This document shows positions 1 through 40,251 of a stretch of 40,251 nucleotides of DNA, piece by piece. The notes below the pieces were generated by a model. The model searched no databases. It saw only the letters and a list, made by a program, of their open reading frames with translations, and was not told the origin of the DNA. The translations under genes and the position numbers were made by a program. Each line of letters starts with the position of its first letter. Position 1 is the stretch's first letter. The DNA comes from Candidatus Methanophagales archaeon ANME-1-THS (lineage in GTDB: Archaea > Halobacteriota > Syntropharchaeia > Alkanophagales > Methanospirareceae): assembly GCA_004212135.1 (NCBI GenBank), contig RXIE01000129.1:1-40251 (forward strand), in the 5' to 3' direction.

Positions 1-1
1 G

Positions 2-3000
2 ACAGGATACACGTTCTGGGTCTAACGTAATTTCTATATTTGGATCTCTTGGTGGAACGGGGTGTGTTGTCTCATGAGCTTTTATAATTGGTTCGATGTT
101 GCCGAGCGAACGCACCATTCGATCAAGTTCCGCGTCCAGGTCACTAACATGCGATGAGAATTGCGAGGTGGGATGGACAACTAAAGCATTCTCTCTTTCT
201 ATGAGATGAGATTCGATAGAATAATCGTGTAAACCAAAAGCACCTATTTTCACGCTATATACATATTCAATTTGACGCGCGGAGCTATTCTTAGCGAGGT
301 CTGGGTTGGCTCCTGGGTTCTCCGCCAGAAATTCTTTTACCTCTTCTAGTGCACCCATTATTTCTCCATATGAGAATATTTCGACTCCTGGAGAAACGCT
401 TCGCAGGTATTGTGCTACTTTTATGCTTAAACCTCTCTTGAGCATTTCAGGCGTAATGTTTTCAGTCCTCTCACCCAGATCCGCTAAATATAGCTCCGCA
501 GCTTCTTCGCTTAAACTTACCAATACCGCTACTTTCGGTTTAGAGCAGGTGCGTGAACCGTCCGAGAGTCGAAGTGGCCATTTGTTTTCGTCCAACAATA
601 ATGTCGCTGAAGCTGAAAATCCTGACGTGCTCGCCTTGTTACGTGAACTAATCCCAAGCCATTCAGGGTCTATTTCGCCTAAGTATTCCAAAATTAGGTT
701 TTGCTGCACTACCTCTCCACATTTTAGATTGACCAGTATCAGGGGAATGGTGTACAAACGCCCATTCTTACTCGCACATTCACCGGTTAGGAAGTACGTT
801 CCCGGGGAAGCGTTGAGAGAATAAGAGCCATGGTCTCCGGTTATCTCTTTTTCCAAAATTTCCATAGTATAGAAGTCGATCAGTCTTATTCGACTCAGCA
901 AGAAGGCAGAGGTGTCATTATCGCTCTCATGTCGCCAGTAAACTCCGCTGATTGTTGCTTGCTTTCTGCAGACATCGAATGTCTCGATATCCTCAGCGAT
1001 CAAATCTCCGTCGTCGCTGTACAAATTACTCCTTACCACGTATATTCCTTCCTTCCAGTTGTTATCCACTGTTTCCTCAAGTGCTATGAAGTAATCAGAT
1101 TTAATGGGGATGTATTCCCTGCCGCTTGCTCTTGCCGAACGCATGGGGAGATAAACTCGCTCGCCACGTGGATTTTCCAGCGAGAGGATGAGGGTACCAT
1201 TCTCAGTTGCATTGCCTGTGAGCATGTGTTCTATCACTATCGTTTGATTGTCCGCGAAAGTCTCGCGATTGATATAGATCTTCACTGAAGTTTGATTACT
1301 ATAATACATTTTATCGGTTGAGAGTGAAAGTGGCGAAACGGAGTTTGCTTCGGTTAGCGTGCCAACGAGCATATAGGTTCCCGGATTAAACGAGTTGTTG
1401 AACTCCAGGATTGCTGGAAGCCTCCCGTAGTAGTTTGTCCGTAAATAATAAGTGTTAATTGGCTTCTCTTCACCGCTCCAATCTGGATAATATCGCTTCT
1501 TGCCATCTGGAGTTAAGAGATAGATATATACATTGTAATCGCTTTCATTCATGATTCCATCTATTTTAACAAGAGGTATCATGCTCCCATGTTCAGAAAT
1601 TGCTTTATCAAAAGTGAAAACTCTTATCTGCGGGAAGCTGAAGGGGAGCGCTGGAATGAGGGAAACATTTTTCACTTCCCAGTCCTTCGCTCCACCGGTT
1701 TCCGCGTTCTTCGAGATAAATGAAATAATATTCTCAGCATCCTCAGTGATATGAGCATAAGAAATGGGAATTTCATAGGTTTGATATGAAAGCGAGGGCT
1801 GGAACGAATAAATCAAGGCGCTGGGTAGGTTTCCATAGCTTCGCATTCCATCCCTATAGTATCCATTCACGTAAATATCGATGGTAACCTCTCCTTTTGC
1901 CTCAAATTTCAATGTGTAATCCACCGCTCGCCCATAGAATGAGAAAGCAGCATCATCAATGAATCGAGGCGAGGTACGCGTTCCAGCAGCATCAACCTCT
2001 CCTAGGGTGAGGGGGATTATTTCAAATTCTACCTCCCCCTTTCCCCGCCGACCATAGTAATCCTCGCCATTCACAATTATCCTATGGCTCCCGAGGAGCA
2101 AGCGATTGATCACTTTTGTTCCCGGGGTTGCAAAGGGAGCTACACTAATAATTTCAGGTTCGTTTTGATCCAGGACATACGAGGCTCTTCGTAGCGGTAA
2201 GGGGGATATGAAGGAAAGAACCAGACCTCTTTCAGAGTAGAACTTATTCTCCTCTGGATTTGTTATCAAGATCTTAAAAACAGGCTCTATGACTTCTTCA
2301 AGGGGCTCCTCCTCTATAATATAACCCTCGCCATCGCCCCCACCACCAACCCATGCTGCGGGAGGAATGCTCACTGTGAAGTTAACTGTGGACGAATTGA
2401 TGTTGCCCGGGGTATCATTCACATAAACCTTTAGATGATAATCGCCATTTGTTAATCCACTAATCGTCGTGTTCGGGGTGAACGATACATTTGCTCCTGA
2501 ATTGAGGCTGTACCACCATCGGTAAACATCGGGATCTGGAGAATATACTTCGAGGTAGACATAGGGAGCAGTATATCTTCCACCCTCAACTGGAGAGACT
2601 ACGTAGATCGCAGGAGGAGTGTAATCGGGGGCAACATTAGTGAGCGGTAAATAATCGCCACCATTCCTTATTTCCCCACTGGAATTATATGGAATCTCGG
2701 TATCTCCTAATCCATCACCTCCAGTTGTATCCATTCCAGTATAATCCTGCCAGTAATTTCCACCCAGGTAAGGTCCATTGATGATGTTTGTGCCCGGTGT
2801 TTTTGAGATATTCCAGTTATTATATCCATAGTCATAAGCATTTATGGTATTGTTGAAGTAGTTGTTGTAAATGGTATTGTTATTCGAGGAAGAGAGATAT
2901 ATCCCATACTTTTGCCTCGTCCCCGTACCTGTGATGTTGTTGGTACAGATGATGTTGTTGTTTGACTCGTAAAAGTATAAACCAACTGGAGTTATTGAAT

Positions 3001-5596
3001 ATATACCTGTTCTGGTAGAGTCTCCATTATTTCTTAACCCTGATTTATTTATACTGTTGTTATGTGAATAATCAAAAGAGATTCCTCTGATTTCATTATC
3101 ATTAATTTCACAATTGATGATCTTACTTGAATTTGTTTTTGAATTTATAACTGTAATATTCGTTGAATTGTAGACCGCTATACCCGATAGAGCATTGTAT
3201 GCTGAAAAAGTAGAAATCGAAGAATCTTTCGTGTTATACAGGAGAACACCATGCGAGTTCGCGTTAAATCCGAAGCCTTCAAGTGTGATGTTACTGCAAT
3301 TGATGCACGCGAAAAAGTCTGCATTAGGCAATGTTGTTGAATTGAATATCTTATTAGATTCATTCTTTAAGTAATAAATCTTAAGCCCATTAACCGTATT
3401 CGATGTATCAATATCCAGGTCAAAGTCATCATCAGTAACTCCTCCCCAGTGGCCTTCATAATTTCCTGGATCAATGTAGAAATTGTATGTATTGCTTGAT
3501 ATTGTATTATTCCTCAGCGTTAGATTAGTTGAATATGCATCAGCTGATGATGACCATATTTCTATACCAGTGTATTTATATTTCACTGTATTATTGGATA
3601 TTATTAAGTTGCTTGCATGATTGATTTTGATGCCAGCATCATCCTTTTGTATTGGCGTTATTCCAGAAATTCTGTTGTTCATGATTTGGTTGTTATCAGA
3701 ATCAACCCTTATACCTCCATAACCCAACAGTTCATTTCCAGAGATGATGTTTTGCTCAGCATAATTATCTATCATCACCATCGGCATAGAATCACTTATA
3801 TTTTTCAGAAATGTATTGTTCTCAATTCGGTTACCAATCGCATGTTTATAGCTCAGCCCTTCAATAGCAATATATTTTTTACTATACCCGCCTTCTATAA
3901 AAATGTTAGAAGTGATAGTGTTATATTTAGATCCTTCCAGCTCAAGATAAGAAGATATGAATGTGTTATTCGCGATAAGATTTCTGTCAGAACTAGATAT
4001 TATATAGCCCTTTACAATAAATACACCACTTTGGTTGAATATATTGTTCCTTATTATATTGTCAGTTGATTCATGATCCGTAATCTGTGTGCAATCCCCA
4101 AGCCCGGAAACAAGGTAGGTTGTATATCCAACTTTTATTCCTGATTCAGGAATCGAGCCTATGGGGCATGGGCCAGAATAGCCGGAATTATTGATGTAGA
4201 ATCCTTGAATAATATTGCCATTAGATTTAAGAGTGAACCCACTGCCTGTTCGATTTGCATTCACCACGGGGTTCTCAACTCCCGTGATGTTCAGGCTCTT
4301 ATCCACAATGACATTCTCAACATAGGTGCCATTGCACACGATAATCGTGTCGCCATCCATCGAGGCATTCACGGCGTCCTGTATTATGGTGAAATTGGCG
4401 CCGGGGCACTGCACTTTATCGTCATCGACAATCCATATCACAGGATTTCGTATGGTGGTGAAGTCTCCAATCGAATTGTTTGAATACAGACTCGTGTTAT
4501 CCACCCGATAGGAGAAAACAGAGTAGTAATAAGTGGTATTGGCGAGCAAGCCAGAGAGCGTTATAGAAGGAAGTTGGGTATTATTATCCCATTCGGACCA
4601 TGACGCTGAGGAGAGATCGGGATTGAGACTATAGAGGATCCGGTTATCCGCTAAAACATTTGTCTGCCAGCTTATTGTTATGCTCGCATTGGTTACATCG
4701 CTCTCCTGAACGTTGCTGATCGAAGGTGGGAAAGGAGTTTCGAAAAGCATTGGGTAGTAATCATATGAAGATATCGAACAGCCCTCACCTCCATATATAT
4801 CTGATTCCGATAAAATATGATAAGGTTCATCTCCGATACCATCCCCATTTGAATCATCTCCCGTGTAATCATCCCAGTAGTTACCCGTATAGTTATTGTA
4901 AACCATCCCTCGGTAGATATATTCTCTTATTTCAGTAGAATTCCATTGATTCACACCGCATTCAATAGCATTGTGGGAATTAGCCCCAAAGCGATTCAGA
5001 TAAATCAAGTTGTTGTAACACCTTGAAATCATAATACCAGTATTTCCATTTGCAATTGTATTATTGATGATTGTGTTGTTAGATGAAGAATCAAATATGT
5101 AGATCCCATCTACAATATTTGTTATCGTGTTGTTTTCTATGCGGCTGAAATTTGCAGATTCAAGCTGGATGCCACCATAAGTATTAAAGATAATGTTATT
5201 TGAGACGGTTGTGTAGTTTGAATATTCAACATCTATACCATCTCCATCAGAATTTCCACCTTTAATCGTGAATCCAGTTATGTTCACATAATCCGCATGG
5301 ACCTTAATAACATCCTCGTTGATATCGAGAGCTTGAATTATGCAGTTTGAGGAGCCATTCTCAGATCTCAGCGTGAGACTCTTAGTTATCAGAATATTCT
5401 CGCTATACGTTCCATCACGTACGATAATAGTATCTCCCCCACCTGCTGCAGATATCGCAGTCTGGATATCCGAGTAATCATCAGGCACGTAGATCTCTGC
5501 AGCGGTGCATATCCCAATACCCGCGGATAAACCAATAAAGAGGAGCAGGCTGCAGGTAAGTACAATCTGTCCTTCCACGCTTTTTATGGGATACAT
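2..5596 (-). CDS. Large secreted/cell-surface protein (>1860 aa, 3' end outside window): signal peptide, two NosD/CASH-like parallel beta-helix blocks, FN3-like and Ig-like domains, uncharacterised C-terminal half
   Basis: Manual translation from ATG 5596: MYPIKSVEGQIVLTCSLLLFIGLSAGIGICTAAEIYVPDDYSDIQTAISAAGGGDTIIVRDGTYSENI. Beta-helix cap motifs GNYWDDYTGDDSNGDGIGDEPY (~4880-4820) and GGNYWQDYTGMDTTGGDGLGDTEIPY (~2765-2690). The same frame is still open at the left edge (...PPRDPNIEITLDPERVSC). Absence from the ORF track is consistent with no in-window stop. Confidence 0.9.
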   Translation of the reverse strand, partial: MYPIKSVEGQIVLTCSLLLFIGLSAGIGICTAAEIYVPDDYSDIQTAISAAGGGDTIIVRDGTYSENILITKSLTLRSENGSSNCIIQALDINEDVIKVHADYVNITGFTIKGGNSDGDGIDVEYSNYTTVSNNIIFNTYGGIQLESANFSRIENNTITNIVDGIYIFDSSSNNTIINNTIANGNTGIMISRCYNNLIYLNRFGANSHNAIECGVNQWNSTEIREYIYRGMVYNNYTGNYWDDYTGDDSNGDGIGDEPYHILSESDIYGGEGCSISSYDYYPMLFETPFPPSISNVQESDVTNASITISWQTNVLADNRILYSLNPDLSSASWSEWDNNTQLPSITLSGLLANTTYYYSVFSYRVDNTSLYSNNSIGDFTTIRNPVIWIVDDDKVQCPGANFTIIQDAVNASMDGDTIIVCNGTYVENVIVDKSLNITGVENPVVNANRTGSGFTLKSNGNIIQGFYINNSGYSGPCPIGSIPESGIKVGYTTYLVSGLGDCTQITDHESTDNIIRNNIFNQSGVFIVKGYIISSSDRNLIANNTFISSYLELEGSKYNTITSNIFIEGGYSKKYIAIEGLSYKHAIGNRIENNTFLKNISDSMPMVMIDNYAEQNIISGNELLGYGGIRVDSDNNQIMNNRISGITPIQKDDAGIKINHASNLIISNNTVKYKYTGIEIWSSSADAYSTNLTLRNNTISSNTYNFYIDPGNYEGHWGGVTDDDFDLDIDTSNTVNGLKIYYLKNESNKIFNSTTLPNADFFACINCSNITLEGFGFNANSHGVLLYNTKDSSISTFSAYNALSGIAVYNSTNITVINSKTNSSKIINCEINDNEIRGISFDYSHNNSINKSGLRNNGDSTRTGIYSITPVGLYFYESNNNIICTNNITGTGTRQKYGIYLSSSNNNTIYNNYFNNTINAYDYGYNNWNISKTPGTNIINGPYLGGNYWQDYTGMDTTGGDGLGDTEIPYNSSGEIRNGGDYLPLTNVAPDYTPPAIYVVSPVEGGRYTAPYVYLEVYSPDPDVYRWWYSLNSGANVSFTPNTTISGLTNGDYHLKVYVNDTPGNINSSTVNFTVSIPPAAWVGGGGDGEGYIIEEEPLEEVIEPVFKILITNPEENKFYSERGLVLSFISPLPLRRASYVLDQNEPEIISVAPFATPGTKVINRLLLGSHRIIVNGEDYYGRRGKGEVEFEIIPLTLGEVDAAGTRTSPRFIDDAAFSFYGRAVDYTLKFEAKGEVTIDIYVNGYYRDGMRSYGNLPSALIYSFQPSLSYQTYEIPISYAHITEDAENIISFISKNAETGGAKDWEVKNVSLIPALPFSFPQIRVFTFDKAISEHGSMIPLVKIDGIMNESDYNVYIYLLTPDGKKRYYPDWSGEEKPINTYYLRTNYYGRLPAILEFNNSFNPGTYMLVGTLTEANSVSPLSLSTDKMYYSNQTSVKIYINRETFADNQTIVIEHMLTGNATENGTLILSLENPRGERVYLPMRSARASGREYIPIKSDYFIALEETVDNNWKEGIYVVRSNLYSDDGDLIAEDIETFDVCRKQATISGVYWRHESDNDTSAFLLSRIRLIDFYTMEILEKEITGDHGSYSLNASPGTYFLTGECASKNGRLYTIPLILVNLKCGEVVQQNLILEYLGEIDPEWLGISSRNKASTSGFSASATLLLDENKWPLRLSDGSRTCSKPKVAVLVSLSEEAAELYLADLGERTENITPEMLKRGLSIKVAQYLRSVSPGVEIFSYGEIMGALEEVKEFLAENPGANPDLAKNSSARQIEYVYSVKIGAFGLHDYSIESHLIERENALVVHPTSQFSSHVSDLDAELDRMVRSLGNIEPIIKAHETTHPVPPRDPNIEITLDPERVSC

Positions 5597-6109
5597 GGTA
5601 TCCTGGATAACACTCGGTGCCAGATTACCCAACTATAGTTGGGTACTCCTCTATAAAAAAATTGAAGGACCTGGGTTAGGGACTTAAGGTAAGAACGAAA
5701 GGTCCTGCACCCTTCGACTTTTTATGATCGAAAAAGTTAAGACTAAACGGACGAGAGAAGAGATACTATAAATACTGGTACAAGATCGGCTTCATCCAAA
5801 AATAGGTAGAGCACTCCGCAGTTGATGGTATCTTCGTCTTGGTTTTGGTCGTGCAACCTCGCTAAAGAGAGCTCTTTTCTGCACTAATACCTTCTCAAAT
5901 CCGATTACCCCCGTAGGAGGTCGACTTTCGGGATGAAGCCTACAAAATCGAGACCATCCAAAAAAGGGAGAACGAGAACAAAAAACTGAGCTATTGATGA
6001 TTAAGGAAGGTGCTTTTTCACAAAAGAAAGGACAATTTTGGATTTTTGTTTTGATTCTGAAGAGGACGAAGCGAACATTTTGAGCGCCCGGTGCCAAAAA
6101 AGCGATACC

Positions 6110-7100
6110 ACCCTCTAGTGCTGCTCACCAATTTTTTGGCTATGTTCTTCTTCTCGTTACTTCAAGATGCCAACGAACAGATCCACCACTTCTCGTTACT
6201 GAAATAGGCGAGGATATTGTGTGCACAGAAATAGAGCTTCATGCCCTTTTCTTTCGCTTTCCGATAGTAACACTTGAGCGACCGTTTCTCCGCGTTCCCG
6301 AATGGTCTTTCTCACAGCTTTCTCCGTCCGTATCTCTCCTTATTCATGGCGTATTTCTCCATATACGCGCGTCTCAGCGCACCCCGAGCTTCTACTCCCT
6401 TCGGCTTTATCAGGATCTCCAGCTTTCGCGCTTCAGCATCGCGGTAATTTGCCCTGTCATCCAGGCGTTCCAACGCCTTACCCAGCCATTCCTCCGGTAT
6501 CTGGCTGTAAACGTAGTGCAGCTCCGAATCACACGGTGTAGAACCATCCACCATGCAATACTCCGTGTCCCGCAATTTCCGTTCCAAATCACTGAACGGC
6601 AAGACGCCCTTGCAGAGGAGGACTGCTATCATCAGCTTCCAGTCATACGTCCTGGGCCTTCCCCGGGATTTGGAAGGCATGGGCATTCCTATTTCATCAA
6701 TAATCTCCTCAGCAATCCCGAGCATCTCCGTGAATGAGGGTTGAGCGTCCTGCACCTGTCCCCTGAAGGGTCTATAGGTCCTTATACCCCACGGGCGCTC
6801 TTTTTCACTTCGCAAAGGGTTTCGTTCCTCGACGTACGTCCGCTGCACTACTTCGGCAAATGCACCATCCACCAATCCTGCAATTATCGCTTCTTCTGAC
6901 GTTTGTACCTCAAAGAGGGCAAAGAACTCGCTGGGGATCATGATCGAGGGGATGTCCTGTCTGCATAAAGAAAACAACTGCTGTTCTCTCACCATTCCCC
7001 TGTAAAACCAGGTGCAAAGCGATTTTTCACTATAAAGGCAAGATCGCACGTTCTCAATGAATTTGCATTCCATCAAAGGAATATATTGTCAATAAAACTT
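6110..7100 (-). mobile_element. Degraded insertion sequence (IS4/IS5-like DDE type); boundaries approximate
   Basis: Contains the transposase pseudogene below. Lies in a non-coding gap between the surface-protein gene and the housekeeping block. No convincing terminal inverted repeats found by eye. Confidence 0.6.
6162..6995 (-). pseudogene. Transposase pseudogene (IS4/IS5-like), internal deletion plus in-frame stop
   Basis: N-terminal KSRGRPRTY...TPCDSELHY helix-turn-helix region typical of DDE transposases. C-terminal Y-x2-R-x3-E signature YGRRKL*ERPFG is interrupted by TGA at 6312-6314 and continues in frame (NAEKRSLKCYYRK...FCAHNILAYF). The segment carrying the first two catalytic Asp appears missing between LERLDDR and ANYRD. 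Likely start ATG 6995 after AGGGGA. Confidence 0.75.
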
Positions 7101-7203
7101 CACACCTCTGTTGGAATCCAGAATACGCCGTTGTCTTCCACCAGTTAATCGCGAGCCGCTGTCTCTTAACTCATATCATATATTTTTGGGATGGTCTCTG
7201 CAA

Positions 7204-7222
7204 AATCGAAAGATTTTTAATA
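7204..7222 (+). promoter_or_regulatory. Archaeal BRE/TATA promoter
   Basis: aatCGAAAGaTTTTTAATAA about 40 bp upstream of ATG 7260; same CGAAAG-TTTTTAA pattern as upstream of fqoJ. Confidence 0.5.
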
Positions 7223-7259
7223 ACTCACCGGATAGTACTGCATACAGAGTGTCAGTCTA

Positions 7260-7616
7260 ATGTTTGAGGAAAAAAAAGGAGAGGTGGAAGTCTCAGAAGC
7301 ATTTTTGAAGACAATAGATACCTTTTACAAGGAACGGGACGCGATTTTTAACGAGTTTGATGCGATACGTGCGAAGTATTCAAAGGGCGAGACTATTATA
7401 GATGCGTTACGCGAGTTTCGACTCAAGCGGGCGAGTATCTTCACGTTGATTGACGCGATCTTTCACAAAGAGGTGGAGCTTGAGGATAAGCTTGCCCGGG
7501 CAGATATAGCGAAAGAAAAGAGAGAGAAGCTCCAGGAATTTAAGGATCGGTTTGCAGATCTCGCAGAAGAGATCGATTTATATGTGCTGAAAGAAATCGG
7601 CGTTGACCAACGGTAA
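7260..7616 (+). CDS. Hypothetical helical, charged protein (118 aa)
   Basis: ORF with protein-like E/K-rich helical composition, upstream TATA, converging on coaE. Confidence 0.8.
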   Translation: MFEEKKGEVEVSEAFLKTIDTFYKERDAIFNEFDAIRAKYSKGETIIDALREFRLKRASIFTLIDAIFHKEVELEDKLARADIAKEKREKLQEFKDRFADLAEEIDLYVLKEIGVDQR

Positions 7617-7620
7617 CCGA

Positions 7621-8235
7621 TCACGTGCTTTGGTAGGAAGAGAGTGTTGCAAAGAGCGCTCGTACCTGGTTCTCAGTCTCCTCCCGTGTGCCTTCATTAC
7701 TGATCACAAAATCAGCGAATCGCAGCTTCTCCTCCAGGGGCAGTTGCAAGGCAATCATCTTTTTAGCTTCATCTCTCGGTATCCCGTCCCGTTCCATCAA
7801 TCTCTGTATCTGCGTCTCTTCGCTGACATGAACCACAATGACCGCATCGAACTCCTCATGAGCGCCTGTCTCTATGAGCAGCGGGACATCAATAACCACG
7901 AGCGCATCAGGCGCTAATTTTAACTTCTTGAGCGCGTCGATCCGCTCGTTGCACTTCCTTTTTACCTCTGGATGGATGATCCTCTCCAAGACCTTCCGTT
8001 TCTGAGCGTCATTGAAGACGATATCCCGCAATTTCTTCCGGTCTATCACTAAATCGTTCCTCAGGATATCCGTGCCGAAGAAATGGACGATCTCCCACCA
8101 CGCCTTCGAACAGGGTATAACCGCCTCTCGGCTGAGCACATCGCAGTCTATTGTGTAAGCGCCAAGATTCATGAATTGGTGGAGCACAAGGCTTTTGCCG
8201 CTCGCTAATCCTCCGGTTATGCCCACGATTCGCAT
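7621..8235 (-). CDS. coaE: Dephospho-CoA kinase (bacterial CoaE type)
   Basis: VGITGGLASGKS P-loop, IDCD, DRKKL..IVF, IIHP, DVPLLIE, RLMERD, ADFVISN motifs. Confidence 0.93.
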   Translation of the reverse strand: MRIVGITGGLASGKSLVLHQFMNLGAYTIDCDVLSREAVIPCSKAWWEIVHFFGTDILRNDLVIDRKKLRDIVFNDAQKRKVLERIIHPEVKRKCNERIDALKKLKLAPDALVVIDVPLLIETGAHEEFDAVIVVHVSEETQIQRLMERDGIPRDEAKKMIALQLPLEEKLRFADFVISNEGTREETENQVRALFATLSSYQST

Positions 8236-8274
8236 CGCTCTTCAAGAAAGTAAAACTAATGCGCCAAGAAAAGG

Positions 8275-9285
8275 TTAAGAAAAATGTGCTAATAACCTTG
8301 CGACCGCATACGCAGGAAATGTCGCTGCGATCCTCTTCCCGTAGATGGAAGCAAGTGGCATAACCTGCATACCGAGGGAATCCGCAGCTTCGTGGACGAT
8401 GAAATCACCTATTCCTGCTGCAATTACCAGGTCCAATCCATACTTCTCCTTCATACTGTTTAACGACGCACGTAGCTCCTTTATTTGAGCACTTTTTACC
8501 TGTTCTGCAATGCGGATGGCGCCATCCTCGCCCAGTTCGTCGAGATCACTGCATACCACTCGTGAGAGTCTTCGGAGCGCACTCACTCTGCTCTTTTCAG
8601 CATGTTCGCGACCCGCAAATGCATACCTGTTCGGGCTCTCACAGCTATACTCATCCTCGGTCAGGTGGCCGAGAACGAGGTACGCGTCGGCCGTGATGGC
8701 GAACAGCTCTGAGGATATACCGCATTCTTCCCTCAGCACACCGAGCTTTACCTTCTTCAGCAGTGCGGCAATGTTGGTTCGCAGGATGCCGGAATAGATC
8801 AATTCGCCTGATTTGAGCCGTTCAAGATCCGTTCTCCGCGCCTTGAGCTCACCTCCAACGATTGGAATCACGTCCGTTGTCGTGCTGCCGATGTCAACGA
8901 ATATCGCATCCTTGTTTTGTACAGCGACGAATGTTGCCGATGCGAGCCAGTTGGTCGATGCGAACGAAAGTGGGTCTTTGTCTACCTCGGAGCTCTCTTT
9001 GAACATGCAATTCCGGTCGAAGAAGTGGGGGGCTTTAAAAGTGGTGGAGAGTGCGTTCTTTATGTATAAAACCCCTTCTCGTTTCGTCTCAAAGCAATCA
9101 CTGAGTTCCCCGGTCATCACAGCGCCAACAGCTTCTAGTTCTGTCCCGAATTGCTGGTTCGCCTCAGCAAGTACATCGTACAGTCGCTCCTTAGTTCTCC
9201 ATAATGGTGCATACCGCGAATCTACAAATCCATCTGAAGTGGCTATTTTGGTATTCGCACCCCCGACATCTATACCCACAAACAT
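8275..9285 (-). CDS. mfnF: Methanofuran biosynthesis protein MfnF (hydantoinase/oxoprolinase-like, H4MPT-linked C1 pathway protein)
   Basis: Start MFVGIDVGGANTK (ATG 9285); VMTGELSDCF..KREGV, ASTNW, FVDIGSTTTDVIPI, TDLERL..GEL.Y.G..RT, SSELFAITAD motifs. Confidence 0.82.
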   Translation of the reverse strand: MFVGIDVGGANTKIATSDGFVDSRYAPLWRTKERLYDVLAEANQQFGTELEAVGAVMTGELSDCFETKREGVLYIKNALSTTFKAPHFFDRNCMFKESSEVDKDPLSFASTNWLASATFVAVQNKDAIFVDIGSTTTDVIPIVGGELKARRTDLERLKSGELIYSGILRTNIAALLKKVKLGVLREECGISSELFAITADAYLVLGHLTEDEYSCESPNRYAFAGREHAEKSRVSALRRLSRVVCSDLDELGEDGAIRIAEQVKSAQIKELRASLNSMKEKYGLDLVIAAGIGDFIVHEAADSLGMQVMPLASIYGKRIAATFPAYAVARLLAHFS

Positions 9286-9362
9286 GCGATCACAACCAAA
9301 TTTAAAAAGAAAAGTTATTGAAAGAAATAGTATTGCTTTTGTGCCTGTTCTTCTCATGAACC

Positions 9363-10106
9363 ATGACCGAGACCAAAGACGAAGTGGCAACGAAAAAGGA
9401 CTTTGAAGAACGGCTGGACCGCTTGTTGAATCGTGCTGATGCGTGTAGTAAGTCGGTAGAAGCCGAATTGGGCAGATTAAAGAGTATAAAGGGCGAACTG
9501 AACGCACTCGTGAAGGAGTCGAGACGAATAAAGCTGAAGTTGAAGGAGGAGCATGAGTTCAGTGAGGAAGAACTTGAGGAACTGAGCGATACGATAGAGA
9601 TTTTGGAAGAGACGTTTGAACCGAAGCGGAAAAAAGCGGAAGAGGTATTGAGAGGAAAGGAGGCTGAGTATTTAACCTCGTTACAATACCTGAAGGCGGA
9701 ATTCGAGAACTATAAACGGAGAGCAGAGAAGGAGAAGCGGGAGTTTGGCGATTATCTGCTTGAAGGCTTTATAAGAGACTTGTTACCCATCAAAGACGCT
9801 TTAGAGGTCGCCATAAGGCATGCAAAAGAGAATGAGCAATCTGAAGGTCTGCTCAGGGGAATGGTGAGAGAACAGAAGCAAATCACTGAGCTCGTAACAC
9901 GGGAGGGGCTCGAGGAGATACAAGCTGAGGGACTGCAATTCGATCCGTTCAGGCACGAAGTGGTCTCAAGGCAGGTGGTTGAGCATCATCCTGAGAACAC
10001 GGTGATCGAGGTGCTGAGAAAGGGCTATCTGTTCCGTGGCAAGGTTATAAGACCCGCAATGGTGAAGATAGCGATCAAGGAGCAGATTGAGGGGGGCCAC
10101 GAATGA
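9363..10106 (+). CDS. grpE: Nucleotide exchange factor GrpE with long N-terminal coiled coil
   Basis: LQYLKAEFENYKRR, LLPIKDALE, FDPFRHEVV, NTVIEVLRKGYLFRGKVIRPAMVKIA. Confidence 0.93.
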   Translation: MTETKDEVATKKDFEERLDRLLNRADACSKSVEAELGRLKSIKGELNALVKESRRIKLKLKEEHEFSEEELEELSDTIEILEETFEPKRKKAEEVLRGKEAEYLTSLQYLKAEFENYKRRAEKEKREFGDYLLEGFIRDLLPIKDALEVAIRHAKENEQSEGLLRGMVREQKQITELVTREGLEEIQAEGLQFDPFRHEVVSRQVVEHHPENTVIEVLRKGYLFRGKVIRPAMVKIAIKEQIEGGHE

Positions 10107-10747
10107 AGGTCTTTGCATCCTGGAGTGGCGGTAAAGAAAGTTGTCTGGCATGCTATCGAGCGATGCTGAATGGTTTTGAGGTAGTGTATCTCCTCAATTT
10201 TGTAGACGAGGATGGAACGAGATCAAGATCGCATGGGATCCCGTCATATTTGTTGGATCTGCAGGCCGAGGCACTTGGAATACCGATTGTTCATGTACGG
10301 ACATCGTGGGATGAGTATGAACGGAAGATGAAGAACGCGGTTGAGGAGTTAAAGAGGGAGGGTATAAAAGGCGGTGTTTTTGGTACCGTGGATATCAGGG
10401 AGCACAGGGAATGGCATGAACGGGTGTGTAATGAACTGCAGATCGAGCCGGTCTTTCCTCTCTGGGGACGCAATCCTGAAGAGCTTCTGGTCGAATTCAT
10501 CGAAACGGGCTTTGAAGCGTATGTAATCGCCACGACGCTCGGAGAAGCGTGGCTCGGAAGAAAGATTGATCGAGCGTTTATTAATAATCTGAAGAAGCTC
10601 GAGATCCATCTCTGTGGCGAATCGGGTGAGTATCATACCTTCGTCACGGACGGTCCGTCCTTCAAGCGAGGCATCAGGATCACGCATGGGAAAAAGATCG
10701 TACGAGATGGTTCGTGGCTTCTGGAGATTGGGGTCGAATTATCATAA
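10103..10747 (+). CDS. Diphthine--ammonia ligase family PP-loop ATPase (Dph6/MJ0570 family)
   Basis: SWSGGKES PP-loop, SRSHG, QAEALGIP, PLW, CGESGEYHTFVTDGP; ATGA overlap with grpE. Confidence 0.88.
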   Translation: MKVFASWSGGKESCLACYRAMLNGFEVVYLLNFVDEDGTRSRSHGIPSYLLDLQAEALGIPIVHVRTSWDEYERKMKNAVEELKREGIKGGVFGTVDIREHREWHERVCNELQIEPVFPLWGRNPEELLVEFIETGFEAYVIATTLGEAWLGRKIDRAFINNLKKLEIHLCGESGEYHTFVTDGPSFKRGIRITHGKKIVRDGSWLLEIGVELS

Positions 10748-10765
10748 CGGTATGGTTGGGGTACA

Positions 10766-12052
10766 ATGACCCTGAAGATAAACGATGTGGATGCGTACTA
10801 CGGAAGCGTGAAAGTACTGGAGCGTGTGGATCTGAGTGCGGAGAAGGGCGAGCTGTTAGGAATCATCGGGCCGAACGGGTCAGGAAAGACAACGTTACTG
10901 CGAACCATTGCGCGCGTGGTGAAGCCTCGAACGGGTGTGATCTTATTAGATGGCAAAGAAGTGACGCAGATGAAGGCTAAGGAGTTTTCGCAGCAGTTCG
11001 CCACAGTTCCTCAAGATACCACCGTCCATTTTGACTTCATGGCTCTGGATGTCGTGCTCATGGGCAGGAATCCGCACTTAGGGCGGTTAGAACTGGAGAG
11101 TGAGAAGGATATCGAAGTGGCACGCCGGTGCATGGAGCTGACCAACTGCTGGCATCTCGCGGAACGGCCGATTACCGAGTTGAGTGGTGGTGAACGGCAA
11201 CTGGTTATTATCGCACGAGCGCTGACGCAGGAGCCAAAAGTCTTATTGCTGGACGAGCCCACGTCGCATCTTGATATCAATTACCAAATCGCGATCATGG
11301 AGCTGCTCAAGCACCTGACTAGGCATGAAGGCTTGATTATTATCGCGGTTATCCATGACCTCAATTTAGCCGCTCAGTACTGCGACCGACTGGTACTGCT
11401 GCAGAAGGGGAAGATTCTTGCGATGGGCTCGCAGCACGAGGTCTTAACTGCTGCGAACATCAAACTTGCCTTCGGTGCCGACGTCATGGTGAAGCGGCAT
11501 GCAGTAACGAACCAGTGTTACGTATCACCTATCCCCATATCTAAAAAGGGAATGAGAGCAGCCTCGTCCGTTGCACATGACAATGAGCGGCATATCACGG
11601 TTCATCTGATCTGTGGTGGTGGAGAAGGCGCGCCGTTACTCTATCTCCTTTCAGAGCATGGGTATAACGTGACCGCGGGTGTGGTGAACCTGCTGGATAC
11701 CGATTGCGAGGTTACACAACATCTGGATATCCCCGTAGTGACTGAAGCGCCCTTCTCGCCGATAACCGAGGATGCGTATCAAGCCCACCTTGCGTTAATC
11801 GAAAAGGCGGACGTTGTGGTGCTCTGTAATATCCCCGTCGGGTTCGGCAATCTGAGGAATATCGAGGCAGCGGAGGTAGCATTAGAGCGGCTGGGTAAAA
11901 AAGTAGTGGTTGTTGAAACAGACGGACTCGAAAAAAGGGATTTTACGGGTGGAGAGGCCACGAAACGACTGGTGGAATTGAAGAATAAGGGTGCTTTAGT
12001 GGTTAAGAATAATGACGAGGTGCTTGAGGTGCTGAACACATACAAATTGTGA
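10766..12052 (+). CDS. ABC transporter ATP-binding protein, cobalamin/iron-chelate (BtuD/FhuC-like) with C-terminal extra domain
   Basis: Walker A GPNGSGKT, LSGGERQ, LLLDEPTSHLD, IHDLNLAAQYCD; extra ~150 aa starting VHLICGGG. Confidence 0.9.
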   Translation: MTLKINDVDAYYGSVKVLERVDLSAEKGELLGIIGPNGSGKTTLLRTIARVVKPRTGVILLDGKEVTQMKAKEFSQQFATVPQDTTVHFDFMALDVVLMGRNPHLGRLELESEKDIEVARRCMELTNCWHLAERPITELSGGERQLVIIARALTQEPKVLLLDEPTSHLDINYQIAIMELLKHLTRHEGLIIIAVIHDLNLAAQYCDRLVLLQKGKILAMGSQHEVLTAANIKLAFGADVMVKRHAVTNQCYVSPIPISKKGMRAASSVAHDNERHITVHLICGGGEGAPLLYLLSEHGYNVTAGVVNLLDTDCEVTQHLDIPVVTEAPFSPITEDAYQAHLALIEKADVVVLCNIPVGFGNLRNIEAAEVALERLGKKVVVVETDGLEKRDFTGGEATKRLVELKNKGALVVKNNDEVLEVLNTYKL

Positions 12053-12061
12053 TTCGAATAT

Positions 12062-13177
12062 CTAAAAGGGTTTAATCCCAAACCTTAATATCGCAGCGAT
12101 GCCACCCAGGGCGTTGAGCCGCTTCCCCGGCTCGAACTCCGTGCTGAAGATTATGACGTCGCCTCCTTGCCGTTCCGCCTCCTCGAGCATCCATTCGATC
12201 TCCTCCTCTTCCTTCTCTTCTTCCTCACCGCAGGCCTTCATGAGTTTCGCATCACTGACCAGCAGTGTTTCGACCGCGCCGTACTCCAACGCTTTTCTCA
12301 CTCCTACCTTACCATACACCGCTTTTCCACCTTCCTCTTTGCTGATCTCTGCCATTAACCGATCCAGCAGCGTTACTTCTTTTGTTAATCGCTCCTCTCT
12401 CTTCAGCCGGTCCACCGCGCCCCGTTTCAATACTTCTAAGAAACCAGAGATACCAATAGAAGAAGCTTGCTCCAGCCTCGTTCGTTTTGCTAACTCCGCA
12501 TCCCGTTCCTTCAGGAACGAAACGAAATCGTCTTTGATAAAGCCGGGACCTGCAATGATGAGCGCTTCCGCATTTGTGGCTTGGAACGAGTTTTTCACCT
12601 GCCTCGCGAGCTCGTCAAAAAATTCCCTTTTACTACCTTCTGCGCGCTCCATACCTTTCCCCGAACCATAACGGATCGAGAAGAGCTCATCCACACCGTA
12701 CTGGCGCACGATTCCCGCAACCGCCTCGCCTTCCTCGATAGTTACGAGGAGCACGTCAGGCGAGGCAACTGCTTTTTCCGCTTCTCGTATCCGCTTCAGT
12801 TGATGCTCTTTCCAGTCCTTTACAATCGAGAGCTCCACGCCCGGTTCGATATTAAAGGTATGATAAGCGCCCAGTTCAGTCTCCGGACCCTCTTCAATCA
12901 TCCCCTTTATACGCAGCCGACGTGAGAATTTGTGAAATTCGATGCCGTCCGTTCTTAAGCCCAACCTAACCGGCTTTTTGTCCACTTTATCCGGTCGTAG
13001 CTTATCGGTCGCCTCGTCGAGCCTTCTATACGTCAGTGAATACACGAGGTCGCCTGTGTCGATTACATGCTTGAGGTGCCAGAGGTCATCCAGCGACTCG
13101 GGAACCAGGCAAATCTCACCGACACGCCTTCGGTCTCCGTTCTCCTTTATCCTGAGCTTCTTCTTGACGACCCGCAT
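12062..13177 (-). CDS. pelA: mRNA surveillance protein pelota
   Basis: PESLDDLWHL, IEFHKF..RLRIKG, GAYHTFNI, IAGPGFIK, GAVETLLVSD, LGGIAAILRF. Confidence 0.95.
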   Translation of the reverse strand: MRVVKKKLRIKENGDRRRVGEICLVPESLDDLWHLKHVIDTGDLVYSLTYRRLDEATDKLRPDKVDKKPVRLGLRTDGIEFHKFSRRLRIKGMIEEGPETELGAYHTFNIEPGVELSIVKDWKEHQLKRIREAEKAVASPDVLLVTIEEGEAVAGIVRQYGVDELFSIRYGSGKGMERAEGSKREFFDELARQVKNSFQATNAEALIIAGPGFIKDDFVSFLKERDAELAKRTRLEQASSIGISGFLEVLKRGAVDRLKREERLTKEVTLLDRLMAEISKEEGGKAVYGKVGVRKALEYGAVETLLVSDAKLMKACGEEEEKEEEEIEWMLEEAERQGGDVIIFSTEFEPGKRLNALGGIAAILRFGIKPF

Positions 13178-13246
13178 AGACTCTTACTTAAAAAGAAGCG
13201 GTCATTTTAAAAAAATATCTATAGAAAAGCGGTTTTTTTATAAGAG

Positions 13247-14062
13247 ATGAGCGGCACGATAACCTTAAAACCGATACTCAACCAGGCAGCGCTTGTTGTC
13301 GAGCATGAGCATAAAACACTGGTGATCGCCGATCTCCATTTAGGTATCGAAGCTGAGTTCAGGCAAAAGGGGATTAATATCGGCAGTCAAACGGAAAAAT
13401 TGCTGGAGCGAGCGATAACCTGTGTAAAAGTCGCTGAACCTGATGTGATCATCCTCTTGGGCGATGTGAAACATGCCGTGCCACAGATCTCGTTTGTGGA
13501 TAGAAAAGAAGTGCCTTTTTTCCTGGCTGAGTTGGCTGTGTATGCACCGATCTACGTGGTTAAAGGGAACCATGATGGCTATCTGAACAAACTGCTGCCC
13601 GATTTGAGCGAGTCTGTGCGGAAGCATGAGATCGTTATAAAGAGCGCGCAAGGATTCCTCTTTGACCAGGTTGGGTATGCTCATGGGCACTCATGGCCCT
13701 CGCCCGAATTGTTCGCTGCCCCGTATATCCTGATCGGGCATAATCATCCGAGGATACGACTGGTAAGTTCAAACACCCCGTATAGGAGCATGAAACCGGT
13801 ATGGATTCGTGCGCACTTCGATTATGACGCGGTGAAGAGGCATTACACAGAGGTAATGATGAACGATCGGAACGCGCCCAGAGTCATCATAATGCCGGCA
13901 TTTAACGAGCTCTGTGGTGGCGTTGCGTTCAACGCAGCGAACAAGGAGCTGCTGGGTCCAATAGCCTCAAAGCTGCTTCGCCTGGAGAGTATGGAGGCGT
14001 ACCTGCTTGACGGGACGTATATTGGCAAGGTGGGTGATCTGGAGAAAAAAATAGCTGTGTAA
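13247..14062 (+). CDS. Metallophosphoesterase (calcineurin-like, archaeal)
   Basis: IADLHLG, LGDVKH, KGNHD, AHGH, GHNHP, IIMPAFN motifs. Confidence 0.9.
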   Translation: MSGTITLKPILNQAALVVEHEHKTLVIADLHLGIEAEFRQKGINIGSQTEKLLERAITCVKVAEPDVIILLGDVKHAVPQISFVDRKEVPFFLAELAVYAPIYVVKGNHDGYLNKLLPDLSESVRKHEIVIKSAQGFLFDQVGYAHGHSWPSPELFAAPYILIGHNHPRIRLVSSNTPYRSMKPVWIRAHFDYDAVKRHYTEVMMNDRNAPRVIIMPAFNELCGGVAFNAANKELLGPIASKLLRLESMEAYLLDGTYIGKVGDLEKKIAV

Positions 14063-14108
14063 CTCTTACCCAGAAAACCAACCTGCTCAAACCTCGAAGC
14101 GGCTATGA

Positions 14109-14246
14109 GTGCGCCGAGCAACGTTCATACTATCCAGGTGGTGAAAATCCAACCCAAGGAAAGGTTAGCTAGCCACTAACTCTGAACAGAACTCTGCATC
14201 CCGTCTGATAACACTGTGATGAAGCTAGGGGCTGGCAAAACAAAGC
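14109..14246 (+). mobile_element. Probable 5' fragment (part of domain I) of a group II intron
   Basis: Begins with the GUGYG consensus (GTGCG), followed by a GGTGAAAATCC hairpin and a CTCT-GC-ATC...GAT-GAAGC-TAGGGG element resembling domain Ic1. No RT ORF or domain V/VI follows. Confidence 0.55.
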
Positions 14247-14281
14247 GAAAAGTTTAAAAACAGGTAAAAGGATATTAGTGC

Positions 14282-14746
14282 GATAAAAATATCATCCAGT
14301 CTGTAGTCTTTGGGTTTCTTCTTCTTGCAATTCTGGATCAGCTCTCGGATTTCAGCAAAGGCACCTTTGACCCCCTCTGGATTATTCTGATTTTTGCCCT
14401 CCTCTTCTTCGTGATAGCCATCTGGATAAGCTATACAAGACAAGTGCCTTTATTCCAAATTACTCCCCAGACCCTGGACGGCATCGTTCCATTCTGTTTC
14501 GGCGTGACCCAGGCCCTTGCAGTATTCAGCATCAACCTGAAAGAGATCTCCTGGTACTATTTCTCGTTGAGTTCCATTGCTGTTGTCGGACTCCTCCAGT
14601 ATGCCCACACGTTCCATCAGGCACGGTTGCATTACGAGAGGAATCGAACTCTTAAAAACCAAAAAGCTTTTCAATTCCGGAACTCAAAACCAAGCAAGGT
14701 GAAGACCGATGGCAAAGATGCCAAAAGAAGTTATGGAAATGTTTAA
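14282..14746 (+). pseudogene. Remnant of a multi-pass membrane protein gene
   Basis: Hydrophobic frame IIQSVVFGFLLLAILDQL...WISY...LDGIVPFCFG extends upstream of ORF 14411 to a TAG at 14276 with no ATG. After ERNR (~14650) it degenerates into the promoter of the next gene. Confidence 0.55.
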
Positions 14747-15113
14747 CGACCCTTCCGCGTCTAAAGTTCTGGGGACAATTGATGATAAGGGTGTGCTGAA
14801 TGTCGCTCCTATAGGGACCTTAAGAGCGATTAGCGAGGAGACAATAGTTTTTGCGGAAGTTTATGGAGGAAAGACGAAAAGGAATTTGGAGCAGACAAAG
14901 AAGGCAGCCGCCGTGGCGTTTAAATATCCACCTCCTGCAGGGTATCAAATAAAGGGCACGTTTGTTGGCTGGCAGACCTCCGGTCCACTTTTCGACCAGA
15001 TGGATAAAAGAATGAAGGAAATATTGAAGACAGGTATAAAACGTGTTGGCACGATAAAAGTCGAAGAGGTTTATTCAATGGGCATGCCGGAGCCGGGAAA
15101 GAAGATAGTCTAA
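14709..15113 (+). CDS. Pyridoxamine 5'-phosphate oxidase-like FMN/F420-binding split-barrel protein
   Basis: KVLGTIDDKGVLNVAPIG, KTKRNLE, GYQIKG, IKVEEVYS pattern. Confidence 0.85.
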   Translation: MAKMPKEVMEMFNDPSASKVLGTIDDKGVLNVAPIGTLRAISEETIVFAEVYGGKTKRNLEQTKKAAAVAFKYPPPAGYQIKGTFVGWQTSGPLFDQMDKRMKEILKTGIKRVGTIKVEEVYSMGMPEPGKKIV

Positions 15114-15127
15114 GGAGGTTCTACACG

Positions 15128-16063
15128 ATGAATGCATTAAATGTGCGAGAAGTAGACAAACTGGAAGTTACAGTCTTGGTAGACAATTACACCGATGTAC
15201 TCTTACTCCAGAGCACCGAGGTCGTCAAGCGATCAGGGACTCCTCCTCCGAATCTGCCTCTCGCAGAACATGGATTAGCATGTCTTCTCAAAGTTAAGGC
15301 GGGCTCAGAGGAACACGTAGTGCTCATGGACGCAGGTGTATCGCCAACCTGTCTCTTTCACAATGCCGATGTTTTAAAGATAGACTTGAGCAAAGTCGAG
15401 TCGGTGGTTCTGAGTCATGGTCATTACGACCATTTCGGAGCACTCGTAGAATTTCTAAATAATGCACCAAAGGGAATACCCCTTATCCTCCATCCGGACG
15501 CTTTTTATGAGCGCCGCCTCAATGTCCCCCGTATTGGAGTAGCAGGCTTGCCTACGTTAGATGAAATAGCCTTAAAGAAAACCGGGGTGACGCTTCGTAA
15601 AGCCAGAGAGGCTTCTCTGTTGGTTTCAAATCTCATCTTGGTTTCAGGAGAAGTGGAGCGAGTAACCGATTTTGAGAAAGGCTTTCCTTGGGCTGAGGCG
15701 AAAATCGATGACAAATGGGTTGTAGATCCCTTTCACGATGACCAAGGTGTAGCGGTCAAGGTGAAAAACAAAGGTCTGGTAGTTATCAGCGGATGTTCCC
15801 ATGCTGGCATCATCAATACGGTCAAATATCTCCAGAAAGTTGCACGGACGAATAAGGTTCACGCGGTTTTGGGCGGTTTTCACCTCACAGGCCCGATTTT
15901 TGAGCCAATCGTTGGACCTACCATTCAGGAGATGAAGAGGATAGGCCCAGATTTCGTCGTGCCCATGCATTGCACCGGGTGGAAGGCTATCAATCAATTT
16001 GCCCAGGAGATGCCTGAGCAGTTCCTCCTCAATAGTGTAGGGACAACCTACGTCTTCCAATAA
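15128..16063 (+). CDS. MBL-fold metallo-hydrolase (MJ0448-like family)
   Basis: VLVDN, AEHGL, SHGHYDHFG, DDQ, SGCSHAG, GGFHL, PMHCTG; RBS GGAGG. Confidence 0.9.
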   Translation: MNALNVREVDKLEVTVLVDNYTDVLLLQSTEVVKRSGTPPPNLPLAEHGLACLLKVKAGSEEHVVLMDAGVSPTCLFHNADVLKIDLSKVESVVLSHGHYDHFGALVEFLNNAPKGIPLILHPDAFYERRLNVPRIGVAGLPTLDEIALKKTGVTLRKAREASLLVSNLILVSGEVERVTDFEKGFPWAEAKIDDKWVVDPFHDDQGVAVKVKNKGLVVISGCSHAGIINTVKYLQKVARTNKVHAVLGGFHLTGPIFEPIVGPTIQEMKRIGPDFVVPMHCTGWKAINQFAQEMPEQFLLNSVGTTYVFQ

Positions 16064-16074
16064 TCCTCATACCA
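16057..16074 (+). repeat. 18-bp direct repeat, copy 1 (CCAATAATCCTCATACCA)
   Basis: Identical to 17904-17921. Confidence 0.85.
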
Positions 16075-16346
16075 TGCCCATTCAGAGAAGGGCACGATTT
16101 TTTTCCGATTCTGTCAATAAGCAGGTGGAGGAAGAATAGCAAAACTCTCGGGGTTGAAAATTTATTGCGAGGTTGGATAAATCGAATTACTCCTCTCATT
16201 TCTTTTTTAAACCATTGCACTTACAAAAGATGTCATTTCCTTCTTCTTCCCTCACTCTTCGCAGGCGGTACCGTGCTATCAACACGAAGGATATACAGAG
16301 TGACGAAATACAAACACTTAAAAACTCCACAAACTTCTAAGGAGGT

Positions 16347-16751
16347 ATGGCACAGAAGATCGCAGCATTCTTTCAGAAGGATACCTATGCCGCGTTGACG
16401 GGGATCAAACTGCTCGACGTTTCGGAAGGGCACGCAAAAGCGATGCTTGAGATAACCGAAAATCATCTCAATAGCGCGGGCATGGTGCACGGGGGCGTAA
16501 TCTTCACCCTGGCCGATTTCGCGTTCGAGGTCGCATCGAATTCCTATGGCACGCTTGCCCTCGCAATCAATGCCCAGATCTCATTTTTTAAAGCGGTATC
16601 GGCCGGCGTTTTATATGCCGAAGCAAACGAAGTATCACGCCATCCTAAACTTGCCAGTTACTCGATCGATGTCACCAATGAAACGGGTGACCTGATCGCC
16701 TCATTTCAAGGCATGGTGTATCGCAAAAAGGACCTGCTGAAGATCGAGTAA
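16347..16751 (+). CDS. PaaI-family hotdog-fold thioesterase
   Basis: HLNSAGMVHGGVIFTLADFAFEVASN motif; RBS GGAGG. Confidence 0.92.
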   Translation: MAQKIAAFFQKDTYAALTGIKLLDVSEGHAKAMLEITENHLNSAGMVHGGVIFTLADFAFEVASNSYGTLALAINAQISFFKAVSAGVLYAEANEVSRHPKLASYSIDVTNETGDLIASFQGMVYRKKDLLKIE

Positions 16752-16795
16752 ATGGTTTGAAAACGTCCGGTACGCTCCGTCCCTTAGGGGTGAAC

Positions 16796-17896
16796 TCAAA
16801 ACGCCCAGTAACCCTGTGTGAAAAGAACGAGCAGGATACTAAACAGGAACAGGAAGGTCATCATCAGCAGGTAATGCAACTCCTCTCGCTTATCACTGAC
16901 CAGGGCGAGGATTGTGAAAATAGGGAAGATGGAGAGCGTGTAACGCGGCATACTCAGCCAGAACCGGGTTGAAGCCACCGTTAGCCAGGTAAGGATCATA
17001 TAGATGGTATAAGAAAACCGGAATTTGGTGAAGGAGGCGTAAATTATGCACGCTAAGCCAAATACGCTGAATATAATTTCCGCTCCTCCTACAAGCACTT
17101 TTTCTACCGGATCATGCCATAAAATGATCCACAAAGCGCTCAAGAGCCCCTCCCAGGGCGGTGCGAGGTACTTTGACCAATGCTCCCGCTGGAGTTCAAG
17201 AAACATAAATGCATTGCCAAAGACGATAGAGTTCACAATGAGATACGACAGAAATCCGAAACTGATCATACAGATGAAAACAATATCCTTGATGCTTCGT
17301 GATTTGCTTTTTGATTCTGCCGAAAAATACTCGTACAGCACCGAAGGGATAAGAACGAGCCCGGTGATCCGGGTAGCAGAGGCGAACATCCCCAGCAGAC
17401 CCGCGGGGAGCCACTTCTCTTGCCTCGCATAATAAAAGCAACTGATGGTCAAGCACAAAAATAAACCTTCGGTATAGCCCGCAATCAAGAAGTACGACGT
17501 GGGGAATAGAGCGAAATAAAGAAGACTTTTCAATGCCGTGCTATGCGCATAATCAATTCTGGCGAGTTTATAAAGGAAGATGCCTGCGAGGAGCGATGCT
17601 GAATTTGATATCAGGAGTGCAGAGATCTCGTAGTTACCACTCAGAGCGGTTAAGAGTCTTATCACCAGGGGGAACAGTGGCATAAAAACGATTAAATAGC
17701 TCGCTTCTCTGACATTGGTGTACCCATTCTTCGCGATCTCCACGTAATGCGGCGCGTCCCAGCGGTTCCACCGTGATATGATATCACCGGGTTGATGTAA
17801 CCCAAGCCCAACGAGAAGAGTTAAGGTAAAGGCGAAGATCTTTATCGCGAGTAATATGACAACAATCTCAATTACGATACGTCTTTCTATCTTCAT
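16796..17896 (-). CDS. GT-C fold membrane mannosyltransferase (PIG-V-like)
   Basis: RWDAPHYVEIAKNGY, FMPLFP, YTEGLF, ATRITG, SMPRY; about 10 hydrophobic segments. Confidence 0.87.
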   Translation of the reverse strand: MKIERRIVIEIVVILLAIKIFAFTLTLLVGLGLHQPGDIISRWNRWDAPHYVEIAKNGYTNVREASYLIVFMPLFPLVIRLLTALSGNYEISALLISNSASLLAGIFLYKLARIDYAHSTALKSLLYFALFPTSYFLIAGYTEGLFLCLTISCFYYARQEKWLPAGLLGMFASATRITGLVLIPSVLYEYFSAESKSKSRSIKDIVFICMISFGFLSYLIVNSIVFGNAFMFLELQREHWSKYLAPPWEGLLSALWIILWHDPVEKVLVGGAEIIFSVFGLACIIYASFTKFRFSYTIYMILTWLTVASTRFWLSMPRYTLSIFPIFTILALVSDKREELHYLLMMTFLFLFSILLVLFTQGYWAF

Positions 17897-17903
17897 CTAC
17901 TCC

Positions 17904-17921
17904 CCAATAATCCTCATACCA
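17904..17921 (+). repeat. 18-bp direct repeat, copy 2
   Basis: Identical to 16057-16074. Confidence 0.85.
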
Positions 17922-18143
17922 ACATGAGATTTTTTACATGAGTTGGCTTACGTGCAGTAACGCAAAGGAGCGAACAAGGGATGCGTGGGGCATCAAAATC
18001 CACCTGTGTGCATAGGAATAATTGGTGAAGGAACTGAGGAATACGGAAGCACCCGCGTTGGGATACAAGACGTGCGTGGATTTCGCTACGGCTATGGACC
18101 TAAAACTCATCAAACTCAGAATCGGGATTTAATCTCGACAAGA

Positions 18144-19223
18144 TCACTCTGGCAGTTTTAATTCTTTGATATGCTCCTCTCTCTTCTTCTTGAACTTGAT
18201 GAGATAATCAATCTCGTCCATCACGACCTTTTCGCCAAATTCCGCAGTTCCCTTCTCTCTGATAAAAGCCATAACCTCCTTTGCATTCTCATTCCGCACA
18301 ATAATGGTTGAAAAGCCCGCTTCGCTTCCAACGCTCCCAACCGAGGCATCGCTTTGTACCGCAGTGAAGTCAGTACAGAAATCACAGCCCTTCGCCACTA
18401 ACCCGCGCTCCTCAAACTCCGCCATTTTAATCTTCCGCTTCTTCTCCGCGCCCGCCACCGTGACGTACATGCTGCCCTTACTGATGTTCGTCTTGAGTAT
18501 CTTCTCGATCTCAATACCCTTCTCGTCACGAAGGAACTTCATAAGATCGTTATAATGGAAATTTTCAGTGCAGAAGAGACCCACCACGAGCTTCACCTTC
18601 TCCTTGAATACCGGGAACTCCTGCTGCAGTTTCCGTATCCCTGAGATCATACAGGGCGTCCCCACAACGCCAACCCCTTTCTTCGTGAACCGAATAGCCT
18701 CCTTCAATGCGGGGAGAATACCTGCAAAAACATACTTCGTTCCACCAAGGGTTCCAACACCCACTTGTTCTGGGTATCGCACGTGGAAAATGCTCGTCTC
18801 CCATTTCTCATTCCGATCAACAAATAAACCCTGGTCAATCATCCCCATATCTATCGCGGATGCAATGAGTTCAGTGGCCATCGCACCATCCTGACCTTTG
18901 AACCGCTTTGATTTCGCAGCAACAATTTCGATATAGTTCCCTAAGCCACTCGGCGGTTCGTAAATGAAGCGCGGACAGACCCGCACACAGGCGCCGCAGT
19001 CAAAGCAGTTCTTCTCAAAATCAGGGAAACCCACGATATCCTCGTCGGTTACAATTAATCCGCTCGGGCAGATCGAGACGCAGGTCAAGCAGCGGCTGCA
19101 TAAGTTCGTATCGATCACGACCGCCTTGAGATTCTCGAAAAACAATTTATCCTTCAGCTTCTTCTCCGGGACTTTTACTTCCCATTTCGATTCGCCCAGC
19201 TCTTCTTCTGCGGGAGTTGCCAT
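18144..19223 (-). CDS. fqoF: F420H2:quinone oxidoreductase subunit F (FrhB family, F420-binding input module)
   Basis: Two CxxCxxCxxxCP motifs, GQDGA, TKY, VGTPC, GLFCTENF, CDFCTDF..DASVGSVGS. Start MATPAEE (19223) after RBS GAGG; last gene of the operon. Confidence 0.9.
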   Translation of the reverse strand: MATPAEEELGESKWEVKVPEKKLKDKLFFENLKAVVIDTNLCSRCLTCVSICPSGLIVTDEDIVGFPDFEKNCFDCGACVRVCPRFIYEPPSGLGNYIEIVAAKSKRFKGQDGAMATELIASAIDMGMIDQGLFVDRNEKWETSIFHVRYPEQVGVGTLGGTKYVFAGILPALKEAIRFTKKGVGVVGTPCMISGIRKLQQEFPVFKEKVKLVVGLFCTENFHYNDLMKFLRDEKGIEIEKILKTNISKGSMYVTVAGAEKKRKIKMAEFEERGLVAKGCDFCTDFTAVQSDASVGSVGSEAGFSTIIVRNENAKEVMAFIREKGTAEFGEKVVMDEIDYLIKFKKKREEHIKELKLPE

Positions 19224-19228
19224 ATGTA

Positions 19229-19963
19229 TCACTTCCTCACCAGTCTTAATATTTGCATGGAGCATTCCTTAACGCATAAACCACATCCAGTGCACTTCTC
19301 AGCATCGATCGCCATCTTGACGATCAGCCTCTCCTCATCTTTTATCGAAGAAACCGCGCCACTTTCGCAGACCTTCTCGCAGACCTTGCACGCAATGCAA
19401 CTCGCTCGATCGACGCACTGGCTCACCATGGGAACACCCTGCGATGGTGCAATTTCCACAATAAGATTGTCTCTGCCTTTTGTCCGTTTCAACGAGAGAT
19501 CCTCGGTGTCTATGACATAGTCGACAAAGACCTTATCCTCACGAATGATCTCCGGTGGTTCAACCATCTCCTCGGTCAGTGTGAGCATCTCCTCCATGGT
19601 CCGGTATGCCACATCATGGATCTTTGTGGGCTTTAACGCGCCGCCCGGGCAGCTATCGACACAGAAATGGCAGAAGATGCATTTACCATAATCCAGGGTG
19701 GGGTAATACCGGTTGCTGGGTGCTTCCTTCATCCAGATCGCATTCGCCGGGCAGATGAACGAACATTGAAAACAACTGATACAGCGCTCAGGGTCAAAGA
19801 GAATATAGCCTCTGAAACAGTCCGGCCACCTCCTCCGTTCCCGCGGGTAATGGGTCGTTATGTTCAATGGCAGTGCTACTTGCTTTGCCGCGGTTGACAG
19901 AGCAGACAGGTGATACTTGAGTTTGTCTTGCAGATTGTATTCCGGTGTTCCAACTTTCTTCAT
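19229..19963 (-). CDS. fqoI: Fqo subunit I (NuoI-like) with extra C-terminal ferredoxin domain
   Basis: TTHYPRE..FRG, CISCFQCSFICP, CIFCHFCVDSCP, plus CIACKVCEKVC and CTGCGLCVKEC. ATG 19963 overlaps the fqoH stop. Confidence 0.9.
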   Translation of the reverse strand: MKKVGTPEYNLQDKLKYHLSALSTAAKQVALPLNITTHYPRERRRWPDCFRGYILFDPERCISCFQCSFICPANAIWMKEAPSNRYYPTLDYGKCIFCHFCVDSCPGGALKPTKIHDVAYRTMEEMLTLTEEMVEPPEIIREDKVFVDYVIDTEDLSLKRTKGRDNLIVEIAPSQGVPMVSQCVDRASCIACKVCEKVCESGAVSSIKDEERLIVKMAIDAEKCTGCGLCVKECSMQILRLVRK

Positions 19964-21123
19964 AGTACCACTCCTAAGACAATTGACCATGCGACGGCGA
20001 TGAGTCCTAAGGTAAGCATGGCGCCCCATCCAATTCTCAGGCCCTGGTCGAGTCGGTACCGCGGATACACGCCGCGGAGGTTAACCATGACCAGCAGAAT
20101 GATCAGGGTCTTTATCACGAACAAAATCGCATAATACAGGTCACCCAGAAGCGGAGTCACGTACGGAATCGCCGGGCCACTTCCCGCGCCGAGGAATAAC
20201 ATCGTCATGATCGCACTGAGCACATACATCTTCTCGTACGCCATCACATACGCAAGCCCGAATGCAATGCCCGAATACTCGATGAATGGTCCAAAGGCCA
20301 ATTCCTGGTCTGCTTCCGGGATCTCAAACGGTAACCGCGCGGTAGCCATCACCGCAGCGACGAAGAAGGTGAGCGCGGCGAGGGGATTGAGGATAATGCC
20401 CCAGTTCCACCAGGAGGTTTGTGCACTCACGACTCCAACGGTGTTCGAAGTTCCGTATAAGATGACCATTGCGAGGATTGCGATGATAAACGGAATCTCG
20501 TAGGCGAAATACATGAACGCCTCTCGTACCGTACCGATGAATGCAAATCGGTTGTTTGAGGACCAGCCGACACCGAGGATGAAGACCGGCATCAAGCTTA
20601 TCAGAGCGATCATTAGCTGGAGTGCATACTCGCTTTCTATAGGAACAAGTGTACGGCCGATGGTACCCGCATTGATAAACAGGAGCGGCAGCAGCACGGG
20701 GAGGAAATAGAGGAACGGGAACTGCAAGAAATACGGCTTGTGGGCCTCCTTATGGATGATTACCTCCTGACAGAGGAATCGGAGAGAATCGGCGAGTAAC
20801 TGGATGCTGCCTCTCGTGCGTGGCGCGATTTCACGAGGACCAACGCGCCACTGCATCCGTCCCACTAACTTCCGTTCAAGCCAGGGGAGAACGAGGAGCA
20901 TGGTGCCGAGTGTCCCGAAGCCCGGGATGATGAGTAAGATAAATATCGGTTTCCAGAGTATGAAGGCGATGAGGTACCGTATGATGGGAATACCGAGCAG
21001 GAATGCAACGATATTCCCGATCACAGGTATCTTGAGCACGAAATTGTAGATGATGGGATAGAGTAAGGGGATGTTCACCTGCTCCGCAATCATCAGGTTC
21101 ACGAGACCGCTTATATCAATCAT
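19960..21123 (-). CDS. fqoH: Fqo subunit H (NuoH)
   Basis: WLERKLVGRMQWRVGP, ARLPFEIPEADQELAFGPFIEYSG, YPRYRLDQ. Confidence 0.93.
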   Translation of the reverse strand: MIDISGLVNLMIAEQVNIPLLYPIIYNFVLKIPVIGNIVAFLLGIPIIRYLIAFILWKPIFILLIIPGFGTLGTMLLVLPWLERKLVGRMQWRVGPREIAPRTRGSIQLLADSLRFLCQEVIIHKEAHKPYFLQFPFLYFLPVLLPLLFINAGTIGRTLVPIESEYALQLMIALISLMPVFILGVGWSSNNRFAFIGTVREAFMYFAYEIPFIIAILAMVILYGTSNTVGVVSAQTSWWNWGIILNPLAALTFFVAAVMATARLPFEIPEADQELAFGPFIEYSGIAFGLAYVMAYEKMYVLSAIMTMLFLGAGSGPAIPYVTPLLGDLYYAILFVIKTLIILLVMVNLRGVYPRYRLDQGLRIGWGAMLTLGLIAVAWSIVLGVVL

Positions 21124-21138
21124 TGCTCGTCACCTCAC

Positions 21139-23466
21139 CTACCTATCCGCCTCCGGCGGGAAGTACCCGAAACTACCATAAACTGCCCAGAAGTCCGCAT
21201 ATCGTTCACCTTTGACCGCTTCCATGAATCCACGCAGGTTCATCCAGCAGGGGCTTATTACCCGCACACGGTACGGAACATTTGACTCGCCATCGCTGAT
21301 CAGCGAAAAGAGCAACGTGCCTCTCCCCGCTTCAGTAAGGCACGTCCATTCACCACGCGGCAGTACCAGGTTACCAAAAACGCGGAAGAAACTGCCCTTG
21401 ATATCACTCGCTGCCTCTTTATATTCGCCAAGGATCGCATCGCTCAAAATGGGGCCTTTGATACCTCGTACCGCATCCCCGGCCTGCTTTATGATCTTAA
21501 CGCTCTCCTTTATCTCTTCCAGCCTGCCCAGGAACCGTCCCAGACAATCGCCATCGTCGCCCGTCGTGACTTCCCAATCGAGCTTATCATACACCTCATA
21601 GGGCGACACTTTCCTGATATCATGGTTCACCCCGGATGCCCTCAGGAATGGTCCAACCATGCCGCACCGGATTGCATCCTCCTTCGTCAGCACCCCTACC
21701 CCCTTTGCCCGCGCCACGGTTACCGGGTTGGTCACGAAGATATCCTCGAACTTCTTCATCCGTTTATGGACTGCAAAGGTGATGTTATCAATCATTTTGA
21801 GCACATCGTCTGGAATGTCTCTCCGTATCCCACCAGGGACGACGAACGAAGGACCGCTTCTCGATCCCGTGATTCGCATCAGCGCTTCAATGATCATCTC
21901 ACGGATCGCCATGCAATACATGAACCCGGTCGTATGTCCAAAGAAGAGTGAGAAGATACCCGAATCGTAATAAAACGCTTCGATCCGCGAGAGTTCAGCC
22001 ATGATCGTCCGCAAATACTGTGCTCGTTCTGGAACTTCAATCCCGAGCGCCTTCTCGATCGTTCGCACATACCCCAGGTTCATATTCACCGGGTCATTGA
22101 TCGCCAGTCGCTCGAATAGCGGAATATTCTGGATGTATAGCTTATTCTCCGCGAGCTTCTCCATAGACCGATGCACAAATCCCGGTTCGGGGATCGCATC
22201 CACAATGACGTCGCCTTTTATTCTGAATGTCACCCGGAGATGCCCACTGCCCGCGTGATGAGGCCCTATGGGGACTACAATCTCGTCACTCTCGTATGCA
22301 TCTTTAATAAATTCTTCCCAGATCGGGACATAAAGATCCTTTGGCGGCTCGATGGGAACCATGAACTCAGGAGTCACATCCTTTTCAAACACGTATCGTT
22401 CCTCCGGGATCTTGAACTCTTTCCTCAAGGGGAGATCCGGTGTGTCGGGAGCAAGCAGGAACTTCTTGCCCATCCAGGTATTGCCCTCAAACCAGACCCC
22501 GAAGAACTCGTGCATTTCCCGTTCGCAATAATTCGCGCTCTCCCAGACCGAAGTAAGGCTTGGGATCTTCGGGTCTTTCATCCCGATCTCAGTGAAAATG
22601 GTGACGAGAACCGGCATCAGCGCCTCGACACTATAACTCGAAGCGGTATACTCCACAATAAACTTCCGCTCGTGGGGCACTTCGATCACATTCACGCTCT
22701 TCACGTGATCCAGTTGCATCTGATCCCGGAGTTTCCGGGCGACTTCCAACAGGTTTACCGGCGTGGTTCTGATCGCTATACGGTCCTTGCCGGTAATCGT
22801 TACGGATTTATAAAGCCCGTTAAGTTCTTTTTTGATTGTATCTGCCAATTCCTTCCCGAAATCCCAATCTACCTCCTGTTTAACATCCACTTTGATTGCC
22901 GGTGTGGGGGCATAGAGCTTGGGCGAGGTAGGCACCTTTCGCTCCTCCAGTTCCACGAACGGCAACTCCACCGTCTTAAATTCGATCGTCTTTCGGTCTA
23001 TGCCCATTATCTTATCTTGCAGCGCTCTCACACCTCGTAAAAGGGCTTCAGGAGTTATTGGACATCCCGGAACAAAGAAATCAACCGGAACGATATCAGA
23101 AGGATGGGTGATATTATAACTGTTCCAGAATATCCCGCCTCGTTCTCCACAGGCTCCTATCACGTTCACAAACTTCGGATCCGGCATCTGCCCATACACG
23201 AATTGCAACGCCCGTGCCATCTTCCTCGTTATCGTCCCCTCAATAATGATGAAATTCGATTGCCGCGAAATGCCCAGGTTTAACGTGATAGGAGCCTGTG
23301 GAGAACGAGGGCAGGCAAATGCATGAGCGAGCTCAACGCCGCAGCACGAGGTGATGAAGTGGCACGGCCATAAACTCCATTTCGCAGCCCATTTTTTAAA
23401 CGGTGCAAGCGGTCCTGATTCGAGGAATTGTATATGCGCGTTCTTATTTTCCATTTTTGTTCTCAT
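21139..23466 (-). CDS. fqoBCD: Fqo fused subunits B-C-D (NuoBCD)
   Basis: NuoB: KWSLWP..TSCCGVE, GACG, VPGCP. NuoC: ANYCEREMHEFFGVWFEG, PLRKEF. NuoD: GPHH, GFVHRSMEKLAE, VPERAQYLR, PYRVRV, PPEADR. No NiFe-binding CxxC pairs. Confidence 0.92.
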   Translation of the reverse strand: MRTKMENKNAHIQFLESGPLAPFKKWAAKWSLWPCHFITSCCGVELAHAFACPRSPQAPITLNLGISRQSNFIIIEGTITRKMARALQFVYGQMPDPKFVNVIGACGERGGIFWNSYNITHPSDIVPVDFFVPGCPITPEALLRGVRALQDKIMGIDRKTIEFKTVELPFVELEERKVPTSPKLYAPTPAIKVDVKQEVDWDFGKELADTIKKELNGLYKSVTITGKDRIAIRTTPVNLLEVARKLRDQMQLDHVKSVNVIEVPHERKFIVEYTASSYSVEALMPVLVTIFTEIGMKDPKIPSLTSVWESANYCEREMHEFFGVWFEGNTWMGKKFLLAPDTPDLPLRKEFKIPEERYVFEKDVTPEFMVPIEPPKDLYVPIWEEFIKDAYESDEIVVPIGPHHAGSGHLRVTFRIKGDVIVDAIPEPGFVHRSMEKLAENKLYIQNIPLFERLAINDPVNMNLGYVRTIEKALGIEVPERAQYLRTIMAELSRIEAFYYDSGIFSLFFGHTTGFMYCMAIREMIIEALMRITGSRSGPSFVVPGGIRRDIPDDVLKMIDNITFAVHKRMKKFEDIFVTNPVTVARAKGVGVLTKEDAIRCGMVGPFLRASGVNHDIRKVSPYEVYDKLDWEVTTGDDGDCLGRFLGRLEEIKESVKIIKQAGDAVRGIKGPILSDAILGEYKEAASDIKGSFFRVFGNLVLPRGEWTCLTEAGRGTLLFSLISDGESNVPYRVRVISPCWMNLRGFMEAVKGERYADFWAVYGSFGYFPPEADR
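23138..23310. repeat. Perfect 29-bp inverted repeat inside fqoB (23138-23166 / 23282-23310)
   Basis: CCTCGTTCTCCACAGGCTCCTATCACGTT and its exact reverse complement AACGTGATAGGAGCCTGTGGAGAACGAGG, 115 bp apart. Confidence 0.95.
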
Positions 23467-23508
23467 CTCACCTCTCTATCTCGTTCGTGTAACGTTTTAT
23501 AGACTCCG

Positions 23509-23865
23509 TTAGCCTTTTGACTTCGCCATATCGAGCGTTATCGTATAGCCCACATAGAGCGCGGGCAGGAGGAGCAGGAGTGAGAGCAGCAGGAGTACCA
23601 TGAAGCTCGAACTCGGGTACGCGGAGAAGAGGAGCAGGATGACCACAATTGGTTCCACAGCCATAAACAGGAACATAAACCCGAAATACTGCATGGGGAG
23701 TGTATATTTCGGGAATTTCATCGGTGGGTTCCCTGCTTCCCATCGCATCGTTTTTATCTCTGTCAGGTTATACCTCGGCAATACCCGTACGAGCAGGAGC
23801 AGAATCATATCTACCAGCACGCAAATAAGGACCAGAACACCGATTATTAACGCATTTTCTAGCAT
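23509..23865 (-). CDS. fqoA: Fqo subunit A (NuoA)
   Basis: Three TM segments, K..RWEAGNPP, QYFGF..LFMAVE; start MLEN after GGAGG. Confidence 0.9.
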   Translation of the reverse strand: MLENALIIGVLVLICVLVDMILLLLVRVLPRYNLTEIKTMRWEAGNPPMKFPKYTLPMQYFGFMFLFMAVEPIVVILLLFSAYPSSSFMVLLLLSLLLLLPALYVGYTITLDMAKSKG

Positions 23866-23881
23866 TTTTCGTCCTCCTCGC

Positions 23882-25144
23882 TCATATCGCAATACTTATA
23901 GCCTGAGCAATGACCTCCATACTTCTAAAGAACCAGTCTGGCAGGAATGTAATTAAGGTTATGATTACGACGGCAACGCAGATGAAGTTGGTAAGATTCG
24001 CTTTCCAGCCAACCCCGAGTTCTCGTGCGAGCCGCAAATAATACGGAATGGATATTGCGGAATTCAGGACCATGAGCGCAACGAGCCAGAAATACTCAGC
24101 TTTGACCAGCGAGAAGAGAATGAAGAGCTTGCCCCAGAACCCGATGAGCGGTGGGAGACCGATGAACGAGAACGCAAGCAGGTACATCGTGAGTGAAAAA
24201 GCTCCTTCGCCCTTGATCGCATTGAAGAACCCAATCTTGCCCACCGCGTTTGCAAATAACATGAGCAGTGCTCCAGTCAACGCGAAGTAGAAGAATTCCG
24301 GCTTGATGATCACGACCGCGCAGGCTAACAAATAGCCCATGTTCGCCACGGTCGAGTAGGCGAGGATTCGTGCATGCTCTTTTGAGGTCAGTGCGCCTAT
24401 ATTACCGGTGAACATGGAGATCGCAGCAAGGACCGCGGTGAAGAGGGTTACCGAAACGGTCAGGGAGTTAGATGTGCTGATCAGTATCCGCAACGCGATG
24501 ACAAACGGCACGATCTTTGCGAGCGATGCGATGATGGACATCGGGATGGGATCGGCACTGGTAAAGACATCCGGAACCCACTCGTGTAACGGCGCGACGC
24601 CTACCTCAATGCTCAGTCCTAAGATGAGCATCACATAGCCGAGTATGTACAGCAGGCCATTAAATGCGTTTTTAGTATACGCTAAGGTAACCGCACCGAT
24701 TAAGAAGAGAACCGTAGCGAGTACCATGAAGGTGATATACTTGATACCCACCTCGACGTTTGTCCCCCCTTCTCGCACCATAACCAGGATGTAGGTTGGC
24801 ACGGAAACAAGGACGAACGCTGCGAGTATCAGAGCAAGGTTGTGTGTCGTAAAGATGTAGAGGGTTACCAGTGCCATCAATGCTACCAATCCGTAGTCCA
24901 CACCCTGAATCACGCTCTTGATCACTTTAAGCGAAACCAGGTTGAGGATACCGATGGCAAACACAAATGCGGTATAATAAATAAGAGCGGGTATGAGGAG
25001 TGTTACGGCTGCAGATGCCAGTATAAGCGCAGCGATCGCGCCGTAGAAGCCCAAATCGCGGTACTTAACGGAAAAAGCAGAGCAAAGCGTCAGGATTACT
25101 AAAGCACCGAGCAGCATCAGCACGGGCATTGAGAATTCGATCAT
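23882..25144 (-). CDS. fqoN: Fqo subunit N (NuoN, antiporter-like)
   Basis: VGIKY, APLHEWVPDV, RILAYSTVANMGY, IGLPPLIGFWGK, YYLR. Start 25144 overlaps the fqoL stop (25150 also possible). Confidence 0.9.
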   Translation of the reverse strand: MIEFSMPVLMLLGALVILTLCSAFSVKYRDLGFYGAIAALILASAAVTLLIPALIYYTAFVFAIGILNLVSLKVIKSVIQGVDYGLVALMALVTLYIFTTHNLALILAAFVLVSVPTYILVMVREGGTNVEVGIKYITFMVLATVLFLIGAVTLAYTKNAFNGLLYILGYVMLILGLSIEVGVAPLHEWVPDVFTSADPIPMSIIASLAKIVPFVIALRILISTSNSLTVSVTLFTAVLAAISMFTGNIGALTSKEHARILAYSTVANMGYLLACAVVIIKPEFFYFALTGALLMLFANAVGKIGFFNAIKGEGAFSLTMYLLAFSFIGLPPLIGFWGKLFILFSLVKAEYFWLVALMVLNSAISIPYYLRLARELGVGWKANLTNFICVAVVIITLITFLPDWFFRSMEVIAQAISIAI

Positions 25145-27096
25145 AGCCATACGCCTCCTATCGCGACTACTACGAGCAGGATCATGACGAGCCCGAGCAC
25201 AATATTGATGTATCGGCTGAGATAGCCTGTTTGAATGCCTCGGATTCGCTTCGAGATCGTGCCGAATAAGCCGGGTATCGTCACGGTATTAAAGAATCCG
25301 TCAATTCCACGATTTCCATAGTCCTGAACCAGATGAGAGACAAAGAAACCTATCTTCGGAATGATAAAATCATTCATAAAGGGCAGATACATACGGTCGC
25401 CGAAGAACGCGCCGAGCTTGTTTAGCGCATGTATCTGGGGTCGGTAGAGTGCAACCATATACGCGAGTAAGGCCAGTATTCCAACGCCAAAGGAGATGGT
25501 GATCGTGCCGTGCTTCAGAACGGATCCCGCGGCAACGAATTCATGGCCTTCTTCACTTGTGAAGATGATATAGAGCAAGACGAAGAGCACCGAGACCATC
25601 AGAGAGTACCCCACCTTCATCAATCCCCCGCCATGCGTATGCTCGTGGTGTGGTTTCTCGCCTTTAATAAAATTCAAAGCAAGGAACTTCGCCATTATCC
25701 CGGAATAGACTACCGAGGTGAGCACGAGCAGGATGAGCGGCAAATAGCCCACCTCGTGGAAGAGATGCTCCATAACCTCGTCCATCGCCGACTTCACCCA
25801 GTATGCGGTAAGCGGCGGTATGCCAACGAGGAAGGTGGTCGCGACGATCGTAACGATAAAAGCAGGGACCATCTTCTTGCCAAACTCGAGACCACCGCTT
25901 AAGAACCTGCTATGCGTGGCATGGATCAAATGACCACTGACGAGGAATAAACTCGCTTTCGCAAATGCATGGACTGCCATGTACCAGAACGCAACGAGCA
26001 CGGCGAAATTCATGTGCATTTCGCCAACCTCAACATCAACCCAGTAGGATGCGGCGGCTGCTGCGAACATCAGACCGATACTGGACATCGTGGATGCTGC
26101 GAGCAGAACCTTCCGTTCGAGCATACCAGAGCCAGAGAGCGCACCATACAATCCGGAAAGCAGTCCAATAAAGAGCACAAGGAGATACACATACTCGAGC
26201 CCATGCACGCCGTGCAATGTCCATGGCGCAATATACCACGTGAGTTTGATGAATACAAACGCCCCCGCAGCCACCATGGTCGCACTGTGCAGGAGTGCAC
26301 TCACCGTGGTTGGGCCGGTCATTGCGGTCATGAGCCACTCACTGAAGGGTACCTGAGCAGACTTGGTGAAGAGCCCCATGAGCAGACAGAGGAGCAGAAT
26401 TATCGTGCCGCCCGCACCAAGTGTTTCAAAGAGCGTGCCCCACTCGATCTCCGAGATATTGAGCGTTGGTGATAATGCCCATATCGCAGCGAGTGCTAAG
26501 AACATAGGAACATCGCCGAACCGTATGGTGGAGATCGCGCGCCATCCGCCGAAGCTTGGTGGCCAGCTCAGCTCGAGCGGTCCCACCTTCCTGCCCGCTT
26601 TACCGACATAGCTAATATCATTGTCGTCCCTGAACCAGTGCCCGATCAATCCCCACGAAGCGGCGCCCAGTCCCTCCCAGCCGACAAAGAGCAGGAATAA
26701 ATTGTCGCTATACACGACGAGGAGCATCGATGCGGTGAAGAGGTTGAAGAAGAACCAGTACCAGCTCGGCCGGTAATCTCCCTTCATGTAGTCCAAGCCG
26801 TAAATAGCAATAAAGAAGGCTATAAGTGCGGTAATAACGCCCATATACCTGCTCAGATAGTCAGTAATAAGGACGATGTTTATGCCGAATTCAGGAATCC
26901 AGGGGTAACTGAACTGCTGGTTCTCGGGTAGAACGAAGAGGATATACAGGCTCATGATCACTGAGACGAAGATCCCGAAGACCGAGAGATAGGGTAGCTT
27001 CTCGGTCCATGCTTTACTCTTGTAGGCGAGTACAATGGGAACACTGCTCAGCACAGGTGACAGGAACAGTAACAGGAATATGAGCCACTCGTTCAT
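25141..27096 (-). CDS. fqoL: Fqo subunit L (NuoL, antiporter-like)
   Basis: GWEGLG, TKSAQVPFSEWL..AMTGPTTVSALLHSATMVAAG, HAFAKASLFL, C-terminal IQTGYL. Confidence 0.93.
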   Translation of the reverse strand: MNEWLIFLLLFLSPVLSSVPIVLAYKSKAWTEKLPYLSVFGIFVSVIMSLYILFVLPENQQFSYPWIPEFGINIVLITDYLSRYMGVITALIAFFIAIYGLDYMKGDYRPSWYWFFFNLFTASMLLVVYSDNLFLLFVGWEGLGAASWGLIGHWFRDDNDISYVGKAGRKVGPLELSWPPSFGGWRAISTIRFGDVPMFLALAAIWALSPTLNISEIEWGTLFETLGAGGTIILLLCLLMGLFTKSAQVPFSEWLMTAMTGPTTVSALLHSATMVAAGAFVFIKLTWYIAPWTLHGVHGLEYVYLLVLFIGLLSGLYGALSGSGMLERKVLLAASTMSSIGLMFAAAAASYWVDVEVGEMHMNFAVLVAFWYMAVHAFAKASLFLVSGHLIHATHSRFLSGGLEFGKKMVPAFIVTIVATTFLVGIPPLTAYWVKSAMDEVMEHLFHEVGYLPLILLVLTSVVYSGIMAKFLALNFIKGEKPHHEHTHGGGLMKVGYSLMVSVLFVLLYIIFTSEEGHEFVAAGSVLKHGTITISFGVGILALLAYMVALYRPQIHALNKLGAFFGDRMYLPFMNDFIIPKIGFFVSHLVQDYGNRGIDGFFNTVTIPGLFGTISKRIRGIQTGYLSRYINIVLGLVMILLVVVAIGGVWL

Positions 27097-28547
27097 GGTA
27101 CTATACCTCCCATACCCATCAATGGCCAGATCACCGATTTAAGCCCGGGAATCAATGCGGTCGAGAGCGGCGGGAATACCAGCAAGACTGAGGTGATACC
27201 GATTAGAAAGAGTGGTACGTAGAGGTATCTACTTATCTCCTTTCGTGTGGTATCCTTGGGCTTGCCATAGAATACCTTCCGTATGGTGTAGAATCCATAC
27301 CACACTGAGAGGATGAACATGAAGATAACCGCCAGGAGGATTGCTAAACTCCCGGTAGAAACGCCGAACGTTTCCACCACACCACGCAATATGAAGAATT
27401 CACCGAGCATGCCAACCGTTAAGATCCCGCCGAGGTTCAGAAATCCGACCACCGCAGCATTTGAGATCGCCGGTATGGAATCGTGCAAGCCGCCCATCTG
27501 CCGAACATCACGAAGACCATGATGCACGGCGATGATCCCGCCCGCGCTCGAAAACAGGATTGACTTACCGAAGGCGTGCGACATGTACTGGATCACCACA
27601 CCGACCAGCCCAAACGGACCGAGACAGAGTGCAGCGAGGATATAACCCATCTGTGAGACGGTGGAGTATGCTAACAGCCGTTTGAAATCTGTCTGTTTGA
27701 AGACCGAGAACCCGGCATAAATGCTTGAAAAGAGCGCGTACCCAAAGATGTAGCTGCGATAGGTCACGATGAATGAGTAATCGATGAGTGCGATTCGCAG
27801 CAGAACATATCCAGCCAGACCAACGGTTAATGGGCTCAGCAGTGCACTTAATGGTGTTGGAGCTTCTGCATGCGCCCAGGGAAGCCATACATGGGGTCCT
27901 AACACGGGGAGCTCGATGACCATGCCCACGAAGATGAAGGGCCAGGCATATCGACCCACCGTCTCGATATATTTGAGCGCGAGTGTGTCATTGTTAATAC
28001 CGATGATGAGGAAGCCAGCGAGCGTAAGAACACCGGCTACTAAGCTCCAGATCAGGTACAATTGACCAACCCATCTCCGGTTTCCATAGCCATAGAAGTA
28101 GATGAGGAGGAACGCGGTGATCAGTGCGATCTCGAGGAAAATGTACAGGAGGATGAGATTGCCACTGTACACGAGCCACAACATCGAAGCGGCATAGAGA
28201 TCATACAGGAAGATATATTTCCTGAACTCGCTCTCAACACTGAGCTCCATCTCCACAAATCGGTGCTCCATATAGGGGAGCGCAAAAAGACCGACCATCG
28301 CAGAGACGATACAAATCGTCAGTCCAAATGCATGCGATATAAAGTCAGCACTGAGATAGAGCTCGCCTATTGGTGCTGAAAAGGTCATTAAATGGACCTC
28401 CGCGCAGCCGTAAAAGAGACACGAGAGGATGGCAAAGAACGGCAGCAGGAAGAACGACACGGTAAGATGGGTCGCGGCCTTTGGTTTCAAAAGTGGTGCT
28501 AAAACCGCTGCGAGGAGCGGCAAAATCAGAAAGTAGAGCAGCATCAT
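27093..28547 (-). CDS. fqoM: Fqo subunit M (NuoM, antiporter-like)
   Basis: YIFLE, HVWLPWAHAEAPTPLSALL, DFKRLLAYSTVSQMGY, HAFGKS, MGGL, GEF. Confidence 0.92.
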   Translation of the reverse strand: MMLLYFLILPLLAAVLAPLLKPKAATHLTVSFFLLPFFAILSCLFYGCAEVHLMTFSAPIGELYLSADFISHAFGLTICIVSAMVGLFALPYMEHRFVEMELSVESEFRKYIFLYDLYAASMLWLVYSGNLILLYIFLEIALITAFLLIYFYGYGNRRWVGQLYLIWSLVAGVLTLAGFLIIGINNDTLALKYIETVGRYAWPFIFVGMVIELPVLGPHVWLPWAHAEAPTPLSALLSPLTVGLAGYVLLRIALIDYSFIVTYRSYIFGYALFSSIYAGFSVFKQTDFKRLLAYSTVSQMGYILAALCLGPFGLVGVVIQYMSHAFGKSILFSSAGGIIAVHHGLRDVRQMGGLHDSIPAISNAAVVGFLNLGGILTVGMLGEFFILRGVVETFGVSTGSLAILLAVIFMFILSVWYGFYTIRKVFYGKPKDTTRKEISRYLYVPLFLIGITSVLLVFPPLSTALIPGLKSVIWPLMGMGGIVP

Positions 28548-28864
28548 ACTTGATCACCTCCTATAGTAATCACCGCGGTGTGAATATCCTTTTTCTGCCG
28601 GTCAAGTATCACAATTGCCGATATCAAGATTAACAGCTCGCCACTGCTCGCGAAGATCGTGATCACCGCAATACCGAATGCGGTATGAGCAGCAACTGAG
28701 AAGAGCGGAATCAATGCCATAAACACCGCACCAAACATCATCTCCAGTGATATAAGGAGCCGGATCACATCTTTACTCGAGATCGCTGTGAGGTAGCCCA
28801 CGAATAAGATTGCAAAGGACGCGGCATAGAGCACTGATATACTCGCGACATCAAGAGCAGCCAT
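28544..28864 (-). CDS. fqoK: Fqo subunit K (NuoK)
   Basis: 106 aa, three TM segments, LISLEMM and SSGELL conserved glutamates. Confidence 0.88.
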   Translation of the reverse strand: MAALDVASISVLYAASFAILFVGYLTAISSKDVIRLLISLEMMFGAVFMALIPLFSVAAHTAFGIAVITIFASSGELLILISAIVILDRQKKDIHTAVITIGGDQV

Positions 28865-29347
28865 TCAACTCCTCCCTCCTATCCCCATCTTTAATACGGA
28901 CAATAACAAGAGAATAACGAGCGCTATCAGCAGTATAACGACTAAAAAGTATTCGGTCGTGGATAGAAAATTCATCAGTTCAAATTGGATCTCGCCGGGC
29001 GATGCTGCCGGCGGATTGAAGATCGGGTAACTGTAAATGGAGAAGCCGATAATGAACGCAGCGAGAGCCACTGGCGCAGCCCAGAATACCGACACCTGCC
29101 TTACCGGTTCAGATCGATAGGTTGCTGCAAGCGCTACGGTGACAATACCAATCGCACCGACAAAGATAAACACGATCAATACGAAGACTGGTTGAAGATT
29201 GAAGAGAGCGTAAACCGCTGCAACAAAAATTAAGGTCCCGGACATGTAGAGCGAGGAGTAGAAATTATCTTTGCTCACGAGAACCCCGAGCGAGAATAAG
29301 ACGGCGATGCCTGCAAGCGCTGACAGCAACAGCACATCTGCACTCAT
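28865..29347 (-). CDS. fqoJ: Fqo subunit J (NuoJ)
   Basis: Five TM segments, KDNFYSSLY, IFVGAIGIV; first gene of the operon. Confidence 0.85.
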   Translation of the reverse strand: MSADVLLLSALAGIAVLFSLGVLVSKDNFYSSLYMSGTLIFVAAVYALFNLQPVFVLIVFIFVGAIGIVTVALAATYRSEPVRQVSVFWAAPVALAAFIIGFSIYSYPIFNPPAASPGEIQFELMNFLSTTEYFLVVILLIALVILLLLSVLKMGIGGRS

Positions 29348-29350
29348 GGA

Positions 29351-29392
29351 ATGACAATTTTTGTCATCTCTTTAAAAAACTTTCGTTTTTTT
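29351..29392 (-). promoter_or_regulatory. fqo operon promoter (BRE + TATA) with palindromic putative operator
   Basis: Minus strand AAAAAACGAAAG-TTTTTTAAA about 24 nt before the ATG; perfect ATGACAA-N3-TTGTCAT palindrome at 29351-29367. Confidence 0.65.
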
Positions 29393-29519
29393 TCAGATGC
29401 CCCAGGATCACAGGTTGTCCACGCCCTGTAAAGGGGGATAAAAAAGAATTCGGCATAACTCGTCTGAGCTTCAGCGTGAACAGAGCGCTCACGTGCGGAC
29501 GAAAGAGGGCTTCTCTTTC

Positions 29520-30524
29520 TTATATAAAGGTATTCGAGACGTGGATTTTTATTCGTTCCATAGAAAACTGGGCGATGAACTGGAGTTTCTGCTTCGCCTC
29601 CGAATCTTCGAGTCCCGCAATACAATTCCGCGCTGTTCGTACAAACTCTTCAGCGAGCTGAAGTGCGTACTCGATTGAACCTGCGTCGACCAAAATGCTC
29701 CTCACCCGGTTGATGTCAAAGATGCCAGGGTCTCGTTCTCGAGACAGAATCGCTTTTATATACTCCTTTTCAGATTCGTTTGAATGATGTAACGCGTGGA
29801 TGACGAGCAATGTCTGCTCACCATTTTTAATGTCCAATCCCACAGGCTTGCCAGTATTCGCCGGGTCACCGCAGATATCCAGGATATCATCTTGAATCTG
29901 GAACGCAACCCCTAGGTTCTTACCATAGGTACGCAGATTCTCGATTTCCACTTCGTTTCCGCCTCCGAGTACCGCACCCGCTTCCGCGCTCGCCATAAAA
30001 GTCGCAGCCGTCTTCAGTTCAGCGACTTCCATGTACGAATGCAGGTTCGCCTCTTGCAAGGTTCGTAACGTGAACTCCAGGTATTCCCCCATCGCAATAT
30101 CCGCCACCGCATTCGAGACCAGGCTCACGACTTCCGGGACACCGCAGCGTGCAAGCATCTCGCACGAGAGCCCGAATAAAAGATCACCGATAATAATCGC
30201 CTTCTTTTCACCGTATCTCGCGGGATTAGACGGATTTTTTCGGCGAATGTCGTTCTCATCGATGATATCATCATGTACCAGAGACGCATTGTGAAGCAGT
30301 TCAATCGCTATGGCGGTCGATAGCGCTTTTTCACGTGAACCGCCCACGGCTTCTGCTGAAAGAAGGCATATGATAGGTCTCAGTCGCTTGCCGCCGGTCT
30401 CCTGTATGTAGGTCAGCGCGTCGCGTAAGATCTCATGGTTGCATTCGAGCAATTTTTGCTCGATGACCTCACCTAACTTCTGATTGAAATACAGTACCTC
30501 CTCGTGGAATAGCCGCTCCTTCAT
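29520..30524 (-). CDS. All-trans polyprenyl diphosphate synthase, probably longer-chain (>C20) type
   Basis: GGKRLRP, FARM HNASLVHDDIID...RR, KTA, SARM FQIQDDILD, GKPVGLDI; Ala at position -5 of the FARM. Confidence 0.9.
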   Translation of the reverse strand: MKERLFHEEVLYFNQKLGEVIEQKLLECNHEILRDALTYIQETGGKRLRPIICLLSAEAVGGSREKALSTAIAIELLHNASLVHDDIIDENDIRRKNPSNPARYGEKKAIIIGDLLFGLSCEMLARCGVPEVVSLVSNAVADIAMGEYLEFTLRTLQEANLHSYMEVAELKTAATFMASAEAGAVLGGGNEVEIENLRTYGKNLGVAFQIQDDILDICGDPANTGKPVGLDIKNGEQTLLVIHALHHSNESEKEYIKAILSRERDPGIFDINRVRSILVDAGSIEYALQLAEEFVRTARNCIAGLEDSEAKQKLQFIAQFSMERIKIHVSNTFI

Positions 30525-30683
30525 TCGTTCCTACTCCTTATTATACCACCCTTTTATAAATACCCCTTATTTTTGTACCGATGAGCATATGCGATTGATA
30601 TCGGTTCTCCCTGTGGCGCGGCTCTTTCGCCCGTCAACAGGTGACCCGTTTTGTAAAAGCTCGGCTGATCTACCGCCGACTTT

Positions 30684-32741
30684 CTAGCGGGCTTCTTGGA
30701 GCTTCGCCTCTGCATTCCCGTTCTTCTCGCCCCACTGCAGGAAATTGCAGTACGGACAGCCGAAATCCCACGGGCGCTTCATACCACGCTTCATTATCCT
30801 CAACTTGAATAAGAACGGGTGTGTAGCACAGGCATCCGGGGTGACGATTACTCGCCCACTTTTGGGGAGTGGCAACGAGAACGTGCAGGTTGGATAATTC
30901 AGACAGCCCACGAATCGCTTTCCCCGTGGTGAACTCGCGAGGAAGAGATCAGAGCCACATTGGGGGCATCTTCCGAGTATCGTATCCACTCTGATCGCTT
31001 CTTTAAGTGATTTCACGATCTCCTCTCGGTTCTGCGTCATCTCCGTGAAGACGAGGCGCAGCATATCCCTCGAATCATGTACCACGTCCTTCTTCATTCG
31101 TTTCCCGTCACGTATCTCATCCATCTCCAGCTCCAGCGTCTTGGTCATCTCCGGTTTCGTGAGCATCGCCGCATATTTTTCCAGTGAATCGATGAGTGCG
31201 AATGCCTTCTCAGTCGGTTTAACCGGATTATCCTGCACATAGCCGCGTTCGTACAACTTTCCTATAATCTCATGTCGTGTGCTCTTCGTGCCCAGCCCCA
31301 GATCTTCCATCTTTTTTATCAAGCTCGCCTGTGAAATCCTGTTTGGTGGTTTTGTCTCCTTCTCCACGACCTCTACGTGCTCAAGTGTAACGTTCTCGCC
31401 CGTTTTTAACTGCGGTAAGATCCATTCCTCTTTCTTCTGATAGGGATAGACGGCGAGGAATCCGGGGTCCTTTAACGCTCTTCCCTTTGCTACCAAAGTC
31501 TCGCCGCCGAGCTCGATCTGGACTTCGGTATCCTCCCAATGTGCGGGATCTGAGAGCGTTGCTAAAAACCGCCGTACGACCAGTTCATAAATCTTCCATT
31601 CCGCCGTGCTGATCTTTTCGCGCGAGGCTCCTGAGACGGGATGTATCGGTGGATGGTCCGTGGTTCGTTTTTTGCCAGCAGTTGGCTTCAATTGCTTCTT
31701 CCGCGTTATCATGCGAGCATGCGCGCCGAATTCCTCATGCTCGATAAACATCGTCACCAGCGCCTTTAGATCAAGCGTATCGGGATACGTCGTATTATCC
31801 GTGCGATGGTACGAGATGAGCCCGTGCAGATATAAGCTCTCCGCGATATTCATTGCCCGCTTCGGTGCATAGCCAAGCGCAGATGCAGCCCGTATAAATC
31901 CGGTTGTATCAAACGGAACAGGTGGTTTCTCCTCTCTCGACCGTGTCTCCACCGCACGAACCGAGCCGTCCTTTGCAGCTTCAATCCTCGCTTTTATTAT
32001 CTCGACTTCTGCTCGTTCCCAGAATTTTTGTGTCTCATGGGTGACCTCGAAGCGCTCGCCCGTTTCCGTCCTCACCATTGCATGCAGCTCCCAGTAGGTA
32101 CGGGGGACGAATTTCCCGATCTCTTTCTCCTTCGCCACTAACAGTGCGAGTGTTGGTGATTGCACCCGGCCAACTGAAAGGAAGTCCTCACCTAACCGAT
32201 TCGCCGAGAGGGAGATGAACCGTGTCAGTGCTGCTCCCCATATTAAGTCGATGATCCCTCTCGCTTCAGCGGAGGCCGCCAGGTTATAATCAACCGCACT
32301 CCGGTTGGCGAAACTTTCTTTTATCGCTTGCTCGGTTATCGCACTGTATCGCATCCGGTCAACCTGCACGTCAGGATTTATTTTTTTGATGATGCGGAGC
32401 GCTTCCACACCGATCAACTCACCTTCGCGGTCATAGTCTGTGGCGATCGTGATAGACCTCGCGTTCCGTGCGATGTGTACCAGTGCATTCACAATACTCT
32501 TTTTTATCGCAACGGGTATGATCTTGGCGTCTATCAGCGTGTAGGGATTTATCTTGCTCCAGTTACTATACCGTGTTGGGAAGTCCAGACGAAAGACATG
32601 TCCGCTCAGGCCGGCGATGACCGTTTCATCGAACTCATAGGCCTCGATCCCCTCGATCTTGCTCTTCTTTGCCTTACCGGCTGATAGAATCGCGGCGATT
32701 CGCTTTGCTGTTGTCCCCTTCTCAGTGATTATGTAGTGCAT
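30684..32741 (-). CDS. topA: DNA topoisomerase I (type IA) with C-terminal zinc ribbons
   Basis: IITEK, ATDYDREGE, SVGRVQSPTL, ISYHRTD (catalytic Tyr), GLGTKSTR, CPQCG..GC.NYP.C. Confidence 0.95.
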   Translation of the reverse strand: MHYIITEKGTTAKRIAAILSAGKAKKSKIEGIEAYEFDETVIAGLSGHVFRLDFPTRYSNWSKINPYTLIDAKIIPVAIKKSIVNALVHIARNARSITIATDYDREGELIGVEALRIIKKINPDVQVDRMRYSAITEQAIKESFANRSAVDYNLAASAEARGIIDLIWGAALTRFISLSANRLGEDFLSVGRVQSPTLALLVAKEKEIGKFVPRTYWELHAMVRTETGERFEVTHETQKFWERAEVEIIKARIEAAKDGSVRAVETRSREEKPPVPFDTTGFIRAASALGYAPKRAMNIAESLYLHGLISYHRTDNTTYPDTLDLKALVTMFIEHEEFGAHARMITRKKQLKPTAGKKRTTDHPPIHPVSGASREKISTAEWKIYELVVRRFLATLSDPAHWEDTEVQIELGGETLVAKGRALKDPGFLAVYPYQKKEEWILPQLKTGENVTLEHVEVVEKETKPPNRISQASLIKKMEDLGLGTKSTRHEIIGKLYERGYVQDNPVKPTEKAFALIDSLEKYAAMLTKPEMTKTLELEMDEIRDGKRMKKDVVHDSRDMLRLVFTEMTQNREEIVKSLKEAIRVDTILGRCPQCGSDLFLASSPRGKRFVGCLNYPTCTFSLPLPKSGRVIVTPDACATHPFLFKLRIMKRGMKRPWDFGCPYCNFLQWGEKNGNAEAKLQEAR

Positions 32742-32895
32742 GCTCCTCGATTTTCATGCGATCTTAGCCCGGTTGACTGTATAGCTGATAGGATCGTGGT
32801 ATTTAAAGTAAGTAACCTCCACTGGCAGATAATAATATGTTATTATAGTAATTGCTGTATCAGTAAGTATTATCTATTAATTTACCTTCTCCACG

Positions 32896-34341
32896 TCAAT
32901 GGGCGTTTTGTTCGTACCAGTACGCTGCTCTTAACAGGGCATCCTCTTCAAAATGGGTTGCCACGAGCTGTAACCCGATCGGTAAACCGTGCGAAGACCC
33001 ACAGGGAAGCGATATTGAAGGGACACCTGCGAGATTAACCGAGACGGTATTCACATCGGCGAGATATAACGAAAGCGGGTCTTTTATCCGTTCACCGAGC
33101 TTAAAGGCGACGAACGGCATGGTTGGCATCGCCAGTATATCATGGCTTTTCAATGCTTCCTCAAATTCATGCTTTATCAGCGTTCGGACCTTCAATGCCT
33201 TCAAATAATACTTCCCGTAGTAACCAGCCGAGAGTGCGTACGTGCCAAGAATAATCCGCCGTTTCACTTCTTCGCCAAATCCTTCGCTCCGTATCCTCGA
33301 GAACGTGGTATGCCAATCTTCATCTTTGCCAGTTCGGAGTCCGTATCTGAGCCCGTCGAATCGCGCAAGATTTGAGGATGCTTCGGACATCGCAATGAGG
33401 TAATAGGCCGCAAGCGCATAGTTCAAGTTCCGCATTCGGAGCTCCGTATAGGTCGCCCCGAAATCCTCAAAGGTATGGATCGCGTCCCATACCGATCGTT
33501 CAACCTCCGGAGAAGAGCCCTCGATGAATTCACGGGGAACGCCGATCCTCATGCCTTTAATCGCAGCAGGTTCAGTTCGTGGTACGTCGAGCCACGAGCA
33601 GCGGTAGTTCGTCGGTGCGTTATTCGGTAGCTTTATCTGCGTACTGTCGCGTTCATCCTTCGCGGCTAGTACTTCTAAGAGTAACGCGGTGTCCATCACC
33701 GTGGATGCCATTGGTCCTATCTGCTCTAAGGAATTGGCATACGCGATGAGCCCGTATCGTGAAACAAACCCATAGGTGGGCTTCAGTCCGGTGATTCCGC
33801 AGAACGAAGCCGGGCACCTTATCGAGCCGCCGGTATCAGAACCGAGTGCCAGAACACTTTCTCCTGCGGCTATCGCCGCTGCGCTACCACCCGAAGAGCC
33901 GCCAGGCACTCTGGTGAGGTCATGGGGGTTTTTTGTCGGCCCGAAATAACTGGTTTCAGTCGAAGAACCCATACAGAACTCATCCATATTCGTTTTCCCG
34001 AGAATAATAGCCCCTTCGTTCTTCAAGGCCTCGATGACCGTGGCATTGTAGGGAGGAATGTAACCCATAAGAATCTTTGATGCGCACGTCGTTTGAATGC
34101 CCCGTGTCGAGATACTGTCTTTGATGGCTATGGGCACTCCGAGCAGCTTCTTTTGCCTGTATTTTTCTTCCTCGTGTCTCTTATCCACGTCTCGCGCGTC
34201 TTCAATCGCGGCTTCCTTATTCAACGTAATATAGCAATTTAATTCGCTCCGCTCTATCCGTTCAAAGATCCTGTGGATCAATTCCTCACATGAGCTATTT
34301 CCACGTTTTATCTCCTCTACGACTTCCACTGCGGTCAGCAT
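32896..34341 (-). CDS. gatA: Asp/Glu-tRNA amidotransferase subunit A
   Basis: GVPIAIKD, GKTNMDEF, PGGSSGGSAAA, GSDTGGSIRCPA, SSNLARFDGLRYG, FGEEVKRRIILGTY. Confidence 0.96.
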   Translation of the reverse strand: MLTAVEVVEEIKRGNSSCEELIHRIFERIERSELNCYITLNKEAAIEDARDVDKRHEEEKYRQKKLLGVPIAIKDSISTRGIQTTCASKILMGYIPPYNATVIEALKNEGAIILGKTNMDEFCMGSSTETSYFGPTKNPHDLTRVPGGSSGGSAAAIAAGESVLALGSDTGGSIRCPASFCGITGLKPTYGFVSRYGLIAYANSLEQIGPMASTVMDTALLLEVLAAKDERDSTQIKLPNNAPTNYRCSWLDVPRTEPAAIKGMRIGVPREFIEGSSPEVERSVWDAIHTFEDFGATYTELRMRNLNYALAAYYLIAMSEASSNLARFDGLRYGLRTGKDEDWHTTFSRIRSEGFGEEVKRRIILGTYALSAGYYGKYYLKALKVRTLIKHEFEEALKSHDILAMPTMPFVAFKLGERIKDPLSLYLADVNTVSVNLAGVPSISLPCGSSHGLPIGLQLVATHFEEDALLRAAYWYEQNAH

Positions 34342-34424
34342 GGGTTCTTATCACTCTATTAAGATGGACGTACTTTTATATATCTCATCGGGTTTAAAAT
34401 TACTACAGATGTCAGAACTGATGG

Positions 34425-35912
34425 ATGGTATGTATGAACCGGAAAACGAGATCAGTATGTCCGCGGTGCCTCGAGGTTATTGATGCGGACGTGTATGAAG
34501 AGGGCGGTAAAATACTGATAAGGAAGAGATGTGAGGAGCACGGCGAATTTGATGATGTCTACTGGTCGGATGCTGACCTTTATAAGAAATTTGCGAAGTG
34601 GCAGTATAGAGGTACTGCGGGTATCAAACTTACTGAGAGCGATAAGGGCTGCTTTTTCGATTGCGGACTCTGTCCCGCGCATAAGAGCTCGACCTTGCTC
34701 GCCATTATAGACCTCACGAACCGGTGTAACCAGCGCTGTCCCACCTGTTTTGCAAATGCTGCGGTCACCGGTTATCTGTACGAGCCGACGGTGGAGCAGC
34801 TTGAGGAGATGATGAAACTGCTCAGGAGCGAAGTGCCGCCATGTCCAGCGGTACAGTTTGCGGGCGGTGAGCCGACCATGCGAAACGATTTCGTGGAGAT
34901 TGTTCGAATGGCACGCACGCTTGGCTTCCCTCATGTGCAGGTCGCGACGAATGGGATGGTAATGGCACGGAGCGTAGCCTTCTGTCATGACTTGAAAGAG
35001 GCCGGCTTGCATACGGTGTATCTCCAATTTGACGGCATGACTGAAGAACCCTACAAGCAATTGAGGGGCTATTCAGCCTTAAACACGAAGTTAAAGGCGA
35101 TAGAGAACTGTCGGAGAGGTGGGATCAAGAGTATCGTGCTCGTTCCCACGCTCATGAAAGGGGTGAACGACGACCAGATCGGTAATATGGTCCGATTTGC
35201 AGCGAGCAATCTGGACGTTATCAAGGGTCTGAATGCACAACCTATTGCGTTTGAGGGGCGAGTAGACGAGTCAATAAGGAAAAAAGGGCGAATAACCATT
35301 CCGGATTTCATCCATCTCCTGGAAGAGCAGACTGATGGCGAGATACCGAAAGAGAGTTTTTATCCCGTGCCGTTCGTCATCCCGGTCTCTCATTTCGTTG
35401 AGGCGTGGAAGAAGGTCCCACAGATCGAATTCACGGTGCATCCACATTGCGGCGCCGCAACGTATCTCTTTGTCGAAAACGGGAGGTTCATACCCATAAC
35501 GGACTTTATTGATGTTGAGGGTTTCATAGAATTCACCAGGAGGGCCGCGGAGGAGATGAACCGGTCGAAGGTCGGCAAGCTGAAAGCAATCGCCGGGCTT
35601 ATAGCCGCGTTACGGAAATTTATTGACAAGGAGCGGGCGCCTGAGGGTATCGATTCGTTAACGCTCCTGGCAAATATTCTGGGAATAGGAACTCGCGATT
35701 CTCTTGCGGATTTTCATCGTAAAACGCTTTTTATCGGTGTGATGCACTTCCAGGATCCATATAACTTTGATTTGGAACGAGTTAAGAGCTGCGGCATCCA
35801 TTATGCCACGCCGGACCTTCGTATAATCCCATTCTGTTCTTACAACGCGTTTCACCGACCGTTAGTCGAGAAAGCGTTCTCCACACCGCTCAATAAATTT
35901 CGTTCGGACTGA
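34425..35912 (+). CDS. tes: Radical SAM tetraether lipid synthase (Tes / GDGT-MAS, MJ0619 family)
   Basis: N-terminal CPRC...CEEHG metal site, C..DCGLCPAH, rSAM CNQRCPTC, VYLQFDG, HPHCG, FQDPYNFDLERVKSCGIHY, PFCSYN. Confidence 0.85.
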   Translation: MVCMNRKTRSVCPRCLEVIDADVYEEGGKILIRKRCEEHGEFDDVYWSDADLYKKFAKWQYRGTAGIKLTESDKGCFFDCGLCPAHKSSTLLAIIDLTNRCNQRCPTCFANAAVTGYLYEPTVEQLEEMMKLLRSEVPPCPAVQFAGGEPTMRNDFVEIVRMARTLGFPHVQVATNGMVMARSVAFCHDLKEAGLHTVYLQFDGMTEEPYKQLRGYSALNTKLKAIENCRRGGIKSIVLVPTLMKGVNDDQIGNMVRFAASNLDVIKGLNAQPIAFEGRVDESIRKKGRITIPDFIHLLEEQTDGEIPKESFYPVPFVIPVSHFVEAWKKVPQIEFTVHPHCGAATYLFVENGRFIPITDFIDVEGFIEFTRRAAEEMNRSKVGKLKAIAGLIAALRKFIDKERAPEGIDSLTLLANILGIGTRDSLADFHRKTLFIGVMHFQDPYNFDLERVKSCGIHYATPDLRIIPFCSYNAFHRPLVEKAFSTPLNKFRSD

Positions 35913-36257
35913 CGTGGAGCTGGGGACTCGGATATGAGTGCGCTCTGACCTCTGGTGCAGTTTGCCTTGCTTGAACTCTGGTTTCTTCGTTCAATACCTT
36001 TAAATAGAAAAAGGGCTGATATACACATGCCCTTTTCGAAGAGTAGTATGACCTCGCTCGACGAGCGAAGGACGATTACTATGGCAAACAAAGGGCTACA
36101 ACCCAAGCCGTATTGCACGGTCCCGGCGGTATGCTACATCAAAAATGATGGCGATGACCGTCAAGAGGCAACTACAATACGGTACACCACTTAAAGATAA
36201 AGCTTATCAATGATTCCCGTCTTGTTTAAGAAATCAAAAAGGGTCCGTGAAGGAGGC

Positions 36258-36725
36258 ATGAATATGAGAGAAGAAAGAGAGAGAGGAAGCGCGGCGGAGA
36301 GCACTGGAGAACGGGAGATAGAGCAGATAAGAGCGCGAAAGCTCCGTGAGATGGAAGAGAGAGCGGCAGCGGAGAAAGCAGGCAGAAGCTCGGGCGAAGC
36401 GATACTCGATCATCCCCTCGTGATAACTGATAAGACCTTCGTCGAAACGGTAAAGAGATATCCCGTGGTCGTTGTAGATTGCTGGGCTCCATGGTGTGGT
36501 CCCTGTCGGATGATTGCGCCAGTCATTGATGAATTGGCACAAAAATACGCGGGAAGGGTCGTATTTGGCAAGCTGAACGTGGATGAGAATCCCAGAACCG
36601 CCACAGAATACGCAATCATGGCTATTCCCACACTCTTCATCTTCAAGGGAGGCGAGCCCGTGGATGTCATCCAGGGAGCTCTGCCCAAACCGTATTTAGA
36701 AGCGAAGATAAAGGAATGGTTGTGA
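36258..36725 (+). CDS. trxA: Thioredoxin with N-terminal helical extension
   Basis: WAPWCGPC, KLNVDEN, AIPT; start 36258 or 36264 after GGAGG. Confidence 0.93.
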   Translation: MNMREERERGSAAESTGEREIEQIRARKLREMEERAAAEKAGRSSGEAILDHPLVITDKTFVETVKRYPVVVVDCWAPWCGPCRMIAPVIDELAQKYAGRVVFGKLNVDENPRTATEYAIMAIPTLFIFKGGEPVDVIQGALPKPYLEAKIKEWL

Positions 36726-36796
36726 GAGAACCTTTCTTGAAAAGATCTGTCGAAGAAAGAATGGTTGTGCGAAATGAGAGCGAGAGACGAGGGAGT

Positions 36797-38275
36797 TTGA
36801 AGGAACTCGAGATTGTAAAGAGGTTCGCCGATTTTGGATTCCAGGTTCAGCCGGAGGCACTTGAGCTGCTCAGCCACTACTCCAGCACCTGTGATCGCGA
36901 GGGGGACTTCAACATTGGTGAATTAGCCGAATGCGTGACGAAATCGGTCGATCCCTCTATTTTTGTCATTTCGCCTGAGCTGATAGCCGATATTATCAAA
37001 AAGAAGGACGTACGAAGTGCTGAAAAGGTAACGAGCGTCGTGGAACAGCAGCCGCAGGTGGACGCACCGGCCATACTCAAATCCTTCCCGGAGCATGGTA
37101 AGGCTGCGGATCAGAAGGATTTCTTACCGCACTTCATTGACCGATACGAGCGACTGAGTGGCATTATAAAGAAGCGGTTAAAATGCGGGCAGATACGGTT
37201 CATCAAGAGCGGGAGTGCGAACGAAGAGATCTCGGTCGTGGGCATGGTCTCTTCGGTAGCCAAAACGGCGAAGGGGAATATACGGGTGGAACTGGAGGAT
37301 ACCTCTGGTTCTCTCTCGGTGATCGTACCGCATAAAGAAGAGATAATACCCGATGAGATCATTGGTGTAACGGGTTTTCTATCCAGTGGACGCCAGCTCA
37401 TTGCCGAACGGATCATCTATCCCGATGTGCCCATTCCTACTGCGACGTCGCAATCAGCACTACCGCTCTCGGACAAGGAGCAGCAGCGACGAGCCACCCA
37501 TGCGGTATTCATCTCTGATCTGCACTTTGGAAGCACCACCTTCCTGGACGGTGCCTGGGATCGTTTTGTGCAGTGGATGAATGAGGAATCCAGTCGCCTT
37601 GAGATTGCCTATCTGGTGGTTGCGGGTGATATAGTCGATGGTATAGGTGTTTACCCCGGCCAGGAAGAGGATCTCTCTATTACGGATATAGAAGCGCAGT
37701 ACAAGATGGCGGCAGGCTCGATTTCCGATCTTCCGTCGCACCTGCATATCATCTTAGCGCCCGGGAACCACGATGCAGTGCGAAGTGCCGAGCCCCAGCC
37801 TCCGTTGCCCGAGAAGATCCAGAAGTTCTTCCCTGAGCATACCTGCTTTGTGAGCAACCCTGCGTATATCCGAATTGGTGGCCGGCAGGTATTGATCTAT
37901 CATGGTCAATCGTATGATGATTTTGTGAACGTGGTCTCGAGGCTGAGTTATGCAAAGCCTGAAGATGTGATGATCGAGATGCTGAGAAGACGGCATCTTG
38001 CTCCCCTGTACGGGAATAATGTCTCGATTCTTCCTGATGGACATGACTATGGTGTCATTGACCCGGTTCCTGAGATATTCCAGTGTGGGCATACGCATAC
38101 TGTGGGGATCTCGAAATACCGGAACGTGCTCCTCATCAATGCCGGCACGTGGCAAGCACAGACACCGTATCAGAAAAAGCGGGGTATAAATCCGGTCACG
38201 GGTTGCGCGACGCTTGTGGACCTTTCTGAGCTCAAGGTAAAGGTACTGGACTTCGGAGGCAGATCAGGGGCGTGA
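36797..38275 (+). CDS. polB: DNA polymerase D (Pol II) small subunit DP1, proofreading exonuclease
   Basis: ELEDTSG OB fold, ISDLHFGS, AGDIVDGIGVYPGQE, PGNHDAVR..EPQP, YHGQS, RRHLAP, GHTH, GTWQAQT. Start uncertain (TTG 36797, ATG 36761 or 36716). Confidence 0.92.
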   Translation: MKELEIVKRFADFGFQVQPEALELLSHYSSTCDREGDFNIGELAECVTKSVDPSIFVISPELIADIIKKKDVRSAEKVTSVVEQQPQVDAPAILKSFPEHGKAADQKDFLPHFIDRYERLSGIIKKRLKCGQIRFIKSGSANEEISVVGMVSSVAKTAKGNIRVELEDTSGSLSVIVPHKEEIIPDEIIGVTGFLSSGRQLIAERIIYPDVPIPTATSQSALPLSDKEQQRRATHAVFISDLHFGSTTFLDGAWDRFVQWMNEESSRLEIAYLVVAGDIVDGIGVYPGQEEDLSITDIEAQYKMAAGSISDLPSHLHIILAPGNHDAVRSAEPQPPLPEKIQKFFPEHTCFVSNPAYIRIGGRQVLIYHGQSYDDFVNVVSRLSYAKPEDVMIEMLRRRHLAPLYGNNVSILPDGHDYGVIDPVPEIFQCGHTHTVGISKYRNVLLINAGTWQAQTPYQKKRGINPVTGCATLVDLSELKVKVLDFGGRSGA

Positions 38276-38285
38276 GTACGAGCAG

Positions 38286-39248
38286 ATGATGGAAGAGAGT
38301 GAGGCAAACCAGCACGGTCTGAAGTTTTTTGCGGTGCGTAAAGCTGCGGACCTCTACACCTGGTCGCGAGCGCGTGTTTACGGCGAATACGAGAAACGAT
38401 TGGAGGAGGAGATAGCAGAGCGGCGTTTACCCGAGCACGTCGCGATCATCATGGACGGGAATCGACGATATGCGAAGAAGATCGGGATTTCAACGGAGGC
38501 GGGATATGCCTACGGCGCGGGTAACACCGAGCGAGTGATCGAATGGTGCTTTGACATCGGCGTGAAACAACTGACGCTCTACGCCTTTTCCATCGAGAAC
38601 TTCTCCCGCACGGCTGAGGAGATCGAGAAGCTCTTTAAACTCATGCAGGTGGAGTTTGAGAAGATAAGCGAGGATGAGCGGATCCATAAGCATGAAGTGA
38701 GGGTGAGGGCAATAGGGAACGTCAACCTGCTCCCGAAATCAGTGAGGGAAGCAATAAAAAAGGCAGAAGAGGCGACCGAGCAGTATAACAAATTCAAACT
38801 GTTCATTGCCGTGGCGTACAGCGGCCGCATGGAGATCGTGGATGCGGTGCGAATCATAGCGAACCGGGTAAAGAGCGGCGTAGTAAAGCCTGAGGAGATC
38901 AATGAGGAGACGATTTCCAAGCATTTATATATAAGCGAACTGGAAGGAGAGGACGAAGCCCCGGATTCGGGCGCCAAACCGAGTGTGGATTTGATCATAA
39001 GAACCGGTGGGCAACTGAGATTGAGCAATTTCGTGCCCTGGCAGGCGCTCGGAAATGAATGTGCTGCGTATTTCTGCGCGCCCTACTGGCCTGAGTTCAG
39101 GCGGGTAGACCTCCTCAGGGCAATACGGACGTATCAGGAGCGAGAAGAAGAGAGACGGCAACGCGCGGACTCGAGAAGGCTAACTTTAGCCCTTCTTTTA
39201 AGACGAAAAGCGTTACCGCGAGAGGATAGAGCAGTACATCGTGAGTAA
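38286..39248 (+). CDS. uppS: cis-prenyltransferase (tritrans,polycis-undecaprenyl diphosphate synthase)
   Basis: PEHVAIIMDGNRRYA, TLYAFSIENF.R, YSGRMEI, DLIIRTGG..RLSNF..WQ, YWPEF. Confidence 0.94.
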   Translation: MMEESEANQHGLKFFAVRKAADLYTWSRARVYGEYEKRLEEEIAERRLPEHVAIIMDGNRRYAKKIGISTEAGYAYGAGNTERVIEWCFDIGVKQLTLYAFSIENFSRTAEEIEKLFKLMQVEFEKISEDERIHKHEVRVRAIGNVNLLPKSVREAIKKAEEATEQYNKFKLFIAVAYSGRMEIVDAVRIIANRVKSGVVKPEEINEETISKHLYISELEGEDEAPDSGAKPSVDLIIRTGGQLRLSNFVPWQALGNECAAYFCAPYWPEFRRVDLLRAIRTYQEREEERRQRADSRRLTLALLLRRKALPREDRAVHRE

Positions 39249-39268
39249 AGGTATTTGTGAGGAGGATC

Positions 39269-39850
39269 ATGAGAGCATTTATCGCAATTGACCTGTCTGA
39301 GGAAATAAGGGCGAAGATCGAGGAATTACAGAAGGCATTCGAAACCCTCGGGCTGCATAATGCACTGAAATTCGTGGATCCGAAGCAGGCGCATCAGACG
39401 GTAAAATTCCTCGGTGAAGTTCCGGATGCTGGTGTGGAACGAGTTACAAGCGCCTTAGCGGAACTTCGGCACGGACCATTTGCTATCGAACTCCGGGGTG
39501 TGGGTTTCTTTCCCGAGGCGTCCCGTGAACGAGTAAGAACCATCCGGGTTATATGGGTGGGTATTGATGAGGGCGCGGAGCAGTTGCGCACGTTGCAAGA
39601 AGCGGTCGAATTGAAGCTGTATGCGGTCGGCTTTCCACTTGAACGACGGTTCAGTGCACATGTGACGCTCGGTCGGGTGAAGCGGCCGTTAAAGTCAGAG
39701 GAGATCGTGCGGATCGTGAAGAAGATAGCGGAACTGAAGGATGTAGCGGTGGGGAAGATGCTCGTCGAGGAGTTGAAATTAAAGAGGAGCACGCTTACGC
39801 CGAATGGACCTATCTATGCGGATGTGTATGTGAAGCGGTTGGTGGAATGA
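39269..39850 (+). CDS. thpR: RNA 2',3'-cyclic phosphodiesterase (2H family)
   Basis: MRAFIAID, HQTVKFLG and HVTLGR 2H motifs, STLTPNGPIY. Alternative start GTG 39257. Confidence 0.92.
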   Translation: MRAFIAIDLSEEIRAKIEELQKAFETLGLHNALKFVDPKQAHQTVKFLGEVPDAGVERVTSALAELRHGPFAIELRGVGFFPEASRERVRTIRVIWVGIDEGAEQLRTLQEAVELKLYAVGFPLERRFSAHVTLGRVKRPLKSEEIVRIVKKIAELKDVAVGKMLVEELKLKRSTLTPNGPIYADVYVKRLVE

Positions 39851-39883
39851 ACAACTTCCCGGAATTCAAAAAAGCAAAAAAGA

Positions 39884-40183
39884 TTATCTCGACATACTAC
39901 TAAATATCGCCATAATTATCGTCACCCACATCGAGATTATGATGCCCATGGTCATTAAGAACATCCCGACCATCCATCTAAAGTTTGTTTTCATCTCGCT
40001 TTCTATCCTTGTGAATCTCTCATTCATATCTCCTCTCAATTTACCAATCTCTGTCTCAACATGATTTAACCTGAGATAAGCATCGTTAAACCTTGAGTTA
40101 GAGTCGTTCCTGAGATCATCTATCCTCTTCGAAAGCTCGATTATAGCCCCTTCCCCTTCCGGATCATCTGTCCCTTCTCTCAT
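39884..40183 (-). CDS. Small coiled-coil protein with C-terminal membrane anchor
   Basis: Heptad-like RIDDLR...LRGDMNERFTRIE followed by FRWMVG and a hydrophobic tail; RBS AAGGTGG upstream. Confidence 0.8.
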   Translation of the reverse strand: MREGTDDPEGEGAIIELSKRIDDLRNDSNSRFNDAYLRLNHVETEIGKLRGDMNERFTRIESEMKTNFRWMVGMFLMTMGIIISMWVTIIMAIFSSMSR

Positions 40184-40251
40184 TTGACCACCTTGATTTA
40201 AGAATATATATTCTCTCTAAGTTAATATGTTTCATCGGCGGATATGGATGA

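Follow-up and report, generated by a model that had tools for sequence, protein, structure and literature searches.

The grpE paralogue in the window, which is the whole stretch of 40,251 nucleotides analysed here, carries a short run of codons that is also an exact inverted copy of sequence in a degenerate IS-like gene nearby, and this raises the question of how such a run came to stand in grpE with the length and the frame of the gene kept. A preliminary description of this DNA had noticed the run together with a similar one in an fqoB gene, suggested that one process might have made both, and left open whether that process is biological or technical. The window is the complete contig C152 of a metagenome-assembled draft genome, which has 181 contigs and 2,030,246 bases and is 86% complete. 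The features at issue are as follows.

9363-10106, plus strand: grpE paralogue, 247 aa (Pfam PF01025, E = 1.8e-37), with a long N-terminal coiled-coil region
9854-9875, plus strand: patch in grpE, 22 nt that copy 6981-7002 exactly and in inverted orientation, from codon L164 (last base) to codon Q171
6171-7073, minus strand: IS-like gene, a degenerate copy of a 393-aa multi-copy family and the sole copy in this assembly
6981-7002, minus strand: donor arm, which is native to the IS-like gene (codons 24-31, encoding YRGMVREQ)

The 22-nt sequence CAGGGGAATGGTGAGAGAACAG occurs at 9854-9875 on the plus strand and as its reverse complement at 6981-7002, so that the inverted identity first described at a distance of about 2.9 kb is indeed exact. 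The pair, I3 in our list, can be extended to 25 nt at 96% identity, again in agreement with the 24 of 25 matches reported before, and both arms, each read in the frame of its own gene, translate as RGMVREQ, as had been claimed. From start to start the arms are 2,873 nt apart, the largest distance in the class of inverted pairs described below. A search of the entire 2,030,246-base assembly with up to two mismatches allowed returned these two copies only.

The recipient is a GrpE by its full-length match to the PF01025 profile (residues 68-237, 129 bits where the cut-off is 25.8) and by its match to the solved GrpE structure 4ani_A (E = 4.4e-25). Its gene lies between a hydantoinase-like gene on one side and a diphthamide-synthase-like gene on the other, and a stand-alone grpE is kept in 19 genomes of the same archaeal family. 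The expectation that GrpE normally reads as a G-V-E-M type at this site, whereas the window has G-MVREQ at equal length, was borne out by these orthologues: all 19 have (R/K/E)-G-(V/M)-(E/G/A)-(M/L)-T-x-(K/Q)-(Q/R), where the window has R-G-M-V-R-E-Q-K-Q, the site has the same length throughout, and GMVREQ appears in none of them. The nearest relative in the database, which is 86% identical, reads KGVEMTMKQ at the patch site, and over the 65 residues just upstream of the patch it differs at a single position, with G135 for R. MVREQ is likewise encoded by none of 80 metagenome GrpE loci. The GrpE proteins related to this one carry the names Methanophagales and ANME-1. The patch is the only run of five residues in which the window GrpE leaves positions conserved in 19 of 19 orthologues; a codon-level alignment with them places the divergent part at about 9865-9875, that is, the 11 nt TGAGAGAACAG. 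The left 11 nt (9854-9864) are compatible in sequence with native grpE and may represent microhomology at the junction. A pair of frameshifts deriving MVREQ from VEMTV was also checked by eye, and in the nucleotide alignment it fitted no better than a replacement. We found no independent assembly of the same population: the window GrpE forms a singleton cluster with its nearest neighbour at 86% identity, and a metagenome scan for GrpE gave nothing closer than 76%.

Some further observations concern the surroundings and the paralogues of this gene. The hydantoinase-like ORF at 8275-9507 on the minus strand overlaps the start of grpE by 145 nt (9363-9507); since its Pfam match begins only at residue 126, its true start is probably further downstream. 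There is a shorter second GrpE at C93:7039-7530, 38% identical to the first, as well as a partial GrpE-like C-terminal match at C75:507-698 within a frame of 382 aa, and relatives carry the same two or three GrpE-like genes.

Regarding the donor, the preliminary description took it for a transposase pseudogene and took the 22-mer for its ribosome-binding site, ATG and first codons. To call it an IS-like pseudogene is reasonable. Compared with P0002 by tblastn, the window copy lacks residues 210-291 (a deletion of 82 residues) and its frame is interrupted by a stop at RRKL*ERPF; homologues of the family are located on contigs of 1.4-1.9 kb, and there are 10 matches in the genome of another species of the genus (G001), several of them adjoining a contig end, so that the family is multi-copy, dispersed and carried on short contigs, as an insertion sequence would be. 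A transposase identity is putative: the best Pfam match of a full-length homologue is DDE_Tnp_1 at E = 0.19 and 11.9 bits, below the cut-off of 23, and the ORF that holds the donor arm (6312-7076, minus strand) matches nothing in Pfam or NCBIfam. The element may belong to an undescribed family of insertion sequences or transposases in ANME-1-type metagenomes. As for the gene start, six of seven full-length homologues begin 26 codons upstream of the inner methionine (MECKF...) and one is called in the region of that methionine, hence the 22-mer corresponds to codons 24-31 and is not clearly a gene start. The sequence TTTTACAGGGGAATGaTGAGAGAACAGCAG is found at the same place in IS-like copies of another species of the genus and of another genus, and RGMVRE is exact in three of the seven homologues fetched. 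Because the homologues carry the sequence natively and all GrpE orthologues are without it, grpE received its copy from the IS-like gene, which is the direction of copying first supposed. The IS-like element region spans 6171-7163 in the window; beside the gene, 5788-5940 (153 nt) is 90% identical to C114:4052-4203, and a tRNA search of 4500-7600 found none.

The second patch in the window belongs to a pair of the same kind.

23282-23310, minus strand: patch of 29 nt (pair I1) in the NuoB/FqoB-like part of a 778-aa ORF
23138-23166, minus strand: its donor arm, native sequence that encodes NVIGACGERG

The donor peptide NVIGACGERG is identical in four of nine relatives and nearly so in the remainder, and at the recipient site AC-GYDGERLG-TLNLG of the relatives has become AC-PRSPQAPI-TLNLG in this genome. 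The suggestion that the grpE and fqoB patches share one process is correct. The same inverted, length-preserving class occurs about 60 times in the assembly, with ordinary neighbouring genes as the other donors, which answers the question whether other genes hold similar patches.

The class was defined by a census of isolated exact repeats within 3 kb on the same contig, from which low-complexity sequence was removed and in which fewer than 15 of 30 flanking bases were allowed to match on each side. It yielded 63 local inverted pairs of 16-29 nt, every arm of them perfect, with a flat distribution of lengths (6, 5, 4, 8, 2, 4, 7, 6, 4, 3, 4, 3, 3 and 4 pairs from 16 to 29 nt) and none at 30-49 nt. 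Most of the inverted pairs are 80-400 nt apart, and no same-contig inverted pair of at least 20 nt is separated by more than 2,873 nt. Direct pairs are fewer, 25 at 16-29 nt with one more each at 32, 34 and 47 nt, and this preponderance of inverted copies with nearby partners (63 against 25) is what an artefact of chimeric reads would be expected to give. At 16 nt or longer the controls, in which the genome was compared with its own reversed or complemented self, contained 0 and 1 pairs, and at 18 nt or longer no local pairs over the whole genome. At long range, that is, on other contigs or beyond 3 kb, the isolated two-copy matches of at least 19 nt exceed those of the controls modestly, with 27 direct matches against 5 and 39 inverted ones against 7; they are mostly 19-21 nt long and none of them lies at a contig end.

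To see what the patches do to genes, we examined orthologues for 11 internal pairs, of which three gave no information: in C73 the arm lies at a gene boundary, in C118 there were weak partial matches away from the arms, and in C51 there was no match. Each of the eight informative cases combines a native arm with one that replaces sequence of equal length and is unique to this genome, as listed here.

grpE (window): GVEMT in relatives, GMVREQ in this genome
FqoB-like (window): GYDGERLG in relatives, PRSPQAPI in this genome
Proton_antipo_M subunit (C61): AGLEIEMG in relatives, SSRSR*SP in this genome
Spt5 (C56): MVPIPVTV in relatives, NNPGNRWF in this genome
Pus10 (C141): AGLYI in relatives, SNAFF in this genome
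CdhA-like (C130): LPPGR in relatives, YYGLR in this genome
DUF1670 (C168): KSSADTEA in relatives, NYSIYRR* in this genome
C100: a weaker case, at 41-52% identity

Two of these eight patches contain an in-frame stop. The one in C61 splits a single Pfam domain, of which profile positions 1-194 are matched upstream and 199-286 downstream. More broadly, stops were found in 9 of 40 pairs that have an arm in a long open frame, an upper bound as some of them may be natural gene ends, and overlaying 11-25 nt without selection in simulation produced stops at 14-27%; the observed fractions (2/8 and 9/40) are thus those expected when selection is absent, as for an artefact. No frameshift was seen among the patches checked. 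Stops at the unselected rate combined with the absence of frameshifts indicate a process that keeps length inherently and is not filtered by selection. Examples of patches stand at C56:17077-17104, C61:3036-3058, C130:9648-9669, C141:1765-1787, C168:5864-5892 and C144:2577-2605.

The position of the copies with respect to contig ends also bears on the nature of this process. In 10 of the 57 inverted pairs of at least 17 nt, one arm ends exactly on the first or the last base of its contig (C95, C97, C113, C9, C7, C153, C87, C112, C116 and C89), and 4 of the 25 direct pairs are flush with a contig end as well (C33, C150, C32 and C26), while by our own arithmetic, from 362 contig ends and 2.03 Mb, about 0.01 flush arms would be expected by chance. 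Such coincidence with landmarks of the assembly, in 10 inverted and 4 direct copies, is as expected of an artefact. Moreover, in all three terminal cases tested (C9, C97 and C116) the last residues leave an orthologue alignment of 70-83% identity exactly at the copy, and one of the three tails contains a stop. On this sequence evidence the terminal arms are non-native tails, as a chimeric read leaves at the end of a contig. Two runs of N, 27 bases at C122:4600-4626 and 10 bases at C175:3766-3775, tell that the contigs are in fact scaffolds; local copies of at least 11 nt, whether inverted or direct, are absent from the flanks of these two gaps, so that the scaffold joins are not directly linkable to the tails. 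An overlap of fixed length between contig ends was not found either, only overlaps of 19, 22 and 58 nt, once each, from which the k of the assembler is not inferable.

The patches appear to be confined to this data set. A sample of 670,235 bases from five relatives, to which a near-closed genome of the family contributed 400 kb, three MAGs of the same genus 194 kb and another genus 76 kb, contains no inverted pair of the patch type, where about 21 would be expected at the density of this genome; on the scale of this sample, the confinement to one assembly is again as expected of an artefact. The near-closed genome has 29 local direct repeats, which are mostly tandem-like and represent a different phenomenon. 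The sole inverted match in the sample is a copy of a GC-rich hairpin repeat. This repeat is one of a palindromic family of 25-50 nt with the core TAAGCCCTTACAGGGCTTGCGGGGTC, which is dispersed over many contigs of the present assembly (C129:3431, C149:1326, C89:57892 and C105:8346) and is present in G001 too (C165:31732 and C267:10019).

Taken together, the flush ends, the limit at 29 nt, the perfect arms, the essential genes with unselected stops and the clean sample of relatives fit the tails of chimeric reads, and no known biological process fits them. The patch in grpE is therefore very probably an error of the draft assembly, in which inverted tails of chimeric reads have entered the consensus, a reading drawn from the assembly itself. 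A technical origin follows from the occurrence of about 60 cases in one assembly, 14 flush ends, absence from the sampled relatives, overwritten conserved residues and unselected stops, and the alternative left open in the preliminary description, biological or technical, is thereby turned towards the technical side.

We infer chimeric reads as the source, and likewise the route by which the assembler took them in. The sequenced DNA would have held chimeric molecules that run along the genome and then continue on the opposite strand, a few hundred to a few thousand bases away, formed by multiple-displacement amplification (MDA) or by fold-back of single-stranded ends during library preparation. 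Of such reads the assembler would have kept short tails that do not match, at most 29 nt long with the microhomology at the junction counted in. Where a contig stopped, the tail would be left as its final bases; where the contig was joined without a gap to its true continuation, the tail would overwrite the native bases one for one, giving an inverted patch with length and frame kept. For grpE, the strand up to ...CAGGGGAATGG (9864) would have continued into the IS-like gene (TGAGAGAACAG), turning G-V-E-M-T-x into G-MVREQ. If a contig end with a chimeric tip were joined to its true continuation without gaps and with mismatches tolerated, the overwriting would be exact and its length limited. 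The scaffolder of a common assembler has such an ungapped end-joining step.

Two kinds of artefact reads are known that resemble what is required. The chimeras produced by MDA, as described by Lasken and Stockwell (2007, PMC1855051), were 85% inverted, with partners mostly less than 10 kb apart and fewer with increasing distance, and with 2-21 nt of complementarity at the junction. The present pairs are like them in being mostly inverted with a minority of direct joins (57 inverted against 25 direct local pairs, the inverted ones all within 2.9 kb) and in showing short junction complementarity, with possible microhomology over about 11 nt in grpE; they are unlike the chimeras of that report, which are reads with one junction, in that a tail of at most 29 nt is fixed in the consensus and, internally, overwrites the same length. 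Library preparation is the second known source: Haile et al. (2018, PMC6344851) described strand-split artefact reads that form there when the DNA is single-stranded or damaged. In these too the two parts of a read map to opposite strands of nearby DNA and the origin is purely technical, although the reads of that account come from FFPE human DNA.

Among the biological explanations, the one that survives best is real mutation by template switching, in which the nascent grpE strand switched, at the microhomology AGGGGAATGG, to the opposite strand within the IS-like gene and returned after some 11 nt of copying, as part of a recent burst in this ANME-1 lineage; we regard it as unlikely. That template switching makes short inverted copies which resemble mutation clusters is documented (Löytynoja and Goldman 2017, PMC5453318). 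The present patches share with the events of that study that a nearby inverted copy replaces local sequence and so looks like a cluster of substitutions. The geometry, which is inverted, local and flanked by microhomology, fits well, the inverted nearby copy explains the cluster of changes in one event, and the patches do stand in the consensus of the assembly. A related case is quasipalindrome correction in bacteria, by which a short inverted nearby copy replaces local sequence.

Against template switching, a biological process is blind to contig ends, yet 14 copies are flush with them and all three of those tested are non-native tails, so that the copies give no sign of a presence in the DNA independent of the assembly. 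In addition, all arms are perfect and the lengths end sharply at 29 nt; conserved motifs of Spt5, FqoB-like, CdhA-like and Pus10 proteins are overwritten, with stops at the unselected rate; template switching by itself need not keep length, but equal length was seen in eight of eight cases checked; and the sampled relatives have nothing alike. The variants reported in PMC5453318 are inherited and were confirmed in reads of two technologies, whereas the patches here track contig ends, do not exceed 29 nt, are unselected and occur in one assembly. A special form of this process might be imagined, namely a real burst of strictly length-preserving, short-range switching with a limit of about 30 nt (set, for example, by an intermediate of primer size), in this ANME-1 lineage or in the DNA of the population sampled, that overwrote coding sequence throughout the genome, including grpE, the FqoB-like gene and spt5, and whose polymorphic patches broke the assembly and so produced copies at contig ends. 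We consider such a burst very unlikely.

Recombination related to the insertion sequence, either a footprint of element excision or ectopic gene conversion between grpE and the IS-like gene, would draw on the membership of the donor in a multi-copy IS-like family and on its distance of just 2.9 kb, and it is highly improbable in view of the local sequence. The 22-mer is inside the coding region of the element (codons 24-31) and not at its end; a footprint would add bases, whereas here they are swapped one for one; identity between the two arms over their 40-nt flanks is just 17% and 33%, too low for gene conversion; and neither element termini nor target-site duplications nor homologous flanks were seen at 9854-9875. 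An internal 22-mer, a replacement in place of an insertion and dissimilar flanks lead us to reject both forms. Furthermore, the other patches, about 60, have ordinary genes as donors. Since these are simply neighbouring coding sequence, the IS origin of the donor is without special meaning and the IS-like gene has no role beyond its proximity to grpE.

A chance match of two native sequences has a next to negligible probability: some 22-mers should, by our own estimate, recur within a few kb among the very many windows scanned, but 100 shuffles of the window that preserved dinucleotides never gave two matches, the whole-genome controls are empty at 18 nt or longer locally, and the match coincides with the sole run that departs from GrpE positions conserved in 19 of 19 orthologues, so that the alignment rules out what had first been called very unlikely.

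If the patch is an assembly error, as we think very probable, the GrpE of the organism is almost certainly normal, G-V-E-M-T helix included, and the biological weight of the patch itself is small. Its weight is that of a warning about data quality, because the genome is a species representative with about 60 overwritten stretches (at least 57 of at least 17 nt). False stops would split the genes for the Proton_antipo_M subunit and the DUF1670 protein, and the motifs of Spt5, FqoB-like, CdhA-like and Pus10 proteins would appear destroyed. Odd local residues, split genes and short inverted repeats in this genome should be checked against the list of patches before they are interpreted. The census, which combines local inverted exact repeats with reversed and complemented controls and with flushness to contig ends, offers a cheap screen for other assemblies.

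One direct repeat in the window may be mentioned in addition. The sequence CCAATAATCCTCATACCA occurs as an exact 18-nt direct repeat at 16057-16074 and 17904-17921, 1.8 kb apart, and in the best local frame each copy includes a stop; the repeat may be a direct-type member of the artefact class or a motif shared by gene ends.

Follow-up and report, generated by a model that had tools for sequence, protein, structure and literature searches.

An inverted 29-nt patch over the conserved FqoB loop of an ANME-1 assembly, and its probable origin as a fold-back artefact

The window (the whole 40,251-nt stretch analysed here) contains a fused NuoB-NuoC-NuoD (FqoBCD-like) gene in which a short tract has been overwritten by an exact inverted copy of sequence lying a little over one hundred nucleotides away. 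Taken at face value, the patch would suggest that the F420H2:quinone oxidoreductase of an uncultured methane-cycling archaeon has lost a loop that is conserved universally, and it would misinform metabolic reconstruction. The question raised by this locus was whether the altered loop belongs to the organism or to the data.

The gene occupies positions 21139..23466 on the minus strand and encodes an open reading frame of 775 amino acids, intact apart from the patch; the corresponding open frames of relatives range from 768 to 848 amino acids. Three Pfam domains were recognized in the protein, all above cut-off: PF01058 (residues 68-149), PF00329 (residues 234-355) and PF00346 (residues 510-775). 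The Oxidored_q6 profile (PF01058) was matched with a score of 65.3 bits against a curated cut-off of 27, the alignment beginning at profile position 38-39 in the window protein versus position 4 in a same-genus relative; by comparison with that relative, profile positions 4-37 are missing from the match. The cysteine pattern CC ... GAC ... PGCP is retained (C41, C42, C105 and C135 in the window translation). These residues, which we take to be the ligands of the distal Fe-S cluster, line up with those of solved PSST/Nqo6 chains when aligned through a relative. The gene lies in a complex-I-type operon context with the order J-K-M-L-N-A-BCD-H-I plus an F420-dehydrogenase-type subunit, the neighbours matching NuoA, N, L, M, K, J and H, a 2x[4Fe-4S] subunit and FrhB/FdhB-type domains. 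With the query used, a single nuoB-like gene was detected in the assembly, which is 86% complete.

The 29 nt at 23282-23310 and those at 23138-23166 are exact reverse complements of each other (100% complementary), and both arms fall inside the minus-strand frame 21139..23466. They form the sole inverted pair found by an inverted-repeat scan of 22500-24000. The number of perfect inverted matches of 29 nt to be expected by chance in a 40-kb sequence is roughly 3e-9, an approximate figure from hand arithmetic, (4e4)^2/2/4^29. The donor arm (23138..23166, minus strand) is normal coding sequence for N-V-I-G-A-C-G-E-R-G; the peptide is the same in relatives, whose DNA differs from it in merely synonymous or near-synonymous ways. 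The two arms are separated by a spacer of 115 nt (23167..23281, minus strand) of ordinary colinear coding sequence. At its end next to the spacer the copy arm has a microhomology of 5-6 nt (23282..23287, minus strand), part of the palindrome AACGTT, which is shared between the copy arm and the original sequence and pre-exists in wild-type alleles, three relatives having ACG TT at this place. The overwritten tract proper (23288..23310, minus strand) comprises 23-24 nt, is the reverse complement of 23138-23160/1, and reads P-R-S-P-Q-A-P-I; its far junction, 23310|23311, is without microhomology. The copy arm as a whole encodes P-R-S-P-Q-A-P-I-T in the context ...AHAFAC-PRSPQAPI-TLNLGISRQ. Because the two arms are still identical at 29 of 29 positions, any event at fqoB must have been recent.

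The patch stands base for base where relatives encode G-Y-D-G-E-R-L-G. A DNA alignment with eight relatives was gapless at the site, and the net length difference between flanking anchors was zero in all four relatives tested. The retained reading frame follows from this length-neutral overwrite and is not a separate coincidence. The loop motif was present in 19/19 relatives' loci and then in 32/32 further loci covering the site (out of 41 fetched, nine of which do not cover it, and some of which may duplicate genomes of the first 19), and the PRSPQAPIT allele was found in 0/19 and 0/32 of these covering loci. The motif takes the forms G[YF]D[GMA]ER[LIW]G in archaea and [RK][YF]DV[SA]RFG in bacterial fused NuoBCD proteins, and RYD(Q/L/M)DR(L/F)G aligns with it in solved mitochondrial PSST chains. 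It was invariant across archaea, bacteria and mitochondria in the loci and structures compared, whereas in the window [YF]D..R.G is absent from the stretch bounded by the CC pair and the RQ motif, its place being taken by PRSPQAPI. The patch is thus the derived state relative to all relatives compared. A preliminary description had reported the exact inverted copy, the normal NuoB coding of the donor, the loss of the YDxERxG motif, and the preservation of frame and approximate spacing; all four observations held. It had also considered that relatives might share PRSPQAPIT, which none does among the loci compared.

A selected structural element, either a 29-bp hairpin in mRNA or DNA by which fqo would be regulated or an FqoB loop remodelled in this lineage, carries next to no probability. 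The stem is long and perfect and the frame is retained, but the retention is automatic in a length-neutral overwrite, the Oxidored_q6 match loses profile positions 4-37 relative to the same-genus protein, and no relative shares the element, not even same-genus genomes or pieces 95-99% identical to the window. Equivalent patches elsewhere in the assembly, described below, create stop codons.

A second explanation is a genuine in vivo short-range template-switch mutation of the four-point or quasi-palindrome-like kind, giving a recent and probably loss-of-function fqoB allele in the population. During replication, a nascent strand ending in AACGT would have paired by fold-back with ACGTT at 23162-23166, used some 24 nt of its own sequence as template, re-annealed in register and been extended. 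The anatomy of the patch fits the four-point model, in which a short fragment is swapped for the reverse complement of a nearby one (PMC5453318); the priming microhomology of 5-6 nt, the exact identity of the arms, the derived reverse-complement replacement relative to all relatives, and the intact and conserved remainder of fqoBCD are also in its favour. Such an allele should face strong counter-selection, since the motif is invariant and only one nuoB-like gene was found. We regard this explanation as unlikely, and what was found in the rest of the assembly weighs against it as well.

A scan of the whole assembly (2,030,246 b in 181 contigs), suggested in the preliminary description, returned 53 exact inverted repeats of at least 20 nt with spacers of at most 5 kb, or about 26 per Mb, and other patches among them likewise overwrite conserved sequence without length change. 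Four related genomes, sampled at 0.13-0.40 Mb each, yielded three such repeats in 955,882 b, against the 25 that this assembly's rate would give: one in 400,000 b of a same-family relative (G010), none in 261,316 b of a same-genus relative (G003), none in 133,560 b of G002, and two of 20-21 nt in 161,006 b of G001, these last showing that the background is not zero. At 26 per Mb versus three in 0.96 Mb, the excess is a property of the data set and not of the lineage. Counts of short inverted repeats dropped as chance predicts (72 at 14 nt, 25 at 15 nt and 9 at 16 nt) and were followed by a plateau of 2-8 repeats per length from 17 to 29 nt, with none at 30-34 nt. Six repeats were longer, five of which (48-76 nt) sit at contig ends, while the one internal case is 35 nt. 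A k-mer cause of the 29-nt cut-off (for example k = 31) was considered and fits neither the internal 35-nt repeat nor the terminal ones of 48-76 nt. The median spacer over the 38 internal repeats of at least 20 nt was 284 nt. Direct repeats, counted as a control, belonged for the most part to natural arrays (70 pairs at 27 nt), and the comparison was not a clean one. With a template-switch origin, a single genome of 2 Mb would have undergone about 50 events, all as fresh as this one, when the sampled relatives have about three per Mb.

Sixteen repeats of at least 17 nt have one arm flush with a contig end, for which the chance per arm is about 5e-4. Four of these 16 end tails have an alternative continuation in a second contig (C113/C110, C87/C52, C112/C181 and C116/C29). 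The paired contigs are identical over 89-123 nt and diverge exactly at the 21-26-nt fold-back tail of the first, beyond which the alternative contigs run on for kilobases with different sequence. The microhomology at these four junctions is 3-6 nt. Dead-end tails accompanied by a wild-type path were thus seen at other loci, not at the fqoB patch itself. None of these 16 tails, including the four for which a second contig carries the wild-type path, can be an in vivo patch of the template-switch kind.

That both versions demonstrably coexist in the assembly at these four sites shows that minority paths entered contigs, and in this respect favours a minority variant of real molecules, in which a rare template-switch or repair product in a few cells, or damaged environmental DNA, was chosen by the assembler over the majority allele. 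On the assembly alone this variant is indistinguishable from an artefact of preparation. We nevertheless consider it highly improbable: the dead-end tails argue that the molecules stop at the tail rather than carrying an internal patch, and the minority allele would have to have been picked at dozens of loci.

The internal patches that could be compared with relatives share an anatomy in which one arm, the donor, is conserved and the other overwrites conserved sequence. The net length change was zero at the patches in C152, C144, C56 and C50, and at C53 through two compensating 6-nt gaps only; the exception is a 28-nt repeat in C73, where the length differs by 2 nt beside a C-run. Microhomology was present at one junction only in the three cases inspected (C152, C144 and C56), measuring 8 nt at C144 and 4 nt at C56. 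Thirteen internal loci were examined, seven of which were not evaluable at the patch: in C85 relatives match outside the repeat only, C19 and C51 gave no DNA match, the patch arm lies outside the alignment or in a poorly aligned part in C118, C100 and the 23-nt repeat of C73, and C119 shows a complex difference from its relative. In C144, C168, C101 and C61 an arm contains an in-frame stop that has 40 or more open codons to either side, and the C144 gene is uninterrupted in 5/5 relatives. C143 and C84 were left out of this count as weak (flanks of 40-83 codons), and the 28-nt repeat of C73 was dropped as a nonsense patch on finding that relatives show two reading frames meeting there. Stops inside conserved genes indicate that the patches were not filtered by selection. 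Stops in several conserved genes would be an implausible mutation load for a population consensus, and in place of the sparse, selection-filtered pattern of template switching there are 38 internal patches of at least 20 nt in 2 Mb, four with stops.

The patch allele was also sought in other data. It was absent from the contigs of four public runs (X1-X4), which contain relatives only, coverage gaps in these runs being uninformative on the window's own allele. In run X4, contigs match the window as far as 23287 and carry the wild-type motif beyond it, and pieces 95-99% identical to the window change to the wild-type motif at the same position. Among 17 public sequencing runs none was found to contain this strain: none had half of the words, the best share being 0.19. 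Strict exact-match scans of metagenome contigs, which make for weak negatives, returned no match either to the patch junction or to the patch flanks with a free 24-nt middle. That the allele was not seen in the data sets searched (the four runs and the metagenome contigs) is at most a weak point against a template-switch allele in the population.

From these comparisons of sequence, the patch is very probably a technical artefact, the consensus having incorporated fold-back (inverted) chimeras that formed during amplification or library preparation. The artefact is favoured over a real replacement because about 50 like patches occur in this assembly only, because of the end tails, and because of the in-frame stops. 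What was observed in support of this reading is a patch peculiar to this assembly, an excess of such repeats throughout it, tails that end blindly where a wild-type path also exists, and patches that selection has not filtered. At fqoB itself the copy is an exact reverse complement at short distance and its junction falls on a pre-existing microhomology, as in a chimera. The spacers and microhomologies found across the assembly also agree with those published for phi29 amplification chimeras (PMC4595205), and the patches agree with library-preparation chimeras seeded at natural inverted repeats (PMC10908179). The organism's true FqoB loop is most likely normal and the patch most likely not a real biological feature. 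The preliminary description had offered a length-preserving templated replacement that damages the enzyme, or an artefact; the length-preserving inverted overwrite stands, while its being a real, enzyme-damaging change is not favoured.

How the molecules arose, in amplification or in library preparation, and at which software step their tails became embedded, we infer as follows. During DNA preparation, by whole-genome amplification or library end-repair, 3' ends may have paired through short inverted microhomologies with sequence a few hundred bases off and been extended, giving molecules that end in 17-30 bases of reverse-complemented nearby sequence. Such tails would persist in the assembly as dead-end tips of contigs. 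If a mismatch-tolerant merge, a gap closure or a polishing step then superimposed a tail-bearing contig or read on the colinear sequence beside it, a base-for-base overwrite could result. In fqoBCD, priming at AACGT(G) (23282-23287) would have yielded a tail templated by 23161/0 to 23138, which then took the place of the GYDGERLG codons. The return to the colinear position after 23-24 nt is not explained by a single fold-back junction alone, and a template switch in vivo that re-anneals in register would be length-neutral too.

Were the patches real, an ANME-1-type (Methanophagales-like) population would be in a burst of short-range template-switch mutagenesis, for instance from a replication or exonuclease defect, and we hold this to be quite improbable. 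The same doubt applies to its corollary, that about 40-50 fresh inverted overwrites of 17-29 nt, including a knock-out of the FqoB quinone-side loop and several nonsense alleles, arose together; the contig-end tails would then be unresolved polymorphism. If this were true, an archaeon would show a burst of template-switch mutation without precedent. On the favoured artefact reading, the result is a warning on data quality, in that dozens of embedded fold-back patches would scramble 6-9 residues or create false stops (for example in C144, C61, C168 and C101). Scanning for exact inverted repeats of 17-30 nt whose arms lie no more than a few kb apart, and setting the result against sister genomes, flags such sites and could serve for other assemblies.

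Compared with known systems, the protein resembles NuoB/PSST/Nqo6 (PF01058) in its domain and CC...C...C pattern, and relatives in its fused B-C-D arrangement, but differs in the missing loop motif, in the window's sequence only. The patches resemble four-point template switches (PMC5453318) in that a nearby reverse complement is substituted to leave a perfect inverted repeat and an apparent cluster of substitutions. The published switches are inherited, sparse and supported by several genomes, whereas those seen here number about 50, are undecayed, are shared with no relative, are in some cases nonsense, and are in many cases contig-terminal dead ends. Chimeric reads of library preparation (the PDSM model; PMC10908179) are seeded at natural inverted repeats or palindromes, and their short ends escape clipping and show as clustered mismatches. 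They are similar in carrying a read-end inverted complement of nearby sequence, which in a consensus would yield a base-for-base overwrite; unlike the present patches, they are low-allele-fraction calls in deep human panels rather than consensus errors of a metagenome-assembled genome, and some spacers here (1.3-2.9 kb) are above usual fragment sizes. Chimeras of phi29 multiple displacement amplification (PMC4595205) have a distance peak at 250-300 nt, extending up to 5 kb, and an overlap peak at 6 nt, mostly 5-8 nt. As published they are single junctions in reads, whereas the present patches have a 17-29-nt tail and a colinear far flank and need a second step. The two are alike in joining opposite-strand parts a few hundred bases apart (here 115 nt at fqoB, with a median of 284 nt) through short overlaps, here of 3-8 nt.

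The arms at 23138-23166 and 23282-23310 form the only inverted pair in 22500-24000 (29 nt, 100% complementary, spacer 115 nt); by our own arithmetic, about 3e-9 exact inverted matches of this length are expected by chance in 40 kb. Both arms lie in an ORF of 775 aa on the minus strand (21139..23466), in which Pfam PF01058, PF00329 and PF00346 were all matched above cut-off, identifying a fused NuoB-NuoC-NuoD subunit. On the coding strand the donor arm (23138-23166) reads N-V-I-G-A-C-G-E-R-G and the copy arm (23282-23310) P-R-S-P-Q-A-P-I-T, and the exact reverse complementarity and both peptides of the preliminary description were thus reproduced. The fused gene belongs to a complete complex-I-type operon (18144-30524, minus strand), with J-, K-, M-, L-, N- and A-like genes upstream of it and an H-like gene, a 2x[4Fe-4S] subunit and a protein with FrhB/FdhB domains downstream. 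We take this layout to be that of F420H2:quinone oxidoreductase (Fqo), and the FrhB/FdhB protein at the operon end is likely the F420H2 input module. A polyprenyl synthetase gene (29520-30524, minus strand) precedes the Fqo-type operon. NuoB-C-D fusions are likewise present in bacterial MAGs of the Chlorobi/Bacteroidota type (loci L133-L147), with 30-37% identity to the archaeal fusion.

The loop affected by the copy arm would lie at the quinone site. Of 41 related genomes searched for the gene, 34 gave a match, and the window's own assembly gave a single one. In 19/19 fetched loci the sequence AC-G[YF]D[GM]ER[LI]G-[TA]LN stands between the CC pair and the RQ motif, where the window has AC-PRSPQAPI-TLN. 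Species-representative genomes yielded 41 loci on scanning, mostly labelled Methanophagales/ANME-1-type archaea and Chlorobi/Bacteroidota-type fused NuoBCD. Nine of these lack coverage of the site; the other 32 (24 from archaea and 8 from bacteria) all carry the motif, in the bacteria as [RK][YF]DV[SA]RFG. Some of the 32 may overlap with the first 19, and relatives do not count as independent. A relative's GYDGERLG aligns with RYD(Q/L/M)DR(L/F)G of mitochondrial PSST/NDUFS7 chains in solved structures, and the window's PF01058 match starts at profile position 38, that of a same-genus relative at position 4. The reported absence of the YDxERxG loop was therefore confirmed, the alignment with relatives placing the motif in every covering locus and PRSPQAPI in the window alone. 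This complete lack of conservation contradicts the reading of the patch as a hairpin under selection or a remodelled loop, which is extremely improbable.

The replacement had been described as in frame and length-preserving, and it is: DNA alignment with eight relatives contained no gap, about 24 columns being replaced between colinear flanks, and the net length difference between flanking anchors was 0 against 4/4 relatives. Contigs of public run X4 with 95-99% local identity to the window track it to 23287 and then read C-G-Y-D-G-E-R-L-G (hand translation); a loose end in run X1 reads G-Y-D-G-E-R-L-G-T-L. The replacement thus spans 23-24 nt. At its near junction there are 5-6 nt of microhomology, part of a palindrome AACGTT already present in wild-type alleles; no microhomology exists at the far junction (23310|23311). 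A fixed mutation by short-range template switching in vivo would have the same local anatomy, as in the four-point model (PMC5453318), and with in-register re-annealing would also be length-neutral.

Exact inverted repeats with spacers of at most 5 kb were sought throughout the assembly (181 contigs, 2,030,246 b, completeness about 86%). Counts drop as chance predicts at 14 nt (72), 15 nt (25) and 16 nt (9), then level off at 2-8 per length between 17 and 29 nt (five repeats are exactly 29 nt long); none was found at 30-34 nt and one each at 35, 48, 54, 58, 62 and 76 nt. Repeats of at least 17 nt totalled 75, and those of at least 20 nt totalled 53. The controls were samples of 0.13-0.40 Mb per relative rather than whole genomes: G010 of the same family (400,000 b) gave one repeat of at least 20 nt, and the same-genus G003 (261,316 b), G002 (133,560 b) and G001 (161,006 b) gave 0 (none of at least 18 nt), 0 and 2. 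Pooled, 955,882 b held 3 vs 25 expected at the window assembly's rate, so that the assembly carries an approximately eight-fold excess over the sampled relatives. The assembly also contains 70 pairs of direct repeats that are exactly 27 nt long, which may belong to a repeat array (CRISPR, for example), and contig C122 has a run of N at 4600-4626.

In 16 of the 75 repeats an arm was flush with a contig end (position 1 or last base), giving tails of 17-76 nt; the chance of a flush arm is about 5e-4 per arm (362 ends in 2.03 Mb). For 4/16 a second contig of the assembly overlaps identically over 89-123 nt (C113/C110, C87/C52, C112/C181, C116/C29) and continues differently for kilobases exactly where the first has a 21-26-nt fold-back tail, both versions having 3-6 nt in common at the junction; searching the assembly gave no overlapping partner for the remaining 12. 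Where a contig stops at its tail and colinear sequence does not resume, the molecules or reads behind it end there too, which is the signature of fold-back chimeric fragments and not of internal mutation. A tail at the end of one member is what kept these four pairs apart, and trimming would make it possible to join them. Longer terminal fold-backs of 48-76 nt, a length class apart from the 17-29-nt group, were seen at C161 37333-37408, C61 3709-3770, C172 1-58, C130 10627-10680 and C3 1-48, with spacers of 267-3313 nt.

Internal repeats of at least 20 nt numbered 38 (spacer median 284 nt, range 18-2851). Thirteen were compared with same-genus or same-family genomes, of which 6 were alignable at the patch and 7 not evaluable. 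In C152, C144, C56 and C50 a conserved donor arm is paired with an arm that overwrites conserved sequence, the net length change being 0; C53 reaches net zero only over two compensating 6-nt gaps, and C73 (28 nt) shows a 2-nt difference beside a C-run at a gene junction. Starting microhomology was 8 nt at C144 and 4 nt at C56, and the far junction lacked microhomology in all three cases inspected by eye (C152, C144, C56). Arms at C144 2577-2605, C168 5864-5892, C101 2916-2942 and C61 3036-3058 place an in-frame stop within long open frames (at least 40 open same-frame codons each side), the C61 frame resembling an antiporter-type (NuoL/M/N or Mrp) subunit on visual inspection. The C144 gene is uninterrupted in 5/5 relatives. 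The patches are not filtered by selection, and the pseudogenes that they seem to create at these four arms are probably false. The window contains a second exact inverted repeat (6981-7002 / 9854-9875, 22 nt, spacer 2851), probably another patch of the fqoB kind, which gives two unrelated, oppositely oriented genes the common peptide R-G-M-V-R-E-Q; one of them appears GrpE-like.

Patches and dead-end tails thus form an assembly-specific population that is indifferent to reading frame. An in vivo switch leaves the contig-end dead ends, the excess over relatives and the nonsense patches without explanation, and would inactivate the only nuoB-like gene found in the assembly with the query used; the patch allele is moreover absent from all other data sets examined (public-run contigs, the 32 loci, exact metagenome-contig scans). 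We consider such a switch unlikely, and a real minority variant less likely still, at about half its probability. Between the templated replacement and the chimeric-read artefact first offered, the assembly-specific population and the dead-end tails favor the artefact over an enzyme-damaging real mutation. The fqoB patch is very probably a fold-back chimeric tail embedded in the consensus. A tail-bearing contig or read may have been overlaid on its colinear neighbour by mismatch-tolerant merging, gap closure or polishing, which would replace the sequence exactly base for base and leave microhomology at one junction only; the four contig pairs that stayed unmerged resemble the state before such processing. 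This reading does not explain why lengths stop sharply at 29 nt.

The patch is read as an embedded tail because its length class, one-sided microhomology, spacer range and length-neutrality are common to the assembly-specific population, and because spacer and overlap statistics match published chimeras. In PMC4595205, inverted chimeras of phi29 amplification have a distance peak of 250-300 nt, reaching up to 5 kb, and an overlap peak of 6 nt, values that the statistics here match. The statistics also fit library-preparation chimeras, which, in PMC10908179, are seeded at natural inverted repeats and have short chimeric ends that escape clipping and produce clustered mismatches.
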